A DNA stretch of 64,000 nt, from contig JAQWNJ010000014.1 of assembly GCA_029268695.1 (NCBI GenBank), forward strand, positions 64,751-128,750, read 5' to 3'. Every line of letters begins with the position of its first letter. Positions within the stretch are counted from its first letter, which is position 1. The notes under the pieces are model-generated. The model was not told the origin of the DNA. It ran no database searches and worked only from the letters and a program-made list of their open reading frames with translations. Shown piece after piece: positions 1-64,000 of the stretch. This stretch comes from Bacteroidia bacterium (GTDB lineage: Bacteria; Bacteroidota; Bacteroidia; NS11-12g; UBA9320). Both the position numbers and the translations under genes were made by a program.

Positions 1-1953
1 GCAGTTGTTATAGCAAAACGCATTTCATATGGGCTTTCTAAATTAAGCCCAAGAACAACTATCCTACTTGGGGAACGAGAATTTCAGAAAGCAGCTTGTT
101 GCAACCTATCCGAAAGTTTTGAAAATGCCCCTGCTATCGACGTTAGTTTCAGTGATGCTGTCACAGGAACAAAACAGATTAAAATGCTTGGCCTTGATGG
201 TTTTTACACACTAATTGGTAGAGAGTATATGCCATCCGTCAGAACACTTAATTCATATTATGGTTTATCTCACATTCCCGCTGCATGGGTAGATGGGATT
301 CAAATAACTAAAGGTGCTGGTAGTGTCGTAAATGGCCACGAGAGTATTGCTGGTCAGATTAATATAGAGCTTAAAAAACCCTTTGGGTCTGAAAAATTCA
401 TTTTGGACCAATTTGCTAGTTCTGGTGGACGATTTGAAACGGATTTTATGTATACAAAGGATATTACAAAAAACATTGCATCCTCACTATTCATTCGATA
501 TGGAAATAGATCATTAGAATTCGATAATAATAACGATGGGTTTTTAGATATGCCAATAAGTGAAGATTTTAAGATTATGAATCGTTGGCAATTCTTTAAC
601 AAAAATGGTTTTGAAGGGACAGCAAATGCTAGCTACCACAACAGTCTTCAAAAAGCTGGACAATCAAATTCAAACTCAAATCCATATAAAATTGGCATTA
701 ATACTGAAGTTATCGATTTTTTTGCTAAGCTTGGGAAACCCTCGAAAAAAAATGAGTACAGTAGTTTTGGTTCTCAGTATAATTTCAATCACTCAGAAAT
801 GTCCAGCAATTATGGCTCTAACGAAAATCATAAAGAATATCTAGCACAAACAAATCAAGGGTATGTTAACCTTCTTTATGAAAGTATTATTGGGAATAGC
901 TTTCATCAATTTCAAACAGGTATTTCATTATTAATCGATGAAACTAAAGAAACCTTTGAGGGCTTTCAATTTGAAAGGACAGAAGCAGTCTCAGGACTAT
1001 TTTTTGAATACACATATAAACCAAAAGAAACATTCAGCTTAGTAGGTGGGATTAGATCAGACTTCAATACAATTTATGGTCTTTCTTTTACCCCAAGATT
1101 TCATGGGAAATATCGTTTTAATAAAGATAAAACATCGATAAGAATATCAACTGGTCTTGGAAGAAGAACAAGTAATCCGCTCGCTCAAAACCAAATGCTA
1201 TTTGCCTCAGGTAGAACTTTGGAATTTATAATGCGTGATTCTCAATTTGCCTATGGTTTGGAACAAGAATTAGCCTTAAATTCAGGGATAAGTTTTGAGC
1301 ATCAGTTTAAAATGAGGTACATGCCTGCAACAATTGGTCTTGATTTCTTCAATACTACGTTTAAAAATGAAGTAGTTGTGGACAGAGAAAATGCAGGGAA
1401 AGCCTATTTTTATAATGTAACAAATGGAACAATTGCAAATAGTTTTCAGACCCAACTAGACCTAAAGCCTGCTCGTAGGACTGAGATTCGCTTGGCATAC
1501 CGGATGTTTGATGTAAAGACCAAATATCAGAGTGAATCGAACACTTTATCCCTCATAACTAAACAAAAACCATTTATTTCTAAAGACCGAGCTTTTATTA
1601 ATATCACCCAGAGTACTCGAACTGATTGGAGATTTAATACTACACTAACTTGGTATGGGCCTCAGCGAATTGCTGGAGGTAAAGACACCATTTATTTCAC
1701 AAATAATTTAAAGCAAATTAAAGACAAATATTCACCTAACTTTTTTTTATTAAACGCTCAAATTAGTAAAACTTTTAAAAAAGAATTTGAGTTATATATT
1801 GGTGCAGAAAATATATTGAATTTTAAACAGCAAAACCCCATTCAAGATGCTATTCAACCATTTTCAGAAAATTTTGATGCTGGATTAGTTTGGGGACCTA
1901 TTTTTGGAAGAATAATCTATGGCGGTTTTCGATGGAGAATTAAATCAAAATGA
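1..1953 (+). CDS. TonB-dependent outer-membrane receptor, 5'-truncated by the window edge (plug and beta-barrel)
   Basis: The reading frame is open from nt 1 (AVVIAKRISYGLSKL...). It has a plug-like region (GIQITKGAGSVVNGHESIAGQINIELKKP), a long beta-rich barrel, and a C-terminal aromatic-rich end (GGFRWRIKSK). It is the first gene of the putative copper cluster. Confidence 0.8.
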   Translation, partial: AVVIAKRISYGLSKLSPRTTILLGEREFQKAACCNLSESFENAPAIDVSFSDAVTGTKQIKMLGLDGFYTLIGREYMPSVRTLNSYYGLSHIPAAWVDGIQITKGAGSVVNGHESIAGQINIELKKPFGSEKFILDQFASSGGRFETDFMYTKDITKNIASSLFIRYGNRSLEFDNNNDGFLDMPISEDFKIMNRWQFFNKNGFEGTANASYHNSLQKAGQSNSNSNPYKIGINTEVIDFFAKLGKPSKKNEYSSFGSQYNFNHSEMSSNYGSNENHKEYLAQTNQGYVNLLYESIIGNSFHQFQTGISLLIDETKETFEGFQFERTEAVSGLFFEYTYKPKETFSLVGGIRSDFNTIYGLSFTPRFHGKYRFNKDKTSIRISTGLGRRTSNPLAQNQMLFASGRTLEFIMRDSQFAYGLEQELALNSGISFEHQFKMRYMPATIGLDFFNTTFKNEVVVDRENAGKAYFYNVTNGTIANSFQTQLDLKPARRTEIRLAYRMFDVKTKYQSESNTLSLITKQKPFISKDRAFINITQSTRTDWRFNTTLTWYGPQRIAGGKDTIYFTNNLKQIKDKYSPNFFLLNAQISKTFKKEFELYIGAENILNFKQQNPIQDAIQPFSENFDAGLVWGPIFGRIIYGGFRWRIKSK

Positions 1954-2642
1954 ATAAAAAAGAAATTATAATTTCAGGTATTTCTTGCATGAGTTGTGTG
2001 AGCAAAATTGAAAAACAACTTTACACGAATACTTCATTAAATAAAATTACTATTCATAAAGATAGTGGGTCAACCCTTCTTGAAGGAAATAATATACCCG
2101 CCCAAATTGAAATTCAAAGCCTACTAACTGAAATCGGTGATTATAGTCTAACACCTCCCAAAAAAAGCTATTTTTTTATTCAATATAAACCCCTCATCCT
2201 TATTCTTTTTTACCTATCTATTGTCACTTTAAGCATTGAGTTAAGTTCGGGTATTTTCATATTGGAAACCTGGATGGCGAATTTCATGGCTGGATTCTTT
2301 CTCGTATTTTCATTCTTCAAGTTACTGGATATCCCTGCTTTTGCAAAAGCATATCAATCTTATGATATCATATCCTCTAGATTTGGGTTTTATGGATATA
2401 TCTACCCATTTATTGAATTAGGTTTAGGCCTCGCATATGTTTTCTTTTATGACAGTGACATAACAAATTTAACAACTGCTATTGTTATGTTTGTAAGTTT
2501 AGTAGGTGTGTCAAAGTCTGTCATCCAAAAATCAAAGATTCAATGTGCTTGTCTAGGAACAGTATTTAACCTTCCTATGAGTTACGTTACAATCATTGAA
2601 AATTTATTAATGTTATCTATGGCACTGTTTATGCTTTTATAA
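1950..2642 (+). CDS. Heavy-metal-associated (HMA) domain fused to a MauE/DoxX-like polytopic membrane domain
   Basis: The N-terminus has SGISCMSCVSKIEKQL, a GxxCxxC HMA ferredoxin-like motif. About four hydrophobic helices follow, and the C-terminus has a KIQCACLGT motif reminiscent of MauE. The start overlaps the receptor stop in an ATGA arrangement. Confidence 0.5.
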   Translation: MNKKEIIISGISCMSCVSKIEKQLYTNTSLNKITIHKDSGSTLLEGNNIPAQIEIQSLLTEIGDYSLTPPKKSYFFIQYKPLILILFYLSIVTLSIELSSGIFILETWMANFMAGFFLVFSFFKLLDIPAFAKAYQSYDIISSRFGFYGYIYPFIELGLGLAYVFFYDSDITNLTTAIVMFVSLVGVSKSVIQKSKIQCACLGTVFNLPMSYVTIIENLLMLSMALFMLL

Positions 2643-2651
2643 TATAGAAAT

Positions 2652-3398
2652 ATGAAACAAATTATCTTTATAATAATTGGAAGTTGGTTTTTATTATCAG
2701 TCATGGGTTGCAAGCCTGATCCCCCGATAAAAAATGAGGTTTCAACAATGGATATTACTATCAATCACGTGTTTGATGCTTCAGATTTTGAACTTAATCA
2801 AGAATATACATTACCTAGTGATGAACCTGTCAAATTCAGTCGATTCGCCTATTTATTATCTAACTTTTATCTGATTGATGAAAATGAGTTTAGAATAGCA
2901 TTAGACAAGCAATACCTTTACGTTGATATTAAATCTTCTAACTCTGATTTTAAACTAATAAGTATTCCTAAGGGAACCTACAAAGGAATCGGATTTTCTA
3001 TCGGTTTGGATTCCATTACAAATCACGGTAATCCAAATCAATACATCTCAGACCATCCTTTATCACCTATCAATAACTCGCTGCATTGGAGCTGGCAGGG
3101 CGGCTATATTTTTACAGCAATCGAAGGGAAAACCATAGCTAATAATGAAAGTTTTATTTTCCATTTAGCCGGCACACAGAATAAAGTTGATTTTGAATTG
3201 CCTTACAATTTTTCAAAGGAAGATGATGCAATCCATGCTGTTTTAAACTGTAACATTAAAGAAGTGTTTCAGAGCCCTGAAGTATATACCATAGAAATTG
3301 ATGGTCCTAGCACACATAATGTGGAAGATCCTGTCACACTAAAATTAATTAATAATATGAAAGATGTATTTTCTGTATCTTCTGTAGGAAGCCTGTAA
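2652..3398 (+). CDS. Secreted lipoprotein, MbnP-like (putative periplasmic copper-binding partner of the di-haem peroxidase)
   Basis: It has a lipoprotein signal (LLSVMGC), is about 250 aa, and contains a conserved Trp/His-rich segment (HWSWQGGYIF, HLAG). It lies immediately upstream of a di-haem CCP, as in mbnPH pairs. The assignment rests on context rather than on a recognised motif. Confidence 0.4.
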   Translation: MKQIIFIIIGSWFLLSVMGCKPDPPIKNEVSTMDITINHVFDASDFELNQEYTLPSDEPVKFSRFAYLLSNFYLIDENEFRIALDKQYLYVDIKSSNSDFKLISIPKGTYKGIGFSIGLDSITNHGNPNQYISDHPLSPINNSLHWSWQGGYIFTAIEGKTIANNESFIFHLAGTQNKVDFELPYNFSKEDDAIHAVLNCNIKEVFQSPEVYTIEIDGPSTHNVEDPVTLKLINNMKDVFSVSSVGSL

Positions 3399-3404
3399 AA
3401 CTTA

Positions 3405-4514
3405 ATGAAGAAGTTGTTCATCATATCATTTTTATTTGTCACTCTCCTATCATGTAAGGATGTAATCAACGAGATTCCACAAAATCCTTTTCAAATAACA
3501 CCATATTCATTCAGTTATAATACATCACTCTTACCTCCACCAAGAATACCCAGCGACAATCCTCTAACTGAAGAAGGAGTTCAATTGGGCAGAATGCTTT
3601 TTTATGACCCCATCTTAAGTTCAGATAGCTCACAAAGCTGTAATTCATGCCACAATCAAGCAAATGCATTTACAGACAATAATAATCAATTTAGTGTCGG
3701 GGTTAAAGGTACCGTCGGAAAACGCAATTCAATGGCTATTTTCAATTTAATGTGGCATATAGATGGATTCTTTTGGGATGGAAGTGCAGATATACTAAGA
3801 CATCAGGCTATCAAGCCAATAATTGATGAAACTGAGATGAACGAGAGCATTGACCATGTAATCATGAAATTAAATCGTTCACCGCTTTACAAAGAACACC
3901 TTCAAAAAGCATTTTTAGAATCCACATTTGACGAGGAGCTAATTGGAAAAGCATTAGAACAATTTATGTTATCTATTGTATCTGCAGATTCAAAGTTTGA
4001 TCGTGTGATGCTTGGATTAGAATCATTTACTGATGAAGAAAAAGTGGGTCAAGTAATATTTAATTCAGAATCTATACCACTCAAAGATGAGGTAGACCCT
4101 AACAATCCTCAAAATTTTGGTGCAGATTGCTTCCATTGTCATGGGAATAGTTTATTCATGCGTCGAGAATTTTTAACAAACGGACTATCAGACAATGGAG
4201 ATAAGGGCTTGGGAGATGTTACTGGAAATCCTAATGACAACTATAAATTCAAAACAACATCGCTTAGAAATATTGAGAAAACAGCACCGTACATGCATGA
4301 CGGAAGATTTAAAACGCTTGAGGAAGTAGTACAATTTTATCTTAGTGATATGAACGCATCAAGTGCTGTAGATCTCTCTGACTCTCCTAACTTACACGCA
4401 TTAAAAGATTCCGTTTATTTAAGCCCCGAGCACAAAAAGGCATTAATTTCCTTCCTAAAAACATTAACAGATGAAAGCCTATTAACCAACGAAAAATATA
4501 CATCACCATTTTAA
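3405..4514 (+). CDS. Di-haem cytochrome c peroxidase family protein (MbnH/MauG/CCP-like)
   Basis: There are two CxxCH haem motifs (CNSCH and CFHCH) spaced as in bacterial CCPs. CCP-like blocks are present (GKRNSMAIFNL, FWDGSA, APYMHDG). It has a signal peptide/lipobox (LLSC). Confidence 0.8.
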   Translation: MKKLFIISFLFVTLLSCKDVINEIPQNPFQITPYSFSYNTSLLPPPRIPSDNPLTEEGVQLGRMLFYDPILSSDSSQSCNSCHNQANAFTDNNNQFSVGVKGTVGKRNSMAIFNLMWHIDGFFWDGSADILRHQAIKPIIDETEMNESIDHVIMKLNRSPLYKEHLQKAFLESTFDEELIGKALEQFMLSIVSADSKFDRVMLGLESFTDEEKVGQVIFNSESIPLKDEVDPNNPQNFGADCFHCHGNSLFMRREFLTNGLSDNGDKGLGDVTGNPNDNYKFKTTSLRNIEKTAPYMHDGRFKTLEEVVQFYLSDMNASSAVDLSDSPNLHALKDSVYLSPEHKKALISFLKTLTDESLLTNEKYTSPF

Positions 4515-4533
4515 AATTTAATATATTTACACC

Positions 4534-4896
4534 ATGAAAAATACTATACTATTAGCATCGCTATTAATCTCAAGCGTTCTTTTTGCAAAAAATATAACTT
4601 CACGTATTGAAGTAAAAGCCAATTGTGAAATCTGCAAAGAAAAAATTGAAAAAACATTAGATATCCCCGGAATTTCTCATGCAGATTGGAACAAAGAGAC
4701 TAAGATTCTTACAGTTAGATATAACGAGAAAAAAATATCCCTAGATGATATCCATTCTATGATTAGCAATATTGGATACGCAACTAATAAAGTCAACGCT
4801 AATAGTGAGAGTCAAGCCCAACTTATGAAATGTTGTCAACCAAAAGAACCCGTCAAAAAATGTAACACAACTAAAAAGGGGTGTTGTACTAAGTAA
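4534..4896 (+). CDS. Secreted HMA-domain metallochaperone-like protein with a Cys-rich C-terminal tail
   Basis: It has a signal peptide and an HMA-like fold with a CEIC metal motif. The C-terminus is KCCQPKEPVKKCNTTKKGCCTK, which contains 6 Cys in 22 aa. Confidence 0.55.
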   Translation: MKNTILLASLLISSVLFAKNITSRIEVKANCEICKEKIEKTLDIPGISHADWNKETKILTVRYNEKKISLDDIHSMISNIGYATNKVNANSESQAQLMKCCQPKEPVKKCNTTKKGCCTK

Positions 4897-4929
4897 CAAT
4901 CAACTTTCATTAAGAAAATCAATCGATAC

Positions 4930-4966
4930 TTCTGATCTTGATCAGACGCAATTCTAATCTTTTTCT
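4930..4966 (+). terminator. Candidate hairpin plus T-tract after the HMA gene (perfect palindrome TCTGATC-TT-GATCAGA)
   Basis: The inverted repeat is at 4931-4946 and is followed by TCTTTTTC. The 2-nt loop is tight, so it may instead be a dimeric protein-binding site. Confidence 0.25.
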
Positions 4967-5051
4967 TGAACCCATTACTCTAAAAAAACACGATTAATAG
5001 TGCTACTTTACTTTATGAATAATCTTATTTTTGCACACAATAAAAATTAAA

Positions 5052-6032
5052 ATGTCAAGACAACTGCAAATACGTGAAGCACTTCGTGAAGCAATGAATG
5101 AGGAGATGCGAAAAGATGATTCTATTCTTCTCATGGGTGAGGAAGTTGCCGAGTATAATGGGGCATACAAAGTAAGTCAAGGAATGCTTGACGAATTTGG
5201 GGAGAAAAGAGTAATTGATACACCTATAGCTGAGTTAGGATTTGCTGGAATAGCAACTGGAGCTGCTACCAATGGGCTAAAGCCTATTGTAGAATTTATG
5301 ACATTTAACTTTAGTCTGGTTGCCATTGATCAAGTAATTAATGCTGCCGCTAAAATGAATAGTATGAGTGGTGGTCAATTTACATGCCCTATGGTATTTC
5401 GAGGACCTACCGGAAGTGCTGGACAACTAGGAGCTCAACATTCCCAAGCATTTGAGAACTGGTATGCTAATTGCCCTGGTCTAAAAGTTGCCGTATTGTC
5501 TAACGCATATAACGCAAAAGGCCTTCTAAAATCTGCTATTATTGATCCAGACCCAGTAATTTTTATGGAAAGTGAGCAGATGTACGGACTCAAGCATGAC
5601 GTTCCTGAGGATGAATATTATATTCCTCTTGGTCAAGCAAACATTCAAAAGACTGGTAGTGATGTGACCCTTGTTTCTTTCGGAAAGATGATGAGAGTTG
5701 CTGAAGAATCTGTAAAAATATTAACAGAAAAAGGAATTGATGTCGAACTTATTGATTTGCAATCTGTAAGACCAATCGACTACCAAACTATTGCAGAGAG
5801 TATTAAAAAGACCAATCGATGCGTAGTGCTCGAAGAAGCATGGCCTTTAGCATCTATCTCTTCTGAGATAAGCTACATGATGAGCCAAATGGTGTTCGAT
5901 CATCTTGACGCACCAATTAAGCGTGTAACTACACTCGATACACCACTGCCTTATGCATCTAGCCTAGTAGAAACTTGGTTACCTAATGCTAAGCGTGTAA
6001 TAGAAGCTGTCGAAGCAGTCATGTACCGATAA
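5052..6032 (+). CDS. pdhB: Pyruvate/2-oxoacid dehydrogenase E1 component beta subunit (transketolase-like)
   Basis: MSRQLQIREALREAMNEEMRKDDSILLMGEEVAEYNGAYKVS...GFAGIATGAA is the canonical E1-beta N-terminus. The start is chosen at the second in-frame ATG to match homolog N-termini. No E1-alpha gene is adjacent. Confidence 0.7.
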   Translation: MSRQLQIREALREAMNEEMRKDDSILLMGEEVAEYNGAYKVSQGMLDEFGEKRVIDTPIAELGFAGIATGAATNGLKPIVEFMTFNFSLVAIDQVINAAAKMNSMSGGQFTCPMVFRGPTGSAGQLGAQHSQAFENWYANCPGLKVAVLSNAYNAKGLLKSAIIDPDPVIFMESEQMYGLKHDVPEDEYYIPLGQANIQKTGSDVTLVSFGKMMRVAEESVKILTEKGIDVELIDLQSVRPIDYQTIAESIKKTNRCVVLEEAWPLASISSEISYMMSQMVFDHLDAPIKRVTTLDTPLPYASSLVETWLPNAKRVIEAVEAVMYR

Positions 6033-6039
6033 AAAAAGT

Positions 6040-7062
6040 TTATTTTTTAAAACGCCCTTTACTGAATATTCTCACCCCAGTATCTTTCCCTTTTCGGAGT
6101 TCCCTTTGATCTTCCTCGGGCAATGCATTGATTTCCATACATTCATTAGAGCAGGCACCTGAGAACTTTGATGCACACTTTGGACACTGAATAAACAATA
6201 AATTACAAGCCTTATTAGCACAGTTAGTGTGATCATCAAAAGATTCTCCACACTGATGGCATTGAGCAATAATATCATCACTAATCCGCTCATTAATACG
6301 TTCATCAAAAACAAAGTTTTTACCAATAAACTTATTCTTTAAACCAAGCTCTTTAGCATCACGTGCATATTTAATAATTCCACCTTCAAGATGATAAACA
6401 TCCTTAAATCCCTTATGCTTTAAGTAAGCACTTGCTTTTTCACATCGAATTCCTCCCGTACAATACATTACAATGGGCTTATTCTTTTTGTCTGATAACT
6501 CATTAACAACAAGCGGAAGTTGATCTCTGAAAGTATCCACATCAGGATACCACGCCCCCTCGAAACGACCGACCTCACTTTCATAGTGATTTCGCATATC
6601 AATAAGAACTGTTTCATCTTGATCAGTTAGCTCATTGAATTCTTCTACCTTTAAATAACTACCTGGCTTCAAAACATCGAATAAATCGTCATTTAAACCA
6701 TCAGCTACAATTTTATTTTTAACCTTTATGGTGAGTTTAAAAAAAGACTTACCATCATCATCCGCAGCATAGTTAAGTCTTACATTTTCTAAAAATGAAA
6801 TTGAATCTAATGACAACTTAAATTCTGTTAGAAGTTCTTTTGGAACGCTCAATTGAGCATTGATTCCCTCTTTGGCAACATATATTCTACCTAAAACTCT
6901 GAGGTTATCCCAGTGATAAAAAAGATGATCTCTAAAAAGGTGAGGATTTGCAATTTTTGCGTATTTGTAAAAAGAAATGGTAGTCCGAGATTCATTACTA
7001 CTTTTAATTTTCTCTTTTAGCTGTTCCCCATTAACTGTATTATGCAATTTCATGTTACACAT
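6040..7062 (-). CDS. trhO: Rhodanese-domain tRNA uridine(34) hydroxylase TrhO (UPF0176/YceA family)
   Basis: FYKYAKIANPHLF...YVAKEGINAQLSVP is followed by a rhodanese domain with an active-site Cys (MYCTGGIRCEKASAYL). The C-terminus is Cys-rich (CHQCGESF...CPKC). Confidence 0.75.
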   Translation of the reverse strand: MCNMKLHNTVNGEQLKEKIKSSNESRTTISFYKYAKIANPHLFRDHLFYHWDNLRVLGRIYVAKEGINAQLSVPKELLTEFKLSLDSISFLENVRLNYAADDDGKSFFKLTIKVKNKIVADGLNDDLFDVLKPGSYLKVEEFNELTDQDETVLIDMRNHYESEVGRFEGAWYPDVDTFRDQLPLVVNELSDKKNKPIVMYCTGGIRCEKASAYLKHKGFKDVYHLEGGIIKYARDAKELGLKNKFIGKNFVFDERINERISDDIIAQCHQCGESFDDHTNCANKACNLLFIQCPKCASKFSGACSNECMEINALPEEDQRELRKGKDTGVRIFSKGRFKK

Positions 7063-7182
7063 TCCTTAATGATACTACAAAGTTAAACCCTAAGCGATGA
7101 TATAGAAAAATATGCTTGAATTGGATTCAATTTAATTAACCCATCATAAATCAAAAGTGGCATTTCATTCGTATATATAAGT

Positions 7183-8217
7183 ATGAAGTATGCTTATTAT
7201 TTAATTTTTCTTTTATTAGTGACTTCTTGTAATGCCCAAATTGAATCTGACAATATGATAAATCAAGAAAAACCCAACACAACAGAATACAATAAACTAA
7301 CTGAAGCTGAAAAAAGAATTATTATTCGAAAAGGTACAGAGTACCCTAACACAGGAGAATATAATAAACACTATGAGGATGGAACATACATATGCAGACA
7401 ATGCAATCAACAACTTTATCAATCATCATCCAAATTCAACAGCAATTGTGGCTGGCCGAGTTTTGATGATGAAATAGACGGAGCTGTAAATCGAATCCTT
7501 GATGCTGACGGTCGAAGAACTGAGATTGTTTGCAGTAATTGTGCAGGACATCTTGGACACGTATTTATTGGAGAAAATTTTACAATAAAAAACACCCGTC
7601 ACTGTGTAAATAGTATTTCTATGCAATTCGTCCCAAAGGGTAAATCCATTCCAAAAATAATTACCTTAAGTGAAATTTCAGAATTAGATACCATAACATT
7701 TGGGGCAGGTTGCTTCTGGTGCGTTGAAGTACTTTTTCAGAAGCTTAAGGGTGTTTCTTATGTTGAAAGTGGCTATGCAGGTGGGAAAATAAAAAATCCT
7801 ACATACAAAATGGTTTGTCAGGGCAATACTGGTTCAGTTGAAGTCGCTCAGCTAATTTATGACCCAAAAATTATATCAGCTGAAACACTTATTGATATTT
7901 TCTTTCATGTCCATGATCCTACTACACTAAACAGACAAGGAAACGATGTTGGAGACCAATACCGTTCAGTTATCTTTTATCACAGTGCCCAACAAAAAGA
8001 AATTGCGAATAATGTACTTAATAGAATAGATTCTAGTAATTTATGGAACGAACCCATAGTCACCAAAGTAGAATCCATATATAACTACAGTAAAGCAGAA
8101 GATTATCATCAAAATTACTATAATAATAACTCATCAACTAATGGTTACTGTAATATGGTAATCAGACCAAAAGTAGCAAAGTTTAAAATTAAATATGCTG
8201 ATCTTATTAAGAAGTAA
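7183..8217 (+). CDS. msrAB: Bifunctional peptide-methionine sulfoxide reductase MsrB-MsrA with an N-terminal lipoprotein signal
   Basis: The MsrB zinc-ribbon and catalytic region are present (CRQCNQQLY...CGWPSF, RTEIVCSNCAGHLGHVF). The MsrA motif GAGCFWCVE follows. The N-terminus is LLLVTSC. Confidence 0.85.
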   Translation: MKYAYYLIFLLLVTSCNAQIESDNMINQEKPNTTEYNKLTEAEKRIIIRKGTEYPNTGEYNKHYEDGTYICRQCNQQLYQSSSKFNSNCGWPSFDDEIDGAVNRILDADGRRTEIVCSNCAGHLGHVFIGENFTIKNTRHCVNSISMQFVPKGKSIPKIITLSEISELDTITFGAGCFWCVEVLFQKLKGVSYVESGYAGGKIKNPTYKMVCQGNTGSVEVAQLIYDPKIISAETLIDIFFHVHDPTTLNRQGNDVGDQYRSVIFYHSAQQKEIANNVLNRIDSSNLWNEPIVTKVESIYNYSKAEDYHQNYYNNNSSTNGYCNMVIRPKVAKFKIKYADLIKK

Positions 8218-9309
8218 TTAAGGGGTAGGATTTATTGAAGCCCTGACACTAAATACATGTGAGTATTGTGCTGCACTTTGATCTCCAATATCACTCAGAG
8301 CATAGTCCAAAACAACTTGTTTAAATTTGACACCAACCCCTATGTTAGGCATGAACGTCCACTGGTCACTAAAATTTAAATCCATTTGTTGTTGAATATT
8401 ACCTACTCCAGCTCTCAGAAACACAATTTCCTTATAACCACACTCAAGTCCTAAATGAGGGTCTCCACTAAGCAAATCTGATTTTAAAAGCGTATTTCGT
8501 TTACCATCCGTATTCACATCCAAATTCATTTCTGCAAGTAGGCTAAACTTATTATTAAAATTCATCTTTTTAGCCACACCAAAAATAAACTTAGGCAAAG
8601 TCAACTCTATAGAATTTTGTGGTATTTCATTATTTGTTTGCAGAAATATTTCTTCTTCAGCGGCAGTAAAATCATAGCTCCAGGCGTTGAAAGTAGTGGT
8701 AATATCTCTTGCCAGCAAGGCAAAAGTCCAATTATTTTTCGATTCATAGCGAGAGCTCATATCAACCCCAAATCCCCATGATGAAGCAAAGTCACCTGCT
8801 TGTCTATGAACAATCTTGGCACTTCCTCCAAAACTCAAACCATTTTTAAGAGCCTTCTGTGCGTAGCTAACAAAGAACCCATAGTCCACAGAACTAAAGC
8901 TCGTAATTCGATCATAATTAATCTGTCCATTTCTAATCAAATCTAGTGTGTTGGGAATATTGTCCACCCCAAATCTTACCATAGAAAAACTTAATGCTGA
9001 TTTTTCATTGACTTGAGTACTAATGCCTAAGTAATCGTAGTTAGCTATACCACTAAAATAATTAGAATGCATAAAGCTAATTTGTAACTTTTCTTTTTGT
9101 TTTATCAGCCCAGAAGGATTCCAATAGCCCGCAGTGACATCATCTACCGATGCCACAACAGAATTAGCCATACCAAAAGATCTAGCACCCACACCTATAG
9201 ACAAAAACTCATTGCTATACTTTGGTGTACTTTGAGCTAATAGGTTTTGATTAAAAAAAACCAATATACATACCACAAAAAACGTATACTTAAATTGTGA
9301 TAGTTTCAT
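8218..9309 (-). CDS. FadL/PorV-family outer-membrane beta-barrel protein
   Basis: It has a signal peptide. The N-terminal motif NEFLSIGVGARSFGMANSVVASVDDVTAGYWNPSGL matches the FadL/OMPP1/PorV hatch motif. The body is beta-rich and the terminal residues are aromatic. Confidence 0.45.
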   Translation of the reverse strand: MKLSQFKYTFFVVCILVFFNQNLLAQSTPKYSNEFLSIGVGARSFGMANSVVASVDDVTAGYWNPSGLIKQKEKLQISFMHSNYFSGIANYDYLGISTQVNEKSALSFSMVRFGVDNIPNTLDLIRNGQINYDRITSFSSVDYGFFVSYAQKALKNGLSFGGSAKIVHRQAGDFASSWGFGVDMSSRYESKNNWTFALLARDITTTFNAWSYDFTAAEEEIFLQTNNEIPQNSIELTLPKFIFGVAKKMNFNNKFSLLAEMNLDVNTDGKRNTLLKSDLLSGDPHLGLECGYKEIVFLRAGVGNIQQQMDLNFSDQWTFMPNIGVGVKFKQVVLDYALSDIGDQSAAQYSHVFSVRASINPTP

Positions 9310-9321
9310 GTAAAAAAATTG

Positions 9322-9978
9322 TTATAATAATTGAATTTCTAAGGCATCAATAGAACGAGCTAATTCAGGTTCTATTGCCTCACAAATTTCAATTAATAGA
9401 TTTCGTTGATCATCATTGAGTTCAATCATTCCAAGATTAGCACAAACACCTTCTACTGCTGCAATCACATTCTCAACACTCGTATATGATTTCAAAAATG
9501 CTGCCTTCATAAATCTTCGATGTTGGCCTTTCCATAATTCATCATCTTGCAATCCTGCATATCTCATAAACTTCAGAATCCAATCCATTTCAACACTATC
9601 AATCATAGCATAAAAATCATCTGCCAACGAAGGATTTTTATCCAAGAGTATTTTGTCCAAAAGAATTTCAACCATAATATGAGTTATGAAATAGTCTCGG
9701 TTGATATCCTTGTCACCACTTTCACGAATCATGTCAGTAGCTTTGTTGGTCAACTCTACAAATGTCATCCAGTTATGAAACTTTCGATCACTTGCAAAAT
9801 GCTTATTGCATCCGTCATTCATCGAAGCAATTTCCTTCGTAGTAAAGGTAATATTTTTGTACGGATTGATCCTTAATTTTGCAATATGTGCTCTTGCTAA
9901 ATCTGGAAGAATTAAACCTAGGTTGAAGTACTTGTTGTCTTCGTCTCTGTCGAAGTAATAATGACTTAAATAATTCAC
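9322..9978 (-). CDS. Acyl carrier protein phosphodiesterase (AcpH)-like HD-family protein
   Basis: The N-terminus MNYLSHYYFD...GLILPDLAR resembles AcpH MNFLAHLHLA...G.LLADFVRG. Its length of about 218 aa is consistent with AcpH. Confidence 0.4.
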   Translation of the reverse strand: MNYLSHYYFDRDEDNKYFNLGLILPDLARAHIAKLRINPYKNITFTTKEIASMNDGCNKHFASDRKFHNWMTFVELTNKATDMIRESGDKDINRDYFITHIMVEILLDKILLDKNPSLADDFYAMIDSVEMDWILKFMRYAGLQDDELWKGQHRRFMKAAFLKSYTSVENVIAAVEGVCANLGMIELNDDQRNLLIEICEAIEPELARSIDALEIQLL

Positions 9979-10140
9979 TACTACAAAACAACGGTTTTTT
10001 TTTCATTTTGCGTAATCTAACCATTGTTATAACGAATCTTTAACCTGCAATTCTTTTTGCTAATGGTTTAATTAATACTTTCGCATCATCTCATTTTGAA
10101 AGTAACTAAAAAAACATCTGACAAGTTGGGAACAGAGAAA

Positions 10141-11475
10141 ATGAGCAAACTCTTGCTCCAACAATCATTGCCCGCATCCATTGGTTTTTTAGTGATGTCA
10201 TTTTATCAAATGGTGGACGTATTTTTTGTAAGCAGATATGCAGAAGGAGAGATTGCTATTGCTGCTATAACAGTTGTTTTACCAATAACATTTCTAATTT
10301 CATCTTTTGGAATGGCAATTGGAGTAGGTGGTTCATCCGTTCTTGCAAGAGCTCTGGGTGAAGGAAATACCTCTAAAGCCCAAAAAACATTTGGAAATCA
10401 AATTAAGCTAACGGTGGGATTTGTACTTTTCTTTGTATTAGTTGGATATGTTTTTCAAGAACAGCTCTTACAAGTTTTTGGAGCAAATGACGAGATTATT
10501 CCATTTGCAAAGAAATATTTTAACATTCTTCTTCTTGGCCTTCCTTTTTTAGGTTGGGCTATGATGACTAATAATGTAATCCGTGCAGAGGGGAAACCCA
10601 AAGTGGCCATGTTGACCATGATTATCCCAGCAGTATCCAATATAATTCTTGACTATCTTTTAATATATCAATTTAATATGGGCATCATAGGTGCAGCTAT
10701 TGCTACCTCATCAGGCTACATACTCAGTGGGTTATATACCCTATGGTTCTTTGTGTCAGGAAGAAGCGAATTAAAATTAATCCCCGACGACTTAAAACTT
10801 GACTTTGGTTTAGTAAAAGAAATCACCTCTATAGGTTCAATAACACTAGTTAGACAAAGCATGTTTAGCATCCTCGCTATTGTGCTATATAGTCAGTTAA
10901 ATAAATGGGGGCTTATAGCCTATGAAAATACACTCGGTCAAAGCGGAGGGTCTCATGCTATTGCTATTTACGGGTTAATTAGAGGGTTTACCTTGTTTGT
11001 GGCATTCCCTATTATTGGTATAATGCAAGGATTAATGCCCATTGTCAGTTATAACTATGGTGCAAAGAATTGGCAAAGAGTTAGGCAATCTGTTTGGTTG
11101 GCTATAAAGTGGACAACATCCATTTCAATAATATTATTAACAATTATTACAGTTTTCCCTCAAGAACTGATTGAAATATTTACTGAAGATAAGGACCTTC
11201 TAAATCATACTCCAAGGGTATTGCGGCTAATCTTCCTTTCATTACCTCTAATGGGCATAGGATTCATAGGTGGGGGCTTTTTTCAAGCCATTGGCAAACC
11301 CATCCCAGCATTGGTGTTAACACTCGCAAGACAGGGACTTTTCATGATACCTCTAATGCACATTTTAAGTTACTTCTTGGGATTAGATGGAGTTTGGTTT
11401 TCCATGCCTTTAGGTGAAATATTAGCTGGAATTTGGGCAGGAATTTGGCTTTATACCAGGGTGAGGAGCTTATAG
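10141..11475 (+). CDS. MATE family multidrug/oligosaccharide efflux transporter
   Basis: It has 12 predicted TM helices and the MATE N-terminal motif (LLLQQSLPASIGFLVMSFYQMVDVFFVSR). A TTG at 10096 is an alternative start. Confidence 0.8.
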   Translation: MSKLLLQQSLPASIGFLVMSFYQMVDVFFVSRYAEGEIAIAAITVVLPITFLISSFGMAIGVGGSSVLARALGEGNTSKAQKTFGNQIKLTVGFVLFFVLVGYVFQEQLLQVFGANDEIIPFAKKYFNILLLGLPFLGWAMMTNNVIRAEGKPKVAMLTMIIPAVSNIILDYLLIYQFNMGIIGAAIATSSGYILSGLYTLWFFVSGRSELKLIPDDLKLDFGLVKEITSIGSITLVRQSMFSILAIVLYSQLNKWGLIAYENTLGQSGGSHAIAIYGLIRGFTLFVAFPIIGIMQGLMPIVSYNYGAKNWQRVRQSVWLAIKWTTSISIILLTIITVFPQELIEIFTEDKDLLNHTPRVLRLIFLSLPLMGIGFIGGGFFQAIGKPIPALVLTLARQGLFMIPLMHILSYFLGLDGVWFSMPLGEILAGIWAGIWLYTRVRSL

Positions 11476-11505
11476 AAGATAAAGAAATTTACAGAGACTC
11501 TATAA

Positions 11506-12531
11506 TTAAATATCAAATGCCTCGTCTACTATTGCTTTTTGCTCTCGAGTGTGAACAGCTGCATATCCAGTAGCTGGGCTAGCACTGCTTTTGCGAGTAA
11601 TCTCTTTGAAATTTCTAGCCCAATCATATCGTAAAACATGCATCCAGGCACCCATATTTTTAGGTTCTTCTTGCACCCAACAAAATTCAGCTTTGGGGTA
11701 TTTTTTGAAAAGTTTCTTAATTTGAGACTCTGGCATTGGGTAGAGTTGTTCTATTCTAACGATTGCCACATCTTTTCTTTTTTCAGATTCCTGTTTTTGC
11801 AAAAGGTCATAATAAATTTTACCACTGCATAGATTTACTCTTTTTACTTTCTTTAAATCTACATAGTTATCATCTATCACCTCTTGAAATGTTCCGTTAG
11901 TAAAATCCTTTGTTGTGCTTACACATTTTGGATGTCTCAACAAACTTTTAGGACTCATAATAGCCAATGGTTTCCTAAAGTCTCTATGAATTTGTCGTCT
12001 GAGAGCATGAAATAAATTTGCAGGGTTTGTGATATTCATCACCTGCATATTTGCAGATGCACATAATTGCAAATATCGCTCTAGACGAGCACTACTATGT
12101 TCTGGACCTTGCCCCTCATATCCGTGAGGCAAAAGCATCACCAATCCACTGTACCTTCCCCATTTAGTTTCCCCACTTGCGACAAATTGATCAATCATCA
12201 CTTGACAACCATTGGCAAAATCTCCAAACTGAGCTTCCCAAATTGTAAGCCCTTGTGGGTTGGTAATTGAATACCCATATTCAAAACCTAATACTGCATA
12301 CTCAGACAATAAGGAATTATGTATATCAAACGGAGCTTGATCAGAAGAAATATGATTTAATGGGATAAATTTTTCAATACCATCTTCCATATTAATCACT
12401 GAATGTCTGTGTGAGAATGTTCCTCGTTCGACATCTTGCCCACTCATGCGAACCGGATGACCTTCATTAAGCAACGAACCATAAGCCATTAATTCACCTA
12501 TGGCCCAATCATATACTCCTGACGATATCAA
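11506..12531 (-). CDS. sucA: 2-oxoglutarate dehydrogenase E1 component, C-terminal 341 codons, in the same frame as the upstream part
   Basis: The transketolase-like C-terminal half is present (GYSITNPQGLTIWEAQFGDFANGCQVMIDQF, LLPHGYEGQGPEHSSARLERYLQ). The frame is continuous with 12535..14226 except for a single TAA at 12535-12537. Confidence 0.75.
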   Translation of the reverse strand: MISSGVYDWAIGELMAYGSLLNEGHPVRMSGQDVERGTFSHRHSVINMEDGIEKFIPLNHISSDQAPFDIHNSLLSEYAVLGFEYGYSITNPQGLTIWEAQFGDFANGCQVMIDQFVASGETKWGRYSGLVMLLPHGYEGQGPEHSSARLERYLQLCASANMQVMNITNPANLFHALRRQIHRDFRKPLAIMSPKSLLRHPKCVSTTKDFTNGTFQEVIDDNYVDLKKVKRVNLCSGKIYYDLLQKQESEKRKDVAIVRIEQLYPMPESQIKKLFKKYPKAEFCWVQEEPKNMGAWMHVLRYDWARNFKEITRKSSASPATGYAAVHTREQKAIVDEAFDI

Positions 12532-12534
12532 TTC

Positions 12535-14226
12535 TTATCTATCGTTATAAAGTTTGGTTACTTTTTTAATTGGGGTATGATTATCTGGGATGGAAGTAAT
12601 TGCAATTGCGACCTTTTCTAAACTCGCTTTTGTAACAGAAGTTTTAAATGAACGCTCAAAATCTGCTTTCGTACCGGATTTAATAACGCTCCAAGTATTT
12701 TTGGGTAGATTGTTATTTTTTGGTTTTTTATCCGCACGAACATCTTCTAGGTCCTCTTGAAGCATCTTTTTAAATTCACGCTCCATCTCTTTAGCAAGAT
12801 TTGCTTCTATTGTTCCTTGTTCACTGAGTTTTTTTGCATAGATTTCTCTTGGATTAGGATGTTTAGCAATCGTTTTGTAAAGCATAGGTTGGGTGAATTT
12901 TGGTTCATCACCCTCATTATGACCATATTTACGATATCCTAAAATATCAATAAATACATCCTTATTAAAGGTTTGCCTGTATTCTAATGCAAGTTTTATT
13001 GTATATATAACTGCTTCAACATCATCACCATTAACATGGAAAACGGGACATTTGGTAGTCTTAGCTACATCCGTACAGTAAATTGATGTTCTAGCGTCAG
13101 TATAGTTAGTCGTAAAACCAATTTGATTATTGGTAACTAGATGAAGTGTACCTCCAACATTATAACCGTCCAATCCAGCCATTTGAATAACCTCATAAAC
13201 GATACCCTGCCCAGCAATAGCGGCATCACCATGGATTAGTATGGGAGTGATTTTTGACAAATCTTTAGCATAACGTTCGTCCAATTTAGCTTTAGTCATT
13301 CCCTGTACAACAGGATTAACCGCCTCCAAATGACTTGGGTTAGGACATAGGTTGAGCTTAACCTTCTTGCCTAAACTGGTAGTTACAGAACTGGTATATC
13401 CCAAGTGGTATTTGACATCACCCTCAAATACGGAATCTTCATAGGCTTTACCTTCAAATTCATTGAAAATTTCAGCATAACTTTTTTTCATAATATTAGC
13501 TAAAACATTCAATCTCCCACGGTGAGCCATCCCGATAACAAACTCTTCTACACCTTGCCCTGAACCTAATTCAATTGCAGCATCTAAAGCGGGTATTAAC
13601 GACTCCAATCCCTCTAATGAAAATCGTTTTTGTCCAACATATTTAGTATGCAAAAAATTCTCAAATGCAACTGCATGATTAAGCTTTTCAAGGGTTAGTT
13701 TTTTCTGCTCAATTGTGAAGTCTGGTGTATTCTTTCTCTGCTCCATTCTACTTTGAAGCCACTCTAACTGCTTTGGGTTTGTCATATACATATACTCAAC
13801 CCCGATACTACCACAATAGGTCTGCTCACAATGAGCAATAATATCCTTTAGTTTTGCAGGACCAATCCCTAAAGCTACACCCGCATTAAATTTTTTATCT
13901 AAGTCTGATTTAGTAAGTCCAAAGTTCTCAATGGATAAATCTGGCGAATATTTTCGACGAGCTCTTACAGGATTTGTTTTCGTAAAAAGATGCCCTCTCG
14001 AACGATAACCCTTATTTATGAGATTCAAGACATTAATTTCTTTCATCATATCCTCAGATACGACTTCACTCGTTCCATTCAACCCTAAATCACCATAGGC
14101 CAGATCAAACCCTTCAAAAAATCGTTGCCAACTTTCGTCTAATGAAAATTTATCTGTTTTGTATTGTTCGTATAGATGTTCAATAGAATCAACATCTGCA
14201 TTGCTGAGGTATGAATGATTTAACAT
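12535..14226 (-). CDS. sucA: 2-oxoglutarate dehydrogenase E1 component, N-terminal 563 codons, ending at an in-frame TAA
   Basis: The N-terminus (SYLSNADVDSIEHLYEQYK) and the ThDP-binding region (GMAHRGRLNVLANI...HGDAAIAGQG) are present. Confidence 0.8.
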   Translation of the reverse strand: MLNHSYLSNADVDSIEHLYEQYKTDKFSLDESWQRFFEGFDLAYGDLGLNGTSEVVSEDMMKEINVLNLINKGYRSRGHLFTKTNPVRARRKYSPDLSIENFGLTKSDLDKKFNAGVALGIGPAKLKDIIAHCEQTYCGSIGVEYMYMTNPKQLEWLQSRMEQRKNTPDFTIEQKKLTLEKLNHAVAFENFLHTKYVGQKRFSLEGLESLIPALDAAIELGSGQGVEEFVIGMAHRGRLNVLANIMKKSYAEIFNEFEGKAYEDSVFEGDVKYHLGYTSSVTTSLGKKVKLNLCPNPSHLEAVNPVVQGMTKAKLDERYAKDLSKITPILIHGDAAIAGQGIVYEVIQMAGLDGYNVGGTLHLVTNNQIGFTTNYTDARTSIYCTDVAKTTKCPVFHVNGDDVEAVIYTIKLALEYRQTFNKDVFIDILGYRKYGHNEGDEPKFTQPMLYKTIAKHPNPREIYAKKLSEQGTIEANLAKEMEREFKKMLQEDLEDVRADKKPKNNNLPKNTWSVIKSGTKADFERSFKTSVTKASLEKVAIAITSIPDNHTPIKKVTKLYNDR

Positions 14227-14409
14227 TAAAAAAATATGTTTAACAAAAATATAAATGTGTTTTATTATGACTCACTTTATTTATGAAAGATTTATCCATA
14301 AAAATTCATCCATTGTAGAACCCCATAGTTACATGGTTTAATATTTAATATTAATGCACCTATTTCTCACTTTACCGTAACCAAAACAATACATTTGCGT
14401 TCCTTATAA

Positions 14410-17400
14410 GTGAATAGCCAAGAATTTGCACATCTTTTTGATAAACATCCCGTTCTAAATCAGTTGGAGAATGAAGTTATAGCTGGGAAAACTCGCATTG
14501 GTATCCAGAATTGTATTGGATCTGCAAAGTCTATTACTATAGCTCATGTTCTTAAAAATTTGCAACGAAGTCAACTTATCATTTGTGACGACCTTGAGCA
14601 AGCGGAGAATATGTATTCAGATATGGAGGTATTCGCTAATCACAACTTGGTATTTTTATGGAAAGACTCGTTTAGGAAAAGTTTTAATCTTACACATTCA
14701 GATAATAACAAAATACAGAGTAATGCTAACGTTCTCGAAGCAATTTCAGACATTGAACACCCTAAAATTGTCGTAACCTACCCCGAGGCGATAACTGAAA
14801 AAATTATCAATCAAGATGAGCTAAAAAAAAGTAAACTAACATTCAGAGTTGGAGAAGAGGTTGACTTAGACTTTTTGATCGAATTACTCAATGAGTACCA
14901 TTTTTACAGAGAGGACTTTGTTTATGAGCCCGGACAGTTCTCCATCAGAGGAGGAATAATTGACTTATTTTCCTATGCTAATGACTTACCAATTCGACTT
15001 GAATTATTTGGTCGAACCATTGAAAGTATTCGAGAGTTTGATCCTGTTAGTCAACTCAGTACAAAAACACTGGTAAGAGGTACTGTAGTCCCCAATGTCT
15101 CGGAGAGTGTCCAGACGCAAGAGGGTACCCATATCCTCAATTACTTGGGTAAAAAAACCATTGTTTTCTCCACAGACTTACCCAAGGCCCTCGCTAAAAT
15201 AGAAAAAGGATTAGAAAAAGTCCATTCACAAGAAACTGAAGAACACAACCCTACTAACATTTTTTTCAAACTTTCTGAAATCATCCATCAAATCGGAGCT
15301 AATTCTGTAATAGAATTTGGGAGTCAATACCACTACAGGCCTTCAATCAAACTCAAATTTGATCAAGCACCTCAAGTACCCATCAATAAAAACTTTAACC
15401 TTCTTATTGACACCTTTAAATCGCTTGAAGAACAGGGATATAAACCCCTAATATTTTCTGAAAGTCCAAAACAGATTGAACGACTTGAAAGCATATTTGA
15501 TGATTTGAATGCGGGGTATCAGCTTCAACCTGTTTACAAAAGTTTAAGTGAGGGATTTATTGATCATTCACTCAAAGTTGCAGCATACACAGAACATCAG
15601 ATTTTTAATCGCTATTACCTTGCAAAATCAGGAAGATCAGTTTCTGCAAGCGGTGCTATTTCGCTAAAAGAATTACAAAACTTGAACCCCGGAGATTTTG
15701 TGGTTCACATTGACCACGGCATAGGCCAATTTAAGGGCTTGCAACGCATAGAAATGGCAGGTAAAATACAAGATGCTATTCGGATTGAGTATAAAAACAA
15801 TGACTTACTCTATGTGAATATTGCGTCCCTTTATAAAATCAGTAAGTACAAAGGGAATAGTGGCAATCCACCCAAAATAAACAAACTGGGTGGAGATGCC
15901 TGGACCAACCTAAAACGTAAAACCAAAGCTCAAGTCAAGGATATTGCTAAAGATCTAATCAAGTTGTACGCCAAGAGAAAGTCCGAAAAAGGGTTTCAAT
16001 TTCATCCTGACACCTACCTCCAAACTGAACTTGAGGCTAGTTTTTTATACGAAGATACCCCAGACCAAGCCAAGGCTACTGAAGATTTTAAGAAGGATAT
16101 GGAAAGTCCCAACCCCATGGATCGTCTTATCTGTGGTGATGTGGGATTTGGTAAAACAGAGATTGCAATTCGAGCTGCTTTCAAAGCAGTAACTGACAGT
16201 AAACAAGTTGCTATTTTAGTCCCTACTACCATTTTAGCTCAACAACACTATCAAACATTTAGAGACCGACTTCGAGATTTCCCATGCAATGTAGACTATG
16301 TAAATCGGTTCAGAACTGCAAAACAACAAAATCTAACATTAAAAAACCTTGCGGAGGGTAAATTGGACATTATCATCGGCACCCATAAATTATTAGGCAA
16401 AAAAACCAAGTTTAAAGATTTGGGATTACTAATTATCGATGAGGAACAAAAGTTTGGAGTTAGTGCCAAAGAACGACTTAAAGAGTTTAGAGCCAACGTA
16501 GATACATTAACACTGACGGCTACACCGATTCCTAGAACACTACACTTTTCGTTGATGGGTGCAAGAGATTTAAGCATTATACAAACCCCTCCACCTAACC
16601 GAAGACCAGTGCAAACTGAGGTTCAGGTATGGAATGATGAGATTCTGAAGGATGCAATTTCTGCAGAAATAACTCGCGGAGGACAAACTTTTGTTATTCA
16701 TAATCGAGTAAAGGATATTCAAGAAATTGCTCAACGAATTCAAAACCTAGTACCTCAGGCGAATGTGATTGTTGGTCATGGACAAATGAAGGGTGATGAA
16801 CTCGAAAAAGTCATGGTCCAATTCATTGAAGGTGAGTACAACGTATTGATAGCCACAACTATCATCGAGAGTGGATTAGACATACCCAATGCAAATACCA
16901 TCATCATCAATAATGCACACATGTTTGGACTTAGCGACTTACACCAAATGCGGGGAAGAGTTGGAAGAAGTAACATTAAAGCCTACTGTTATTTACTGGC
17001 ACCTCCCACTTATACTCTACCTGATGAAGGAAGACGAAGATTACAAGCCATTGAAGAATTTTCAGATTTAGGTAGTGGGTTCAATGTAGCCATGAGGGAT
17101 TTGGATATTCGTGGTGCAGGCAATCTCCTAGGAGCTGAACAAAGTGGATTTATTGCTGAAATAGGATTTAACATGTACCATAAAATATTGGATGAGGCCA
17201 TCCAAGAATTAAGAGAAGGTGAATTCAAGGAAGTACTCGAAAAAGTCGATGGTAAGCCCAAACCCCAAAAACTAGAAGTCACCACCACAGTAGAAACAGA
17301 CTTTGATGCTCGAATACCAGAAAATTACGTCAGTAATGTAGCTGAGAGAATCAACCTATATACCCAATTAAGTGCCTTAAATTTCTCTGAAGATCTAGAC

Positions 17401-17727
17401 CAAGCTGTGGAAAAGATCATTGATCGATTTGGCAAACTCCCCAAAGAAGTCTCTCAATTATTTATGAGTATTCGACTCAAAATAGCTGCTCAAAATATTT
17501 ACGCTGAGAAGGTAAAAACAAGAGGATCTGATGTGTTTTTATATTTTAATAATGATTTGGGTAAAGAATTCTACCAAGAGATGACATTTAGTAACATCAT
17601 GGAAATGGTTCGGATAAAGCCTGATCACTTCAGTTTTAACCAAACTAACAAACACCTCATCTTGACTATAAAAGGGTTTGGCAGTATTCAAGATAGCTTG
17701 AATCAAATAATGTTACTCGCCCAATAA
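14410..17727 (+). CDS. mfd: Transcription-repair coupling factor Mfd
   Basis: The 1105-aa product has UvrB-homology, RNAP-interaction, DEAD-box/RecG-like helicase motifs (GDVGFGKTEIAIRAAF, LIIDEEQKFGV) and a TRCF C-terminal domain. The GTG start is preceded by an in-frame stop. Confidence 0.9.
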   Translation: MNSQEFAHLFDKHPVLNQLENEVIAGKTRIGIQNCIGSAKSITIAHVLKNLQRSQLIICDDLEQAENMYSDMEVFANHNLVFLWKDSFRKSFNLTHSDNNKIQSNANVLEAISDIEHPKIVVTYPEAITEKIINQDELKKSKLTFRVGEEVDLDFLIELLNEYHFYREDFVYEPGQFSIRGGIIDLFSYANDLPIRLELFGRTIESIREFDPVSQLSTKTLVRGTVVPNVSESVQTQEGTHILNYLGKKTIVFSTDLPKALAKIEKGLEKVHSQETEEHNPTNIFFKLSEIIHQIGANSVIEFGSQYHYRPSIKLKFDQAPQVPINKNFNLLIDTFKSLEEQGYKPLIFSESPKQIERLESIFDDLNAGYQLQPVYKSLSEGFIDHSLKVAAYTEHQIFNRYYLAKSGRSVSASGAISLKELQNLNPGDFVVHIDHGIGQFKGLQRIEMAGKIQDAIRIEYKNNDLLYVNIASLYKISKYKGNSGNPPKINKLGGDAWTNLKRKTKAQVKDIAKDLIKLYAKRKSEKGFQFHPDTYLQTELEASFLYEDTPDQAKATEDFKKDMESPNPMDRLICGDVGFGKTEIAIRAAFKAVTDSKQVAILVPTTILAQQHYQTFRDRLRDFPCNVDYVNRFRTAKQQNLTLKNLAEGKLDIIIGTHKLLGKKTKFKDLGLLIIDEEQKFGVSAKERLKEFRANVDTLTLTATPIPRTLHFSLMGARDLSIIQTPPPNRRPVQTEVQVWNDEILKDAISAEITRGGQTFVIHNRVKDIQEIAQRIQNLVPQANVIVGHGQMKGDELEKVMVQFIEGEYNVLIATTIIESGLDIPNANTIIINNAHMFGLSDLHQMRGRVGRSNIKAYCYLLAPPTYTLPDEGRRRLQAIEEFSDLGSGFNVAMRDLDIRGAGNLLGAEQSGFIAEIGFNMYHKILDEAIQELREGEFKEVLEKVDGKPKPQKLEVTTTVETDFDARIPENYVSNVAERINLYTQLSALNFSEDLDQAVEKIIDRFGKLPKEVSQLFMSIRLKIAAQNIYAEKVKTRGSDVFLYFNNDLGKEFYQEMTFSNIMEMVRIKPDHFSFNQTNKHLILTIKGFGSIQDSLNQIMLLAQ

Positions 17728-17776
17728 AATTCTACTTTTACAATCTCACAATAAAAGCACTTAAATTTGTGCATTC

Positions 17777-18751
17777 ATGAGACTAGTTACCTCAGATGAT
17801 ATCATTGATGTGTTGGCCAAAGGCAAACAACGTGGTTTGCGATTTTTAATATCTAAGCTCACTTTGAACAAGCTGAACCGAACCAAAAGTGCATTTGATA
17901 AATCTTCAATCAGCCACTCTAACTGGTGGATTATTCCAGAGGTAAAAGAACGTTGGAACAAACTCATAACTGGTAACCTAAAAGTAACCTACGAAACATT
18001 TATGATGAATGGTTATTTAAAAAATAAAAAAAATCTTCGATTACTATCTATTGGATCAGGATCATGCAGCCACGAATTAGAGCTGGCATCATATCCTAAT
18101 TTTGAGAAAATAGTCTGTGTTGACATTGCGGATAATCGTCTCAAAGAAGCAGAAAAAATAGCTCACTCAAAAGGCCTTCAAAACATTTCCTTTATATGTG
18201 CCAATGCTCTTGAATATTCATTTGAGTCAAATTTTGACATTGTATTTTTTCATTCATCTCTTCATCACTTTAACCATATCTCAAATCTGATACCCCACAA
18301 AATAATTCCTCTGTTAAAATCAGATGGCCATTTAATTATCAATGAGTATGTTGGTCCTACTCGGATTCAACACCCCAAACACCAAGTACAAGCTATCAAT
18401 CGAGGATTAAAACTTATCCCTAATAAATTCCGAAAACGCTTTAAGACGGGATGGATAAAGAGACTATATCATGGATCTGGGCTTATTCGTATGATACTAG
18501 CTGATCCATCCGAATGCATAGATTCATCAAGTATACTGCCTACTATTCATACCCATTTTAAAACGATTGATGAACGACCATACGGAGGAAATATACTCAT
18601 GCATGTTTTCAAAGACATCTCACATCATTTTCTAGATATGGATTCTGAAAGAAAATATATTCTTAATTCATTATTTGATTTTGAAGATGAATATCTTCAA
18701 AATCAACCTTCAGATTTTGTGTTTGGGATTTATCAATTAAAAAAGTCTTAG
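17777..18751 (+). CDS. Class I SAM-dependent methyltransferase
   Basis: Motif I-like LLSIGSGSCSHELELA and a post-I acidic region CVDIADNRL are present. No DNA-methyltransferase target-recognition motifs were seen. Confidence 0.6.
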   Translation: MRLVTSDDIIDVLAKGKQRGLRFLISKLTLNKLNRTKSAFDKSSISHSNWWIIPEVKERWNKLITGNLKVTYETFMMNGYLKNKKNLRLLSIGSGSCSHELELASYPNFEKIVCVDIADNRLKEAEKIAHSKGLQNISFICANALEYSFESNFDIVFFHSSLHHFNHISNLIPHKIIPLLKSDGHLIINEYVGPTRIQHPKHQVQAINRGLKLIPNKFRKRFKTGWIKRLYHGSGLIRMILADPSECIDSSSILPTIHTHFKTIDERPYGGNILMHVFKDISHHFLDMDSERKYILNSLFDFEDEYLQNQPSDFVFGIYQLKKS

Positions 18752-20004
18752 AATTTTTTTAACAACTCTCCAAACTCCCATATATCCATGTATGAATTGT
18801 AGAAAGGGACAGGAGCAAGTCTTATTACATTCGGTTCTCGCCAATCGGCTATTACGTCGTTAGCCGTTAAATAATCAAATAATGATTTCCCACTTGCATT
18901 GGTAAGCATACTTAATTGACAACCACGATCTTCAGGTGTAATGATCTCGAAGGCTAGCTTGGAGTTAGATGCCTGTGCATCTATGACCACCTGCTCTAAA
19001 AAACGATTTAATTTTTGCCCTTTAGTAGCTAAAGCATCCATCCCTACTTTATCAAATATATCCAAGGAAGCCTTGTGAGCAGCCATTGTAATAACGGGAG
19101 CATTACTCAACTGCCATCCTGCAGCACCTGGTTCAGGGATGTATCCACGTTTCATTTGAAAACGCTCACTTTCTTTGTGTCCCCACCAACCTGCAAATCG
19201 AGGCATATCTGGATTATGCCCATGTTTTTCATGGATAAATACACCACTCACTCCACCAGGACCAGAATTCATATACTTATAGGTACACCAGGCCGCAAAA
19301 TCTACCTTCCAGTCGTGTAGTTGTAGTTTGACATTACCTGCTGCATGAGCACAATCAAAACCAGCAATAGCTCCTACTTTATGTGCTGCTGCAGTTAGTG
19401 CTTTTATATCAAAATATTGTCCTGTATAATATTGTACACCACTAAAAAATAATAATGCCAATTCATCACCCGCTTCTTCAATGGCTTGCACAACGTCTTC
19501 TGTTCGAAGATGATGTTCTCCTTGCCTTGGCTCAAGCTCGATTACAGCATCATCATATTCATGCCCATGATGTTTCACTTGACTTTCAATGACATACATA
19601 TCACTTGGAAACGCTCCTGCTTCCATAATAATCTTATATCGTTTTGAAGACGGTCTATAAAAACTAACCAATAAAAGATGAAGATTGACTGTCAGATTGT
19701 TCATCACAATTACCTCATCTTTTTTTGCTCCTACAACATTAGCTTCTTTTTCAAAAAAATGATGATAGCTAAACCAAGGATTCTTTCCATGAAAATGCCC
19801 CTCAACACCAAAATTTTTCCAATCATCTAACTCTTGCTGAATATAGCTTTGGACAGATTTGGGTTGAAGCCCTAAAGAATTTCCAGTGAAGTATAGCTGT
19901 TCATTGCGGGTTTTGCCTGAGGGAATATAAAAATGGTTTCTATACTCTCTTAATGGGTCGTTATTATCCAAATCTTCGGCTATTTGTTTACTGGTAGTCA
20001 GCAT
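18748..20004 (-). CDS. kynU: Kynureninase (PLP-dependent)
   Basis: The 418-aa aminotransferase class V fold matches kynureninases throughout (LYFTGNSLGLQP..., CTYKYMNSGPGG Lys-PLP region). Confidence 0.8.
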   Translation of the reverse strand: MLTTSKQIAEDLDNNDPLREYRNHFYIPSGKTRNEQLYFTGNSLGLQPKSVQSYIQQELDDWKNFGVEGHFHGKNPWFSYHHFFEKEANVVGAKKDEVIVMNNLTVNLHLLLVSFYRPSSKRYKIIMEAGAFPSDMYVIESQVKHHGHEYDDAVIELEPRQGEHHLRTEDVVQAIEEAGDELALLFFSGVQYYTGQYFDIKALTAAAHKVGAIAGFDCAHAAGNVKLQLHDWKVDFAAWCTYKYMNSGPGGVSGVFIHEKHGHNPDMPRFAGWWGHKESERFQMKRGYIPEPGAAGWQLSNAPVITMAAHKASLDIFDKVGMDALATKGQKLNRFLEQVVIDAQASNSKLAFEIITPEDRGCQLSMLTNASGKSLFDYLTANDVIADWREPNVIRLAPVPFYNSYMDIWEFGELLKKF

Positions 20005-20062
20005 AGTGCAAATAAAACAACAAAATATGGGTTCTGAAATTTAGTTTAGATATGATGTATTT

Positions 20063-20671
20063 TTAAAACAAACGCAAATAAGTGCCACTCTTGTACCCAT
20101 ACCCTTTGGGACTTATGTATTGATAGGAAGGATTATACAGTGTTTCATTATTTGAGTTTACCAAGCCATACTCGTTATTCAATTTTATGATAATGATATT
20201 TTGATTAACTAAATAAGGAGGTAAGGAATAAATAACGGGCAGTTTTAATTTGCCTTCTATGTCATAAGCTCCCCAAAGACCTCTTTGAGATTGTACCAAA
20301 ATAAGTCCAAATTTAGGCATCCGAACACGAACATAAATATTGGGCAATATCAGCTTCATTTGCCTTGTCAAAATATTCTGATAAACACTGTCTCCCACCA
20401 AGGCAAATCCATTTTTAAAATTACTCGCAAAGGCAAATCTATAAGGTGTCAATAATCTACCATCAGAGTTTAAATAGCCATACAAATCTCCTTCGGCTAC
20501 ATAAAACAATCCCTCAGAAAGCTCACTTACTTCAGAAAATCGATAACTGCTAATTTGCTGACCATTTTTAAAAATCGCCCTCTTGCGATTATTGGGGTGC
20601 TTTTTTACATTCCAAGATTGGGAATAGCCCCACAATCCAATAAATAAAAATAATACGAACCCTTTTCTCAT
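20063..20671 (-). CDS. Secreted WG-repeat (KWG-like) domain protein
   Basis: It has a signal peptide and repeated ...G(L/Y)(W/Y)G...G segments (GLWGAYDIEGKL, YGLVNSNNETL, DLYGYLNSDGRL). Confidence 0.4.
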   Translation of the reverse strand: MRKGFVLFLFIGLWGYSQSWNVKKHPNNRKRAIFKNGQQISSYRFSEVSELSEGLFYVAEGDLYGYLNSDGRLLTPYRFAFASNFKNGFALVGDSVYQNILTRQMKLILPNIYVRVRMPKFGLILVQSQRGLWGAYDIEGKLKLPVIYSLPPYLVNQNIIIIKLNNEYGLVNSNNETLYNPSYQYISPKGYGYKSGTYLRLF

Positions 20672-21201
20672 TCTAAAACATTAAATTTAAGTTCATCCCC
20701 AACAAACCAGTACCCATTTAACATAATAGCAATAAACGATAGGGTATATTTATGCTTTCTACGTTGATAATATTGCGTGACATAACAATACTGATTTCCA
20801 TCTTCATCGCTACCATGATCGAAATTTAAATCAGTTCGTGCGAGCTTTTTAAAATTTATTTTCAACTTATTAGTTGTTTTTAAAATTTTACGATAATCCC
20901 GTTGTAAACTAAGTAAAATCATCTGCTGTTTAAAAATTACCTGATCATTCCTAAATTGAATATCCATGGTATCAAACGTTCCCTTCAAAAATTTAACATC
21001 AGGCACAAAAGGTTTGATAATCTCCAGATTCATCTGAGGTATTGCTTTATAAAACGTATCACATAGTGCAGGCAATTCTTTGTGTAAAATACAATTAAAT
21101 GCCGAACTGTCTTGCCTTTGACCTTTTAATACATACAATTGAGCATTTACGATTACACACGATTGCAAAAAAATAACCAAAAAGAATTGTCGGTAATCCA
21201 T
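20668..21201 (-). CDS. Hypothetical secreted protein
   Basis: It has a signal peptide and a 4-nt ATGA overlap with the downstream WG-repeat gene, which suggests co-transcription. No family was recognised. Confidence 0.3.
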   Translation of the reverse strand: MDYRQFFLVIFLQSCVIVNAQLYVLKGQRQDSSAFNCILHKELPALCDTFYKAIPQMNLEIIKPFVPDVKFLKGTFDTMDIQFRNDQVIFKQQMILLSLQRDYRKILKTTNKLKINFKKLARTDLNFDHGSDEDGNQYCYVTQYYQRRKHKYTLSFIAIMLNGYWFVGDELKFNVLE

Positions 21202-21303
21202 GATCGATTACAAATTTATTTAGAATTTGGATAATGCATTCATCGATTAATTATTCATCAAGTATAAGCATTGCATGAAGTTAAATATGATAATTTTGTG
21301 CTA

Positions 21304-22215
21304 ATGAATTTAAACAAACTTTTAGTATTTTTCTTTTTGTTGATTATTTTTAATGGTTGTTCAACAACTAAAAATGAAAATAAACCATTAACTATTGTCA
21401 CAACAACAGGAATATTGGGGGATTGTGTCGCTCAAATTATTGATGGTCAAGCTGAGGTGATTTCTATTATGGGAGCTGGAGTAGATCCACACTTATACAA
21501 AGCATCGCAAGGTGATATATCAAAACTATCTGACGCTGACATCATCGTTTATAATGGCTTGCATTTGGAAGGAAAGATGGCACAAATGCTCGAAAATTTC
21601 TCAAAATCAAAACCTGTTTTTGCGATTGGTAATTACATAAAAAAATCAGATTTAAAACGAGTAGATAATACATCTGATCTTGTTGATCCTCATGTTTGGT
21701 TTAGCCCTGATTTATGGCTTGAAGGTCTTAATGGTATCGCTAAAGAGTTGGAAAAACAAAATGGCCTTAATCGTATTTTAGAAAATTACCAAGACTATGC
21801 AACCAAAATTCAATCCACACAAATTAGGCTTCAGCAGCTTTTGGATGAAGGACTTGATTCAAGTCAACGAATCTTAATAACAAGTCATGATGCATTTGAA
21901 TATTTTGGAGATGCATTTAAATTTAAAGTGAGAGGTCTTCAAGGGATTTCGACCACTGCAGAATATGGCACTAAAGACATAAAAGATCTTACAGATTTTA
22001 TAATAGATAACAAGATTAAATCTGTATTTGTAGAAACAAGTGTTCCAAATAAAAATCTAGAAGCAGTAGTCGCAAGTGCTCAAGCAAGAGATTATAGCAT
22101 CCGTATTGGTGGGACACTGTATAGTGATGCTTTGGGAGAAAAAAACACCCCTGCTGGAACGTATGAAGGAATGTTAATTTCTAATGTTCAAACTATAATC
22201 AAAGGACTTAAATAA
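21304..22215 (+). CDS. Metal (Zn/Mn/Fe) ABC transporter substrate-binding lipoprotein, TroA/ZnuA cluster-9 family
   Basis: It has a lipoprotein signal (LIIFNGC) and ZnuA/TroA blocks (DPHLYKAS, DPHVWFSP, ITSHDAFEYFGDAF). A TTG at 21271 is an alternative start. Confidence 0.8.
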   Translation: MNLNKLLVFFFLLIIFNGCSTTKNENKPLTIVTTTGILGDCVAQIIDGQAEVISIMGAGVDPHLYKASQGDISKLSDADIIVYNGLHLEGKMAQMLENFSKSKPVFAIGNYIKKSDLKRVDNTSDLVDPHVWFSPDLWLEGLNGIAKELEKQNGLNRILENYQDYATKIQSTQIRLQQLLDEGLDSSQRILITSHDAFEYFGDAFKFKVRGLQGISTTAEYGTKDIKDLTDFIIDNKIKSVFVETSVPNKNLEAVVASAQARDYSIRIGGTLYSDALGEKNTPAGTYEGMLISNVQTIIKGLK

Positions 22216-22991
22216 TGGCTATCCCAATTATAGAGGCTCATAATCTAACTGTTCTTTATGGAAGAAAACCTGCCATTTGGAATATTGATTTTAAACTCCC
22301 TGAAGGTCAAGTAATTGGAATAATGGGTCCTAACGGAAGTGGCAAAAGTACACTACTTAAATCAATTATGGGCGTTGTTACACCCACTACGGGGTATACT
22401 AAAGTTTATGACCAGGAATTAAATCAAGTGCGTCATAAAGTTAGTTATGTGCCACAACGACAAGAAATAGACTGGGATTTCCCAGCAAGTGTTTGGGATA
22501 TTGTTTCAATGGGTCGGTTTCATGTTCGAGGATTGTTCAAAAGGCTTACAAGCGAGGATAATGACATCATTCAGGAAAGTCTGGAAAAAGTGAATATGCT
22601 TGGCTTTGCTAAAAGACAAATCAGCCAATTATCGGTAGGGCAACAACAACGGGTATTTCTAGCTAGAGCCATAGCTCAACAAGGGGAACTATTTTTAATG
22701 GACGAGCCATTTGCTGGGGTAGATATCGCAACTGAAGAAATGATTGTTGATCTTTTAAAAGAAATGAAAGGTCAGGGCAAAACACTCGTTATCGTTCACC
22801 ACGATTTACACACTGCCCAATCGTATTTTGATCATCTAGTTTTGATGAATACACGACTAGTTGCATGTGGTAAAACATCTGATGTTTTCACGGATCAGAT
22901 TTTAACAGATACGTATGGTGGCAAATTAACTACGATATCAAAAATTAGTCAAGAGTTAGAAAATAAGGAATTCCCAATTAGACATCAATGA
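22215..22991 (+). CDS. Metal ABC transporter ATP-binding protein
   Basis: It has a Walker A (GPNGSGKST), the signature LSVGQQQRV, and a Walker B (LFLMDEPFAGVD). It overlaps the neighbouring genes. Confidence 0.85.
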   Translation: MAIPIIEAHNLTVLYGRKPAIWNIDFKLPEGQVIGIMGPNGSGKSTLLKSIMGVVTPTTGYTKVYDQELNQVRHKVSYVPQRQEIDWDFPASVWDIVSMGRFHVRGLFKRLTSEDNDIIQESLEKVNMLGFAKRQISQLSVGQQQRVFLARAIAQQGELFLMDEPFAGVDIATEEMIVDLLKEMKGQGKTLVIVHHDLHTAQSYFDHLVLMNTRLVACGKTSDVFTDQILTDTYGGKLTTISKISQELENKEFPIRHQ

Positions 22992-24268
22992 GTTTTTGGC
23001 AAAATATACCTAGTTATTTCTCAAGTGAATATTATACCTTTTGGGTGGTTAGTATTGGTGCTGGAATAATTTGTTTTGGAGCTGGCATTGTGGGTACATT
23101 TTCTTATCTCAGAAAACGAGCTTTACTAGGTGACGTTATTTCTCATGCAGTTTTGCCAGGTGTTGCTATTTCATTCATGCTTACTGGAGTTAAAAACCCT
23201 CTTTATTTTTTAATAGGAGCTACAACCTCTGGGATTCTATCTATTTGGCTTGTAGATTATATTCATAGTAAGTCGAAATTAAAACCAGATACTATTCTGG
23301 CTTTGACATTAAGTGTTTTCTTCGGAATCGGCATTGTGCTTCTGACCAAAATACAACACAGTGGCAATGCTGCACAAAGTGGATTGGATAGCTTTTTATT
23401 TGGGAAGGCTGCAAGCATGACACTACAAGATGTAATAACATTCTCAGTTATTGCACTAATCAATACTTTATGTATCGCAGTTTTTTTAAGAGCTTTTAGT
23501 ATGATTAGTTTTGACGAAGAATATGCGAAAAGTTTAGGTTTTAATATTAAAATTATCAAATCATTTTTAGCCCTTCTAACCGTTATTACGGTTGCTATTG
23601 GTATACAATCCGTAGGTATTGTGCTTATGGCAGCCTTATTAATTACTCCTGCAAGTGGTGCCCGATTTCTTACAAACTCTATAAAAAAGATGCTAATTTA
23701 TGCAGGTATCTTCGCATTATTGAGTGGGTTCACAGGTGTAATTATCAGCTCTAGCGGAACAGCAATGCCAACTGGACCTTGGATTGTCGTTGTATTATCA
23801 TCCTTCACAATATTTGCTATCTTCTTTGGAAAAGAAAAAGGAGTTATTGCTCGAATGAGAATTAGGAGATCAAACAATCTTAAAATCAATAATGAAAACA
23901 CACTTAAGAAATTATACAAGTTATCAGAAGAAAGGAAAGAAAGTATTCATGTAGATCAATTATCTGACATTCAATCCTCCGCCCAATTAAAAACAACATT
24001 AAAACGATTAGAAAAAAAGCAAATACTTAGTCAAGTTAAAGGAACCATTATACTTAATGAGAAAGGCAAAATTGCAGCACGAGAAGTAATTCGTAAACAT
24101 CGCCTTTGGGAAATCTACTTGTCTAAATATTTTCAACTGGATAAGGATCATCTGCATGATGATGCCGAAGGGATTGAACATGTCATTACACCCGAAATTG
24201 AAAAACATCTTATAACATTATTAGATAGACCCGAAAAAGATCCACACCAAAGTGAGATCCCATACTAA
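22988..24268 (+). CDS. ABC-3 metal transporter permease with a C-terminal fused DtxR/MntR-family metalloregulator domain
   Basis: About 290 aa of ABC-3 permease with 8-9 TM helices is followed by a DtxR-like HTH and metal/dimerisation domain (LKKLYKLSEE..., RKHRLWEIYL, HDDAEGIEHVITPEIEKHL, DPHQSEIPY). Confidence 0.8.
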   Translation: MSFWQNIPSYFSSEYYTFWVVSIGAGIICFGAGIVGTFSYLRKRALLGDVISHAVLPGVAISFMLTGVKNPLYFLIGATTSGILSIWLVDYIHSKSKLKPDTILALTLSVFFGIGIVLLTKIQHSGNAAQSGLDSFLFGKAASMTLQDVITFSVIALINTLCIAVFLRAFSMISFDEEYAKSLGFNIKIIKSFLALLTVITVAIGIQSVGIVLMAALLITPASGARFLTNSIKKMLIYAGIFALLSGFTGVIISSSGTAMPTGPWIVVVLSSFTIFAIFFGKEKGVIARMRIRRSNNLKINNENTLKKLYKLSEERKESIHVDQLSDIQSSAQLKTTLKRLEKKQILSQVKGTIILNEKGKIAAREVIRKHRLWEIYLSKYFQLDKDHLHDDAEGIEHVITPEIEKHLITLLDRPEKDPHQSEIPY

Positions 24269-25128
24269 TGAATGACTTTTATATCATATTGACTGCATGT
24301 CTAGTAGCAATTAACTGTGCTATTATGGGCAGTTTTTTAGTCATGCGAAAAATGGTTATGATTGGTGATGCGATATCACACGCTGTACTTCCAGGTATAT
24401 TTTTCGCATACATAATTTCTGGTTCTACTTCTAGCTTACCCATTCTAATAGGTGCCGCATCCAGTGGAATTTTAGCCACAATCATAATCGAATGGTTTAC
24501 TCAAAAGGCACGTCTTCAAAGTGACGCTTCAATAGGAGTTTCTTACACGCTATTATTTGCCATTGGAATTATTCTAATTTCAAAATTTGGAGCTAATGCT
24601 GATATCGATCAACAATGTGTTTTATATGGCGAATTGGAATATGTTTCTCTCTGGTTAGAGCCCATTATTGGCGATTTTTATCTACCAAGACAGACCCTTA
24701 TATTAGGGGTTGTTTGCATTATCATCGTATTAGCTGTTACTTGGGGATACAAAGGTTTATTTATTACCACTTTTGATCCTAATTTTTCAATATCAACTGG
24801 GATTGCCATTGGTTTTTGGCATTACTTTTTAATGAGTGGTGTATCGCTTACTACCGTGGTTTCATTTGAATCTGTTGGGGCAATTCTTGTAATCGCATTC
24901 TTGTCTGGCCCTCCGGCAATTGCATATTTACTGACTGGGAATTTTAAGAAAATGCTCGTTTTAGCCTGTGCTTTTGGTATTTTATGCTCAATTGTTGGTT
25001 ACTACCTGGCTAAATTATTAGATGTATCAGTAGCTGGAGCTATATCTGCGGTAATTGGAGCTATTTTTACCATTGTTTTCGTGATCACAAGTAGTCAGAA
25101 AAGTAAAATAGATGTAATATCTGACTAA
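24268..25128 (+). CDS. ABC-3 metal transporter permease (second subunit)
   Basis: It has the polytopic ABC-3 fold (GDAISHAVLPGIF) and its ATG overlaps the upstream stop. Confidence 0.8.
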   Translation: MNDFYIILTACLVAINCAIMGSFLVMRKMVMIGDAISHAVLPGIFFAYIISGSTSSLPILIGAASSGILATIIIEWFTQKARLQSDASIGVSYTLLFAIGIILISKFGANADIDQQCVLYGELEYVSLWLEPIIGDFYLPRQTLILGVVCIIIVLAVTWGYKGLFITTFDPNFSISTGIAIGFWHYFLMSGVSLTTVVSFESVGAILVIAFLSGPPAIAYLLTGNFKKMLVLACAFGILCSIVGYYLAKLLDVSVAGAISAVIGAIFTIVFVITSSQKSKIDVISD

Positions 25129-25204
25129 AATCCTGCGATTCTTCCATTTATTTTCTTTGTGATATCTATCATTGTATAGGAAATAACAATCTACATAGTA
25201 AAAA

Positions 25205-27091
25205 TTGAAAAAGTTTTGTTCATCCATAATTATAGCTGCAAGTTTAATTACCTGTTTATTCACTAAATCTATGGCCCAAGACAGTAGTAACTATACCTTT
25301 TTACTATCTAGAGAAGACATTCAAACGGCAAACCTTCAAAACCTAGAGCAAGCATTATCAATATTACCATTGTTTCATAGCTTTTCTAAAGATGGATTAA
25401 ATCAAATCAGTTATGGGTCGCTAACCATTGACAATATTGCTGTATATAAAGACGGTTTTCCAGCTGCTTTAGATCAAAATATAAACTACGATTACAGGTC
25501 CATCCCACTTTGGGATATTGATCGCATTGAAATACACCTTACACCTGTAATTGGCCTGGCAAAGAACAGTGGTATAATAATCAACTTATACTCTATTAAA
25601 ATTCCAAAAAGCCCAATTTGGTCCCGATTAAATATCACAAACACATCTTTGAGTGACTTTCATGGATCCTTTATTATTGGGCTGAGTAATGTTGTTCATA
25701 GTGGGCAGGTAGGATTAAGTAGGAGCTTTACAAACAATTTATATGATGACAAAAGACTTCGATCAACATCACTTGGAGCATTTGAAAGGTATGATTTAAA
25801 CCTTAAGTATCAATATAAAATTCTTCCTAGTGTGACACTCAATATTCAAAGTGATCACTCAAAAATACATACCCAAAATAAAGGAAATATCATCTCAGGT
25901 ACATCGCGTGTAAGAGATCACGAAAATGATTTTAATAAACATAATATTTATGGTTCACTTCAATTAAAAGCTTCAAAAAATCATACCTTATCACTAGAAG
26001 GAATGGCTCATCATTTTAAGAGCAATAATTCGCTTATTGATAAAAACTTAAATACCGGTCAAGAAGATGCATTTGCCAGCTTTTATACTCACCCAAATAT
26101 TGGATATAATCAAGGACACATCAAGTTATCCCTTAAATCGCATAGCAAACCTTTAGGTTATTCCATGGGAATTAATCTCAGTAATACGAGAGATAATACC
26201 TACCCATATATTGATGCAATATCAACTGCTTACAATGATTATTCAGCTTATGGAATACTCTCATTTAGGTACAGAAATACAATCCTTCTGAACGGAGGAA
26301 TAAACTTATGGCACAACAACCTTTCAGGAAATTTTTTATTACCTCAATTTCAAATAAAGCTCGCACCTAGAGAGGTCATTCAACTCAATTTTACCTCACA
26401 TGCATCTGTATCTTATGCCCCATTTAGCCAACTATTTTACCCACCCCATTTCAATAATGGTGTCAGAAATAATGTTTTGTTAGAGCCTTTAAGACAAAAT
26501 GCTATTCATGCTAATATAATCTTAAATCAAAATAACTTAAATGCCACGAGTGGTATGCTATTTATTACTCAAAGTAATATTCCCAGAGTGACCGAATCTA
26601 AAGCCTATGTATCTACTGGAAAATCCTCAAGTTTTTCAACTTACGCAAGTATTGCCTTCTCTAACAAAATACTTACTATTAAGCCTAGTGCAATGATGCA
26701 TTCTAATAATAATTCAAGAGATACAGGAAATTTCACATTTTTTTACCCTGAGCTAAACTTAAATACGCATGTAAACATACCTGGATCTAAATTCTTATTA
26801 GGACTAACTGCAAAATACATAGGAAAACGTTCCAGCTCATTTATTTCTGATGGAATTGTATACATCGCTGAACAACAAAAAATGCGTTTTCTTTCTATCA
26901 GAATTCAAAGAAATTTTATCAAAGAAAAACTCCAGATTTCATTCGGAATTAATAATATTCTTCAATCATCATTTATAGATAATAACACCTACCAATTGAC
27001 AGAAATTGACCGAAATTTTATTAATAATGAAAGTATTATAAGCGGGTACCCCCGTTCATTTACATTCAAAGTTATTTATACAACTCCATGA
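25205..27091 (+). CDS. TonB-dependent receptor-like outer-membrane beta-barrel protein (small, divergent)
   Basis: A TTG start is the only one that retains the signal peptide (KKFCSSIIIAASLITCLFTKSMAQ). It has a plug-like segment (GSLTIDNIAVYKDGFPAAL...IDRIEIH) and a 22-strand-like beta-rich body. Confidence 0.5.
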   Translation: MKKFCSSIIIAASLITCLFTKSMAQDSSNYTFLLSREDIQTANLQNLEQALSILPLFHSFSKDGLNQISYGSLTIDNIAVYKDGFPAALDQNINYDYRSIPLWDIDRIEIHLTPVIGLAKNSGIIINLYSIKIPKSPIWSRLNITNTSLSDFHGSFIIGLSNVVHSGQVGLSRSFTNNLYDDKRLRSTSLGAFERYDLNLKYQYKILPSVTLNIQSDHSKIHTQNKGNIISGTSRVRDHENDFNKHNIYGSLQLKASKNHTLSLEGMAHHFKSNNSLIDKNLNTGQEDAFASFYTHPNIGYNQGHIKLSLKSHSKPLGYSMGINLSNTRDNTYPYIDAISTAYNDYSAYGILSFRYRNTILLNGGINLWHNNLSGNFLLPQFQIKLAPREVIQLNFTSHASVSYAPFSQLFYPPHFNNGVRNNVLLEPLRQNAIHANIILNQNNLNATSGMLFITQSNIPRVTESKAYVSTGKSSSFSTYASIAFSNKILTIKPSAMMHSNNNSRDTGNFTFFYPELNLNTHVNIPGSKFLLGLTAKYIGKRSSSFISDGIVYIAEQQKMRFLSIRIQRNFIKEKLQISFGINNILQSSFIDNNTYQLTEIDRNFINNESIISGYPRSFTFKVIYTTP

Positions 27092-28086
27092 AAAGAGCAA
27101 CATACATATTACTTCTTTTTTCATTATCTCGGTGTTTCACTCCTGATGTATATTTACCAGAGGTTGATTCTGAAAAAATTAATCTAACCCTAAATATTGA
27201 TGAGCCATCTAGCTTTATAAAATTAGGTTATCCAACAAGTACATTAAGTAAACAAAAATATAATTGGCAATTAAAATTTGATAACAACTCAAGTAGCTGG
27301 GGAGTATACACTAACCCTAGTCAACCAATCCGTGTGATTAATACAACTATTAATCGATTTGAATTAATTAATAATAAATCCATTGATGGGAATACCATTT
27401 GGCAATATGATGAAGTAAAGAACAACCAAATCCAAAGCTCAATTGGCTCTTGGGGAGATTTTAATTTCTCCAATCCAGAATCTCATAAAGACGTGTATGT
27501 TTTAAATTGGAGGCAAGATTCTGTGGAATATTATTTTAAATTTCAATTGCTTGATGCAGGCATCAATACCTATCACATTAAATATGGCCCGCTTGATGGG
27601 ACTGTAACATATACAGATTCGATAATTAAAGATGATATTCAACTGTACTCATATTTTTCATTAGTCAACAATATCAAAATAAACTCCATCGAGCCACAAA
27701 CTGATGATTGGCACATTCACCTTAATTATCAGGTAGATTCAATTTCCAAATATTCAAGAATTCCATATTCATTGACTTCAACTGAAAATATAGGATTGTT
27801 CCCAAGTGCCGAGTTAAATCATAAACACGTTGAAATCCATATTGATAGTTTGCTAGATTATGAACAGATCAATTACATCGAAGCAAAAAACTTTTCTTAT
27901 GAAAAATCAAATAGTGTCATCGGATTATTTTATTTGAAGGATCAAGCTACAAATGAAATAAAGTTGAACTCAAGACAAAATTTAATTTTACGAAGCCAGG
28001 AAGAATACTATGTTATAAGACCTATTAATCTTATTGGGAATTCAGTTAATAATTACACCGTCACAATAGAAATAAAAAAGCTTTAA
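27088..28086 (+). CDS. Hypothetical lipoprotein co-transcribed with the receptor (possible surface-exposed ligand-binding partner)
   Basis: It has a lipoprotein signal (LLLFSLSRC) and an ATGA overlap with the receptor stop. No family was recognised. Confidence 0.35.
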   Translation: MKRATYILLLFSLSRCFTPDVYLPEVDSEKINLTLNIDEPSSFIKLGYPTSTLSKQKYNWQLKFDNNSSSWGVYTNPSQPIRVINTTINRFELINNKSIDGNTIWQYDEVKNNQIQSSIGSWGDFNFSNPESHKDVYVLNWRQDSVEYYFKFQLLDAGINTYHIKYGPLDGTVTYTDSIIKDDIQLYSYFSLVNNIKINSIEPQTDDWHIHLNYQVDSISKYSRIPYSLTSTENIGLFPSAELNHKHVEIHIDSLLDYEQINYIEAKNFSYEKSNSVIGLFYLKDQATNEIKLNSRQNLILRSQEEYYVIRPINLIGNSVNNYTVTIEIKKL

Positions 28087-29405
28087 TCAAACGTAAATGA
28101 TGCTTTTTGGAATGTCCCGGAACTCATTAAGAGGACATTATCTCCTTGTTCAAAAGAAGTATTAACGATGTTTTCTAAATCTGATGTAAAATGCATAACC
28201 TCAACATTTCCAAAACTATTTTGGACAAAAGAAGCATCTATATATTCCATTTTTTTATGTTCAAAAATAGCATCATTATAGAACACAATTGCATGGTCTG
28301 CGGCATCCATCGTATCCTTGTATAGAGGCAAAAAATCTTTGGTCAAACTACTGAATGTATGCAGTTCGAATACAGCTATCAACTTCCCCTCAAACGAATC
28401 CTTTATAGCCTCTGTTGTGGCTTTCAGCTTACTCGGTGAATGAGCAAAATCTCGATATACCACTTGACCGTTCTTATCAAAAATCTTTTCCATACGCTTA
28501 CCTGCACCTGAAAATTCTTTAATTGCTTGGTAAAATTCATCGCCTGGAACACCTAATTGTTCACATACTAACTGAGCAGCATGTAGATTTTCTAAATTAT
28601 GCTTACCTACAATCTCAAGTGGATACCATGAGCCTGCGTATGAAATTAATGACCCGTTGGAAGTATTTTTATAAACTGGTGTATCATAAGCCATATTAGA
28701 ACACAAGGATACTTCCACTAATTTTTGTAAATGAATATCGTTTTTGTACCAAAAAAACTGACCTTTTGATACATGAGTATTCATATACTTTTTAAACGTC
28801 TCTAAATATGAATCAAAAGTTGGGAAAACATTAATATGATCATAAGCAATACCTGTAATGATTGATATGTGTGGATTATACCACAAAAATTTGGACTTAA
28901 GATCCATTGGTGAGCTCAAATACTCATCCCCTTCTATAATAATTAGAGGTGCATCAGAAATTTTGACAGATAAATCAAACCCATTAATTGACGAACCCAC
29001 TAAATAATCAAAATCGATATTCAGACGAGATAAAACATACATAATCATAGCTGTAGTTGTGGTTTTACCGTGACTTCCTGCTACAACTACCCGCTTTTTA
29101 TCCTTACTTTCAGTAGCTATAAACTCTGGGAACGACATAATATTCAGATTTAATTGCTTAGCCTTCAAAAGCTCAGGATTATCTTTTCTAGCATGCATCC
29201 CGAGAATTACAACATCTATATCTGAAGTGATTACACTCTCGTCCCAACCAATCGAAGGGAGTAAGTTATTCTCTTTTAAATTAGAACGAGCTGGATCATA
29301 TATGGCGTCATCAGATCCGGAAACATGATGACCCTTTCTTTGTAATGCTATTGCAAGATTGTGCATAATTGCACCTCCTATCGCTATTAAATGAACACGT
29401 TTCAA
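28083..29405 (-). CDS. mpl: UDP-N-acetylmuramate:L-alanyl-gamma-D-glutamyl-meso-diaminopimelate ligase (Mpl) / Mur ligase family
   Basis: The N-terminus VHLIAIGGAIMHNLAIALQRKGHHVSGSD matches Mpl/MurC. A Mur ligase P-loop (GSHGKTTTTAMI) is present. The TTG start is supported by alignment to Mpl N-termini. Confidence 0.7.
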   Translation of the reverse strand: MKRVHLIAIGGAIMHNLAIALQRKGHHVSGSDDAIYDPARSNLKENNLLPSIGWDESVITSDIDVVILGMHARKDNPELLKAKQLNLNIMSFPEFIATESKDKKRVVVAGSHGKTTTTAMIMYVLSRLNIDFDYLVGSSINGFDLSVKISDAPLIIIEGDEYLSSPMDLKSKFLWYNPHISIITGIAYDHINVFPTFDSYLETFKKYMNTHVSKGQFFWYKNDIHLQKLVEVSLCSNMAYDTPVYKNTSNGSLISYAGSWYPLEIVGKHNLENLHAAQLVCEQLGVPGDEFYQAIKEFSGAGKRMEKIFDKNGQVVYRDFAHSPSKLKATTEAIKDSFEGKLIAVFELHTFSSLTKDFLPLYKDTMDAADHAIVFYNDAIFEHKKMEYIDASFVQNSFGNVEVMHFTSDLENIVNTSFEQGDNVLLMSSGTFQKASFTFD

Positions 29406-29536
29406 TTTAATTGATTTTTTATTTGAGCGAATTTATAACCAAAAATAAAGAAACGATAAACCATCCATATTTGGTTGAAATTAATGGCTTAAATAGTTTA
29501 CACCCGCATTTCTAATTTATGACTTAATTTGCATAA

Positions 29537-30466
29537 ATGATTTCTGTGGTTTTGCCCATATACAATGAAGAAAAAGGTCTGAAATCTTTCATTGATGATT
29601 TACTCACCCAGTTGAAGGATATCAAACAAAATTTTGAAATCATTTTAGTAAATGATGGGAGTACAGATCAATCGCTTGAGCTCATACAATCGCTATGTTC
29701 CTTCCACTCAGAACTAAAATTTATTGGATTAAGTCGAAATTTTGGACACCAAATTGCTGTCTCTGCTGGAATTGATTATGCCTCGGGAGATCAAGTAATT
29801 TTGATGGATGCAGACGGACAGGACCCTCCAGAACTTATCCCCGATCTTATCAGCAAAATGAATGAAGGATATGATGTCGTATATGCCAAACGAATAAAGA
29901 GAGCTAATGAATCTTTAGTCAAGAAATGGACAGCAAGTTTCTTTTATAAACTACTTAACAAAATAACATCCATAGAAATTCCTGTAGATACTGGAGACTT
30001 CAGAATTATTAACCGAAAAGTGGTGGATGCTTTGAAGCAAATGGCAGAGAAACAACGATACTTAAGAGGTCAAATTGCATGGTTAGGATTCAAACAGACA
30101 CCAATTGAATATGAACGAAAAGGAAGAAACGCAGGTGAAACGAATTACACTTACAGAAAAATGATCCGTTTAGCCATTGATGCCATTACCTCTTTTTCTA
30201 ATTGGCCATTGCGATTAGCTACAATTTCTGGATTTGTTTGTGCTTTCCTAGGGTTTATTCTCATACTATATACACTCTACGCTAAGTTTATATTAAAAAT
30301 ATACGAACCAGGATGGCCCTCACTAATGATCAGTATAGTTTTTCTTGGCGGGATTCAATTATTAGGTATTGGCATGATCGGAGAATACATTGCTCGCATA
30401 AATGACAATGTTAAAAAAAGACCGTTGTACTTGGTTGATGAGACCAATATCAAAACTCATGCATAA
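29537..30466 (+). CDS. GT2 polyprenyl-phosphate glycosyltransferase (GtrB/ArnC/DPM1-like) with two C-terminal TM helices
   Basis: The GT-A motifs are present (VVLPIYNEE, ILVNDGSTD, DAD). The C-terminus has a hydrophobic hairpin. Confidence 0.8.
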   Translation: MISVVLPIYNEEKGLKSFIDDLLTQLKDIKQNFEIILVNDGSTDQSLELIQSLCSFHSELKFIGLSRNFGHQIAVSAGIDYASGDQVILMDADGQDPPELIPDLISKMNEGYDVVYAKRIKRANESLVKKWTASFFYKLLNKITSIEIPVDTGDFRIINRKVVDALKQMAEKQRYLRGQIAWLGFKQTPIEYERKGRNAGETNYTYRKMIRLAIDAITSFSNWPLRLATISGFVCAFLGFILILYTLYAKFILKIYEPGWPSLMISIVFLGGIQLLGIGMIGEYIARINDNVKKRPLYLVDETNIKTHA

Positions 30467-31016
30467 CATTGAACCCTTTTTTTTATGGAGGGATGTCTAC
30501 AGATCAGAGGATGATCCAAATGCTTTAAATTATAAAAATCAGTACTCTGAATTTCACTACACAAACAAAGTTTACAATTTCGTTCTCCATCCTCAATGGG
30601 ATAATTTTGGAAGCGATACTTTGTTATATAAGCTGATTTATGCTGATTATGATGAACAATTTTGCATTATTGAATTAATTGGCGAGTGGAATGATGCCAT
30701 AAATAATGATATTATGATCTTTAAAACTGAACTTATTAATCAACTCATTGATTGCGGAATTCAGAATTTTGTTGTTATCATGGAAAATGTTCTAAACTTT
30801 CATGCCGATGGAGATGACTATTACAAAGAATGGAAAGAAGAAATTAATGGCGAGATCTATTTAATCAATGCACTTCCCCATGTATTGGATGAATTGCACC
30901 GTTATCACCTCAAAAATCAGCTTTCATTTGGTGGTCGATTAAATGATATTGATTGGAGAAAACTTAAACCAGACCAAATCATAGAATTTTTAGAAACAAA
31001 ATTTTTAGAAGGATAA
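30459..31016 (+). CDS. Hypothetical cytoplasmic protein
   Basis: The ORF is conserved-looking and acidic. The ATG is placed at 30459, overlapping the GT2 stop; the track's 30402 start lies inside GT2. Confidence 0.35.
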   Translation: MHNIEPFFLWRDVYRSEDDPNALNYKNQYSEFHYTNKVYNFVLHPQWDNFGSDTLLYKLIYADYDEQFCIIELIGEWNDAINNDIMIFKTELINQLIDCGIQNFVVIMENVLNFHADGDDYYKEWKEEINGEIYLINALPHVLDELHRYHLKNQLSFGGRLNDIDWRKLKPDQIIEFLETKFLEG

Positions 31017-31050
31017 AATAGATTTTATTGCGAAATAATCTAGTTGTATA

Positions 31051-33933
31051 TTGCTCGATTATACAAGTCGTAATAATAGCTTGAAAGTAGAAAACAATTC
31101 GAAGTATAAATTGGCATTTAGTATTCATCAACATCCTCAACTGGGAGTGATGATTAATCCATATATTATTGCTTATACATCATTAAACACCCTGTCTCTA
31201 ACTTACCAAAAAGTATTTTCAGGAAATGCTTCTTACTATGACAAATTATCCGAAGAAGAACTTAGGCAGATTGAATTGCTGGACCCTTTGATGATTGAAA
31301 ATATTATTCGTAAATTTTCTCCCAAACAAAAAATTCGTCCAAAAGAATACTTTCAAAAACATTTTGATAAATCTTTCTTTAAGAATAATATAAGGCCATA
31401 CATGGATGAGATAATATCCATTTTTTTTAAAAATATCGATTCTTCAAATAATCAGATTTATCTCGCTGATGATATAAACCCTGCAGCTCACCCCATAGAA
31501 ATTAAGGCCGATTTTACCAAAGTTCTTTTCCATTTTCGTAAAAATGAAAATGGCACTTCATACTTCGTGACGCTCAAACATGGGGACGATAGAATTTTAT
31601 TTATGAAGCAAAATGGACTTCTTCTATCTTCAAAACCTGCAAGAATATTAGTTCACAATACCATTTATAAATTTTATGACTTTGTAGATGGAAATAAAAT
31701 TGGAATTTTCCTTCACAAAAAATACATTCATGTTAAACCAGAAAATCAACAATCATATTACAAAAAATTTGTTCGCCCATTACTTGAGACTTCCCCTGTC
31801 CAAGCTCAAGGGTTCACTATAAATACAAAAAAAGAATCTGCATTACCACAATTATCTATAACCCAAAAAGACAATTTCTTTGGTTTTAACTTAAATATTA
31901 TTTACGACAAAAATGTGTTTCCCTATCATCCTGATAAGTTTTTTCATGTTAAAATGGATTGGAAAGATAATCAACCCTTATTTACCAAATATAAACGGTC
32001 TGTTATATGGGAATCAAATAAATCAAATCTTTTAACAGAAAAAGGACTAACTCATCAAGAAGGATCCTTTTTCACTGGTAACTTTAATTCACTTAACCAT
32101 TGCCTTACTTGGCTTCAACTTAATTATGATTTTTTAAAGCAAAATTATTTTGAGATTGAAAATGATTTAAACATTCAACTTGTCGTAGAAAAACCCATCT
32201 TGGAATATTCCATTAAAGACAAAATTGATTGGTTTGATCTAAAAATGGTGGTTAGAATCGGTGATTCTAAAATTCCCTTCAGTAAAATAGTTTCTGAAAT
32301 GAAAAAAGGGCAAAGTCAAATGACATTAGCCAGCGGAGAGATTTTTCTTTTCCCTGAGGAATGGTTTGCACTTGGAGAATCTTTGTTCAATACTAAACAA
32401 AAAAGCAATCAATATTCAATCCAAAAGTACGAGCTGAATATTCTAAGTCATATTCAATCTGAGAAGATAAAACAACATTTAAACAAGTTAGTAGATATAA
32501 AAAGTGAAAAACCTCATTCACTATTTAAAGGCAAACTTAGACCCTATCAAAAAGATGGATTAAGTTGGTTGATGTTTTTAAAAAACAACCATTTTGGGGG
32601 AATTTTAGCTGATGATATGGGACTAGGGAAAACAATCCAAGCACTTGCATTTATTCAAAAAGTGAATCATGCACTTCCAAAAGAAAAAACAACACCTTCT
32701 TTTTTAATAGTTGCACCCACATCACTGCTTTATAACTGGGTTAATGAATGTTCAAAATTCACTTCCGAACTTCGTATAAAAATTCATTCTGGCAGTAAAC
32801 GATATAAAGAAATTAATCAGTTTGAAAATATAGACTTGATTATTACTAGTTACGGACTTATTAGAAACGATAACCATCTTTTTCAAGATGCTCAATTTGA
32901 GATCATTCTTTTAGATGAAAGTCAAAACATTAAAAACTACTCTGCAAAAACTACTCAATATATCAATAAATTGAATGCTAACTGTCGAATTGCACTGTCC
33001 GGGACACCCATAGAAAATACAATTAAAGATCTTTGGAGTCAAATGAATTTTTTAAACAAAGGGTTACTAGGGTCTTTGAATCAATTTAATGAAAAATATG
33101 CCAAACCTATTGAAAAACAAAACGATGAAAAGAAAGTTGAAGAATTAAAGAAAATCATTCAACCTTTTTTACTCAGAAGGACAAAAGAAGAAGTTGCAAA
33201 AGACTTGCCTGACATTCAAGAAAAAATCATCTATTGTGGAATGTCTGAGGAACAAGAAAAGTATTACGAAAAAGTAAAATCGGAATATCGGAATAATCTT
33301 TTAAATAGAGAAGATCAAAAAGAATTCAAAGCATCTAAGCTATCGATATTACAAGGGCTTTCAAAGCTAAGGCAAATTTCAAACCACCCCATTTTAATGG
33401 ATGACAGCTATATTTACGATAGTGGGAAACATGAACTCTTACTTGAAAAAATTCATACAGGAATATCGGACGGACACAAAATATTAGTTTTCTCTCAATT
33501 CGTTACCTATTTAGAATTGCTTGAAAAAGCAATTCTAAAATCTGAACTTTCCTATTTTAAACTTACAGGAGCTACATCTAAAGAAAAAAGGCAATCCTTT
33601 GTTCATGAATTTCAGACACAAGCAAGTCCATGCGTCTTCTTGATTTCTTTAAAAGCTGGTGGAGTAGGTCTTAACCTAACTGCGGCTGACTATGTATTCA
33701 TAGCTGATCCATGGTGGAATCCTGCTGCCGAAGCTCAAGCCAGGGATAGGAGTCACCGAATAGGACAAACTAAACCTGTTTTTAGTTATAAATTCATCTC
33801 AAAGGGTACCATAGAAGAAAAAATAACCCAACTACAAAACCAAAAGAAAAAAATATCTAAAGATCTAATTCACTCTGAAAGCAGCATACTCAAGAATATC
33901 AACCTTAAAGACCTTCAACTTTTATTAGAATAA
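31051..33933 (+). CDS. SNF2-family (Swi2/Snf2, RapA/HepA-like) helicase with a ~480-aa N-terminal domain of unknown function
   Basis: LRPYQKDGLSWLMFL...ILADDMGLGKTIQALAFI is SNF2 motif I. Also present are DESQNIKN (motif II), a helicase C domain (LNLTAADYVFIADPWWNPAAEAQARDRSHRIGQ), and an N-terminal unknown domain. The start is uncertain (TTG 31051, GTG 31147, ATG 31150). Confidence 0.8.
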   Translation: MLDYTSRNNSLKVENNSKYKLAFSIHQHPQLGVMINPYIIAYTSLNTLSLTYQKVFSGNASYYDKLSEEELRQIELLDPLMIENIIRKFSPKQKIRPKEYFQKHFDKSFFKNNIRPYMDEIISIFFKNIDSSNNQIYLADDINPAAHPIEIKADFTKVLFHFRKNENGTSYFVTLKHGDDRILFMKQNGLLLSSKPARILVHNTIYKFYDFVDGNKIGIFLHKKYIHVKPENQQSYYKKFVRPLLETSPVQAQGFTINTKKESALPQLSITQKDNFFGFNLNIIYDKNVFPYHPDKFFHVKMDWKDNQPLFTKYKRSVIWESNKSNLLTEKGLTHQEGSFFTGNFNSLNHCLTWLQLNYDFLKQNYFEIENDLNIQLVVEKPILEYSIKDKIDWFDLKMVVRIGDSKIPFSKIVSEMKKGQSQMTLASGEIFLFPEEWFALGESLFNTKQKSNQYSIQKYELNILSHIQSEKIKQHLNKLVDIKSEKPHSLFKGKLRPYQKDGLSWLMFLKNNHFGGILADDMGLGKTIQALAFIQKVNHALPKEKTTPSFLIVAPTSLLYNWVNECSKFTSELRIKIHSGSKRYKEINQFENIDLIITSYGLIRNDNHLFQDAQFEIILLDESQNIKNYSAKTTQYINKLNANCRIALSGTPIENTIKDLWSQMNFLNKGLLGSLNQFNEKYAKPIEKQNDEKKVEELKKIIQPFLLRRTKEEVAKDLPDIQEKIIYCGMSEEQEKYYEKVKSEYRNNLLNREDQKEFKASKLSILQGLSKLRQISNHPILMDDSYIYDSGKHELLLEKIHTGISDGHKILVFSQFVTYLELLEKAILKSELSYFKLTGATSKEKRQSFVHEFQTQASPCVFLISLKAGGVGLNLTAADYVFIADPWWNPAAEAQARDRSHRIGQTKPVFSYKFISKGTIEEKITQLQNQKKKISKDLIHSESSILKNINLKDLQLLLE

Positions 33934-33974
33934 TACGGATATATCTAGTAAATTTGCTTTCAAATTTTAAGCCC

Positions 33975-34727
33975 ATGAAAAAAATATTTACATTATTACT
34001 GATCGCTCTAACTAGTCTTTCATTTGCTCAAGTAGATTGGGCTATTAAGTCCATTATAGAGCCAACTGAACTTGAGTCTAATACTTCCTCAGGAACACCA
34101 ATTCCTGTTAATTTGGAATGCGAGAATCGAGGCACATCGACCATTTTTACTGGAGATACTGTGATATACAATTTATTGATGATTGACTTAAAACTTAGTC
34201 AAGTTATTGCTCAAATCCCAAACGGCTTCTACTATCAGGTTATCACAGAAGATATACCAGTTGGTGGGACTTTTAATATTATAAATGAAAATATATCACT
34301 TGGCTCATATCCATTTGAATCAAGAGATGTAAGATTAGGTGCAACTTCATACATTATGGATAGAACATCTCCTTACCTTGATTCTGATTCAAGTAATAAC
34401 TCTACATTCGTTGACATAACTTGGTGGAACCCACAACGATGGAATGTATCTGTAGAAGATGTAAAATATAATTCTGATAACATTGCCGTATATCCCAATC
34501 CAGCAAATGATCAGTTGAACGTTCGCTTACTGTTTGCAGAAAGTAATGCAGTTAACATCGAATTATTTGACCTTACTGGTAAAGTAGTAGCATCGCCAAA
34601 TAGGAATCAGGCTATTTCTCCTAATCAATATACCATTGATGTGGCAGACTTGAGTAAAGGAGTTTACATCCTTAAAGTTACTAACGGGACAAAAGTGAGT
34701 ACGTCCAAAGTGACTATTTCTCATTAA
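33975..34727 (+). CDS. Small secreted protein with a T9SS type-A C-terminal sorting domain (Por_Secre_tail)
   Basis: It has a signal peptide. The C-terminus VYPNPANDQLNV...IELFDLTGKVV...GVYILKVTNGTKVSTSKVTISH is the canonical TIGR04183-type CTD. Confidence 0.7.
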   Translation: MKKIFTLLLIALTSLSFAQVDWAIKSIIEPTELESNTSSGTPIPVNLECENRGTSTIFTGDTVIYNLLMIDLKLSQVIAQIPNGFYYQVITEDIPVGGTFNIINENISLGSYPFESRDVRLGATSYIMDRTSPYLDSDSSNNSTFVDITWWNPQRWNVSVEDVKYNSDNIAVYPNPANDQLNVRLLFAESNAVNIELFDLTGKVVASPNRNQAISPNQYTIDVADLSKGVYILKVTNGTKVSTSKVTISH

Positions 34728-34750
34728 TATTAATAAACAATATGATCTCA

Positions 34751-34779
34751 AACCGCTCAAAACATGGGCGGTTTTTTTG
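34751..34779 (+). terminator. Rho-independent terminator
   Basis: AACCGC-loop-GCGGTT is followed by TTTTTTT immediately after the T9SS-CTD gene. Confidence 0.5.
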
Positions 34780-34821
34780 TGAGTTTACTTTAAGTTTGCC
34801 TAAACACCTATAATCAATACT

Positions 34822-35580
34822 ATGGCAGGACACAGTAAATGGGCGAACATAAAACATCGAAAAGCCGCACAAGATAAAAAACGAGCAAAAGTATGGACAC
34901 GAATTATCAAGGAAATTACCATAGCCGCTAGAGATGGTGGCCCAGACTTGGATAGTAATCCAAGTTTGAGGCTTGCAGTTCAAAATGGTAAGGGTGCTAA
35001 CTTGCCAAAAGACACGATTGAACGTGCTATAAAGAAAGGTTCTGGAGCTGAAGCTGCTAATTTACAATCCTATACCTATGAAGGTTATGGACCACATGGT
35101 ATTGCCATTTACCTGCATGCAACATCCGATAATATCAATAGGACTGTAGCAAATGTTCGATCGATATTTACTAAAAATAATGGTTCCTTAGGAACTAATG
35201 GATCTTTAAGTTACGTTTTTGAGACTAATGGTGTTTTTACAATCTCTGCTGAATCCATTGCCGAATGGAATAATGATGATTTGGAATTAGAACTAATTGA
35301 TGGCGGGGCAAACGAGGTAATCTTTGATGATGGAGGGTTAACTGCTTATACTTCATTTGATGATTATGGTGGTATGCAATCCAAATTACAACAGCTAAAC
35401 ATAACAGCTAAATCCACAGAAATACACCAAATACCTGTAACAACAAAAACATTAGAACTTTCTGAAGCGGAGGAGGTTTTAAAAATTATAGATAAGTTTG
35501 AAGAGGATGACGACATCCAAACTGTATTCCACAACCTAGAACTAACCGAAGAACTAATCGCTCAAATTGAAGATAACTAG
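34822..35580 (+). CDS. yebC: YebC/PmpR family DNA-binding transcriptional regulator
   Basis: [32 protein letters not shown] is the hallmark N-terminus. Confidence 0.85.
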
Positions 35581-35581
35581 C

Positions 35582-37120
35582 ATGAATAAAAGAGAAACCC
35601 TAGACCAAAAACTGACTTCATCCAAAATGGGTGGTGGACAAAAAAGAATTGACGCTCAACATGCCAAAAATAAACTCACAGCACGAGAACGATTGGATTT
35701 ATTGCTTGACAAAAACTCATTCGAGGAAATTGGTGCATTAATAAAACACCGAAGTACTGATTTTGGAATGGAAAAAATGCACTATCCTGGAGATGGGGTG
35801 GTAACAGGGTATGGAACAATTAATGGACGATTAGTTTATGTGTTCTCTCAAGACTTTACCGTTTTTGGGGGATCACTATCTGAAACTCATGCAGAGAAAA
35901 TTTGTAAAATCATGGATATGGCTATGAAGAATGGAGCTCCGGTTATTGGATTAAACGATAGTGGGGGAGCTCGAATCCAGGAGGGTGTAGTTTCTCTTGG
36001 AGGATATGCTGACATATTTTATCGTAATACGCGTGCGAGTGGTGTAATACCGCAATTGAGTCTTGTAATGGGTCCATGTGCTGGTGGAGCTGTCTACTCC
36101 CCAGCAATTACGGATTTCATTCTCATGGTAGAGGGTACTAGCTATATGTTTGTAACAGGACCCAATGTTGTAAAAACGGTTACCAATGAAGAAGTCACAT
36201 CTGAGGATTTGGGTGGAGCATCAGTTCATTCCGAAAAAAGTGGAGTAGCACACCTCACTGCTAGCAATGATTTGCAAGCAATTGAAGACATTAAAAAACT
36301 ATTATCCTACATCCCACAAAATTGCGAGGATTCGGCCCCTGAATTACCCTACGAAATTGAGGATGAGATTAGGAATAATCTCATCAATATTGTACCTGAA
36401 AACCCAAACCAACCTTATGATATTAAAGAGGTTATTCATGGGATAATTGATCAAGAATCATTCTTCGAAATTCACAAGGATTTCGCTCCTAATATTGTTG
36501 TTGGATTTGCTAGATTAGCAGGTAAGAGCATTGGTATTGTTGCAAATCAACCTGCATATTTAGCTGGTGTTTTAGATGTTCAATCATCACAAAAAGCAGC
36601 CCGTTTTGTTCGTTTTTGTGATTGTTTTAATATCCCACTATTGGTCTTAGAAGATGTCCCAGGATTTTTACCTGGAACAGATCAAGAATGGAATGCAATT
36701 ATTACAAATGGTGCTAAACTATTATATGCATTTAGTGAGGCTACCGTCCCAAGAATTACTGTGATTACCCGAAAAGCCTATGGTGGAGCATACGATGTTA
36801 TGAATAGTAAACATATCGGAGCAGATATGAATTTTGCGTGGCCAAGTGCAGAAATTGCTGTAATGGGGGCCAAAGGTGCAGCAGAAATTATTTTTAGGAA
36901 TGAAATAAAATCTGCTAAAGATCCTGAAGTTGCACTAGCAAACAAAGAAAAGGAATATGCCGATATATTTGCTAATCCTTACCGAGCTGCTGAACGAGGA
37001 TTTGTTGATGAAGTTATTTATCCTGAACAAACCCGATTAAAGCTTATTAAATCGTTTGCAATGCTTGAAAACAAAGTGGATTCAATACCACATAAAAAAC
37101 ACGGGAACATCCCACTTTAA
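35582..37120 (+). CDS. Acyl-CoA carboxylase carboxyltransferase beta subunit (propionyl-CoA/methylmalonyl-CoA carboxyltransferase family)
   Basis: The AccD5/PccB-like blocks are present ([59 protein letters not shown]). Confidence 0.85.
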
Positions 37121-37161
37121 AACTAACACGTATCTCTTAACGTTAATAGTAAGATGTAACC

Positions 37162-37545
37162 ATGCTAATTTTTAAACCATATATCATTCAATTAAATGCA
37201 GTGTTCATACTTACCTGTATCTTAATAATTGGTTGCAAATACGATAATGAGGAGAATTTGTATCCCAGTAATAGTTGTATAATTAGCGATATGTCATTCA
37301 GCAACGATATTTATCCTATACTTCAAAATTATAATTGTATTAGTTGTCACAATACTATAAACCCTCAAGGAGGCGTTAATTTAGAGAATTATGCTCAAAC
37401 AAAAATTTGGGTTGATAATTCTAGACTTGCCAAGAGTATTAATCATAATGGAGCTTCACCCATGCCAAAAAATCAAGAAAAGATGGATTCATGCGATATA
37501 AGAAAAATTGAATCTTGGATATCGGATGGAGCCCAAAATAATTAA
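37162..37545 (+). CDS. Small lipoprotein with a single CxxCH motif (putative c-type haem or metal-binding)
   Basis: It has a lipobox (IIGC) and CISCHNT. It is the first gene of a tight 4-gene run. Confidence 0.35.
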   Translation: MLIFKPYIIQLNAVFILTCILIIGCKYDNEENLYPSNSCIISDMSFSNDIYPILQNYNCISCHNTINPQGGVNLENYAQTKIWVDNSRLAKSINHNGASPMPKNQEKMDSCDIRKIESWISDGAQNN

Positions 37546-37552
37546 CACAAAC

Positions 37553-37999
37553 ATGAAAAAAATAGCTCTTCTTTCTACAAGCTTTGTTCTTCTAGGTATT
37601 CTCCTATTTGTATATCGGATGTTTAATAAACCACACACCAACGTCAAAGAAAATAAAGCATATGAACACCTTAGTGCTGAGCAGCTATTTTATTTTTTTA
37701 ATCGAAATGAAGACTCTGCTATGGTTGTATTTTCAGATCAAATCATTCAAGTTACAGGCACCCTTTTAACCAAAGATTTATCCAATGAATTAGAGCCACA
37801 AATCACACTAAAAACAAATATTAATAACGGTTTTATTCGATGTGGTTTTAAACCAAATGAACTTAAAAATATAGCTAAATTAAAAGATTCATCAACTGTA
37901 AAGATTAAAGGAATTTGCAAGGGGATGAATGGTGATGACGAACTCACACTACTAGAAGATAAAGATATCATATTATCATCTAGCATCATTATTGAATAA
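37553..37999 (+). CDS. Hypothetical N-terminally membrane-anchored protein (possibly OB-fold, tRNA_anti-like)
   Basis: It has an N-terminal TM/signal anchor followed by about 120 aa of beta-rich domain. It starts 8 nt after the upstream stop. Confidence 0.3.
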   Translation: MKKIALLSTSFVLLGILLFVYRMFNKPHTNVKENKAYEHLSAEQLFYFFNRNEDSAMVVFSDQIIQVTGTLLTKDLSNELEPQITLKTNINNGFIRCGFKPNELKNIAKLKDSSTVKIKGICKGMNGDDELTLLEDKDIILSSSIIIE

Positions 38000-38008
38000 T
38001 AAATTACC

Positions 38009-38566
38009 ATGAAAAAAATAACGCTCATACTAATAACAGCTTTAAGTTTATTTGCCTTTTCTAATCACAGTGGGGGTATATACAAAACCAATACCGGAAA
38101 CATCAGTTTTTACAGTCACACTCCAGTTGAAGATATATCGGCAGAAAACCACAAAGTAAAAACAGCTTTTTCAACCGAATCTGGCCAGCTACAATTTAGC
38201 TGTTTAATCAAAGATTTTGAATTTAAGAAGGCATTGATGCAGGAACATTTTAATGAAAATTATATGGAAAGTACGACGTATCCAAAGGCCACTTTTAATG
38301 GCAAAATAGAGTCTATATCATCCATAGACTTTAGCAAAGATGGAACATATAATTCAAAGGTAAATGGCAAGCTCACCATAAAAAATAAAACCCAAGATGT
38401 AGCTACTACTGGCACATTTGTCGTAGCCAATGGTATTGTCAATGCAAAAGCAACATTTAATTTAAATCCCTATGACTATAATGTCAAAATACCCAAAATG
38501 GTAGCCCCAAAAATATCTGAAAATATTAAAATTACCATTAATTCGGACTACACACATAATCATTAA
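38009..38566 (+). CDS. YceI-like (polyisoprenoid-binding) periplasmic protein
   Basis: It has a signal peptide and is about 185 aa. The YceI-like pattern is present (ISFYSHTPVEDISAENHKV...QFSCLIKDFE...ATFNG). Confidence 0.65.
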   Translation: MKKITLILITALSLFAFSNHSGGIYKTNTGNISFYSHTPVEDISAENHKVKTAFSTESGQLQFSCLIKDFEFKKALMQEHFNENYMESTTYPKATFNGKIESISSIDFSKDGTYNSKVNGKLTIKNKTQDVATTGTFVVANGIVNAKATFNLNPYDYNVKIPKMVAPKISENIKITINSDYTHNH

Positions 38567-38578
38567 ATTTTCTAAAAC

Positions 38579-39466
38579 TTGAGAACCAATAAATACATAT
38601 CTCTCAGTAAAATTTTAATGATTATTATCATTAATGTTATTTATGGCTCTGCGTTTTCTCAAGAATTGAATTTGATAGACGATAACGAACCTGAGGGAAG
38701 AACGTATACCATAGCAACATTCAAAACTAATCGAATAGTTAATGGGCATAGTATTGAAACGGTGGCTAAAAATGAGCTCGACTTCAAAATATCCCATCGA
38801 TTTGGACTGCTTCACAATGGATTCTATGATTTATTCGGATTAGATCAAGCCTCTATGAGAATGGGAGGAGACTTTGGAATCACGGATAACCTAAATGTTG
38901 GCTTAGGAAGAAGTACGGTCGATAAAACATATGATGGCTTTGTTAAATACAAGTTTCTCAAACAAAGTATTGGATCAAAATCTTGCCCTGTAACAGGTGT
39001 TGTTATGAGCCATATAGGAATCAATACTCTGAAATGGACGCACCCTGAACGAAATAATTTATTTTCTAGTAGATTACACTTCACCCATCAATTATTATTG
39101 GCTCGTAAATTCTCCAAAAACTTTAGTGCTCAAATAACTCCAACGCTAACCCATCTGAACATTGTAGAAAATACTGCCTTTTCTAATGATGTAATTTCTA
39201 TTGGCGTAGGAGCCAGGCAAAAACTATTTACACGTGTTTCTGTTAATTTAGAGTATTATTATGTTTTCCCTGACCAAATAAAACCAAATAGCACTAATTC
39301 GCTATCAATGGGTTTTGACATCGAAACTGGAGGCCATGTTTTTCAGCTTTTTTTTACAAACTCATATGCCCCTTTTGAAAAAGGATTCATAACTGACACC
39401 AAAGGTAAATGGATCGACGGAGACGTTCGATTTGGTTTTAACATTGCAAGAATATTTGATTTTTAG
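38579..39466 (+). CDS. Hypothetical outer-membrane beta-barrel protein
   Basis: It has a signal peptide (TTG start retains the K/R n-region), alternating amphipathic beta strands, and a C-terminal RIFDF (aromatic terminus). Confidence 0.4.
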   Translation: MRTNKYISLSKILMIIIINVIYGSAFSQELNLIDDNEPEGRTYTIATFKTNRIVNGHSIETVAKNELDFKISHRFGLLHNGFYDLFGLDQASMRMGGDFGITDNLNVGLGRSTVDKTYDGFVKYKFLKQSIGSKSCPVTGVVMSHIGINTLKWTHPERNNLFSSRLHFTHQLLLARKFSKNFSAQITPTLTHLNIVENTAFSNDVISIGVGARQKLFTRVSVNLEYYYVFPDQIKPNSTNSLSMGFDIETGGHVFQLFFTNSYAPFEKGFITDTKGKWIDGDVRFGFNIARIFDF

Positions 39467-39488
39467 TATATTTGATAAGACATTTTAA

Positions 39489-42044
39489 ATGAAAACATCA
39501 TCATATACGTACCAATTTTTTATTTCTAAAGTTCGTGCTCTAGCTGTTATATTGACGCTATTGGTTTGTACTTTTTCCTCTAATGCCTCCCATGTAGTCG
39601 GTGGAGAATTGTATTATAATCGAGTGCTGAATCAATTTGGTAATGTTCGGTATGAAATAGTCTTCAAAATTTATTTTGACTGTCAGAATGCTAATCCTGG
39701 AACAATTGATCGAGATGGAAATCTTGCATACATTGGTGTGTTCGATGCTGTTACCAATGCACGCAAACAGACCATATCACTAAATAATGGTGTTAGAAAA
39801 GTCGTCAATTCGGTAAACTATGAATGCGTTAAAGAACCTTCTGGTGTTTGTGTAGTTCAATATACCTACAAAAAAACAGTATTCCTCAATCCTGGCACAA
39901 ATGGGCTTATTCTTTCTCATCAACTTTGTTGCAGAAATGCAATTACAGATAATGTAAACGATGCCGGAAACACAGGGTCAACCTATTGGAGTTATATCCC
40001 TCCTTCAAGCACTAACAATTCAAGTCCAAGATTCAAAAATATACCTCCAACATATGTATGTATCAACGCTCCTCTGACATTAGACTATAGTGCTCAAGAT
40101 CCAGATGGCGATTCTCTGGTTTATGAATTTTATACGCCTTTCTTGGGTGGATCAGCTACAGATCCAAAACCAGAAAATCCTAGCCCTCCTCCATATGCGT
40201 TATTAACATGGAATCCTTCTTTCTCTTCCAAAAATCAAGTTACAGGGAGCCCTTCTAGTTTCATTAATAGGCAAACAGGAGAATATACACTCACTCCCAC
40301 AGCTAAAGGAACTTATGCCGTTGGTGTTCGAGTACTTGAATATCGAAATGGGAGCCTTCTTGGCTCTACATTAAGCGATTACCAATTTACAGTCATTGAT
40401 TGTCAATTTGATGTAATTGCTAATTTCAACATACCAGGAGGGACAGCAGTTGGCGGTTCATATGCATTTGAATGTGGGGATACTGCTCGTTTCAACAACA
40501 TAAGTAACTGGAATAAAGTGAAAACACCCAAAGTAAAGTTCTTTTGGGATTTTGGAGATCCAACTACCAAGAATGATACACTAACAACATTCAACCTAAA
40601 TGATAAAGTTGAATATGTATATCCTGGAAATGGTGATTATACTATTAGTTTGAACATCATCTCTTCTATATGCAACGATACGTACAAATATGGTGTTCGG
40701 ATTCGATCCACTAAAGATGTGAACTTAGGGCCAGATCGTATATTCTGTAATGATTTCTCTATCCTACTTGACACAAAAGCACCAGATGCTATCTCCGTAG
40801 ATTGGAATACTGGAGCTACAGGAAGTAGAATAACAGTTAGCGATACTGGGACATATATACCAACGGTATCCTATGGAAAATGCGTTTATAAAGATACCGT
40901 TCAATTAACATATGATAAAGTTCCTACATTGAGATTGCCAAATGATACTTTGGAATGTGATACACTCATTGATGTAATTTTAGATGCTGGCATATCTGGC
41001 CTAAGCTATTCTTGGAATACAACCCCTCCTACATTATCCCAAAAGCTAAATGTTAATTCTGCCGGGGATTACATAGTCACCGCTATGAACCTAAATTGTA
41101 TAATTAAAGATACCATTCGGGTATGGCAAGCAACTCATCCCAAAGTGGAAAACGCATTTTATTGCAATGAATTTAACCATTTAGTTGACCTAAATGGTAT
41201 AGAAGAAGCTGAATATTTATGGGACAATGGAAGTTCTACTTCAGCTGTGACATACACAAGTCCTGGTAAACGCTGGATTCAATTAACTCAAAGACACTGC
41301 ATCAACTCCGACACGTTCATCATCGACAATTCTGGCGTTGATCTTGAATTGGGTGAAGACCAACACTTTTGTGATTTCATCGCTACTACATTAGACGCTG
41401 GTTCTGATGGTATAAAATATTCTTGGAATAATGGTGATACCACACAAACAATCAATGTGAGCACTCCAGGAAAGTATCGTGTTCTCGTTGAGAATAAAGA
41501 TGGGTGTACCAACTCAGACTCTGTTTTGGTAAGTGTGTCCAACTCCCCCACTTTCAATCTGGGTAGTGATACAACCATTTGTATCAACTCCCCTACAACC
41601 ATATCAGCCCCATCTGGATTTGTAAAATATTTATGGAATGATGAAAGTAGTGGGCAAAGCATTACAACCATTTTGGAAGGACTCTACAAAGTTACGGTTA
41701 CAGATAATTTAGGCTGTATAGGCTCAGATAGTCTATTTATTACAGTAGATGAAAATGCTCTACCCAATGAAATGTACTTCCCTAATGCATTTACCCCAAA
41801 TGGGGATAACTTAAATGAACTTTTCCCATATCAAATTGATGTCGCTCAGCCAGCATACTACATTATCATATACTCTAGGTGGGGAGAAAAAGTGTTCGAC
41901 TCAAGAACTTCATTAACAGATAATTGGGATGGAACATATCAAGGGAAAAAAGTTCCAAATGAAACCTTCTTTTACTATGTTAACTACAGAGGTTGTGATG
42001 GGAATACTCGAAATTCTAAAGGTACCGTCCAGCCCATTTATTGA
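39489..42044 (+). CDS. Large secreted adhesin-like protein with a T9SS type-B (gliding-motility-associated) C-terminal domain
   Basis: It has a signal peptide. The C-terminal ~90 aa (FPNAFTPNGDNLNELF...IYSRWGEKVF...NWDGTYQGKKVPNETFFYYVNY) match the TIGR04131-type CTD. The body has Ig/PKD-like beta repeats. Confidence 0.75.
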   Translation: MKTSSYTYQFFISKVRALAVILTLLVCTFSSNASHVVGGELYYNRVLNQFGNVRYEIVFKIYFDCQNANPGTIDRDGNLAYIGVFDAVTNARKQTISLNNGVRKVVNSVNYECVKEPSGVCVVQYTYKKTVFLNPGTNGLILSHQLCCRNAITDNVNDAGNTGSTYWSYIPPSSTNNSSPRFKNIPPTYVCINAPLTLDYSAQDPDGDSLVYEFYTPFLGGSATDPKPENPSPPPYALLTWNPSFSSKNQVTGSPSSFINRQTGEYTLTPTAKGTYAVGVRVLEYRNGSLLGSTLSDYQFTVIDCQFDVIANFNIPGGTAVGGSYAFECGDTARFNNISNWNKVKTPKVKFFWDFGDPTTKNDTLTTFNLNDKVEYVYPGNGDYTISLNIISSICNDTYKYGVRIRSTKDVNLGPDRIFCNDFSILLDTKAPDAISVDWNTGATGSRITVSDTGTYIPTVSYGKCVYKDTVQLTYDKVPTLRLPNDTLECDTLIDVILDAGISGLSYSWNTTPPTLSQKLNVNSAGDYIVTAMNLNCIIKDTIRVWQATHPKVENAFYCNEFNHLVDLNGIEEAEYLWDNGSSTSAVTYTSPGKRWIQLTQRHCINSDTFIIDNSGVDLELGEDQHFCDFIATTLDAGSDGIKYSWNNGDTTQTINVSTPGKYRVLVENKDGCTNSDSVLVSVSNSPTFNLGSDTTICINSPTTISAPSGFVKYLWNDESSGQSITTILEGLYKVTVTDNLGCIGSDSLFITVDENALPNEMYFPNAFTPNGDNLNELFPYQIDVAQPAYYIIIYSRWGEKVFDSRTSLTDNWDGTYQGKKVPNETFFYYVNYRGCDGNTRNSKGTVQPIY

Positions 42045-42463
42045 AGTTTACAAAACGCTTCTTTATCCATTTCAAAAGTTAAAATATTCATAATAGTTGG
42101 GCTTAATTCGTGCCACTTAAAAAGATGCTGATTGAATTTTCCCACACGGGTATTTTGAATAATCTCGTAATTTTTAATCTTGTCCTCAGACTTAATAAGG
42201 TAATGAACTGCTAAGACTTGTTCATCTTCATTAAATGCACTTTGAATATATTTTTCTGAGACATTGATTAGCTTTGTTTGGCTTATCTTGACACCCAATT
42301 CTTCCATAAACTCACGTTTCAAACATTCTAGAGCTCCTTCTCCATACTCTAATCCTCCACCAGGGAATTTTGTCATTTCATATCCATCAATATTTTCGTG
42401 GCTTAGTAATATTTTATTACTTTTAATCCAAATACCATAAACGCGTATATTAAATTTGCTCAT
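42038..42463 (-). CDS. NUDIX hydrolase
   Basis: The Nudix box is GGGLEYGEGALECLKREFMEELGV. Confidence 0.75.
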   Translation of the reverse strand: MSKFNIRVYGIWIKSNKILLSHENIDGYEMTKFPGGGLEYGEGALECLKREFMEELGVKISQTKLINVSEKYIQSAFNEDEQVLAVHYLIKSEDKIKNYEIIQNTRVGKFNQHLFKWHELSPTIMNILTFEMDKEAFCKLQ

Positions 42464-42468
42464 TCTTT

Positions 42469-43803
42469 ATGACATCAATTTTAATTAAAAATGGACTATT
42501 AATTAACGAAAACGAAAAATTCATAGCAGATATATTTATAGAAGGTGATCTTATAACTGAAATTTCAAAAAATGGAATTAATAGAAACGCTTCTCAAGTA
42601 ATTGAAGCAGAAGGCAAATGGGTCATGCCTGGCGTTATTGATGATCAAGTTCATTTCAGAGAACCCGGATTAACACATAAAGCTGAAATTTATACTGAAG
42701 CTAAAGCTGCTGTGGCAGGAGGAACCACCTCGTTTATGGAAATGCCCAATACAAATCCCCAAGCTACAACGCAATTAGAATTAGAGAAGAAGTATTCCAG
42801 AGCGAAACAATGTTCTTTGGCGAATTACTCATTTTTTATGGGTGGAACCAATGATAATTTGGAGGAAGTATTAAAAACTGATCCAGAAAATATTTGTGGA
42901 ATAAAATTATTTATGGGTAGTAGCACAGGGAACATGCTCGTAGATAACGAGCAGACTCTTCGGAGTATATTTTCAAAAACACCCATGTTGATTGCTACTC
43001 ACTGCGAGGATGAATCAACCATCCGAAGAAATACTTCCATTTTTAAGAAAAAGTATGGCACCAAAATCCCATTTGAAGCACATCCTATTATTCGAAATCA
43101 TGAAGCTTGCTACCTTTCTAGTAAAATGGCTACAGATCTTGCAAAAGAATACAATGCCAGGCTTCATATTTTACATATATCCACTGAAAAAGAAATTGAA
43201 CTTTTCACTAACGCTATCCCCTTGCAAGAAAAAAAAATAACGGCGGAAGTATGTGTTCATCACTTGAGTCTAAATGATACTTATTATACGGAAAAACAAA
43301 GCTTAATTAAGTGTAACCCCGCAATAAAATCAGAAAAAGATCAAGCAGCACTTTGGCATGCTTTAAATAATGATTACTTTGATATCATTGCTACAGATCA
43401 CGCCCCACACACATGGGAAGAAAAGATGAATGATTACCTCGATGCCCCTAGTGGACTTCCTCTTGTACAACATAGCCTTCAATTAATGATTGAACATGTT
43501 AAGTCAAGTAAGATAGCTATTGAAAAAATGGTTCAAAAAATGTGTCATGCTCCTGCTCAATTATTTAATATCAACAAAAGAGGTTTTTTAAGAGAGGGAT
43601 ATTTCGCTGATATTGTTATCATCAACCCTGAAACGCAAGAAATTGTAACAAAAAACAATATTCACTACAAATGTGGTTGGAGCCCCTTTGAAGGACAACG
43701 ATTTACATCATCTATTGATCACACAATTGTATCTGGACACATGGCCTTTTCAAAAGGAAAGTTTAACGAGACAAGACTAGGACATCGATTAACATTTAAT
43801 TAA
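42469..43803 (+). CDS. pyrC: Dihydroorotase (cyclic amidohydrolase superfamily)
   Basis: The metal ligands and blocks are present (PGVIDDQVHFREPG, TSFMEMPNTNP, ATDHAPH). Confidence 0.65.
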   Translation: MTSILIKNGLLINENEKFIADIFIEGDLITEISKNGINRNASQVIEAEGKWVMPGVIDDQVHFREPGLTHKAEIYTEAKAAVAGGTTSFMEMPNTNPQATTQLELEKKYSRAKQCSLANYSFFMGGTNDNLEEVLKTDPENICGIKLFMGSSTGNMLVDNEQTLRSIFSKTPMLIATHCEDESTIRRNTSIFKKKYGTKIPFEAHPIIRNHEACYLSSKMATDLAKEYNARLHILHISTEKEIELFTNAIPLQEKKITAEVCVHHLSLNDTYYTEKQSLIKCNPAIKSEKDQAALWHALNNDYFDIIATDHAPHTWEEKMNDYLDAPSGLPLVQHSLQLMIEHVKSSKIAIEKMVQKMCHAPAQLFNINKRGFLREGYFADIVIINPETQEIVTKNNIHYKCGWSPFEGQRFTSSIDHTIVSGHMAFSKGKFNETRLGHRLTFN

Positions 43804-43838
43804 TAACACTGTTAATAAACTATCTTTGAAATTTTATT

Positions 43839-44303
43839 ATGCAAGTCAATAAAGCAATCCAGCTATTTGAAAAATCAATTCAAAAACACCTAAATATAAA
43901 ACCTGAAGAGATTCGCTGTAAAAATGACGGTGAATATGTAATTGTTAGGGGTAAATCTACTGAGGTTTATGTTGATATATGGCAACCTGAACAAACCAGT
44001 CAATGGCAATATTTTGATCGTGAAAAGATTGCCGGAATATTCCAAATTGTTTCCCCTATTTGTGAATATCCTCATGAAGAACATTTAGGGCAATTTATGG
44101 AAGAATTAGCTCATCTTAACTTTCATCTTTTTTCTGCAAAATTCGTAGCCAATGCTCAACAAAAAATTATAAGCATACAATACAAACGTATTTTGGAAGG
44201 GTTAAATGAAACTGAAATTATTGAACCTATTGAGGCCGTTGGTTATTATGCTGAAAACTTAAAAGAATATCTTGCCGAAAAATACCACGTTAAAAAAATT
44301 TAA
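43839..44303 (+). CDS. Hypothetical cytoplasmic protein (possibly YbjN-like)
   Basis: It is 154 aa with no signal peptide and weak resemblance only. Confidence 0.25.
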   Translation: MQVNKAIQLFEKSIQKHLNIKPEEIRCKNDGEYVIVRGKSTEVYVDIWQPEQTSQWQYFDREKIAGIFQIVSPICEYPHEEHLGQFMEELAHLNFHLFSAKFVANAQQKIISIQYKRILEGLNETEIIEPIEAVGYYAENLKEYLAEKYHVKKI

Positions 44304-44358
44304 CTGATTTACGGACAACTATTTTTATTATAGTAACATCTAATAAGTAATCCATGCG

Positions 44359-44901
44359 ATGAGCAATGATAAACATAATGACATATCATTAATAAAAGCT
44401 TGCAGCAATGGAGATCATAACGCTTTTAATAAAATATATAATAAGTACGCTGGACTAATGTATAGTATCTGTCTAAGATATATGAATTCACATAATGATG
44501 CCCAAGATGCTTTGCAGGAAGGGTTTATCAAAGTGTTTAATAAAATATCATCTTATTCATTTTCTGGGAGTTTTGAAGGTTGGATGAAAAAAATATTTAT
44601 TAATACGAGCATAGAGCTTATACGAAAGAAAAAATATCACCAAGATATCAATGACATAAGAGACTCTGAATTCAAGACAACATCTAAAATAAATGTTGGG
44701 TCTTTGGATGCTAAGAAAATGATTGATTTGATCCAAAAACTTCCTCAGGGTTATCGAACAGTATTCAACATGTATGTCATCGATGGGTATTCCCACAAAG
44801 AGATTTCTGAAATGCTTGATATTTCTGAGAGCACCAGTAAAACACAGTTATTTAAGGCACGTAAACAGCTTCAAATAAAATTAAAAGGATGGTTTGAATA
44901 A
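44359..44901 (+). CDS. RNA polymerase ECF-type sigma-70 factor
   Basis: Region 2 is present (YNKYAGLMYSICLRYMNSHNDAQDALQEGFIKVFNKI), as is a region 4 HTH (GYSHKEISEMLDISESTSKTQLFKARKQL). Confidence 0.85.
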   Translation: MSNDKHNDISLIKACSNGDHNAFNKIYNKYAGLMYSICLRYMNSHNDAQDALQEGFIKVFNKISSYSFSGSFEGWMKKIFINTSIELIRKKKYHQDINDIRDSEFKTTSKINVGSLDAKKMIDLIQKLPQGYRTVFNMYVIDGYSHKEISEMLDISESTSKTQLFKARKQLQIKLKGWFE

Positions 44902-46118
44902 TGAAAAAATTCAAAAACATATCAGAATTTGAAAGACTACTCAAAGACCAACTTGAGAATCATGCTACTCCACCACCATCATCAATTATAGAAAATTTTG
45001 ACCTTTCATCCATAAAGCAATCTAATGCAAAAACTTCAAAAATTATTGAATTAATTAAAAATCCAATTCAAGCAATTAAGATGGTCTCAATTATTGGGGC
45101 CTCTGCTACCATCCTATTTTTTGCAGTAAAAAATAAAAACTCCCCAATAAAAGATCTAAACGATACTATATCTGAGCATTCTTTCAGAACCATTGCAGAC
45201 TCTACTGTAAATATGCAAGACACTGAAAGCATTGAAAAAGATCTAAACGACATCCCAAAAGAGTTAAAAACATTCAAAAATGGTACGACAAACTCTTTAA
45301 TTCAGACATTACAGACAAAAAGTACTCAGGAAACTCAAATGTCTTTTAAAATTGTTGAGGACGAATCTGACAAGTCAATTAATACCGGGGAAATACCCGA
45401 AAATTTAGATGTATCTAATTTTAATCCATGCATCGGTGAAATAATCACCTTGAAAAGCAGGACCAAGGGAGACTGGTACATTAATAATCAAATATTTTCT
45501 AGAAATGCTGACCTTATTGAATATAAAGCAGATACTGATCAACCTGTTTCAATAGTTTTTACAAACGAGCATGGCGAAACTCATGAAGTGATTGAAGGCT
45601 TGAAAACTAACTATCAAATAATCACTAAAAAAATCGATTTTAACACATTCTCATTCTCAATAAACAATCAAAACATCCTTGCTAACTGGTATCTTGGTGA
45701 CACATTAATAGCTAAAAATACAAACAAATGCCAACTTAAAGAAAAACTAGTAGGTGAGTACGTAATTAAAACCGTACCCATAAATATTCCTTGTGCTGAA
45801 AAAAGTAAAACGACATTTCAAGTCAAAAGCGAAGGATCTATTAAGTTTTTCAATGTATTTACACCTAACGGAGATGGTACTAACGATGAATACCCGGTAG
45901 AAATAAGTAACTATGAAAATTATAAGATTCTCATTTTTAACCAAAGGAATGGCCAAATTATATTTACATCCGACAACCCTGAGAATCGATGGAACGGGAG
46001 CATAAATAATATTGGTGAAAATTGCCCTCCTGGAGAATATCTAGCTAAAATTAATTACACCTTAAAAGGAGAAAAACCTCAGACAAAGAATATAAAATTC
46101 ACGTTAATACGCCCCTAA
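44901..46118 (+). CDS. Anti-sigma-like single-pass membrane protein carrying a T9SS type-B C-terminal domain
   Basis: Its ATG overlaps the sigma stop (TAATGA). The first ~58 aa are hydrophilic, one TM follows (IKMVSIIGASATILFFAV, nt ~45078-45128), then a low-complexity S/T/N linker and a beta domain. The C-terminus is FFNVFTPNGDGTNDEY...ILIFNQRNGQIIF...RWNGS...CPPGEYLAKINY...KFTLIRP, a type-B CTD. Confidence 0.55.
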   Translation: MKKFKNISEFERLLKDQLENHATPPPSSIIENFDLSSIKQSNAKTSKIIELIKNPIQAIKMVSIIGASATILFFAVKNKNSPIKDLNDTISEHSFRTIADSTVNMQDTESIEKDLNDIPKELKTFKNGTTNSLIQTLQTKSTQETQMSFKIVEDESDKSINTGEIPENLDVSNFNPCIGEIITLKSRTKGDWYINNQIFSRNADLIEYKADTDQPVSIVFTNEHGETHEVIEGLKTNYQIITKKIDFNTFSFSINNQNILANWYLGDTLIAKNTNKCQLKEKLVGEYVIKTVPINIPCAEKSKTTFQVKSEGSIKFFNVFTPNGDGTNDEYPVEISNYENYKILIFNQRNGQIIFTSDNPENRWNGSINNIGENCPPGEYLAKINYTLKGEKPQTKNIKFTLIRP

Positions 46119-46183
46119 ATTTGAATATTATGACGAAGCAAACTAACTTTACAAACTTTTTTATGAATTATAATAATCTCATT

Positions 46184-49100
46184 ATGAATATTTCAGGATC
46201 AAAATATGTATTTATCAAATACATATTTACATTGTTATTTATCTCATCAAGTATCATTGGTTATTCCCAATGTAGCCCAAAAGTGGTCAGAACTGATGGC
46301 ACATTGAGCACATCAGGTACTTTTTGTGAAGGTCAAATTATATCATTTGAAGCCAACTCCCCAGGATATACCACTACCATTGAGTGGGATTTTGGGTACA
46401 ACAATAACAAGAGTAGTGCTGAGAAACCCACCTTCAACTACCCTGTTGCAGGCACATACACCGTTACCTTTAAAGGGGACGGTTTTGCAGGTCAGTGTAC
46501 CGAAACGTTAACAATTACAGTTAAGCCTTCACCGGATATTTATTTTAAACGCTTGAATGATTCTGCACAATGTTTTAAAAGTAATTTATTTTGTTTTCAA
46601 GACAGTTCACAAGCACCAAGTGGTCTAATTGTGAGGCAAACCTATGTATTCAGTAACGGATTGCGAATAGATTCTATAAACCCGACCTTTCCTTACTCAT
46701 TTTGTGTAGATATTACAGACCCTAGCGGAGGATTTTTTGATTTGGTTATAGAATCTGAAGACTCTAGTGGTTGTGTTAGCAAACTATCATTCAAAGATTA
46801 CCTCTACGTTTATCCAAAATTAGGTATAGAATTTCAAAACCTGACACCTAACCCAAATCCAAATTGTGATTCCACATTAGGTGTATATAAAAATGTTTCA
46901 CTGGTTCCATTATCAGACATAGACTCTTTCGAGTGGGTATTTGGAGATGGAAATTCTGTAAAAGGTAACTCAACAACTAATACAGAATGGTGGAATGGCC
47001 TTGATCCAGCTGAACCAGGAATTATAAAGCACATGTACCGTAAAAATGGAACATTTGACGGAACACTGATTGCATCAGCATATGGATGTAGTGACACCTT
47101 TACTTTTAAAGCAGCTGTAGGCAATATTCTGCTAGAACCTAAAATTATCTCGACACCAAACCCTGCTTGTACGTCAGACAATCCAATTGAATTTTCAGTT
47201 CAAGGACTAAATGGAGCTAATGTGAGTTCATTCTTATGGAATTTTGGTAATCCTCCAGCGGGTCCACCAAACTTTAATGATAAGACTTTAACTCCAGAAT
47301 TTTCTTATGGACCAGGCCCTTGGATGATTAGTCTTAGATTACAATCAGGACCATGTGATATCACTGTATATGACACCGTTCAAGTTATCGGCCCTGGATC
47401 TACAATTGAAGTTGCATTTGATAGGGTTGCAGAAGATCAGGCATACCAATGTGTGATTGAAGATACCGTTTGTTTCCCGAATAATTCCTCTTATTATCAA
47501 AATGACTTCAATCAATTGGATGAAGATTCAATTGTTTTCTACTATAAATATACATTCGAGCGAGTGTATGACATCAGTTCAGGACTTTACACTTGGCATT
47601 ACAAGACTTGGGAGGAAAGACCACGTGGTAATTTCCTGCTCAATGATTCTACTTATGGCAACACGGATACAATCATCAACAATGGCTATAAAGTGTATTA
47701 TGATGCTTCAAAAGACTCCATAGCAGCAATTAGTGGAGGCGATACCACTTGGCACAAAGACTTTTACGCTGCAGCCCCAAATTTGAGTTATCGTTTCGGA
47801 GTTGATGGGAAAAAGCGATTTGTTTTCAACTATACACCTCCAGCAGGTAGAGGTGGGGTTGGAGTCGGAGACCAAACCGCTATTCCTCCAGCTGAGCAAT
47901 ATAAAGATTATAGACCAAATGTATGGAGAGTGTGGGATATGGGAGACCAATATGCACCTCAATGTACAACTGACTCAAGACCTTGGGTAAACAAAAATGT
48001 CGGCATAAATTGTAATTGGGTGATTGATAGTGCTCCATGCCATTGGTACACACCGTGGGACGAAATTTACAGTACTTTCCAAGAAGGTAGAAACTACACT
48101 CAACCATACCGAGAGACCCGAATATCAAAACCCTTAAGAGAGTGCTATGTGGTAAACATTTATGCTGCTGACACCATGATTGTTCCTGGCGATACAGTCT
48201 TAACAATTCCAATTGACTCATCCTACACTTATCGTGGTGTGAATATTCCAGCAGGTGTAACTTATGCAAACAATAGGCTTGGGAATTGGATTGTAAGACG
48301 TCCACCCTCTAAATTTTATGGAACTAAGTTTTATTGGGATGCTGCAAGAGACACCTTCGTTGCAATAAATAATATTGTAGACACTACCTTACATAATGAA
48401 GATTCATTAGGTAGAAATAATCCTCGTAATGGAAAAGGAAATACCCAATGGACCATAACATATCACGACATGGAATTCAGTATTCCCGCAGGTGTCACTA
48501 TTGATATACTAAAACTTGATGCTCCTGGTGGAGGTGGTGGTGCTGGTGCGACCAGATCTATCACAGGTCCAAGAAAAGTCATTATTGAAGCTGACGAACA
48601 GTTTACTTTGTATAGTCTTGATTCAATTACTCCAACAATATATATTGAAGAAAACGATCCTGACACCACCTATGCTCAACCATCTGCTTACGTTGTTCAA
48701 GAAGAAAGGTTTGGTATCCCTGTAAGGGTCGTAAAACAAGCTGTGTTTGTTGACTCAGCAGGTCACCGCGAAAAATGGTTTACTGATCAAGCAGTATGTT
48801 TTAATGTTTCTCTTTGGCAAAAAGATACAATTCACCCATTGTTATGTGAGTCTACGAGTACAAAATCATTAGCACTTATCCCACCAAATGCAAAAGGATT
48901 AGAATGGGTTAGTGGAACACCTTGTCCATTTGATGGGAACAATTTAAATTATATTCTCACTTTTGATATATCTGAGACTAAGCCAGGCTGTACACAACAG
49001 TGGTTTGCAGTAAATCTAGATACTTTTGCTGACCCAAATGCCTTTATTCCATTCAACCAAGGGCTCTTGGCTCCACCACCACCAGGGCTCCCCATACCTT

Positions 49101-51976
49101 TCGTACTTCCGTATGATATACGAGGTAATCTGGGCACTCAATTTGTCAAAGGATATACTCCAGGTCAAATAGGAGATCCCTATGCAAGAAATCCAATTGG
49201 TTCATTCGCCCTTGGATTGATTGTTGGAAACGGTAAACCAGATCCTAATGGAGGGCCTCCTGCATGTCTAGATACATTCTACTATCCAGATTTATTTAGA
49301 ATATTACCCCTCGATGCTAGTTTTGATATTGTATATCCAACACCTATTAGCACTACTCCTTTACAGTACTACATGTGCCCAGGAGATACCGCATACTACA
49401 GAATTACTAACCCAATTCAAGATAGTATCAAAACACTTCGATGGGCATGGGGTTACCAAGGTTTAGGAAAAGGTCCTAAGCTATCGATATATGTAGAAGA
49501 ATTCAAGTATTATGAACCTTATACTGGTCCTAGGCCAAACAGAAACGATAAAAACATTGTATATAATGGCGAGGATTGGTTGTATAACTATGTAGTTCGC
49601 AGAAATCTTACTGATGTGTTAGGTGAAGAATTATTGGATACTATTGTCACTTCTATCATTAAAGATTGGAAAACTGTCGCAATCAAAACAAACACCGACA
49701 GACTAATTAAAGATGCCTTTGAACAATTATTAAATCTAAACTACAATGAAATACCAGCAGAAGATATCCCATATTATCTTGGAGATGGAACCTATGGTTG
49801 TTTAGATACAACTGGAATAAGTGCTCTTTTCCAATTTGGTAAAGAAGTATATTCTGACAAAACCGGTGAGTGGGGTGTATCACGTGTAGGTGATAAAATA
49901 TATCGTACCGATACAAGTGTAACCCCAAATGTTCAAATAGAAACACAACACATTCTACACTTCAGAGACTCGTCTATGCAAGGATTTGACACCCTTATGT
50001 TGGATACCAACTTTGATGGTAAGAAGGACATGTTAACTGGTCTTTATAGACACATCTATAAATATCCTGTAATTACTAATCCAGACGAATGTAATCCTGG
50101 TGTGAAGGATACCATTTATAAAAATGGTAGTGGACCAATGGCACCATCTCTATTCTTAAACAGTACTCCTGGTTGTGAGGCAAGATCTACCAAACTCTTA
50201 AACGTAGGTTTTTACAACGACTTCTGGGTAAGTAATGAGAACTTATGTCAAGGTCTAAATCTTGTTATTGAAGATTCCCTAAGATACTATCAATATGGGG
50301 AGCAAGATCCACTAACCTATCCAATTCACGATTTCCCATTGTGGCAAACAAGATATATTACAAATAAGGAAACTTATCGAGCAGATTGGGATATTAATGA
50401 TGGCCAATTTGATAGTACTCGTTCTATAATCCTAAACCACACCTACACTGAACCAGGAGAATACACAATTACCGTTGTAGCTGAGGATAGTATTGGTTGT
50501 ACAGATACTACTTTATTGAAAGCTTATGTATCTAAGGTTATTCCTGGATTTGATTTTGGAAGTGAAATTGTGAATTGTGCATCCATTATTAATTTCCAAG
50601 ACACAACTTCAGTGATTGACCCATGTGCTGCAAAAGATACCTGCACCAATGGTACTGACTTATCTTGTGAGAAAATTATCGCATGGGAATGGGATTTCGG
50701 GGACGGAACTAGAAAAAGTATACTCCAAAATCCATCTCATAATTACACATCTGGTGGAACTTACACTGTAACACTTATCGTTACAACTCAACTCGGATGT
50801 ATAGATAGTATCAAACGACAACTATATATTCCTGGTCCACAACCAAGATTTGAGTTTGATAATGATGTATGGAACACCAATGATACAGCAGTAATCTGTG
50901 TGAATGATTTAGTTAACCTTAAAAATACTAGTCAAGGAGATGTAAATAATCCTAAATTCCAAATCATTTGGGGAGACGGAAGTAACGACCCTCCTGGTGA
51001 TATAGACTCTGTGTTTGGTCATGTTTATACGACTCCAGGAACCTATGAATTGTTCTTAATCCAAGAAGATGAAATACCAGGAACGGGTAATCGTTGTTCA
51101 AGAATTTTCCCAGATACAAATCCAGATCTACTGATTCAACGTCGAATTGTAGTTATTGTGAATCCTCGCCCTGAGGTAGAAATTACTGCATCAGATACGT
51201 TAGTTTGTCCTGATGATCCTATAACATTTACGGGTATTCTAGATGACCGATATATTCGATTAAAATGGTTAATGGGGTACAATGATGATGAGATTAACGA
51301 AAATGTACCTGATACAACCGTAACATACGCTTATCCTAATCCTGGCGTATATGATGTTGTCTTAGCACCTGAATATGATGAATTACCAAGATGTTGGGAT
51401 AGAGATACTATTAGAGTCAGAGTAGTTGACGTTAAAGCAAGTTTCGATATCGATAGCTCTGCAAGACCAGAATTCTGCTTCACTAATACATCAACTGGAG
51501 CTATTAGCTACCAATGGACGTTCGAAGAAAATGATCCTGAGGTAGATGGCTCTAGTGAAGAAACAGACCCATGTTATAATTGGGGTGAACGAAAAGGTGT
51601 TTATCAAGTATGTCTTACGGCAATCAGCTCAGAAGGTTGTGAGGACGACACTTGTCAAACAATATCAAATACGTTTATGAGACGACTTGTCCCATACAAC
51701 GTCTTCACTCCTAACAGCGACGATGATAAAAACACTGAATTCGTAGTTGAAGGAGAAAGCCTTGATGAATACGAAATTAAAATCTTTAATCGATGGGGTG
51801 AGTCTGTCTTCAAGTCCACTGATATTAACTACTCTTGGAACGGTAAAGTTAACAATACCGGAGAAGAATGCCCTGAAGGAACCTACTTCTACATCATAAA
51901 CTACACATTTAAATTTGGTGAGAAAAATGAAGGTAAAGGACCTATTGAAGGTTCTGTAGACTTGATTAGAAATTAA
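46184..51976 (+). CDS. Giant (~1930-aa) PKD-domain SprB-like cell-surface adhesin with a T9SS type-B C-terminal domain
   Basis: It starts 3 nt after the upstream stop. The signal peptide is MNISGSKYVFIKYIFTLLFISSSIIGYSQ (a TTG at 46121 is an alternative start). There are multiple PKD-like repeats (WDFGDGT..., EWDFGDGTRKSILQNPSHNYTSGGTYTVTLIVT). The C-terminal type-B CTD is YNVFTPNSDDDKNTEF...IKIFNRWGESVF...SWNGK...CPEGTYFYIINY...GSVDLIRN. Confidence 0.8.
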   Translation: MNISGSKYVFIKYIFTLLFISSSIIGYSQCSPKVVRTDGTLSTSGTFCEGQIISFEANSPGYTTTIEWDFGYNNNKSSAEKPTFNYPVAGTYTVTFKGDGFAGQCTETLTITVKPSPDIYFKRLNDSAQCFKSNLFCFQDSSQAPSGLIVRQTYVFSNGLRIDSINPTFPYSFCVDITDPSGGFFDLVIESEDSSGCVSKLSFKDYLYVYPKLGIEFQNLTPNPNPNCDSTLGVYKNVSLVPLSDIDSFEWVFGDGNSVKGNSTTNTEWWNGLDPAEPGIIKHMYRKNGTFDGTLIASAYGCSDTFTFKAAVGNILLEPKIISTPNPACTSDNPIEFSVQGLNGANVSSFLWNFGNPPAGPPNFNDKTLTPEFSYGPGPWMISLRLQSGPCDITVYDTVQVIGPGSTIEVAFDRVAEDQAYQCVIEDTVCFPNNSSYYQNDFNQLDEDSIVFYYKYTFERVYDISSGLYTWHYKTWEERPRGNFLLNDSTYGNTDTIINNGYKVYYDASKDSIAAISGGDTTWHKDFYAAAPNLSYRFGVDGKKRFVFNYTPPAGRGGVGVGDQTAIPPAEQYKDYRPNVWRVWDMGDQYAPQCTTDSRPWVNKNVGINCNWVIDSAPCHWYTPWDEIYSTFQEGRNYTQPYRETRISKPLRECYVVNIYAADTMIVPGDTVLTIPIDSSYTYRGVNIPAGVTYANNRLGNWIVRRPPSKFYGTKFYWDAARDTFVAINNIVDTTLHNEDSLGRNNPRNGKGNTQWTITYHDMEFSIPAGVTIDILKLDAPGGGGGAGATRSITGPRKVIIEADEQFTLYSLDSITPTIYIEENDPDTTYAQPSAYVVQEERFGIPVRVVKQAVFVDSAGHREKWFTDQAVCFNVSLWQKDTIHPLLCESTSTKSLALIPPNAKGLEWVSGTPCPFDGNNLNYILTFDISETKPGCTQQWFAVNLDTFADPNAFIPFNQGLLAPPPPGLPIPFVLPYDIRGNLGTQFVKGYTPGQIGDPYARNPIGSFALGLIVGNGKPDPNGGPPACLDTFYYPDLFRILPLDASFDIVYPTPISTTPLQYYMCPGDTAYYRITNPIQDSIKTLRWAWGYQGLGKGPKLSIYVEEFKYYEPYTGPRPNRNDKNIVYNGEDWLYNYVVRRNLTDVLGEELLDTIVTSIIKDWKTVAIKTNTDRLIKDAFEQLLNLNYNEIPAEDIPYYLGDGTYGCLDTTGISALFQFGKEVYSDKTGEWGVSRVGDKIYRTDTSVTPNVQIETQHILHFRDSSMQGFDTLMLDTNFDGKKDMLTGLYRHIYKYPVITNPDECNPGVKDTIYKNGSGPMAPSLFLNSTPGCEARSTKLLNVGFYNDFWVSNENLCQGLNLVIEDSLRYYQYGEQDPLTYPIHDFPLWQTRYITNKETYRADWDINDGQFDSTRSIILNHTYTEPGEYTITVVAEDSIGCTDTTLLKAYVSKVIPGFDFGSEIVNCASIINFQDTTSVIDPCAAKDTCTNGTDLSCEKIIAWEWDFGDGTRKSILQNPSHNYTSGGTYTVTLIVTTQLGCIDSIKRQLYIPGPQPRFEFDNDVWNTNDTAVICVNDLVNLKNTSQGDVNNPKFQIIWGDGSNDPPGDIDSVFGHVYTTPGTYELFLIQEDEIPGTGNRCSRIFPDTNPDLLIQRRIVVIVNPRPEVEITASDTLVCPDDPITFTGILDDRYIRLKWLMGYNDDEINENVPDTTVTYAYPNPGVYDVVLAPEYDELPRCWDRDTIRVRVVDVKASFDIDSSARPEFCFTNTSTGAISYQWTFEENDPEVDGSSEETDPCYNWGERKGVYQVCLTAISSEGCEDDTCQTISNTFMRRLVPYNVFTPNSDDDKNTEFVVEGESLDEYEIKIFNRWGESVFKSTDINYSWNGKVNNTGEECPEGTYFYIINYTFKFGEKNEGKGPIEGSVDLIRN

Positions 51977-52002
51977 TCTGTAATTCTATATCACATTAAA
52001 AA

Positions 52003-52030
52003 ACCATTTGCTAAGGCGAATGGTTTTTTA
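52003..52030 (+). terminator. Rho-independent terminator after the giant adhesin gene
   Basis: CCATTTGC-TAAG-GCGAATGG with one G-U pair is followed by TTTTTTA. Confidence 0.5.
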
Positions 52031-52072
52031 TTTATTGAATCAATTTAAAATAATTTATGTTGATTTGCAGTG

Positions 52073-52175
52073 CTTATAAAGAAAGACTGAGGGATTAGGC
52101 CCATAGACGTCTTGGCAACCTGAGTATCAAAATATCAAGGTGCTACATCCTATCCCACAATTGGGAGAAGATAAG
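52073..52175 (+). promoter_or_regulatory. SAM-I (S-box) riboswitch in the metH 5' leader
   Basis: CTTATAAAGAAAGACTGAGGGATTAGGCCCATAGACGTCTTGGCAACC...AGGTGCTACATCC...AGAAGATAAG matches the SAM-I consensus (CUUAUCAAGAG-GGC-GAGGGA-GGCCC-AUGAA-CC-GGCAACC / GGUGC-AAUUCC / AGAUAAG). P1 is CTTAT/ATAAG, P3 is AGAC/GTCT, and P4 is ACCTGA/TCAAGGT. Confidence 0.6.
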
Positions 52176-52213
52176 TGTTCTATAAACCTAATTGTAAACT
52201 CTCATTAATAATT

Positions 52214-54868
52214 ATGACAAGACAATTAGAAAATTACCTTCGATTAAGTGGTTTAGAACCATTAGTTAAGTCACCCAATATCAATTTTATGAATATTGGT
52301 GAACGAACAAACATTACAGGTTCTAAGAAATTTGCTCGCCTAATTTTAAATGATCAATATGATGAAGCAATTGATATTGCTCGACAGCAAGTAGAGAATG
52401 GAGCTCAAATCATCGATGTAAATATGGACGAAGGAATGCTAGATGGAAAGTCTGCAATGATTAAATTCTTAAACCTTATTGCTGCGGAACCAGATATCTC
52501 AAGAGTTCCTGTAATGATTGATTCTAGTAAGTGGGAGATTATTGAAGCTGGACTTAAAGTTGTACAGGGTAAAGGAATTGTAAATTCAATAAGCCTAAAA
52601 GATGGCAAAAAAGAATTTATCAAAAGAGCTAAAAAAATTAAGTGGTTTGGAGCTGCCACCGTGGTAATGGCTTTTGACGAAAATGGACAAGCAGATACTT
52701 TTGAAAAAAGAATAAATATATGTCAACGTAGCTACGATATCCTTGTCAATGAAGTTCAATTCCCTCCTCCAGATATCATATTTGATCCCAATATTTTAAC
52801 GGTTGCAACTGGTATTGAAGAACATAATAATTACGCAGTAGATTTTATTGAAGCTACTCGGTGGATTAAAGAAAATCTACCTTTTGCTAAAGTTAGTGGA
52901 GGTGTAAGTAATATTTCATTCAGTTTTAGAGGTAATAATATTATTCGAGAAGCGATGCATTCTGCATTTCTTTATCATGCTATAAAAGCCGGCTTAGATA
53001 TGGGAATTGTCAACGCGGGTATGATCGAAGTATACGAGGAGTTGCCCAAAAATATTCTTGAAGCAGTTGAAGATGTTATTCTGAACAGGCATGAAGATGC
53101 AACTGAAAATTTAATAGCTCTTGCTGAAGTCGTCAGAGGGAATGGTAAAAAAATTGTTCAAGACCTAAGTTGGAGAAATGAAAATGTTTACGAGCGGTTA
53201 AAACATTCTCTCATAAAAGGAATAACGGAATATATTGAAGAAGACACCGAAGAAGTTCGTCAACAACTCAACAAACCCATAGAGGTTATAGAAGGTCCGC
53301 TCATGGCAGGAATGAGTGTAGTTGGAGATTTATTTGGGAGTGGTAAAATGTTCTTGCCTCAAGTAGTCAAAAGTGCACGGGTAATGAAAAAATCCGTAGC
53401 ATACTTACAACCTTATCTAGAAACTGAAAAAAGTGAAGGAAACACCCAGGGGAAAATATTATTAGCAACCGTAAAAGGAGATGTTCATGATATTGGAAAA
53501 AATATTGTTGGAGTAGTTTTAGCATGTAATAACTACCATATAATTGATCTTGGTGTCATGGTTCCAACCAATACTATTATTGATGCTGCAATTGAACACA
53601 ACGTCGATATGATTGGACTAAGCGGTTTAATAACTCCTAGTTTAGAAGAGATGGTTAATATAGCAGACGAAATGGAAAGAAGATCTTTGAAAATACCTGT
53701 ATTAATTGGTGGTGCAACAACCTCTCGAATGCATACAGCTGTTAAGGTAGCTCCAAAGTATTCTGGACCAGTAATCCATGTATTAGATGCCTCTCGATCG
53801 GTTCCGGTAGCTAGTCAACTCATTAGCACAAAAACACATGAAAACTTTACAACTCAAATTAAATCCGAATATGATCAACTTGCTATTCAACATGCAGCTC
53901 GACAATCTGAAAAAAAGGTACTTTCATTCAATGAATGTCTGAACAATAAACCCATACTTAATTGGAATGATTACACTCCTCCAACACCAAATAAAACTGG
54001 AGTTGAAATATTAAAAGATTTTGATTTATCTGAGCTAAGAAACTATATCGATTGGACCCCTTTCTTTTCAACTTGGGAACTCAAAGGTAAATATCCTGAT
54101 ATTTTTGAGGATATCTATGTTGGGGAAGAAGCAAAAAAGTTATTTGAGGATGCTCAAGAAATGCTCGATCAATTAATTTCTAAAAAAATCCTTAGTGCTA
54201 ATGGAATTGTTGGAATTTTTGAAGCTTTTGAAGAACAAGGAGACATAATACTCCCAAAAAATCAGATAACTTTCAATTGTCTTCGTCAACAAAGAAAGAT
54301 GGGTAATAATATACCAAATCGTTCTCTAGCTGACTTTATAGCTCCAAAAAATACAGGTAAGAAAGACTACTTAGGAGCATTTGCCGTAACCACTGGAATA
54401 GGAATTGAAAAAATTGTAGAAAAATATGAAAAGGATCAAGATGACTATAATTCAATTTTGGTAAAAGCTATTGCTGATCGACTTGCAGAGGCATTTGCGG
54501 AATACTTGCATGAGTATGTCCGAAAAAAAATGTGGGGTTATGCTTCTGATGAAATATTAGATAACGAACTGCTGATACGGGAAAAGTATCAGGGTATACG
54601 ACCTGCACCTGGATATCCTGCATGTCCTGATCATACCGAAAAAGGGAAACTTTGGGATTTACTTGATGTAGAAAATCATACGGACATTAGTCTAACTGAA
54701 AGTTACGCTATGTACCCAACTGCTGCTGTATCTGGATTCTATTTTTCACACCCAGAAAGTAAATATTTTGCTGTAGGAAAAATTGGAGAGGATCAATTAA
54801 AAAATTATGCTCATCGTAAAAATGTTTCTTTTGAATATGCTAAAAAATGGTTAAGCCCTAACTTATGA
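52214..54868 (+). CDS. metH: Cobalamin-dependent methionine synthase lacking the homocysteine-binding domain (split metH)
   Basis: The pterin-binding, B12-cap/B12-binding and AdoMet-reactivation domains are present. It starts at the pterin-binding domain (RLSGLEPL...[16 protein letters not shown]...[22 protein letters not shown]), which aligns with E. coli MetH from about residue 345. The B12-binding motif is [11 protein letters not shown]. The ATG is at 52214; the track's GTG at 52175 lies inside the riboswitch. Confidence 0.85.
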
Positions 54869-54929
54869 TAAATAACTACCTAATATTAGGTAGTTAAATT
54901 GCATACTTGCATCTTTGTAAATACAAAAA

Positions 54930-56036
54930 ATGAACATTGGTATACTTTGTTACCCGACGTATGGTGGTAGTGGTGTAATTGCAACAGAATTAGGTAAAGC
55001 ACTGGCTGAAAAAGGCCATAAAATCCACTTTATATCTTATAATCAGCCTGTAAGGTTCGATGCATTCAATGAGAATTTATTTTTTCATGAAGTTCGATTT
55101 AATAATTATCCGCTTTTTAAATACCCCCCATACGAAACAGTTCTTACTAGTAAAATTGTTGATGTCGTAAAAAGTTACAAACTAGATGTACTTCATGTTC
55201 ATTATGCCATACCTCACGCTGCCGCTGCAGTAATGGCAAAAAGTATTCTAAAAAAAATAGGGATAGAAATTAAAATAGTCACTACACTTCATGGTACAGA
55301 TATTACGCTTGTAGGTAAAGATAAAAGTTTTGAGCCCGTAGTCAGTCATTCACTATTTGAAAGTGATATTGTTACTGCTGTTTCTAATAGCCTAAAACTT
55401 GAAACTTACCAAAATTTTAGTTACGATGGGGATATACAAGTTGTCCCAAATTTTATTGATTTCCAAAGATTTAATAAACAACCAAAAGATCATTTTAAAA
55501 AAATCATAGCTCCTAATAACGAAAAAGTTATCGTTCATACATCCAATTTCAGAAAGGTAAAAAGAGTCCCCGACGTGCTCAACGTATTCAGAAAAATTGC
55601 CAAAGAAGTACCCGCTAAAATGCTTTTTATAGGAGATGGTCCCGAAAGAAATAGCATAGAAAAGGAGTGTATGTCTTGTGACATGTGTAAAGATGTTACA
55701 TTTCTTGGGAAACAAGAGGCTGTTGAAGAAATCTTAAGTATAGCCGATCTTTTTATTATTCCGTCAGAAACTGAAAGTTTTGGACTTGCCGCATTGGAAG
55801 CTATGGCCTGTGAAGTTCCTGTAATTAGCACAAATGCTGGTGGACTTAAAGAAGTTAATATTGATGGGGTAACAGGATTTACAAGTGATGTTGGAGATAC
55901 GGATAAAATGGCAAAAGATTCACTCTATATCCTTAAGGAGGAAAATTTAAACCAGTTTAAGGCACTTGCAAAAATGCAATCGCTTAAATTTAAATTGGAT
56001 ACTATTCTCCCTATTTATGAGAGACTCTACCAATAA
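54930..56036 (+). CDS. bshA: GT4 glycosyltransferase, N-acetyl-alpha-D-glucosaminyl L-malate synthase BshA-like (bacillithiol biosynthesis)
   Basis: MNIGILCYPTYGGSGVIATELGKALAEKGHKIHFISY matches the BshA N-terminus. A GT4 C-terminal EX7E region is present. Confidence 0.7.
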   Translation: MNIGILCYPTYGGSGVIATELGKALAEKGHKIHFISYNQPVRFDAFNENLFFHEVRFNNYPLFKYPPYETVLTSKIVDVVKSYKLDVLHVHYAIPHAAAAVMAKSILKKIGIEIKIVTTLHGTDITLVGKDKSFEPVVSHSLFESDIVTAVSNSLKLETYQNFSYDGDIQVVPNFIDFQRFNKQPKDHFKKIIAPNNEKVIVHTSNFRKVKRVPDVLNVFRKIAKEVPAKMLFIGDGPERNSIEKECMSCDMCKDVTFLGKQEAVEEILSIADLFIIPSETESFGLAALEAMACEVPVISTNAGGLKEVNIDGVTGFTSDVGDTDKMAKDSLYILKEENLNQFKALAKMQSLKFKLDTILPIYERLYQ

Positions 56037-56038
56037 GT

Positions 56039-56620
56039 TTACTTTTCAATCGTAAAAATTACATCAGAATTAGCATCTAATGTAACAAATTGATTGATTT
56101 CAACTTGTTCTGTAAAATTACCAGAAAATATAATTTGCGTATTCGTATTTGAGATGATCTGGACAATGTTTTCATTATCATCTACTAATGCTATTTTTCC
56201 ATCGCTTTCTGACCATGTTCCTTGAGTTTGGACTCTTTGTACAGGTATTGCCTGATCCAGTTGTTGGCCCGTAAATTCAGCTATTACATCTGCTGTGAAA
56301 CTTAAATCTGTTGTGTATCTATTTGGATTTTCACTAAATGTTACCTTCCCAGTAATATCAGAACCTTTACCCGTAAATGTACCTGCTTGTTGTCCACTAA
56401 ATGATAAAACCCCATTTGTTAAATCAATTTTGGTGTAATCCCATTCTCCTACAAATGGACTAACTTCAACGCCACCCCCATTATTGTTACCACCATTATT
56501 ATTCCCAGTAGTATCTGTTGAATTTCTAACTTCCTCAACTAAAGGTAGAGGAGGTTTTTTACAACTATGAAAGATGGGTGTTAAAAGGCCCAAGAATAGA
56601 ATAACGGTGATTTTTTTCAT
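56039..56620 (-). CDS. Hypothetical lipoprotein (lipocalin-like)
   Basis: It has a lipobox (IFHSC), a Gly/Asn-rich linker (NNNGGNNNGGG), and a GEWDYTKID beta domain. Confidence 0.35.
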   Translation of the reverse strand: MKKITVILFLGLLTPIFHSCKKPPLPLVEEVRNSTDTTGNNNGGNNNGGGVEVSPFVGEWDYTKIDLTNGVLSFSGQQAGTFTGKGSDITGKVTFSENPNRYTTDLSFTADVIAEFTGQQLDQAIPVQRVQTQGTWSESDGKIALVDDNENIVQIISNTNTQIIFSGNFTEQVEINQFVTLDANSDVIFTIEK

Positions 56621-56648
56621 GATTAATTAAGGTGCAAGATACTAAAAT

Positions 56649-57374
56649 TTAACCATTCCATAACTTCCATGATTTGTCTGCTTGTATTTTCAACATATCC
56701 AGCCCATTTACAATCATTGCCCCATTTAATTTTGATTTAGCTAAGAATAGACTCTCTTTAGGATTATACACCAAATCATAACACAAGTGATTTTTGGTAA
56801 TTGCTGAGTATGGAATATCTACACAGGTATCCACTTTTGGAAAAGTTCCCAAGGGAGTTGTATTAATAAGTATTTGGTGGCTTTTAACCATGTCATTATC
56901 TATCTGAGTATAATTCATCAAATCATGATTTGACTGAGACACATGAGTGCACTCAATACCCAGAGATTTCAATACATAAGTAATCGTTTTACTTGAACCA
57001 CCTGTTCCAAAAATTAATGCCCTTTTATGATAGGATTGAAGATACTTAAGTAACGTATTTTCAAATCCAAAGTAATCTGTATTTTCTCCACATAACAAAT
57101 CATTTTTTACTGTAACAGTATTAACCGAATTTATCTCACTAGCTATAAGGCTAATTTCATCCAAATATGGGATAATTAATTGCTTGTATGGTATAGTAAT
57201 ATTAAACCCGCTTAAGTCATTTTCGTGAATTAATGCTTTGATCTGACCCAATGATGGCAATTCAAAGGCTTGATAGGAACAATCATTGATACATAATTCA
57301 TTAAACTTATCTCTAAAATATCTTGGAGAAAAAGAATGAATCAAACTCTTACCTATAAGCCCATAATTTCTCAT
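56649..57374 (-). CDS. aroE: Shikimate 5-dehydrogenase
   Basis: The N-terminus YGLIGKSLIHSFSPRYF is present, along with a Rossmann GTGGSSKT. Confidence 0.75.
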   Translation of the reverse strand: MRNYGLIGKSLIHSFSPRYFRDKFNELCINDCSYQAFELPSLGQIKALIHENDLSGFNITIPYKQLIIPYLDEISLIASEINSVNTVTVKNDLLCGENTDYFGFENTLLKYLQSYHKRALIFGTGGSSKTITYVLKSLGIECTHVSQSNHDLMNYTQIDNDMVKSHQILINTTPLGTFPKVDTCVDIPYSAITKNHLCYDLVYNPKESLFLAKSKLNGAMIVNGLDMLKIQADKSWKLWNG

Positions 57375-58324
57375 TTTTTTGAACTAAACCTATCAAGACC
57401 AAAAATAAGAAATACTGCCACTGCCATTAATAGTATGCAAGTAAAAACATGAGGTTCTGTTCCATATAAAGGATTTTCATCCAACTCAGAAAAAGTGGAA
57501 GGAAGAATACTTTCACTAAATTTTACTACTTCTTCTCCCTTACTATTGATCCTTGTAGAAGTAACATGTTGCCATGGCCAAACTTTGTTTAATGATCCTA
57601 AGAGAAAACCACCTAATAATGCTAAAGTCTGATTTGGATATTTATCAAAAGTAAATCCCAATAATCTTGAAAAAGTAAACAAACCAATTAATAAACCAAG
57701 TCCAAAAACAACGACTAATTGAAGTTCAGGTCCTAATGGATTGACTATAAAATCTTTTATTGCAGGCATAATTATGGTATACATACCCATAAGTAATAAC
57801 ACAAAACTTCCAGAAAGCCCGGGAAGCATCAAAGCTGAAATTCCCAAAATTCCGGATAAAAACACCATAACTAAATGTTCACTTCCTGAGGAAGGACTAG
57901 TAATTGTAATCCAATAAACTAGACCAAAGCCTAGAATAAAAAATAGAATTTCTATTAGCCCCCATCTTTTAATTTGCTTTGTAATTAGTGGTATCGAAGC
58001 GATAATTAAACCAAAGAAAAAACTCCAAATATGAATTGGATGAGATTCTAATAAACCTACTATAATTTTAAGGCCAATTATGAATCCTACAGCCATTCCA
58101 AGTATTACTTTTAAAAGAAAATTACCATCTATTTTAGCCCAAACACCCTTAAAGCCCTCATTCTTGAAAATACCAATCAATTTAAAATTAATTGCATTTA
58201 TTGAATTTAGAAGTCGCTCATAAATCCCTGTTATAAAGGCTAAAGTTCCTCCTGAAACACCTGGTATTACCTCTGCAATACCCATAGTAGCTCCTTTTAA
58301 TATTAGTCTTAATGTTTCTTTCAT
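57371..58324 (-). CDS. DUF368 family polytopic membrane protein
   Basis: It has duplicated GVSGGTLAF / GLSGS motifs and about 8 TM helices. There is a 4-nt overlap with aroE. Confidence 0.7.
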   Translation of the reverse strand: MKETLRLILKGATMGIAEVIPGVSGGTLAFITGIYERLLNSINAINFKLIGIFKNEGFKGVWAKIDGNFLLKVILGMAVGFIIGLKIIVGLLESHPIHIWSFFFGLIIASIPLITKQIKRWGLIEILFFILGFGLVYWITITSPSSGSEHLVMVFLSGILGISALMLPGLSGSFVLLLMGMYTIIMPAIKDFIVNPLGPELQLVVVFGLGLLIGLFTFSRLLGFTFDKYPNQTLALLGGFLLGSLNKVWPWQHVTSTRINSKGEEVVKFSESILPSTFSELDENPLYGTEPHVFTCILLMAVAVFLIFGLDRFSSKK

Positions 58325-58385
58325 GAATTCTTTACAAATTTACTACCTCATACTCAACTTACACTTTATGTTTGTAATATTAAAT

Positions 58386-58511
58386 ATGAAAAAGACTGTT
58401 GCTATCATCTTTCTTTCCATAAGTGTAATGCTATTTATGGATAGCTGCAAAGCAAAAAAAAGATATAAATACAAAGGCCCAACTAAGAATTGTGACTGCC
58501 CAAATGGGTAA
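58386..58511 (+). CDS. Candidate 41-codon lipopeptide precursor (signal peptide plus a 21-aa basic Cys-containing mature peptide)
   Basis: The predicted product is MKKTVAIIFLSISVMLFMDSC followed by KAKKRYKYKGPTKNCDCPNG. It lies in an otherwise non-coding 190-bp gap. It is speculative. Confidence 0.2.
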   Translation: MKKTVAIIFLSISVMLFMDSCKAKKRYKYKGPTKNCDCPNG

Positions 58512-58515
58512 TCCA

Positions 58516-59640
58516 CTATAGTAATTTCACTTTTTTCTTTGGCGTGACAAAATGCCAACGTAAATAGTTTTCCATGGTTACATCTATTTTATTGGGGTTT
58601 ACATTGTAGTTAAATCCTAATCGATTTAGAAAAACAAGATGTCTCCCAATTTCAACCTCATACCCTACACGCAAACCAATCATTTTTCGATAATCATGTG
58701 CAATTGGCCAATTTTTATTACCTAATGAATGATAAAGTTGTTCACCCCAAGGTGCTTGAAATTGATACCCATCAAAATAATTAGCAACAAATTGATAATC
58801 CTTATGATTTAGCCTGATTACCCCAAAGTGTCCAACTCCATCATAAAACCCATTGACTTTCACATCACTTTTATCTTCATAATAAATAACATGACCACCC
58901 ATAAACAAAGAAGTGTTTTTATTAAAATTAACACTATACTCAAGACCATTTGCAAAATTGTACTCTACAGAATTTGGTGAGCTATTCTTGTCAATTTCAC
59001 CAGCACTATGAACGGTCATTCCCTGAGCATTAAATGATAATTTATGCTTGTCATTATTAATTGGGTTTAAAAAAACATTGTAACCAGCCACAAACATCTC
59101 ATTTTTAGGATCATCATAATAAATCATATCATGCCAGTCAATCCATATATCATAAGTTAAGCGATCTCCAGGTTTAACAATTTGAACACCTTGCTCGAAA
59201 CGATCCGTAATTACCTTCTCGTAATCATACATTGGTTCAATCATCTTATGCTGAAGAGTTCCGTCTAAATTACCAAAAGTGACATTGTGCTTTAATACAT
59301 CACGATAGGTGAATTTAAAATAGGGTTCAACTGTCTTAATTTCAGGATTACCAAAATCATATCGAACTAGTACCCCTCCATAAATTTGAGCTTTATCATT
59401 AAAAGAATATTGCATATAGGGTAGTAGATTAAATCCTATATATGATGATCCTTTGTCCACTCTTGACAGGTACTCAGCATTTCTAAAGTAACTTAGATTA
59501 TCAAAGTGAAACTGTACATGAGAAGAATCAATAACTTTTTCATACTTATTATTGTCAAAGAATGAATTTTCATATTGACTGTAAACATTAGTAACCATTA
59601 ACAATAAAAATATGAGAAATGAAAAGTACCTTGAAATCAT
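58516..59640 (-). CDS. Hypothetical outer-membrane protein
   Basis: It has a signal peptide, is beta-rich, and has a C-terminal aromatic residue three residues before the end. Confidence 0.4.
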   Translation of the reverse strand: MISRYFSFLIFLLLMVTNVYSQYENSFFDNNKYEKVIDSSHVQFHFDNLSYFRNAEYLSRVDKGSSYIGFNLLPYMQYSFNDKAQIYGGVLVRYDFGNPEIKTVEPYFKFTYRDVLKHNVTFGNLDGTLQHKMIEPMYDYEKVITDRFEQGVQIVKPGDRLTYDIWIDWHDMIYYDDPKNEMFVAGYNVFLNPINNDKHKLSFNAQGMTVHSAGEIDKNSSPNSVEYNFANGLEYSVNFNKNTSLFMGGHVIYYEDKSDVKVNGFYDGVGHFGVIRLNHKDYQFVANYFDGYQFQAPWGEQLYHSLGNKNWPIAHDYRKMIGLRVGYEVEIGRHLVFLNRLGFNYNVNPNKIDVTMENYLRWHFVTPKKKVKLL

Positions 59641-59735
59641 ATGGTTAAAAATTTAATTATGCAAATAAGCAACTTTGCAGTGGTATTTCAATAGCAATAG
59701 TTAACAGGCACAATATTTGAATATAACCTTGTAAT

Positions 59736-60527
59736 ATGATTAGAGTACTTATCACTTATTTAATAATCCTCATAATTGGGAGTGGATTTAAAATGGATAA
59801 TAGTATTGAAAAAAAATTTCGAAATCACCCTAATGAAGCTTTTACATTTGGCGAGCAACTGAATTATAGAGTTCATTATGGATGGATTAATGCTGCATCA
59901 ATAGACATAAAAGTAGGGAGTAAAGCCAAAAAGATCAATGGTCGATCAACCTATAACATCAAAGCTATTGGAAAAACATATCGATCTTTTGATTGGGCAT
60001 ATAAAGTTAGGGATCACTTTGAAACGTACATCGATAGTGTAAGCCTGGCTCCCCTAAAATATTATAAAAATGTTAGAGAGGATAATTACAGAGATGAAGA
60101 TCTTGTCTATTATAACCATATAAAACAACGATTAACAGGCAAAAAGAAAAACATGGATATGCCCGCTTATTTACAAGATATTGTTAGTGGTATATTTTAT
60201 GCTAGAACTATAGATTTTGCTGACTCTAAACCTGGCAATACATTCCCAATTAGCATCTATTTAGATCAGGAAATCTATGACTTAAAATTTCGATATCTTG
60301 GTACGGAAACAATTAAAACAGATCTTGGAAAAATTAAATGTTTTAAACTACGTCCTCAACTGGTAGTCGATAGGGTCTTTAAGGACGAGGATGATATGAC
60401 TATTTGGGTAAGTGCCGATAAAAATAAAATACCTGTTCGTGTAAAGGCAAACATTTACATAGGATCTGTAAAAGTAGATATTACAGATGCCTCTGGATTA
60501 AGAAATCCATTCACATCAAAGCTATAA
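59736..60527 (+). CDS. DUF3108-like secreted protein
   Basis: It has an N-terminal signal/anchor, is about 260 aa, and the C-terminal pattern resembles the Bacteroidota DUF3108 family. Confidence 0.45.
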   Translation: MIRVLITYLIILIIGSGFKMDNSIEKKFRNHPNEAFTFGEQLNYRVHYGWINAASIDIKVGSKAKKINGRSTYNIKAIGKTYRSFDWAYKVRDHFETYIDSVSLAPLKYYKNVREDNYRDEDLVYYNHIKQRLTGKKKNMDMPAYLQDIVSGIFYARTIDFADSKPGNTFPISIYLDQEIYDLKFRYLGTETIKTDLGKIKCFKLRPQLVVDRVFKDEDDMTIWVSADKNKIPVRVKANIYIGSVKVDITDASGLRNPFTSKL

Positions 60528-60602
60528 GCACAGCAAATTAATTTGTTTGACCAATTTTTATAGATGTAAAACAATTGTTTTCAATACTTTTACATTCTAA
60601 TC

Positions 60603-62477
60603 ATGAATTTCCTCAGTGGTGAACAATTAGCAAAAAATCTTGGAGAGCGATTTCTTTTTGAAGAGTTAGATATCAGTATTAATAAAGGTGATAAAATTGC
60701 TCTAATTGCCAATAATGGAACTGGGAAAAGTTCCCTGCTTAAGATTTTGGCGAAAGAAGATGACCCCGACATAGGGGTTGTCAGATATGGGAAAAATATA
60801 CGTATTGCTTACTTGAGTCAAGAAGCAAATTTTGAAGAAAATCTAACCATTCAAGAGCTGATTGATTATAGTAGTAGTGATGTATTATCTATAATTAGGT
60901 CATATGAATCTGCATTAAATGCTCAAACAAATAACTTTAACACTGAAACACAACGAATATTTAACCAAGCTACAATAAAAATGGATCAATATAATGCTTG
61001 GGACTATGAACGAAAATTAAAAGAATTGCTATCAAGATTTAATATATCCGACTTCAATCAACCGATTGCCTCTTTAAGTGGTGGGCAAAAAAAAAGATTA
61101 GCAATTAGTCTAACATTATTAAATAACCCTGACTTATTGATACTAGACGAGCCCACAAATCATCTTGATTTAGAGATGATTATATGGCTAGAAAACTATC
61201 TCAAAAAATCATCCATCAGCATATTGATGGTAAGTCACGATCGATACTTTATTGATTCAATATGCAATCAAATCATTGAACTAAATCAAGGGAAATTACA
61301 GACGTATAATGGAGATTACGCTTATTTCCTTGAGAAAAAAAATTATCTTGAAACAGCTCAAGCTACTGAAATTGAAAAAGCCAAACAACTATATAAAAAA
61401 GAATTAGATTGGATAAGAAGAAGCCCCAAAGCAAGAACTACTAAAAGCAAATCAAGAATTGGATCTTTTTATAAAACTGAGGCAAAAGCTAAAAGTGGGA
61501 CTAAAGAAAAGGAACTTCAGTTATCTGTTAAAATGAACCGTATTGGCGGCAAAGTGCTTGAACTAAAAAAAGTCTACAAATCCTACAAAGATCTTATTAT
61601 CATAAAAGGATTTGACTATACCTTCAAAAAAGGAGAACGTATAGGTATTGTTGGTAAAAATGGTACCGGAAAATCAACTTTTTTAGATGTAATCATGGGA
61701 ATTGAACCTGCTGATAGTGGCAAGATAAATCGTGGAGATACCATTGTATTTGGGTATTATAGTCAAGAAGGAATTAAAAATATAAAACCTAATAAACGGG
61801 TTATTGAAGTGCTTAAGGATATTGCTGATGTTATCACTTTAGCGAATGGGAGTAAAGTTTCCGCAAGTCAATTACTCAATCAATTTCTTTTCCCACCACA
61901 GATGCAAAACCAACAAGTATCAAAACTAAGTGGTGGCGAAAAACGTAGATTATATCTACTGACTGTACTGATGAAAAATCCCAATTTCCTTATTTTAGAC
62001 GAGCCCACTAATGATCTTGACATCATTACTTTAAATAAACTGGAGGCATTTTTGGAGGACTTTGGGGGTTGTATAATTGTAGTAAGTCATGATCGATATT
62101 TTTTAGATAAAGTTGTCGAACACATTTTCATCTTTGAAGGTAATGGTGTTATCCGAGATTTTAATGGTAGCTATACTGAGTATCGATTATGCTTAGATTC
62201 GAAAAAACACAATAAAAATTACACTCAGAAAAATCTAAAAAAGACTGAAAAGAAAAAGGATATTAAAGCTAAATTAAGTTTTAAAGAGAAATATGAATTT
62301 GAAAACCTTGAAAAAGAAATTGAACACCTTGAAAAAGAGAAAACTAAACTTGAATTTCTCATTTCTGAAAATTCTGACAACTATGAATTTGTTAATGAAA
62401 AAGCAAAAATATTAGACCAATTGATTAAAGATATTGATACTAAAACTGATCGATGGATGACCTTAAGCGAATATTAG
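60603..62477 (+). CDS. ABC-F family ATPase (tandem ABC domains, no TMD; Uup/YheS/EttA-like translation factor)
   Basis: There are two Walker A motifs (ANNGTGKSS, GKNGTGKST) and two signature motifs (LSGGQKKRL, LSGGEKRRL). A charged coiled-coil C-terminal extension is present. Confidence 0.85.
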   Translation: MNFLSGEQLAKNLGERFLFEELDISINKGDKIALIANNGTGKSSLLKILAKEDDPDIGVVRYGKNIRIAYLSQEANFEENLTIQELIDYSSSDVLSIIRSYESALNAQTNNFNTETQRIFNQATIKMDQYNAWDYERKLKELLSRFNISDFNQPIASLSGGQKKRLAISLTLLNNPDLLILDEPTNHLDLEMIIWLENYLKKSSISILMVSHDRYFIDSICNQIIELNQGKLQTYNGDYAYFLEKKNYLETAQATEIEKAKQLYKKELDWIRRSPKARTTKSKSRIGSFYKTEAKAKSGTKEKELQLSVKMNRIGGKVLELKKVYKSYKDLIIIKGFDYTFKKGERIGIVGKNGTGKSTFLDVIMGIEPADSGKINRGDTIVFGYYSQEGIKNIKPNKRVIEVLKDIADVITLANGSKVSASQLLNQFLFPPQMQNQQVSKLSGGEKRRLYLLTVLMKNPNFLILDEPTNDLDIITLNKLEAFLEDFGGCIIVVSHDRYFLDKVVEHIFIFEGNGVIRDFNGSYTEYRLCLDSKKHNKNYTQKNLKKTEKKKDIKAKLSFKEKYEFENLEKEIEHLEKEKTKLEFLISENSDNYEFVNEKAKILDQLIKDIDTKTDRWMTLSEY

Positions 62478-62601
62478 AAGTCCATTAAAATTAAATATAA
62501 TTAATATAAAATTTCCCCAATGTAACTTGTATCTAAAACGGTGAATTTTTTAAATTCTCATATTCGAGAATTTGAACCCATCCTGCTGAAGTTTGAATCA
62601 A

Positions 62602-64000
62602 TTATAGCTTAAATATTACTCCAAACAGAACTTGTCTTGGCGGCTGGTATCGAGCTGGATTATTTGGTGGCAAGCCACTTTCCTCTGGACCTAAATATCT
62701 GTCATCTCTCCAATTATTAGGTACATCATCCCCGCGTTCCCACGCCCCCCCCGTAACAGGGTTAATTATTTGAGCTCTCTTAGTATCAAATAAATTTCTA
62801 ACTTCAATACTCAGTGTTATCCCTTTTTTATTTTTACCCACAAAAGTCTTGGTTAATTTAATATCAGCATTCACCCATGGAGTTGCTCTTTCTTCTAAAA
62901 AAGATGTTAAATCAGTAGCGTATTCTGGTCTTCCTAGAGCATTGTAACCTTCAAGTATCATAGGAGTATATCGAAACCCACTCTGATAAGACGAACTAAA
63001 GTAAACTTGTATCCCGTCCATCCAATTGGAATAATAACTCGCACTACTATCCGGCGTAAAAACACTCCCTAAATTAATATTCCATGGTCTGTCCCATGCT
63101 AAATAATTTTCTGTACTCAAAGGTACTTCACCATTTTGAGCAATTTGCAAGCTGCTCTCTCGAGCACTATTGCTCTTCCCTTTTGCCAGTTGATAAGCTA
63201 CGTTTCCAAATATCCGAAACTGATTGGTTGCCCTCCATATGACATTTATTTCTGCTCCTTGAACTTTTGCATAATCTTGGTTAATATACATTGTTTTACT
63301 CACAGGGCGGCCAGTCTGGTCATTAACAATAACTTTTCTGCTTACAATATAATCAAATCGATTGTTATTATAAGCAGCCACTGTTAGACCTAAGTTTTTT
63401 CCTATCTGAGACTTAAATCCTATTTCATAAGAAATATTAACCTCAGGATTCAAATCTGGATTTCCTAAAAAAGACAAAAAACTTCTATCTTGATACACTG
63501 GATCTAATCCTGCATACAAAAATCTAGGATGAGGCAATCTCATGCTATGAGAATAATTAAAGTACAACACATTGTTACTGGTTACAGGGAAGGATACATT
63601 GACCTTTGGAAGAATTCTTGCCTTATATCGTAAACCGAAAACCTTAATTGTATTTTTTTGATAATCAGACCTAACTTGATCAATAACTGGAGCCTCAGGG
63701 TTAGCGACTGCATCATCAGCAAACTTACCTGGTGCCCAATAATTAAATCGGAATCCTAGATTAGCGATAATTCCTTTATAATCTATTTTGTCACTAAAGA
63801 ATAAACCTCCGTTATTTGGCTTCACATTCCAGATATCATTACTTGAACCTATACTAATACTTGGAGTGCTTGTGCTATCATTTATCACAATTGGTGCTCC
63901 TACCCATGGACGTGTAACATCCACCCATTGGTATTGATTCAATTTTTGCTCCCATCCAAAATTAATCTGGTGCACTTTACTCGAAGGATAATATTTAGCA
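62602..64000 (-). CDS. TonB-dependent receptor / SusC-like outer-membrane protein; 3' part, N-terminus beyond the window
   Basis: The minus-strand frame is open to nt 64000. It has the beta-barrel strand periodicity and extracellular-loop character of the family. It contains a G8 tract. Confidence 0.75.
   Translation of the reverse strand, partial: AKYYPSSKVHQINFGWEQKLNQYQWVDVTRPWVGAPIVINDSTSTPSISIGSSNDIWNVKPNNGGLFFSDKIDYKGIIANLGFRFNYWAPGKFADDAVANPEAPVIDQVRSDYQKNTIKVFGLRYKARILPKVNVSFPVTSNNVLYFNYSHSMRLPHPRFLYAGLDPVYQDRSFLSFLGNPDLNPEVNISYEIGFKSQIGKNLGLTVAAYNNNRFDYIVSRKVIVNDQTGRPVSKTMYINQDYAKVQGAEINVIWRATNQFRIFGNVAYQLAKGKSNSARESSLQIAQNGEVPLSTENYLAWDRPWNINLGSVFTPDSSASYYSNWMDGIQVYFSSSYQSGFRYTPMILEGYNALGRPEYATDLTSFLEERATPWVNADIKLTKTFVGKNKKGITLSIEVRNLFDTKRAQIINPVTGGAWERGDDVPNNWRDDRYLGPEESGLPPNNPARYQPPRQVLFGVIFKL

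Follow-up and report, generated by a model that had tools for sequence, protein, structure and literature searches.

The first genes of the window (the whole 64,000-nt stretch of Bacteroidia DNA that was analysed) raise the question of which metal they handle and in which direction it is moved. From the letters alone, positions 1-4896 had been read as a copper-acquisition cluster of five adjoining same-strand genes with small gaps or overlap. All five ORFs were found, co-directional on the + strand and separated by -4, 9, 6 and 19 nt, with the following products and motifs:

1..1953, +, TonB-dependent outer-membrane transporter (Plug domain match; frame 1 open from base 1, 5' end cut by the window edge)
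97..102, +, two neighbouring Cys (CC) within plug motif KAACCNLSESFE, invariant in 10/10 transporters of the cluster type
1950..2642, +, HMA-MauE fusion (HMA domain at aa 1-68, then five TM helices, the last four forming the MauE domain)
1986..1997, +, CxxC (CMSC) of the fused HMA domain, with C16 conserved in 99%
2274..2288, +, MxxxM (M109-ANF-M113) where TM2 is predicted to reach the periplasm, both Met 100% conserved in 117 homologues
2544..2552, +, CXC (C199/C201), 100% conserved, the MauE active-site motif (bioRxiv 10.64898/2026.03.05.709764)
2652..3398, +, MbnP-like lipoprotein (lipobox VMGC, Cys at nt 2709-2711; Pfam MbnP 116 bits, cut-off 27, E 2e-33)
3087..3095, +, WxW (W146-S-W148), invariant in 27/27 and 30/30, aligned with WNW of 7L6G
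3405..4514, +, MbnH-like dihaem lipoprotein (LLSC) of the MauG/bCcP superfamily (CCP_MauG 169 bits)
3639..3653, +, first haem motif CNSCH (aa 79-83), invariant in 74/74
4128..4142, +, second haem motif CFHCH (aa 242-246), invariant in 73/74
4338..4340, +, Tyr312, predicted distal ligand of the six-coordinate haem, invariant in 73/73
4534..4896, +, periplasmic HMA protein with signal peptide (HMA 35 bits; CxxC, CEIC, at nt 4624-4635; Cys-/Lys-rich tail at nt 4831-4893)

Extent and conservation of the cluster

The order of the cluster was conserved in at least nine Bacteroidia loci (L001-L006, L080, L082 and L084), with protein identities ranging from 93% to ~50%. The comparison upheld the genes of the sequence-only reading but not their number, as a ~120-aa Cys-rich ORF (Pfam DUF8199), which here lies just outside the window, precedes the transporter in every relative, and the six-gene order DUF8199, TBDT, HMA-MauE, MbnP, CCP_MauG, HMA is kept in L001-L004, L080, L082 and L084. 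Given its recurrence across loci, the arrangement is beyond chance, and the complete unit is a six-gene operon, of which positions 1-4896 would hold the 3' five-sixths; the promoter, the DUF8199 ORF and the first ~105 transporter codons are upstream of base 1. The relatives come from Tara and other marine metagenome bins of open-ocean planktonic Bacteroidia, and the operon is apparently one of marine planktonic Bacteroidia inherited vertically.

The cluster is a modular system. L086 lacks the MbnPH pair, and L005 and L006 lack HMA-MauE, so that the occurrence of HMA-MauE follows that of the transporter and of the HMA protein and not that of MbnPH. The transporter is the most constant partner across the compared loci. 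The cluster encodes no regulator. In all nine loci, genes for efflux pumps, multicopper oxidases and copper-sensing regulators are missing from the cluster and from beside it, and no methanobactin-type biosynthesis genes were found near it in the compared loci. A separate Znu-type zinc/manganese system is located elsewhere in the same window.

The DUF8199 ORF has an N-terminus resembling a signal peptide, contains a CC that never varies and ends in a conserved segment with Pro (motifs CC/DCC and PPxQxxLQVFLC-stop); it is followed by an intergenic spacer of ~50 nt. A DUF2946 match was sought for this ORF and none was obtained. It could bind metal as another component of the system, or serve as a regulatory leader.

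Proteins of the cluster

The assignment of 2652..3398 as MbnP-like, on which the earlier proposal depended, was borne out by the Pfam score, the fold and the WxW motif. The AlphaFold model (pLDDT 87.5) gave MbnP 7L6G as its only significant solved-structure match in Foldseek (E 1.8e-8, TM 0.56), at ~15% identity, and the protein belongs to a family of 5234 representatives. As the first Trp of WxW in MbnP becomes the kynurenine of the copper site (PMC11951088), W146 is predicted to be a kynurenine precursor. The four conserved Cys behind the deposited name of 7L6G are absent from the MbnP-like protein, and no mapping of the His/Met copper ligands onto it was obtained. Bacteroidia MbnP-like proteins carry an acidic segment after the lipobox, their N-terminus resembling the Bacteroidota lipoprotein export signal, and one paralogue, in L080, has a type IX secretion (T9SS) tail. 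These features suggest an extracellular role comparable to that of MopE/CorA, with possible exposure at the surface.

The product of the next gene was confirmed as a dihaem protein with two CxxCH motifs, its best solved relative being MbnH (6E1C, 5e-44), ahead of peroxidases (5e-32) and MauG (1e-25). The proposed check against MbnP and MbnH/CCP family models thus returned both Pfam families, while the NCBIfam scores of the MbnP-like protein (TIGR04052, 46.6 vs. 140 bits) and of the dihaem enzyme (TIGR04039, 217.6 vs. 362.85) both fall short of the equivalog cut-offs. By extending the alignment, Tyr312 falls at the Met275 position of bacterial peroxidases; Tyr as a haem ligand is a MauG-type feature.

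Two different HMA proteins with CxxC motifs flank the pair, as had been noticed, and both have copper-domain-like relatives or folds. In the fusion, which scored 47 bits for MauE and a weak 21 bits for HMA, the AlphaFold model (pLDDT 82.7) consists of a beta-alpha-beta-beta-alpha-beta fold followed by five helices, and the HMA part superposes on CopZ, CopP and ATP7B domains (TM 0.8-0.87). The fusion has more than 7800 homologues. Among 117 HMA-MauE sequences, C199/C201, M109/M113, M180, M210, M221/M224, K124, E156 and E217 were at least 99% conserved and none had a signal peptide; by charge bias, the HMA domain lies on the same side of the membrane as the CXC loop, and this side is predicted to be the cytoplasmic one, the loop being Lys/Arg-rich. 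In an unfused Bernardetia version, a signal-less double HMA protein adjoins a 5-TM MauE. The M109/M113 pair is absent from Grx-MauE relatives.

Relatives of the MauE-type domain are found in annotated copper islands on plasmids. Some have genes for a multicopper oxidase, a four-helix-bundle copper protein and DUF305 as neighbours, others have genes for CueR, a P-type ATPase and an HMA protein; one Grx-MauE relative is divergent from a MerR-family regulator gene. These contexts provide a link to copper independent of MbnP, although the plasmid islands are resistance and not uptake islands.

The periplasmic HMA protein ends in the tail CCQPKEPVKKCNTTKKGCC, and its residues C31, C34, C100, C101, C110, C117 and C118 were invariant in 8/8 sequences. 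Its nearest solved relatives are the Bacillus subtilis CopA domains and CopZ, and both HMA domains of the cluster gave weak MerP/MerTP matches.

The window begins at residue 106 of the transporter, a 755-aa protein with an N-terminal CarbopepD_reg_2 domain; the full-length L004 homologue has CarbopepD_reg_2 and Plug. No match to the OprC/NosA copper-receptor models was obtained for the transporter, and its similarity to solved transporters is at plug level only. The plug CC pair is kept even in the L086 transporter at 34% identity, and from this conservation we infer a candidate metal site.

Metal and direction of transport

The best reading of these sequences is that the cluster probably imports copper. 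The MbnP/MbnH relatives, the HMA domains and the MauE contexts support this earlier proposal, its metal and its direction being deduced from them. MbnPH-TBDT operons have been tied to copper in the literature, and the Methylosinus pair converts Trp to kynurenine, creating a Cu(I) site (PMC11951088).

Copper would be imported by passing along successive sites built on sulphur and kynurenine. The MbnH-like enzyme would oxidise W146 of the MbnP-like lipoprotein to kynurenine, producing a Cu(I) site with which the lipoprotein could catch copper; the place of capture might be the periplasm or the cell surface. The transporter, with its plug CC pair, would carry the metal over the outer membrane, and the periplasmic HMA protein would chaperone Cu(I) via its CxxC and CC...C...CC tail. 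The inner-membrane step would fall to HMA-MauE, either by a Met-lined path (MxxxM, M180, M221/M224) to the CXC loop on the cytoplasmic side and the HMA domain fused to the protein there, much as MerT delivers to NmerA, or as a quinone-linked thiol or copper redox module.

It is unlikely that the cluster serves instead for periplasmic copper buffering or detoxification, with MbnP and the Cys-rich HMA protein sequestering Cu(I) and HMA-MauE setting the thiol redox state or passing copper on for handling in the cytoplasm, in the way suggested for CopCD-type components of resistance operons. Such a role would suit the plasmid resistance islands, in which MauE-domain relatives are accompanied by multicopper oxidase, CueR, P-type ATPase and RND efflux genes, and MauE is a thiol-disulfide enzyme, while HMA chaperones are typical of resistance systems. 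However, the cluster centres on its most constant partner, a TonB-dependent transporter, and transporters of this type are energised importers; efflux-pump, multicopper-oxidase and copper-sensor genes are missing in or beside the cluster in all nine loci. Moreover, the hosts are open-ocean planktonic Bacteroidia, and free copper is extremely scarce in the open ocean.

There is also only a slim chance that the metal is another thiophilic one (Zn, Cd, Co, Ni, Hg), or that a foreign chalkophore complex is imported by the transporter and stripped by MbnPH. HMA domains accept Zn, Cd, Co and Hg as well, CC/CxC motifs are likewise not copper-specific, and the weak MerP/MerTP matches and the Grx-MauE relative paired with a MerR-family regulator point the same way; for a chalkophore, methanotroph MbnPH has been speculated to aid copper release from methanobactin. 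Against this, the sole characterised MbnP binds Cu(I) (PMC11951088), copper domains are the nearest solved relatives of the HMA protein, the annotated contexts of the MauE relatives are copper-specific, and the dedicated Znu-type system indicates that the organism takes up zinc or manganese otherwise than by this cluster, whereas a chalkophore is opposed by the lack of nearby methanobactin-type genes. A mau-like system, in which a MauG-like enzyme and a MauE-like protein mature a catalytic Trp-containing protein, would fit their sharing of one operon, as in mau clusters, and the retained MauE catalytic signature (CXC, Lys, Glu), but is highly improbable, as HMA-MauE and MbnPH each occur without the other (L086; L005/L006), the predicted place of the CXC loop is the cytoplasm, away from periplasmic MbnP/MbnH, the dihaem enzyme is nearer to MbnH than to MauG, MauA/MauB/MauD-like genes are absent, and the transporter and two HMA domains have no role in such a system.

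Read as a copper importer, the operon joins a known copper-binding protein pair to three accessory proteins without earlier characterisation.

Comparison with known systems

In Methylosinus trichosporium OB3b, MbnP/MbnH and MbnT-like transporters (7L6G, 6E1C) likewise bring an adjacent Trp-rich WxW protein and MauG-like dihaem enzyme beside a TonB-dependent transporter; the MbnP fold is common to both, and the conversion of Trp to kynurenine to give a Cu(I) site, shown for the Methylosinus pair, would be the expected chemistry here. Unlike in OB3b, the Bacteroidia MbnP-like and MbnH-like proteins are both lipoproteins, the former without the four-Cys motif, the cluster lacks methanobactin genes and the MbnI/MbnR sigma/anti-sigma pair, the transporter family is Bacteroidota-type with CarbopepD_reg_2 and a CC plug, and HMA-MauE, the Cys-tailed HMA protein and DUF8199 are additional. 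MopE/CorA of Methylococcus capsulatus and Methylomicrobium album, which differ from MbnP-like proteins in fold and sequence family, are copper-repressed scavengers of copper, surface-associated or secreted, that have kynurenine in their copper site and lie next to a dihaem peroxidase. OprC/NosA are also outer-membrane TonB-dependent transporters with a sulphur-containing metal site, but this is CxxxM-HxM in OprC and a vicinal CC in the plug here.

In the MerT/MerP/NmerA mercury import relay, an HMA protein of the periplasm works with a small membrane protein whose Cys pair faces the cytoplasm and with an HMA domain that acts as acceptor there. The likeness is in logic only, a thiophilic metal being passed inward, and is drawn as an analogy without a claim of membership: the membrane part is not homologous, there is no reductase, and the weak MerP/MerTP matches at HMA level are the only link.

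MauE has been described as a DsbB-like disulfide-forming membrane protein with a periplasmic active site (bioRxiv 10.64898/2026.03.05.709764). HMA-MauE shares with it the Pfam MauE domain, the CXC and the conserved Lys and Glu on the first and second helices, but differs in an extra N-terminal helix, the fused signal-less HMA domain, a CXC loop predicted to be cytoplasmic, CACLG instead of CGCFG and six invariant Met in the helices. As the catalytic signature is kept, a redox rather than a transport role of HMA-MauE is quite possible.

The copper-repressed TonB transporter operons of Proteobacteria led by CruR (DUF2946), such as Bordetella bp2923-bfrG-bp2921, likewise have a small ORF for an exported Cys-motif protein in first place and the TonB transporter next, and can include MbnPH-like genes (PMC9426467). 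CruR and DUF8199 have no sequence relationship, the motifs of the former being CXXC and RAPP, and the CruR spacer is 162 nt, more than the one in the Bacteroidia operon.

Layout and conservation of the operon

A tight, co-directional cluster of five genes had been proposed from the sequence alone, and the ORFs, both CxxCH motifs, both lipoboxes, both CxxC motifs and the Cys-rich tail were all located as this proposal implied. The five ORFs occupy window positions 1-4896:

1..1953, + strand, TonB-dependent transporter (gene 1), open at the window edge and readable in frame 1 from base 1
1950..2642, + strand, HMA-MauE fusion (gene 2)
2652..3398, + strand, MbnP-like protein (gene 3)
3405..4514, + strand, MbnH-like dihaem protein (gene 4)
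4534..4896, + strand, periplasmic HMA protein (gene 5)

Genes 1 and 2 overlap by 4 nt (ATGA), and the next three junctions are gaps of 9, 6 and 19 nt. As the genes downstream of 4896 are housekeeping ones (pyruvate dehydrogenase E1 beta, rhodanese and MsrB-MsrA), the unit ends there. When positions 1-5200 were scanned for sigma-70 promoters and terminators, no excess over shuffled sequences was detected, and no internal promoter or terminator is claimed. The operon's own promoter falls outside the window, and an operator was looked for in the short upstream spacer of three relatives (L002-L004), revealing only a shared Bacteroidota-type TAATTTTG box and no palindrome.

With the MbnP-like protein as query and one genome per species, 79 loci were recovered, six of them in Bacteroidia bins. 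All loci were then compared with the window proteins as queries, and four of them (L001-L004) showed the order small ORF, transporter, HMA-MauE, MbnP, MbnH and HMA, the 93% identical L004 supplying the upstream part missing from the window; L005 and L006 differ from this order only in lacking HMA-MauE. In three further loci of about 50% identity (L080, L082 and L084), precomputed Pfam labels gave the same six genes, with the small ORF labelled as DUF8199. The unit extends beyond the window edge and consists of six genes, with the small upstream ORF first. L004, L082 and L084 share their flanks (a biotin-lipoyl protein and DUF3078 upstream, E1 beta downstream), which points to vertical inheritance.

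The system is modular, since a variant at L086:1461-4822 carries HMA-MauE, HMA and a TonB-dependent transporter with a CC plug (34% identical) without MbnP or MbnH. The constant core is the transporter plus the HMA protein; some lineages can do without HMA-MauE, and some without the MbnP-MbnH pair (MbnPH). In Verrucomicrobiota, Planctomycetota and related bins (L007-L079; for example L008:9920-11665), the MbnP-like and MbnH-like proteins are fused in an ORF of about 580-620 aa (proteins P0294, P0297, P0299 and P0308), and phmmer detected no transporter or HMA genes near these fused ORFs. No counterpart of the cluster was found in the E. coli genomes searched. In L080, the region directly 5' of the six-gene operon (399-4294) holds a second DUF8199, an MbnP paralogue with a Por_Secre_tail domain and two further CCP_MauG genes.

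Several other features of the window were recorded. At 7183-8217, 2.3 kb 3' of the Met- and Cys-rich copper cluster, there is a lipoprotein-type MsrB-MsrA fusion (methionine sulfoxide reductase), and at 18748-20004 a kynureninase-like gene; their presence in the same window is probably a coincidence. On the - strand, an in-frame TAA at 12535-12537 splits the gene of 2-oxoglutarate dehydrogenase E1 into two ORFs, 12535-14226 and 11506-12531; in L004, 93% related, the codon reads AAA (Lys), so that the TAA arose either from an error of sequencing or assembly or by recent nonsense mutation. A second metal-uptake cluster at 21271-28086 encodes a ZnuA-type binding protein, an ABC ATPase, two ABC-3 permeases (the first with a C-terminal Fe_dep_repr_C domain, a DtxR-type metal-binding domain), a 628-aa TonB-dependent transporter and a 332-aa ORF without assignment. 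A SAM riboswitch (52071-52177, 70.5 bits) lies directly 5' of the gene for an 897-aa B12-dependent methionine synthase without the N-terminal homocysteine-binding domain; by eye, a separate 339-aa ORF in L004 (2858-3877) carries a homocysteine S-methyltransferase-like domain.

The MbnP-like and MbnH-like proteins

The identification of the gene 3 product as MbnP was borne out by its Pfam match, the predicted fold and an invariant WxW motif. The protein matched Pfam MbnP (PF20243) with 116.1 bits (gathering threshold 27) over residues 32-208, and stayed below the cut-off of the equivalog TIGR04052 ('MbnP family copper-binding protein'; 46.6 vs. 140 bits, residues 101-176 aligned); it is a remote branch of MbnP and not the equivalog. 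An AlphaFold model obtained from 27 homologues (pLDDT 87.5) was compared by Foldseek with 350,000 solved chains, and at E <= 0.001 it matched only the six chains of 7L6G, the solved MbnP of Methylosinus trichosporium OB3b (best match E 1.8e-8, probability 1.0, TM 0.56). A single-sequence search against solved structures gave no match, and profile searches found 7L6G weakly, around the WxW (E 2.7 and 0.059); membership in MbnP therefore rests on Pfam and the predicted fold. Related proteins are numerous: at E <= 0.001 there are 5234 cluster representatives, of which 152 remain at E <= 1e-30.

The W146-S-W148 motif does not vary among 27 Bacteroidia sequences or among 30 sequences of several phyla, including Verrucomicrobiota and Planctomycetota, and aligns with the WNW of 7L6G. 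In Manesis et al. 2021, the residue converted to kynurenine is reportedly the first Trp of the WxW, which would make W146 its counterpart in the window protein. In MbnP, Trp174, within the conserved WxW, is turned into kynurenine by MbnH, and copper binding requires this conversion (PMC11951088). H171 and H222 are invariant in the multi-phylum alignment of 30 sequences and H145 is nearly so; any of these, or M236, may be a counterpart of the His and Met copper ligands of 7L6G. 7L6G was deposited under the name 'four-Cys motif protein', and four conserved Cys of this kind were not found in the 27- and 30-sequence alignments, in which the sole invariant Cys is the lipobox Cys20. Compared to the methanotroph MbnP, the Bacteroidia protein is under the equivalog cut-off, conserves Cys at the lipobox only and is anchored as a lipoprotein.

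The segment after the lipobox may bear on the location of the protein. At least two Asp/Glu are present among the five residues that follow the lipobox Cys in 64 of 70 family members, a single one being found in the window protein (KPDPP), and we take such an acidic segment to resemble the Bacteroidota lipoprotein export signal. The MbnP paralogue of L080 carries a type IX secretion C-terminal domain and adjoins the two further dihaem genes and the second DUF8199. Because of the acidic segment and this type IX-tailed paralogue, a putative capture of copper by a surface or secreted MbnP-like protein, as in MopE/CorA, is plausible.

The MbnH-like identity of the dihaem protein was likewise sustained, as its closest solved relative is 6E1C, the MbnH of M. 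trichosporium OB3b (5e-44), ahead of the best bacterial peroxidase (bCcP, 5e-32) and the best MauG (1.8e-25). The protein matched CCP_MauG (PF03150) with 169 bits and contains two haem c motifs, CNSCH and CFHCH. TIGR04039 (MbnH) was its best-scoring family, aligned over the full length (48-369) with 217.6 bits, under the 362.85 cut-off. Both haem motifs are invariant among 73 homologues, as are W117, W124 and Y312 (73/73). Y312 falls two residues past the end of the alignment with 1NML, at chain position 275, where the peroxidases have their Met ligand. Tyr312 is the predicted distal ligand of the six-coordinate haem, with Tyr replacing Met, and the product is of the MauG/MbnH enzyme type, which acts on a protein substrate and not in peroxide detoxification. 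The proposed mbnP-mbnH arrangement beside a TonB transporter was also confirmed, with a 6-nt gap in the window and adjacent or overlapping genes in all Bacteroidia loci.

The transporter and the two HMA proteins

The gene 1 fragment in the window begins at residue 106 of the L004 transporter, a protein of 755 aa with a signal peptide, CarbopepD_reg_2 and Plug domains. The Plug domain of the fragment was recognized with 24.8 bits (vs. 23.9); the barrel (PF00593) is recorded for the L080 and L086 homologues, and the fragment itself gave no direct barrel match. Neither the fragment nor the full-length L004 protein matched the OprC/NosA copper receptor family TIGR01778 at E <= 0.1, and among solved transporters no relationship was found beyond the plug. 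All ten transporters associated with the cluster, including one at 34% identity, share the plug sequence KAACCNLSESFE without variation. Vicinal CC pairs are found in this plug, in DUF8199 and in the HMA tail, and their recurrence fits a thiophilic cargo.

That two distinct HMA (CxxC) proteins flank MbnPH was upheld. In the gene 5 product, which has a cleavable signal peptide, the HMA domain (PF00403, CxxC = CEIC) scored 35.4 bits (cut-off 24.8), and its closest solved relatives are the copper-binding HMA domains of B. subtilis CopA and CopZ. Seven cysteines are invariant, those of the CxxC and of a tail CC-x8-C-x6-CC. In the gene 2 product, the HMA domain (CMSC) scored 21 bits, under the cut-off, and MauE (PF07291) 47 bits. 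In its model (pLDDT 82.7), the HMA fold is complete and leads into five long helices, a CXC lying in a low-confidence loop before the last one; the HMA part superposes on domains of CopZ, CopP and ATP7B (TM 0.8-0.87 for CopZ and CopP), and no solved relative of the membrane part was found.

The HMA-MauE architecture is very common (>7800 homologues). In 117 of these, C16, M109, M113, K124, E156, M180, C199, C201, M210, E217, M221 and M224 are at least 99% conserved, with C199-A-C201, K124 and E156 at 100%. The canonical four-helix MauE substitutes for DsbB, has been proposed as the second most common disulfide-forming enzyme of bacteria and carries a CXC (small X) in the periplasmic loop between helices 3 and 4, with a conserved Lys (helix 1) and Glu (helix 2) near the predicted quinone site (bioRxiv 10.64898/2026.03.05.709764). 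The window protein retains the CXC loop, the Lys and the Glu, but has one extra helix, no signal peptide and a predicted opposite orientation.

Mean K+R counts are 2.2 in the N-terminal flank, 3.0 in loop 2 and 2.6 in the CXC loop, compared to 0.02, 0 and 0.2 in the other three segments, and none of the 117 HMA-MauE sequences has a signal peptide. The straightforward reading, a prediction only, puts the HMA domain together with the CXC loop in the cytoplasm, inverted with respect to the described MauE. As a canonical four-helix MauE, sought for comparison of charge bias in 1.3 Mb of comparison loci, was not found, this predicted inversion rests on the protein's own charge bias and on the preprint description. 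A cytoplasmic partner is also supported by a Bernardetia plasmid, in which a double-HMA gene without signal peptide is separate from a MauE gene with five helices, and by Proteobacteria, in which the N-terminal domain of the five-helix type is glutaredoxin-like and also lacks a signal peptide. Five-helix MauE proteins with a KCAC loop were located on plasmids:

L087:6300-7375
L088:5578-6345
L089:5665-6396
L090:5608-6396

Some of the MauE-type relatives have a multicopper oxidase, a four-helix-bundle copper protein and DUF305 as neighbours, and others CueR, a copper P-type ATPase and an HMA protein, or a MerR-family regulator in opposite orientation. These contexts tie the membrane domain to copper by a line of evidence that does not involve MbnP. 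The conserved Met residues, among them an MxxxM where helix 2 is predicted to reach the outer side, are restricted to the HMA-fused Bacteroidia branch. Two roles can be seen for the protein, and the data fit either: it could conduct Cu(I) to the thiols of the CXC and the HMA domain, as MerT passes mercury to NmerA, or be a quinone-linked redox module whose target is the fused CxxC domain or copper.

The upstream ORF and the copper reading

In every relative the operon is headed by a DUF8199 ORF of about 120 aa, which in the window's genome lies 5' of base 1:

L004:6573-6938
L002:2368-2733
L003:3628-3993
L005:7201-7581
L080:4355-4744
L082:4520-4897
L084:4224-4577

In L004 it is a Cys-rich ORF of 121 aa, 51 nt 5' of the transporter. 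These proteins begin with a hydrophobic, signal-like N-terminus, contain an invariant CC and other cysteines, vary in the middle and end in a conserved PPxQxxLQVFLC-stop, for which the window's clade has HPSIFQVFLC. They matched DUF8199 and, weakly, HYC_CC_PP. The T_TTT_TTA with which DUF8199 ends was discarded as a candidate -1 frameshift site, the -1 frame stopping, by eye, before the transporter start; at 33% GC such codons are simply AT-rich ones.

Little is understood of copper uptake in non-methanotrophic bacteria, marine Bacteroidia among them. Marine Bacteroidia require the metal in their haem-copper oxidases and further cuproenzymes. Copper acquisition, as put forward in the sequence-only reading, is supported as the best explanation of the cluster and is probably correct, with buffering or tolerance of copper remaining as its main rival. 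A mau-like system of cofactor maturation was rejected, as HMA-MauE and MbnPH occur independently of each other. Within copper acquisition, a joint and rather unlikely extension would make the inverted HMA-MauE the inner-membrane step of TonB-dependent copper import and DUF8199 the Bacteroidota counterpart of CruR. The CXC loop, the Lys/Glu pocket and the fused HMA would then all face the cytoplasm, and the protein would either translocate Cu(I) along the invariant Met residues or carry out a quinone-coupled copper/thiol redox hand-off. If true, this would be a complete, so far undescribed path for copper from seawater to cytoplasm.

MbnPH is widespread outside methanobactin operons, and the operon offers a compact, conserved candidate pathway with a named component in each compartment. 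It also ties three uncharacterised families to copper (the CC-plug transporter, the HMA-MauE fusion and DUF8199), and a large sub-branch of MauE that carries a fused HMA or glutaredoxin domain without signal peptide appears to be oppositely oriented in the membrane.

Regarding known systems, CruR is an exported, Cys-containing upstream ORF with a C-terminal RAPP arrest motif, which heads copper-repressed transporter operons in Proteobacteria, some of them containing MbnPH (PMC9426467). The upstream ORF of the relatives showed no match to DUF2946 (CruR) and no sequence relationship with it; the likeness of DUF8199 to CruR is one of position and layout only. On DUF8199, HYC_CC_PP and PF20243, the 2013 methanobactin mining paper was the only result of a literature search. 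In the searchable literature no description was found of a CC-plug transporter, an inward-facing HMA-MauE, a Cys-tailed HMA chaperone or a DUF8199 leader; these four, the HMA-MauE being apparently inward-facing, are what the Bacteroidia add to an association of MbnPH with a transporter that is already in the literature.

What the first reader, a model, noticed from the sequence alone, without database searches (positions are those of the whole stretch)
44359..51976. ECF sigma factor translationally coupled to a membrane protein with a T9SS type-B CTD and a giant type-B T9SS adhesin
Three genes sit on one strand with a 1-nt overlap (TAATGA) and a 3-nt gap. The first is an ECF sigma factor. The second has the topology of an anti-sigma factor: about 58 cytoplasmic residues, one TM, then an extracytoplasmic domain. 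That domain ends in a bona fide gliding-motility type-B C-terminal sorting domain. The third is a 1951-aa PKD/SprB-like adhesin with the same CTD class. Bacteroidota ECF sigma/anti-sigma pairs are classically wired to SusC/FecR-type trans-envelope signalling. I am not aware of a described pairing with T9SS type-B cargo. The arrangement suggests either sigma-factor control of a dedicated adhesin, or an anti-sigma factor whose extracytoplasmic part is itself engaged by the T9SS, which would couple secretion-apparatus status to transcription. A strong terminator follows at 52003-52030, which delimits the unit.
Basis: partly seen in the sequence, partly recalled or inferred. Interest (0 to 1): 0.78.

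Follow-up and report, generated by a model that had tools for sequence, protein, structure and literature searches.

The report
Sigma/anti-sigma adhesin cassette with T9SS tag
This is a conserved gene cassette of uncultured marine and freshwater Bacteroidia in which an alternative sigma factor is paired with a membrane-anchored partner that carries the sorting tag of the type IX secretion system, next to a giant adhesin with the same tag, which suggests an undescribed way of tying adhesin production to secretion.

Summary
An ECF sigma gene (44359-44901) overlaps by 1 nt a 405-aa gene. That gene encodes a 57-aa cytoplasmic head, one TM helix, a roughly 90-aa disordered tether, two Ig-like domains and a type-B T9SS CTD that passes the curated cut-off. 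A roughly 1950-aa PKD/type-B-CTD protein and a strong terminator follow.

- The unit starts one gene earlier, with a 154-aa protein of T3SS-chaperone/YbjN fold.
- An ECF-type promoter (GRCAAC-N17-CWTCTA, 44314-44342) lies just before the sigma gene and recurs there in relatives.
- The sigma/TM-CTD/giant-adhesin triad is not a one-off. It was found in 29 GTDB species, in 13 of 13 metagenome loci, and in every distant representative whose contig reached far enough. The gene-2 family has at least 140 clusters at 50% identity.

Source databases name these proteins only generically. No paper in the library describes them.

Best reading: an autoregulated sigma/anti-sigma/adhesin operon whose anti-sigma factor is engaged by the T9SS through its tethered CTD. 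The sigma/anti-sigma/adhesin wiring is well supported by comparative evidence. T9SS gating is inference. The nearest precedent is PorA-CTD signalling through PorY, PorX and SigP.

The parts
43821..43828 (+). TATCTTTG, a match to the Bacteroidota housekeeping -7 box (TAnnTTTG), 10 nt before the start of the chaperone-like gene
   Evidence: Read from the sequence. Similar boxes sit at this position in relatives. The consensus is taken from PMC9723704. Assigning it as a promoter is inference.
43839..44303 (+). 154-aa cytoplasmic protein with the T3SS class I chaperone / YbjN fold; first gene of the conserved cassette
   Evidence: The AF2 model has pLDDT 91.6. Foldseek against the PDB matches ExsC, SicP, CesT, SchA, SycE, YbjN and AmyR with TM-scores of about 0.46-0.78. 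Pfam hits are sub-threshold. NCBI names relatives 'YbjN domain-containing'. The gene precedes the sigma gene in 29 of 29 GTDB loci and in 12 of 12 metagenome loci.
44314..44342 (+). ECF-type promoter GACAAC-N17-CATCTA, 17 nt before the sigma start codon
   Evidence: It is the only exact match in the window. There is one exact match in each of 28 loci, always at this position. The generalised form GGCAAC(C)-N16-17-C[GAT]TC is present before the sigma gene in the distant cassettes L005, L038, L040, L042, L045, L046 and L048.
44359..44901 (+). ECF (group IV) sigma factor, 180 aa
   Evidence: Domain scores are. The closest solved relatives are SigW, RpoE and AlgU-type sigma factors. It forms one clade, 33-63% identical, with the sigma factors of all other cassettes.
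44901..45071 (+). Gene 2, residues 1-57: cytoplasmic head carrying the conserved motif (MKKFKNISEFExLLKxxLxxHxxPPP; family consensus NIxxFDxLFKxxLxxAxxxPPxGVWExVSS)
   Evidence: Alignments. The model shows a helix at residues 7-19 with the rest at low confidence. No anti-sigma Pfam, NCBIfam or PDB match was found.
45072..45128 (+). Gene 2, residues 58-76: single TM segment, read as a signal anchor with the N-terminus inside
   Evidence: Hydropathy is about 2.0 over 19 residues. The TM starts at residues 33-89 (median 57) in 162 family members. No small-residue or Q-rule signal-peptidase site follows it.
45129..45395 (+). Gene 2, residues 77-165: variable, low-complexity, disordered periplasmic tether
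   Evidence: pLDDT is mostly below 35, rising towards the Ig-like domains. The stretch is unconserved. The distance from TM to CTD is never below 120 aa in 162 family members.
45396..45836 (+). Gene 2, residues 166-312: two Ig-like beta-sandwich domains (absent from the roughly 295-aa subfamily)
   Evidence: pLDDT is about 90. Foldseek matches tandem Ig/FnIII arrays.
45837..46118 (+). Gene 2, residues 313-405 plus the stop codon: type-B T9SS C-terminal sorting domain
   Evidence: CHU_C scores 57.2 bits and TIGR04131 scores 44.6 bits, above the cut-off of 35. It lacks the RWG motif that gene 3 and other type-B CTDs keep.
46130..51976 (+). Giant adhesin-like protein (about 1948 aa from ATG 46130; the ORF opens at TTG 46121). 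It has an N-terminal extension, a signal peptide with a Q-rule site (..GYS|QC, at about 46268), four PKD stretches, a large unassigned central region, and a type-B CTD at 51695-51973
   Evidence: It is collinear and homologous (25-60% identity) with the giant proteins of the other cassettes.
51997..52030 (+). Intrinsic terminator that closes the unit

Best explanation
The locus is a four-gene regulatory and adhesion cassette.

**Proposed mechanism**
1. The ECF sigma factor transcribes its own operon from the GRCAAC-N17-CWTCTA promoter. The operon comprises the sigma gene, gene 2 and the giant adhesin gene.
2. Gene 2 is the cognate single-pass anti-sigma factor. Its roughly 35-residue conserved cytoplasmic motif holds the sigma factor at the inner membrane.
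3. Its periplasmic part is a tether of at least 120 residues that ends in a type-B T9SS sorting domain. The tether is long enough for the sorting domain to reach the outer-membrane T9SS machinery.
4. When a working T9SS, or its receptor for type-B CTDs, engages that domain, the anti-sigma factor is pulled and/or cleaved and removed. This would resemble regulated intramembrane proteolysis of RseA and RsiW.
5. The released sigma factor raises adhesin synthesis. The cell would therefore make the costly roughly 1950-aa type-B cargo only when it can be exported.
6. The upstream cytoplasmic protein with a T3SS-chaperone/YbjN fold is expressed from its own housekeeping-type promoter. It probably binds the unstructured cytoplasmic head of the anti-sigma factor, or the sigma factor itself, as a partner-switch or stabilising component.

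**What is shown and what is inferred**
- Shown: gene order, gene coupling, protein domains, the promoter motif and its conservation.
- Inferred: sigma binding, T9SS engagement, proteolysis and the role of the chaperone-like protein.

**My estimates**
- Sigma/anti-sigma pair driving the adhesin operon: about 0.8.
- Gating by the T9SS in particular: about 0.35.
For: - **Coupling.** The sigma gene and gene 2 overlap by 1-8 nt, or are separated by at most 3 nt, in every locus examined.
- **Co-inheritance.** The sigma factors form one clade that travels with gene 2.
- **Promoter.** An ECF-type promoter is conserved before the sigma gene across subfamilies whose surrounding intergenic sequence is not conserved. 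In L045 an identical second copy (TGCAACC-N16-CATCTT) lies between gene 2 and the adhesin gene.
- **Single transcription unit.** In the window there is no second promoter copy and no convincing terminator between the sigma gene and the end of gene 3. The scan's one + strand match in that interval is a weak 5-pair stem inside gene 3 (46371-46387). The gap between gene 2 and gene 3 is 11 nt.
- **Architecture of gene 2.** All 162 family proteins that passed the TM and CTD filters have a head of at least 32 residues, a TM, at least 120 further residues, and a CTD at the exact C-terminus.
- **Sorting domain.** The CTD passes the TIGR04131 cut-off.
- **Tether.** It is disordered in the model.
- **Sigma relatives.** The closest solved relatives are SigW, RpoE and AlgU, all controlled by proteolysis of a single-pass anti-sigma factor (the control mechanism is established knowledge).
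- **Chaperone-like protein.** The fold is assigned with high confidence.
- **Precedent.** A periplasmic T9SS CTD can act as a regulatory signal, even when tethered to the inner membrane: PorA-PorY-PorX-SigP (PMC12152298).
- **Link to T9SS genes.** A porQ equivalog lies directly upstream of the sigma gene in L045.
Against: - The head of gene 2 matches no known anti-sigma domain. It scores nothing for zf-HC2, RskA, FecR or RsgI_N, and has no PDB hit.
- T9SS cargo normally has a cleavable signal peptide and is released into the periplasm. Gene 2 is membrane-anchored, so it cannot be ordinary cargo.
- Its CTD has lost the RWG motif. In the roughly 295-aa subfamily the CTD falls below the TIGR04131 cut-off, at 21.7 bits against 35. 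It may have been repurposed.
- No PorP/SprF-like partner gene is in the cassette.
- PorA signalling was reported to be independent of a working T9SS. By analogy, the CTD may signal without being transported.
- The chaperone-like gene is absent from some cassettes: L005, L045, L046 and L048.
- All hosts are uncultured and there is no expression or protein data.
Confidence: 0.4

Rival explanations
1. Gene 2 is the anti-sigma factor, but its CTD-like domain is a stationary periplasmic sensor that the T9SS does not transport or pull. It would bind a periplasmic partner, such as unsecreted type-B cargo, the adhesin itself, a PorP/SprF-type shuttle or PorV/PorQ. It would report cargo load or free anchor sites, giving homeostatic feedback on adhesin synthesis. 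This would be a one-protein version of PorA-PorY signalling.
For: - PorA's CTD signals from the periplasmic face of the inner membrane, and does so in T9SS mutants (PMC12152298).
- Gene 2's CTD diverges from canonical type-B CTDs. It has lost RWG, and the short subfamily scores below the cut-off.
- Gene 2 is permanently anchored.
Against: - The tether is never shorter than 120 residues and the CTD is strictly C-terminal. A sensor that stays at the inner membrane would not obviously need either feature.
- The CTDs of gene 2 and gene 3 show no concerted evolution.
Confidence: 0.3
2. Gene 2 is not an anti-sigma factor. It is an accessory of the adhesin, for example a membrane-tethered co-secreted or anchoring subunit. 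It sits after the sigma gene only because the operon is compact, and the sigma factor is controlled in some other way.
For: - No known anti-sigma domain is present.
- The Ig-like and CTD architecture resembles that of surface proteins.
Against: - Start/stop overlap with the sigma gene is conserved across subfamilies that share only about 25-30% identity in gene 2.
- Outside the CTD, the most conserved part of gene 2 is the cytoplasmic head. A periplasmic accessory would not need it.
- The Ig-like domains are dispensable: the roughly 295-aa subfamily lacks them.
Confidence: 0.1
3. The real switch is the chaperone-like/YbjN-like protein. It would act as an anti-sigma or anti-anti-sigma partner switch, as ExsC does. 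Gene 2 would only tether the complex to the membrane, and the CTD would be irrelevant to signalling.
For: - The fold matches ExsC, CesT and YbjN-family regulators.
- The gene is linked to the cassette in 29 of 29 and 12 of 12 loci.
- It has its own housekeeping-type promoter.
Against: - It is absent from several otherwise complete cassettes.
- This reading does not explain why the CTD and the long tether are universally kept.
Confidence: 0.1

Closest known systems
RpoE-RseA, SigW-RsiW and AlgU-MucA: ECF sigma factors held by single-pass anti-sigma factors that are removed by regulated intramembrane proteolysis
   Same: - The sigma factor is closest in sequence to these.
- The partner gene lies downstream and is translationally coupled, and its product is predicted to be single-pass with the N-terminus inside.
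- The promoter is autoregulatory in type, with an AAC -35 element and a C(G/A)TC -10 element.
   Different: - The cytoplasmic head is only about 35 conserved residues and matches no anti-sigma domain family.
- The extracytoplasmic end is a T9SS sorting domain on a long disordered tether.
- The operon carries its own giant cargo gene.
PorA-PorY-PorX-SigP of Porphyromonas gingivalis (PMC7712824, PMC12152298)
   Same: - A T9SS CTD acts as a regulatory signal that ends at an ECF sigma factor.
- An engineered PorA tethered to the inner membrane still signals.
   Different: - PorA has a type-A CTD and is ordinary secreted cargo. It acts through a two-component system and regulates T9SS component genes.
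- Here a type-B CTD is fused directly to the putative anti-sigma factor, the target is an adhesin, and no PorX/PorY genes are in the cassette.
FlgM-sigma28, and ExsA-ExsD-ExsC-ExsE: transcription gated by type III secretion
   Same: - The logic is the same: an inhibitor of transcription carries the export signal of the machine whose cargo it controls.
- A protein with a T3SS-chaperone fold, whose PDB matches include ExsC, is part of the cassette.
   Different: - The secretion system is different. The T9SS acts from the periplasm across the outer membrane.
- The inhibitor here is membrane-anchored, so it cannot simply leave the cytoplasm.
- There is no sequence homology.
FecI-FecR-FecA and the Bacteroides SusC-linked ECF/anti-sigma trans-envelope signalling systems
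   Same: An inner-membrane anti-sigma factor whose periplasmic end contacts an outer-membrane machine.
   Different: - There is no FecR domain and no TonB-dependent transducer in the cassette.
- The putative contact module is a T9SS CTD.
SigI-RsgI of Clostridium thermocellum (recalled from memory, not checked here)
   Same: Anti-sigma factors whose extracytoplasmic ends carry modules borrowed from the extracellular apparatus that they regulate.
   Different: - That system is Gram-positive and has an RsgI_N domain, and the sensor is a carbohydrate-binding module.
- No RsgI_N match was found here.

Membership tests
ECF (group IV) sigma-70 factors | Sigma2 and sigma4 domains only, about 180-200 aa | tested here: met
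   Sigma70_r2 scores 51.3 bits and r4_2 scores 64 bits. TIGR02937 scores 95.2 bits against a cut-off of 42.9. The protein is 180 aa.
ECF (group IV) sigma-70 factors | ECF-type promoter (AAC -35 element, CGT-like -10 element) before its own gene | tested here: met
   GACAAC-N17-CATCTA at 44314-44342. The motif is conserved at this position in 28 loci and in distant cassettes. Dependence on the sigma factor was not tested.
Named ECF equivalogs (SigW, RpoE, GFO_1088/PG0214 family, Sig70_bacteroi1) | Score above the curated NCBIfam cut-off | tested here: not met
   The best scores are 101.1 bits against 209 (SigW), 97.2 against 126.4 (TIGR02985) and 92 against 130 (NF058625).
Membrane-bound anti-sigma factors | Gene adjacent to and co-translated with the sigma gene | tested here: met
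   A 1-nt overlap in the window. Overlaps of 1-8 nt or gaps of at most 3 nt in all relatives.
Membrane-bound anti-sigma factors | Single TM with the N-terminus inside and a cytoplasmic sigma-binding head | tested here: inconclusive
   One TM at residues 58-76 and a conserved 35-residue head. The topology is predicted only. Sigma binding was not tested.
Membrane-bound anti-sigma factors | Recognisable anti-sigma domain (zf-HC2/ASDI, RskA, FecR, RsgI_N and similar) | tested here: not met
   No Pfam or NCBIfam hit other than the CTD. A PDB profile search of the head found nothing relevant.
T9SS type-B CTD cargo | TIGR04131 or CHU_C domain above the cut-off at the extreme C-terminus | tested here: met
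   Gene 2 scores 44.6 bits against 35 and 57.2 against 27. Gene 3 scores 40.2 against 35 and 67.5 against 27. A median of 0 residues follow the CTD in 162 relatives.
T9SS type-B CTD cargo | Cleavable Sec signal peptide, so that the protein is free in the periplasm | tested here: not met
   Gene 2 has a 57-residue head before the hydrophobic segment and no signal-peptidase or Q-rule site. Gene 3 does have one (..YS|QC). Gene 3 therefore qualifies as ordinary cargo and gene 2 does not.
T9SS type-B CTD cargo | Neighbouring PorP/SprF-like partner gene (common but not universal) | tested here: not met
   None is in the cassette or its flanks. A DUF5777 beta-barrel gene sits next to another CHU_C protein upstream. 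A porQ gene is adjacent in L045 only.
T9SS type-B CTD cargo | Export that depends on the T9SS | not testable with these tools
   This needs genetics or proteomics in a host.
T3SS class I chaperone / YbjN superfamily | Alpha-beta-beta-beta-alpha-beta-beta-alpha fold | tested here: met
   Model pLDDT is 91.6. Foldseek TM-scores to ExsC, SicP, CesT, SycE and YbjN run from about 0.46 to 0.78, with E-values down to 4e-6.
T3SS class I chaperone / YbjN superfamily | Sequence-family score above the cut-off (PF10722, PF22550, PF22551) | tested here: not met
   The best scores are 11-18.5 bits against cut-offs of 22-27. There is no NCBIfam hit. NCBI nevertheless labels some relatives 'YbjN domain-containing'.
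SprB-type gliding adhesin | SprB repeats (PF13573) | tested here: not met
   Gene 3 has only PKD and CHU_C hits. SprB repeats occur only in the giant protein of the unrelated cassette L005.

The most novel reading that the evidence does not exclude
The anti-sigma factor is a true pseudo-substrate of the T9SS. Its C-terminal type-B CTD is captured and pulled by the proton-motive-force-driven secretion machinery while its N-terminus stays in the inner membrane. The mechanical or proteolytic release of the sigma factor then reports 'T9SS working and free'. This would be the first secretion-gated sigma switch for the T9SS, a trans-envelope counterpart of FlgM-sigma28. The T3SS-chaperone-like protein would act as its cytoplasmic partner-switch component.
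Probability: 0.25. Interest if true: 0.85.

Novelty: new variant of a known kind. Interest (0 to 1): 0.7.

Why it matters
- **Open question.** How Bacteroidota match the synthesis of very large surface adhesins to the capacity of the T9SS is not known. Outside Porphyromonas, regulation of T9SS cargo is largely uncharted.
- **A candidate answer.** This cassette is compact, widespread and self-contained. It consists of one sigma factor, one tethered partner bearing the secretion tag, one cargo and often one chaperone-like protein.
- **A second case of CTD signalling.** If the CTD is the signal, this would extend the recent PorA finding that a T9SS sorting domain can also act in signalling. It would go from a single pathogen to many environmental Bacteroidia, and from type-A to type-B CTDs.
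- **Directly testable parts.** The cassette offers a defined promoter motif, a 35-residue head and a swappable CTD.
- **An unexpected component.** A protein with a T3SS-chaperone fold appears in a T9SS context.
- **Annotation.** The approximately 35-residue conserved motif (NIxxFDxLFKxxLxxAxxxPPxGVWExV) within the cytoplasmic head (57 residues in the window protein) could be turned into a family model, so that these proteins are no longer labelled only 'gliding motility-associated C-terminal domain protein'.

Tried and rejected
1. A profile of the gene 2 head (A2) searched against the 5.8-billion-protein index returned only one fragment. It was not informative. The exhaustive representatives search was what revealed the family.
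2. A PDB profile search with the head found no anti-sigma structure.
3. I looked for a second sigma/anti-sigma-like pair in the window at 20063-21201. These ORFs are not sigma-related.
4. I tested whether the CTDs of gene 2 and gene 3 evolve in concert, which would point to a shared specific receptor. They do not. Each clusters with its own orthologues, and the two are 28-44% identical to each other.
5. I considered that gene 2's head plus hydrophobic segment is an extended, ESPR-like cleavable signal peptide. I rejected this because no signal-peptidase or Q-rule site follows the segment, whereas gene 3 has one. The conserved head also always comes with start/stop coupling to a sigma gene.
6. 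I searched the window for a second ECF promoter copy before gene 3 and found none.
7. A broad 36-sequence alignment of the head was too diverse for the metagenome scan. A narrower one worked.
8. Literature searches for a described anti-sigma factor with a T9SS CTD, or for a YbjN-ECF link, found nothing. The library holds only open-access papers.
9. I could not assign an ECF-hub group number, because the supplements of PMC7826278 are not held.
10. The host taxonomy could not be resolved beyond 'uncultured Bacteroidia'.

Full report
**1. The observation**

The first ORF (44359-44901, 180 aa) is an ECF sigma factor. Sigma70_r2 scores 51.3 bits, Sigma70_r4_2 scores 64 bits, and TIGR02937 scores 95.2 bits against a cut-off of 42.9. 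It passes none of the named equivalog models: SigW 101 against 209, TIGR02985 97 against 126, and the GFO_1088/PG0214 family 92 against 130.

The second ORF (44901-46118, 405 aa) starts on the last base of the sigma stop codon (gaaTAATGaaa). Its only family hit is the type-B T9SS sorting domain at residues 314-404. CHU_C scores 57.2 bits against 27, and TIGR04131 scores 44.6 bits against 35. Its only hydrophobic segment is at about residues 58-76.

The third ORF runs from TTG 46121 to 51976. It has four PKD stretches and a type-B CTD that passes both cut-offs. It has no SprB repeats.

A hairpin with a 15-bp stem and a U run follows at 51997-52030 (-18.8 kcal/mol, z = -5.2).

Two small corrections apply:
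- The gap to the TTG is 2 nt.
- The probable start of gene 3 is ATG 46130, an 11-nt gap, because a peptide (..KFTNF..) downstream of it is conserved in translation in the closest relatives. It precedes a normal signal peptide that ends in a Bacteroidota 'Q-rule' site (GYS|QC).

**2.

*An upstream gene.* A 154-aa ORF (43839-44303) with no Pfam family lies 55 nt upstream of the sigma gene. A -7 box of the Bacteroidota housekeeping type (TATCTTTG, 43821-43828) precedes it (consensus from PMC9723704). Its AF2 model is confident (pLDDT 91.6). The model matches T3SS class I chaperones and YbjN-family regulators, including ExsC, SicP, CesT, SchA, SycE, YbjN and AmyR, with TM-scores of about 0.46-0.78 and E-values down to 4e-6. 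Sequence-family hits are sub-threshold. NCBI labels some relatives 'YbjN domain-containing'.

*A promoter.* The 55-nt spacer holds GACAAC-N17-CATCTA (44314-44342). This is an ECF-type promoter with an AAC -35 element and a C(A/G)TC -10 element.

**3. Comparative evidence**

Close and distant homologues of gene 2 found by protein search always sit in the same order: chaperone-like gene, sigma gene, gene 2, giant CHU_C protein. This holds in loci syntenic with the window (L001, L002) and in unrelated contexts (L003, L004, L006, flanked by sucD and mnmE). All four proteins are homologous between these two subfamilies, at 32%, 44%, about 25% and 29% identity.

| Search | Result |
|---|---|
| GTDB species genomes, queried with the 154-aa protein | 29 loci, all uncultured Bacteroidia MAGs. 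Every locus long enough to judge has the full order. |
| 1.84 billion representative proteins, queried with a gene 2 profile | Nearly all of the best 150 clusters (50% identity) share the architecture. |
| Contexts of five distant representatives | Sigma gene overlapping gene 2, then a protein of about 1350 aa (truncated by the contig end) to 2040 aa, in four cases. The fifth contig was too short but carries a sigma C-terminus. |
| Metagenome scan seeded only with the cytoplasmic motif | 13 of 13 loci have the sigma gene, 12 of 12 the chaperone-like gene, and 7 of 7 the giant protein. |

The shared architecture is a conserved cytoplasmic motif (NIxxFDxLFKxxLxxAxxxPPxGVWExVSS), a TM at about residues 45-65, and a type-B CTD. 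Lengths run from 284 to 488 aa.

The sigma factors form one clade, 33-63% identical. The giant proteins are collinear homologues, 25-60% identical, except in L005. Some cassettes (L005, L045, L046, L048) lack the chaperone-like gene. Source databases give only generic names.

**4. The promoter**

The exact pattern GRCAAC-N17-CWTCTA occurs once in the window. It also occurs once in each of 28 loci, always between the chaperone-like gene and the sigma gene, while the rest of that spacer is not conserved. A generalised form, GGCAAC(C)-N16-17-C[GAT]TC, precedes the sigma gene in the distant cassettes too.

In the window there is no second copy. No convincing terminator lies between the sigma gene and the end of gene 3: the scan's one + strand match there is a weak 5-pair stem inside gene 3 at 46371-46387. 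Gene 3 is therefore most simply co-transcribed with the sigma gene and gene 2.

In L045 a 256-nt spacer separates gene 2 from the giant gene. There, a second copy identical in both boxes (TGCAACC-N16-CATCTT) lies 38 nt after gene 2. This is the best available evidence that the adhesin belongs to this sigma factor's regulon.

**5. Anatomy of gene 2**

The AF2 model gives:
- a short helix at residues 7-19;
- a low-confidence TM helix;
- a disordered stretch at residues 77-165, mostly pLDDT below 35, which is also the least conserved part;
- two confident Ig-like domains at residues 170-310, with tandem Ig/FnIII matches;
- a confident CTD.

The roughly 295-aa subfamily lacks the Ig-like domains and joins the TM to the CTD by about 130 low-complexity residues.

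In 162 family proteins the hydrophobic segment never starts before residue 33 (median 57). The CTD ends at the C-terminus, and the distance from TM to CTD is never under 120 residues. A tether of that length could span the periplasm. This is inference.

No signal-peptidase site follows the TM, whereas gene 3 has one. Gene 2 is therefore read as a signal-anchored protein rather than as ordinary cargo.

Its CTD keeps the TPNGDGxND and WNG motifs but has lost the RWG motif that gene 3 and other type-B CTDs keep. The two CTD lineages evolve separately. In the short subfamily the CTD falls below the TIGR04131 cut-off.

**6. Most likely mechanism**

I read the cassette as an autoregulated ECF sigma/anti-sigma/cargo operon with an upstream chaperone-like modulator.

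- *Shown:* gene order, start/stop coupling, the sigma clade, the conserved promoter, the domain architecture and its invariants.
- *Inferred from established knowledge:* the closest solved relatives, SigW, RpoE and AlgU, are held by single-pass anti-sigma factors and released by regulated proteolysis.
- *Inferred:* the conserved head of gene 2 binds the sigma factor. The tethered CTD is engaged by the T9SS or its type-B receptor. Engagement leads to removal of the anti-sigma factor, so that the giant type-B cargo is made when export capacity exists.

I put about 0.8 on the sigma/anti-sigma/adhesin wiring and about 0.35 on T9SS gating.

The main rival, at about 0.3, is a stationary periplasmic CTD sensor that reports cargo load. 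This would resemble P. gingivalis PorA, whose CTD binds PorY, signals to SigP, works when tethered to the inner membrane, and works in T9SS mutants (PMC12152298). Less likely readings are that gene 2 is merely an adhesin accessory, or that the chaperone-like protein is the real switch.

The role of the chaperone-like protein is unknown. Candidates include binding the unstructured head of gene 2 and binding the sigma factor.

**7. Comparison with known systems**

The cassette works like RpoE-RseA or SigW-RsiW in layout, but fails the anti-sigma domain test. In using a T9SS CTD as a signal it resembles PorA-PorY-PorX-SigP. It differs in CTD class, in wiring (a direct fusion with no two-component system) and in target. 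Its logic resembles FlgM-sigma28 and ExsC-ExsE, with no homology beyond the chaperone fold. It is not a FecR/SusC-type system, because it has no FecR domain and no TonB-dependent transducer.

**8. Novelty and limits**

I found no description in the held literature. The ECF reclassification paper does not mention CHU_C or gliding, and its supplements are not held. I rate the cassette a new variant of a known kind: ECF/anti-sigma signalling with an unprecedented extracytoplasmic module, plus a chaperone-like partner.

Limits:
- No cultured host was identified.
- There is no expression or interaction data.
- The head domain is unassigned.
- The library covers open-access papers only.

Noticed in passing
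window 52071-52177 (+) and 52175-54868 (+): A SAM-I riboswitch (RF00162, 70.5 bits) lies directly before a short metH-like gene of 897 aa. The gene has the pterin-binding, B12-binding and activation domains but no homocysteine S-methyltransferase domain. The same short form follows the cassette in L001, L002, L038 and L040. L046 has a full 1229-aa metH.
   Followed up: partly
window 37508-42044 (+): A conserved block of four genes: tRNA_anti-like, YceI, a DUF5777 outer-membrane beta-barrel, and an 851-aa PKD/type-B-CTD protein. The block is syntenic in L002 (all four genes) and, as far as that locus extends, in L001 (YceI, DUF5777 and the CHU_C protein). The DUF5777 barrel next to a type-B cargo might play a PorP/SprF-like role.
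   Followed up: no
window 46130-46267 (+): In the window's subclade, gene 3 has a conserved N-terminal extension of about 20 residues (..KFTNF..) ahead of an otherwise normal signal peptide. The extension is absent from L038, L040 and the roughly 295-aa-gene-2 subfamily. Its function is unknown.
   Followed up: partly
L045 4733-5791 and 7871-7898: In one distant cassette a porQ equivalog (NF033711, 336.8 bits against a cut-off of 220) sits directly upstream of the sigma gene. A second copy of the ECF promoter motif lies between gene 2 and the giant gene.
   Followed up: yes
proteins P0169, P0192, P0212, P0220, P0232, P0240: Some family members carry two tandem copies of the cytoplasmic head motif before the TM.
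   Followed up: no
L005 7418-17236: A cassette with an unrelated head shows the same logic: a sigma gene with the same type of promoter, a TM-PKD-CHU_C protein, a 122-aa gene, and a protein of more than 2500 aa rich in SprB repeats. The architecture may have arisen or diversified more than once.
   Followed up: partly
L048 3974-7302: A second ECF-like sigma gene, with PhyR_sigma2 similarity, lies convergent with a 928-aa DUF7948/CHU_C protein just upstream of the cassette.
   Followed up: no
window 1-64000: The rest of the window is ordinary chromosomal housekeeping, including mfd, a 2-oxoglutarate dehydrogenase E1 subunit, a MATE transporter, a Mur ligase, an SNF2 helicase and a carboxyltransferase. 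There are no tRNA genes, and GC content is about 31-39%. No T9SS core genes are in the ten larger ORFs scanned; about 30 other ORFs outside 37-56 kb were not scanned.
   Followed up: partly

Follow-up and report, generated by a model that had tools for sequence, protein, structure and literature searches.

A membrane-anchored protein with a T9SS type B sorting domain as a probable anti-sigma factor encoded between an ECF sigma factor and a giant cargo protein in Bacteroidota

RESULTS

Gene organization of the locus

Within the window, by which we mean the whole 64,000-nucleotide stretch of DNA that was analysed, the gene of interest is an open reading frame on the + strand (44901..46118) that runs from ATG to TAA and encodes 405 aa, with the limits already assigned to it in a preliminary description of this DNA. 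Its product, which ends in a T9SS type B C-terminal sorting domain (CTD) and is referred to here as the CTD protein, is encoded between a gene for an ECF sigma factor and a gene for a giant T9SS type B cargo protein (Table 1). The sigma TAA overlaps the ATG of the CTD protein gene (TAATG at 44899-44903), and the cargo gene, which has an in-frame ATG at 46130 and is the last gene of the operon, begins 2 nt after the stop codon of the CTD protein gene. A terminator-like hairpin follows, and there is no comparable hairpin on the + strand anywhere from the start of the sigma gene to the stop codon of the cargo gene. Among solved structures, the sigma factor is most closely related to SigW (5wuq, 2e-19), RpoE (1or7) and AlgU (6in7, deposited as sigma-H factor).

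Table 1. Features of the sigma factor/CTD protein/cargo operon and its upstream neighbour (window coordinates)
Feature	Residues	Position	Strand	Basis or remark
Conserved upstream neighbour, 154-aa cytoplasmic protein, YbjN / T3SS-class-I-chaperone fold		43839..44303	+	AF2 + Foldseek
ECF-type promoter motif ACAAC-N16-ACATCT (-35/-10 like)		44315..44341	+	18 nt 5' of sigma ATG
ECF sigma factor gene, 180 aa		44359..44901	+	Sigma70_r2 1e-13, Sigma70_r4_2 1e-17, TIGR02937 3e-27
CTD protein: cytoplasmic N-terminal domain, putative sigma-binding region	1-60	44901..45080	+	Motif MKKFKNISEFExLLKxxLxxHxxPPPxxxW
CTD protein: single transmembrane segment, N-in/C-out signal anchor, MVSIIGASATILFFAV	61-76	45081..45128	+	Kyte-Doolittle 2.02
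CTD protein: disordered polar linker	77-165	45129..45395	+	AF2 pLDDT <50
CTD protein: two Ig-like beta-sandwich domains	~166-310	45396..45830	+	AF2 pLDDT >90
CTD protein: T9SS type B C-terminal sorting domain + stop codon	311-405	45831..46118	+	PF13585, TIGR04131
Giant T9SS type B cargo gene, 1951 aa from TTG 46121		46121..51976	+	PKD_4 x6 (6e-45), CHU_C (1e-18)
Terminator-like hairpin, 15 pairs + T run		51997..52030	+	21 nt after cargo stop codon

The protein encoded immediately upstream of the promoter motif has 59 homologues at 45-91% identity, some of them named 'YbjN domain-containing protein' by NCBI, and its AF2 model (pLDDT 91) was matched by Foldseek to 2plg, ExsC (3kxy), SycH, SicP, CesT and YbjN (6vu7) with TM-scores of 0.6-0.76. 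Three of these homologues each led to loci with the same sigma/CTD protein/cargo module. The neighbour is nevertheless accessory, being confined to the closer clade and absent from loci L022, L015 and L062. The surroundings of the module in the window are housekeeping genes, and neither T9SS machinery nor a PorP/SprF-like gene was found in the window or beside the module at any locus. Similarly, no TonB-dependent receptor gene adjoins the module in any locus, and the CTD protein has no FecR (PF04773) or DUF4974 match in Pfam.

Conservation of the module

Thirteen independent and complete related loci were assembled by four routes, starting from homologues of the CTD protein, from those of the YbjN-like neighbour, from a genome scan for the CTD only, and from divergent representatives of the family. 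In all 13 the order is sigma factor, CTD protein, giant CHU_C cargo, the last being a protein of 1088-2140 aa encoded directly 3' of the CTD protein. The junction between the sigma and CTD protein genes consists of overlaps or gaps of at most 3 nt, with start and stop codons overlapping in most loci, and a truncated 14th locus retains a sigma region 4 fragment upstream of the CTD protein, so that the position directly 3' of an ECF sigma gene, as expected of an anti-sigma gene, is found in every case. The sigma orthologues of the 12 other loci are 42-69% identical to that of the window, and cargo orthologues from the close clade are 44-87% identical.

The promoter motif is conserved along with the genes. 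A sequence of the form (G/A)CAAC-N16-NC(A/G/T)TC(T/A) lies 40-60 nt 5' of the sigma start codon, and thus upstream of the operon, at 13 of 13 loci, the arrangement of a self-regulated ECF-type promoter; 28 matches occur in 518 kb (the 13 loci, both strands), 13 of them in the thirteen 90-nt windows preceding the sigma genes and 15 elsewhere. Some copies have the canonical CGTC -10 element, and at L093 a second copy lies directly 5' of the cargo gene.

The CTD protein belongs to a large family, with matches at E<=1e-30 in at least 123 clusters (50% identity). The 22 full-length homologues, down to 30% identity, retain the N-terminus, the membrane segment and the CTD, and the same architecture was seen in more than 120 further cluster representatives, which excludes chance as its origin. 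We found no published description of a CTD-bearing anti-sigma architecture in the open-access full-text literature. Some public labels for family proteins read 'T9SS type B sorting domain-containing protein'.

The N-terminus and start codon

The CTD protein consists of a hydrophilic N-terminus of 60 residues, one membrane segment (61-76), and, at its far end, the CTD (314-405). The preliminary description had called the residues before the anchor, about 58 of them, charged; they are indeed hydrophilic, although with only 9 K/R and 7 D/E they are not charged throughout. It had also considered that translation might begin at an internal methionine, numbered 60 (residue 61 by our count, in I59-K60-M61), which would make the protein ordinary cargo, and had proposed an alignment of orthologues in search of loss of the N-terminal region. 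The alignment gave the opposite result. The region is kept, its first ~30 residues being the most conserved part of the protein outside the CTD, and the motif listed in Table 1 is invariant or near-invariant among homologues; M1, K2, F4, I7, E9, F10, E11, L18 and P26 are invariant across 14 aligned family sequences, whereas Met61 is replaced by I, L, V or A in homologues. Judged by this pattern of sequence conservation, the true start is the first methionine.

In the AF2 model the N-terminus forms a helix at residues 7-19 with moderate confidence (pLDDT ~65). It has no Pfam or NCBIfam match at E<=0.1 and no sequence match in the PDB, and no recognisable anti-sigma domain (class I ASD, zf-HC2, RskA, RseA_N and similar) was found in it by comparison with Pfam, NCBIfam and PDB sequences. 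The family as a whole likewise had no meaningful match among PDB sequences. A profile search with the 42-residue N-terminus against 5.8 billion sequences gave 1 match, the query being too short for a database of that size. An HMM of the N-terminus applied to 1.39 Mb of loci matched 18 ORFs, all 18 with a CTD and 17 with a sigma gene directly upstream, the 18th being cut by the contig end.

The membrane segment and periplasmic linker

The most hydrophobic 19-mer of the CTD protein spans residues 58-76, with the Kyte-Doolittle value given in Table 1, and the runner-up anywhere in the protein reaches 0.54. Throughout the family a cytoplasmic part of 33-87 residues (median 56) precedes a single transmembrane segment in which Gly and other small residues are frequent and whose apolar core of 16-21 residues (median 18) has a near-invariant Lys before it and Y or N at its end. 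Net charge averages +1.66 before the segment and -1.03 after it, and is higher before than after in 90% of 141 members. These are the features of a membrane anti-sigma factor: N-in orientation, a short cytoplasmic N-terminal domain and one transmembrane helix. By heuristic tests, no (-3,-1) signal-peptidase site was found at the segment across the family, and a conserved hydrophilic domain takes up the residues before the hydrophobic stretch, which begins only at residue 61; this is not the form of a cleavable Sec signal peptide. An extended signal peptide was considered and rejected in view of the length of the apolar core, its Tyr/Asn end, the lack of small residues at -3 and -1, and the coupling to sigma.

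The distance from the end of the membrane segment to the start of the CTD is at least 115 residues in all 141 family members (median 245), and every member scanned shares this spacer, the N-terminal motif and the one transmembrane segment. The linker is rich in E, N, S, T, K, Q and P and lacks Cys and Trp. By our estimate, 115 fully extended residues would measure roughly 40 nm, in keeping with a tail that would have to reach the outer membrane. Foldseek related the Ig-like region of the model only to generic tandem Ig/FN3 folds. This region is missing from a short form of ~295 aa (homologues P0023-P0033), in which the CTD is the sole folded periplasmic domain, and in 21 of 126 family members PKD domains occupy its position.

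The T9SS type B CTD

The claim that the protein carries a T9SS CTD was borne out by two models, each scoring above its curated cutoff at the extreme C-terminus: PF13585 (CHU_C; E 1.8e-15, 57.2 bits, cutoff 27, residues 314-394) and TIGR04131 ('T9SS type B sorting domain'; E 1.2e-11, 44.6 bits, cutoff 35, residues 315-404). The CHU_C score falls within the range of the two true cargo proteins of the window (54.5 and 67.5 bits). CHU_C is present in 125 of the 126 family members scanned, and among 141 members W364 is invariant while P322, D325, G326, N328, D329, G378, Y380 and Y386 are kept in at least 90%. An uncleaved N-in signal anchor and a T9SS type B CTD thus do coexist in one protein, and the topological paradox pointed out in the preliminary description is a real one. 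A scan of genome contigs was dominated by the generic CTD pattern PNGDG[TK]ND and was used as background; it yielded L022, L015 and L062.

The CTD of the window protein is 47-48% identical to that of its own cargo, ranking 2 of 120 against random type B CTDs. This closeness was not consistent over the 13 loci, where ranks ran from 2/120 to 110/120.

DISCUSSION

An ECF sigma gene overlapping upstream, a giant cargo gene downstream and an N-in, single-pass topology together place the CTD protein in the classic position of a membrane anti-sigma factor, and we consider it very probable that it is the membrane-bound anti-sigma factor of the sigma encoded directly upstream. SigW, RpoE and AlgU each answer to an N-in, single-pass anti-sigma factor that is subject to regulated proteolysis. 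The zinc anti-sigma motif HxxxCxxC is absent from the CTD protein, as had been remarked before, and this is no argument against such a role, since many membrane anti-sigma factors, RseA for example, do without it. If the N-terminus binds sigma, it would do so through an undescribed or very short (class II-like) motif. Two of the explanations put forward earlier for the anchor/CTD combination, regulated proteolytic release and tethering to the T9SS, are both plausible, and both fit the sigma coupling upstream and the giant cargo gene downstream.

Our best explanation, to which we give an even chance as a whole, is that a single-pass anti-sigma factor with a periplasm-spanning tail and a T9SS signal couples sigma release to engagement of the T9SS or its carrier. 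The sigma factor, the anti-sigma factor and the cargo protein would form one self-regulated operon extending from the promoter motif to the terminator-like hairpin. The conserved N-terminus would hold sigma in the cytoplasm, one transmembrane helix would anchor the protein in the inner membrane, and the linker, bearing zero to two Ig/PKD domains, would carry the type B CTD across the periplasm. There the T9SS translocon and a PorP/SprF-type carrier would recognise it like a cargo CTD; that the CTD engages the T9SS or a carrier at all seems to us somewhat more probable than that it does not. The T9SS energy chain has been proposed to pull carrier-bound CTDs off the translocon (PMC10994853). Anchored in the inner membrane, the CTD protein could not be exported by such a motor-driven pull, which might instead strain or expose the linker and invite regulated proteolysis, with a site-1 cut followed by an intramembrane cut in the Gly-rich transmembrane segment, the proteases as well as the cuts being conjectural. 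The freed sigma would then transcribe the operon, the giant cargo included. That engagement turns sigma on rather than off we put at slightly less than an even chance, and that mechanical pull by the T9SS motor on an inner-membrane-anchored CTD triggers destruction of the anti-sigma factor, giving giant type B adhesins a checkpoint for secretion competence, is a more tentative proposal again. In such a circuit the giant surface protein would be made only when a working T9SS or free carrier is at hand, which is the logic of the FlgM checkpoint. Type B cargo and carriers are required in stoichiometric proportion, without recycling of the carriers (PMC12618676), which provides a rationale for sensing carrier availability, and a CTD protein that acts in signalling has a precedent in PorA (PMC7712824). 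With the YbjN/ExsC-like neighbour, partner switching in the cytoplasm might come in as a further step.

Some findings count against this explanation, among them an N-terminus that resembles no known anti-sigma domain and is modelled with moderate confidence only, the inconsistent ranking of the CTD relative to that of its own cargo, the lack of a linked PorP/SprF-like or T9SS gene, and the ~100 folded residues of the short form, which compare with the 150-235 residues that type B secretion signals are reported to span (PMC12618676). 'Orphan' type B cargo with unlinked carriers is known (PMC12618676). The missing linkage and the small size of the short form, together with the frequent use of Ig-like sandwiches as sensor domains, could also mean that the anti-sigma factor has borrowed a CTD fold as a periplasmic sensor or protein-binding domain (for unsecreted cargo or a ligand, for instance) that never engages the T9SS. 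We regard this as unlikely: the CTD scores on a par with those of true cargo in the window, always stands at the extreme C-terminus and keeps its hallmark residues near-invariant while the rest of the protein falls to 16-30% identity, and the module is always paired with a gene for giant type B cargo. Nor does an escort function account well for the data. The CTD protein might be an inner-membrane tether that guides giant cargo, for instance on its way from Sec to the T9SS, and whose gene just happens to be in one operon with that for sigma; its gene does lie directly 5' of the cargo gene in 13/13 loci, its linker could span the periplasm and its N-terminus has no recognised anti-sigma domain. 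Yet the start of its gene overlaps the sigma stop in most loci, the pairing with sigma is almost one to one in the HMM survey, and the best-conserved part outside the CTD is a short cytoplasmic N-terminus for which an escort would have no need, so that we think this role improbable. Ordinary T9SS cargo, produced from the internal methionine or with an extended, cleaved signal peptide as in autotransporters, is the least credible reading, and we give it hardly any weight. The positive-inside orientation would suit a signal peptide as well, but the N-terminal motif is conserved and Met61 is not, which refutes this reading; moreover, a Met61 start would leave no charged n-region, and the position in a sigma operon is itself conserved.

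The coupling may also work with the opposite sign, binding to the T9SS or carrier protecting the anti-sigma factor and sigma being freed if the machine is missing, blocked or saturated, as an envelope-stress or back-up response. RpoE, SigW and AlgU, to which the sigma factor is closest among solved structures, are envelope-stress sigmas. Moreover, TonB-dependent transducers shield their anti-sigma factors from proteolysis when there is no signal (PMC11637429). We nevertheless hold this version to be rather unlikely. Conservation of the regulon extends to one member, a T9SS cargo protein of 1088-2140 aa, more of which during a block would worsen periplasmic jamming, and chaperone or protease genes are not linked to the module.

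The family runs counter to the textbook view that every CTD protein is Sec-exported cargo. Known T9SS regulation, by PorXY-SigP and PorA, concerns the genes of the machine, and how Bacteroidota match the output of giant T9SS cargo to the capacity of the machine and of its non-recycled type B carriers is poorly understood. The widespread operon of sigma factor, putative CTD-bearing anti-sigma factor and giant cargo offers a concrete candidate for a feedback circuit from secretion to transcription. If the pull reading is true, the CTD protein would be the first T9SS 'substrate' in nature to lack a signal peptide, and a T9SS counterpart of FlgM as well as of FecR. A CTD used as a sensor domain and a putative, probably new, short sigma-binding motif would widen the range of ECF signalling, and a description of the family would improve the annotation of proteins that are now labelled generically.

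Comparison with known systems

RseA, RsiW and MucA are single-pass anti-sigma factors that are removed by regulated intramembrane proteolysis. The CTD protein shares with these regulators of sigma-E, SigW and AlgU a gene directly after that for an ECF sigma factor in a self-regulated operon, an N-in topology in which a short cytoplasmic part binds sigma (putatively so here), and a sigma factor that is most similar to exactly theirs. It differs from them in an N-terminus that matches none of their anti-sigma domains, and in a periplasmic part made up of a long disordered linker and a secretion signal rather than of a domain sensed by RseB or a PDZ protease.

With type B cargo such as SprB and its relatives, which use PorP/SprF carriers (PMC12618676, PMC9143113), the CTD protein has in common the CHU_C/TIGR04131 family of CTD and its conserved motifs. 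All T9SS effectors are stated to have a Sec signal peptide (PMC12618676), whereas the CTD protein has no cleavable one, is anchored in the inner membrane, has a cytoplasmic N-terminal domain, and is encoded in a module without an adjacent carrier gene. PorA of Porphyromonas gingivalis is likewise a CTD protein in a signalling pathway, that of PorXY-SigP, which ends at a T9SS-linked ECF sigma factor; however, it is a normal secreted cargo protein with a signal peptide, is placed upstream of a two-component system and has genes for T9SS components as its targets (PMC7712824). Here, by contrast, it is the putative anti-sigma factor that bears the CTD, and the gene under its presumed control encodes cargo.

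In the FecA/FecR/FecI system, an inner-membrane sigma regulator bridges the periplasm to a machine of the outer membrane that runs on proton-motive force, and the signal passes by force and a cleavage cascade (PMC12036975), both of which we propose for the CTD protein. Unlike FecR, the CTD protein lacks a FecR/DUF4974 domain and its module has no adjoining TonB-dependent transducer; its partner would be the T9SS translocon or carrier, with GldLM as the motor in place of ExbBD-TonB. FlgM is soluble, is exported whole via the flagellar T3SS and controls a sigma-28-type factor, whereas the CTD protein is membrane-anchored, has an ECF sigma partner and bears the outer-membrane signal of the T9SS. 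The likeness between the two is in logic only: an anti-sigma factor governs the late substrates of an export machine and itself bears the signal for export by that machine, and the working machine removes the inhibitor.

The CTD protein, its family and its topology

The ORF at the centre of this analysis was recovered exactly as the preliminary description had quoted it, and its product is identical to MDG2042013.1, a public protein of a ‘Bacteroidia bacterium’ MAG of marine origin; the sigma factor of the window is MDG2042012.1. [quoted passage not shown] The CHU_C scores of the two obvious cargo proteins of the window are comparable (54.5 and 67.5 bits), so the CTD here is in no way inferior to theirs and, judged by these profile matches, is a true CHU_C/TIGR04131 member.

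When 1.84 billion cluster representatives were searched with a profile, at least 123 proteins matched at E<=1e-30, and nearly all of the best 150 matches were 280–480 aa long and aligned from residue 1. The N-terminal motif MKKFKNISEFExLLKxxLxxHxxPPPxxxW is common to all 22 full-length homologues (identity down to 30%), with M1, K2, F4, I7, E9, F10, E11, L18 and P26 invariant in a 14-sequence alignment, and a variant of it opens each of the 144 representatives that are 250 aa or longer; one strong TM segment is present in 134 of these, starting at residues 40–69 in 133. CHU_C was found in 125 and PKD_4 in 21 of 126 members scanned, among which no Pfam family covered the N-terminus. Mean column identity in a 141-sequence alignment is 16%, yet W364 is invariant, and conservation is 90% or higher at P26, K60, P322, D325, G326, N328, D329, G378, Y380 and Y386.

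The AF2 model of the target protein has a helix at residues 7–19 (pLDDT about 65), disorder at 28–164 and three confident beta-sandwiches at 166–405 (pLDDT above 90); Foldseek of this model gave generic Ig/FN3 tandems and nothing else. A short form of the family (~295 aa) does without Ig domains and comprises just the N-terminal motif, TM segment, Pro/Ala/Lys-rich linker and CTD, so that of the periplasmic domains the CTD alone is constant. The linker, which is polar, contains no Cys or Trp. From TM end to CTD start there are never fewer than 115 residues (5th percentile 126, median 245), a disordered chain of which would by our estimate be roughly 40 nm long when fully extended, and this suggests that the linker must reach the outer membrane. 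In a subgroup of 457–488 aa (P0172, P0174, P0213, P0229, P0233 and P0245) the TM segment lies at about residue 82–88 and a second motif-like stretch (…LDQLN..LQFD…) comes after the N-terminal motif, giving a longer cytoplasmic domain.

The target protein has a single strong hydrophobic stretch (best 19-mer 58–76, Kyte–Doolittle 2.02; runner-up 0.54). The 58 N-terminal residues are hydrophilic, although not all charged as the preliminary description had it (9 K/R, 7 D/E). That description offered an internal start at ‘Met60’, which is residue 61, as a route to ordinary cargo, and named orthologues without the N-terminal region as the outcome that would favour it. Alignment shows that the orthologues (22 homologues) have this N-terminus, and homologues other than the target have I, L, V or A in place of Met61. 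The internal-Met reading is therefore rejected, and with the N-terminal motif conserved, Met61 not conserved and no cleavage-type core, ordinary cargo is scarcely credible. In 141 family members the median length of the apolar core is 18 residues (16–21); a near-invariant Lys stands before it, Tyr/Asn ends it, and there are no small residues at −3/−1. The 15 residues preceding the core carry a net charge of +1.66, against −1.03 after it, the former exceeding the latter in 90% of members. From these features the segment appears, by heuristic criteria, to be an uncleaved N-in/C-out signal anchor, in agreement with the earlier proposal. An autotransporter-like extended, cleaved signal peptide was rejected, likewise heuristically, on core length and the lack of a cleavage site in the same 141 members and on the coupling to sigma.

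The sigma factor–CTD protein–cargo module

Four independent routes led to related loci: target-protein homologues (L001, L002/3, L004); a genome scan dominated by the CTD pattern, in effect a random CHU_C sample (L022, L015, L062); homologues of the 154-aa protein encoded upstream (L085/86, L087, L088); and divergent family representatives (L090, L091/92, L093/94). In all 13 independent complete loci an ECF sigma gene is followed by a gene for a protein with the N-terminal motif, TM segment and CHU_C, and then by one for a CHU_C protein of 1088–2140 aa, the first two genes overlapping or lying at most 3 nt apart; in a 14th, on a 2-kb contig, a sigma region 4 fragment overlaps the start of the CTD protein gene. 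In 1.39 Mb of collected loci, 18 ORFs matched an HMM built on the first 42 residues, every one with a CTD and 17 with sigma directly upstream, the remaining one being cut by a contig end. Sigma identity to the window copy is 42–69% across loci, and in the close clade cargo identity is 44–87% but that of the target 25–41% over full length in four of five loci, making the anti-sigma-like protein the fastest-evolving part of the module. Similarity of the CTD to that of the cognate cargo ranked from 2 to 110 of 120 across loci, a spread on which general co-evolution was rejected; in its own set, no pair is closer than that of the window.

At the window locus the sigma TAA overlaps the target ATG (TAATG, 44899–44903), and the gene for the giant cargo (1951 aa, likewise with CHU_C, and with six PKD repeats) starts 2 nt past the target stop codon, neither of which entered the preliminary account. 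The solved structures nearest to this sigma factor are SigW, RpoE and AlgU, each held by an N-in single-pass anti-sigma factor that is removed by regulated proteolysis. Each of the 13 loci has a bipartite motif, (G/A)CAAC-N16-NC(A/G/T)TC(T/A), 40–60 nt 5′ of the sigma start codon, with the canonical ECF CGTC −10 box in three; its 28 matches on both strands of these loci (518 kb) include 13 inside the thirteen 90-nt windows upstream of sigma. In L093 a second copy (GCAACT-N15-TCGTCT; 8102–8128, +) is found within the 121 nt that separate the CTD protein gene from the giant cargo gene, so the cargo of that lineage seems to have its own sigma-dependent promoter. Given this motif distribution, the operon appears to be under its own control, and the giant cargo to be a direct target. 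No hairpin comparable to that after the cargo gene was found from sigma start to cargo stop.

Features of the window around the module
Feature	Position	Strand	Remarks
ZnuA-like binding protein gene	21271–22215		Adjoins ABC-3 permease fusion gene
ABC-3 metal-transporter permease fused C-terminally to DtxR-type iron-dependent-repressor metal-binding/dimerization domain	22988–24268	+	PF02742, 4e-23
257-aa protein with type A T9SS sorting domain	33954–34727	+	Por_Secre_tail, 1e-18
DUF5777 ‘membrane bound beta barrel’ gene	38579–39466	+	Immediately precedes the 851-aa cargo gene
Second type B cargo gene, 851 aa	39489–42044	+	PKD + CHU_C
154-aa cytoplasmic protein gene	43839–44303	+	Directly upstream of ECF promoter
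ECF-type promoter motif	44315–44341		ACAAC-N16-ACATCT
ECF sigma factor gene, 180 aa	44359–44901	+	Sigma70_r2, Sigma70_r4_2, TIGR02937 matches
Target ORF	44901–46118	+	405 aa
Terminator-like hairpin	51997–52030		15 pairs; after giant cargo gene

The 154-aa protein (45–91% identity among homologues) shows far stronger conservation than the anti-sigma factor. AF2 models it (pLDDT 91) with the T3SS class I chaperone/YbjN fold, and the matches include ExsC, a partner-switching protein in the secretion-coupled ExsCED cascade. Looking up three of its homologues gave the module each time; the more distant loci L022, L015 and L062 lack the gene. The DUF5777 protein could be an unrecognized carrier or anchor for the 851-aa cargo, replacing a PorP/SprF gene. 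No T9SS machinery gene was found in the window, but the presence of both type A and type B CTDs implies that the organism has a T9SS. Pairing of DUF5777 with a type B cargo gene recurs in L004, L087 and L088.

Another locus (L095, 6418–15236) encodes a CHU_C protein (P0035) with one TM segment, a PKD domain and an N-terminus of unrelated sequence (MDWKETIRNNINEGEFSPQKDW...); 4 nt separate its gene from an ECF sigma gene upstream, and downstream come a 122-aa ORF and then an SprB-repeat/PKD protein of >2557 aa. Sigma-paired membrane-anchored CTD proteins may have arisen more than once. Several contigs with Bacteroidota-type CHU_C genes (L015, CAYRZQ010000043.1; L053; L069; L041) belong to MAGs that bear the names Comamonadaceae, Burkholderiales, Bordetella parapertussis or Bifidobacterium, probably reflecting binning or labelling errors in public records.

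Proposed mechanism and alternatives

We are confident that the target protein is an anti-sigma factor and think it somewhat probable that its CTD is truly engaged by the T9SS or a carrier; that engagement turns the sigma factor on is put forward tentatively. Operon structure, promoter, CTD membership, family size, the linker constraint and, heuristically, the topology are findings of the analysis described above. Our working hypothesis is that the N-terminus binds the sigma factor while the CTD would be recognized by the translocon together with a PorP/SprF-type carrier. A motor-driven pull has been proposed to drag carrier-bound CTDs away from the translocon (Lauber et al., PMC10994853); because the target would be anchored in the inner membrane, such a pull could not export it and might instead strain the linker until regulated proteolysis began, with a site-1 cut followed by one in the Gly-rich TM segment, whereupon sigma would be released and the operon switched on. 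Type B carriers are reported to be scarce, required in stoichiometric amounts and not recycled (Paillat et al., PMC12618676), which would make it physiologically sensible for a cell to tie production of a type B cargo of ~2000 aa to the supply of carriers or of the machine.

The CTD might alternatively be a borrowed fold making no contact with the T9SS: carrier genes are not linked to the module, and the short form has ~100 folded residues against the 150–235 reported for type B signals. However, the model scores of the target are of cargo grade and the hallmark residues are conserved family-wide, and we consider this unlikely. It is distinctly unlikely that CTD binding protects the anti-sigma factor, a logic opposite to ours with an analogue in PMC11637429, as it is hard to reconcile with the giant cargo itself being the only conserved regulon member. 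A membrane-tethered cargo escort without regulatory function would leave both the translational coupling to sigma and the conserved cytoplasmic motif unexplained, and is very unlikely.

Comparison with known systems

In gene position and topology the target protein resembles the RseA/RsiW/MucA class but, unlike members of that class, it has no recognizable anti-sigma domain, and we have therefore filed it under no known anti-sigma domain family. No description of an anti-sigma factor with a T9SS CTD was found in open-access full texts, an absence that is not proof. PorA (PMC7712824), the only signalling-implicated CTD protein that we found in the literature, is normal secreted cargo, unlike the target, and whereas all T9SS effectors are stated to have a Sec signal peptide (PMC12618676), the target as a whole does not conform to this. 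Its logic is like that of FecR cell-surface signalling, in which an inner-membrane regulator contacts a proton-motive-force-driven outer-membrane machine (PMC12036975), and that of FlgM, an inhibitor bearing the export signal of the machine on which it reports, although the defining domains of neither were found in it. We rate the target as ECF sigma/anti-sigma signalling with a secretion signal as an unprecedented sensor.
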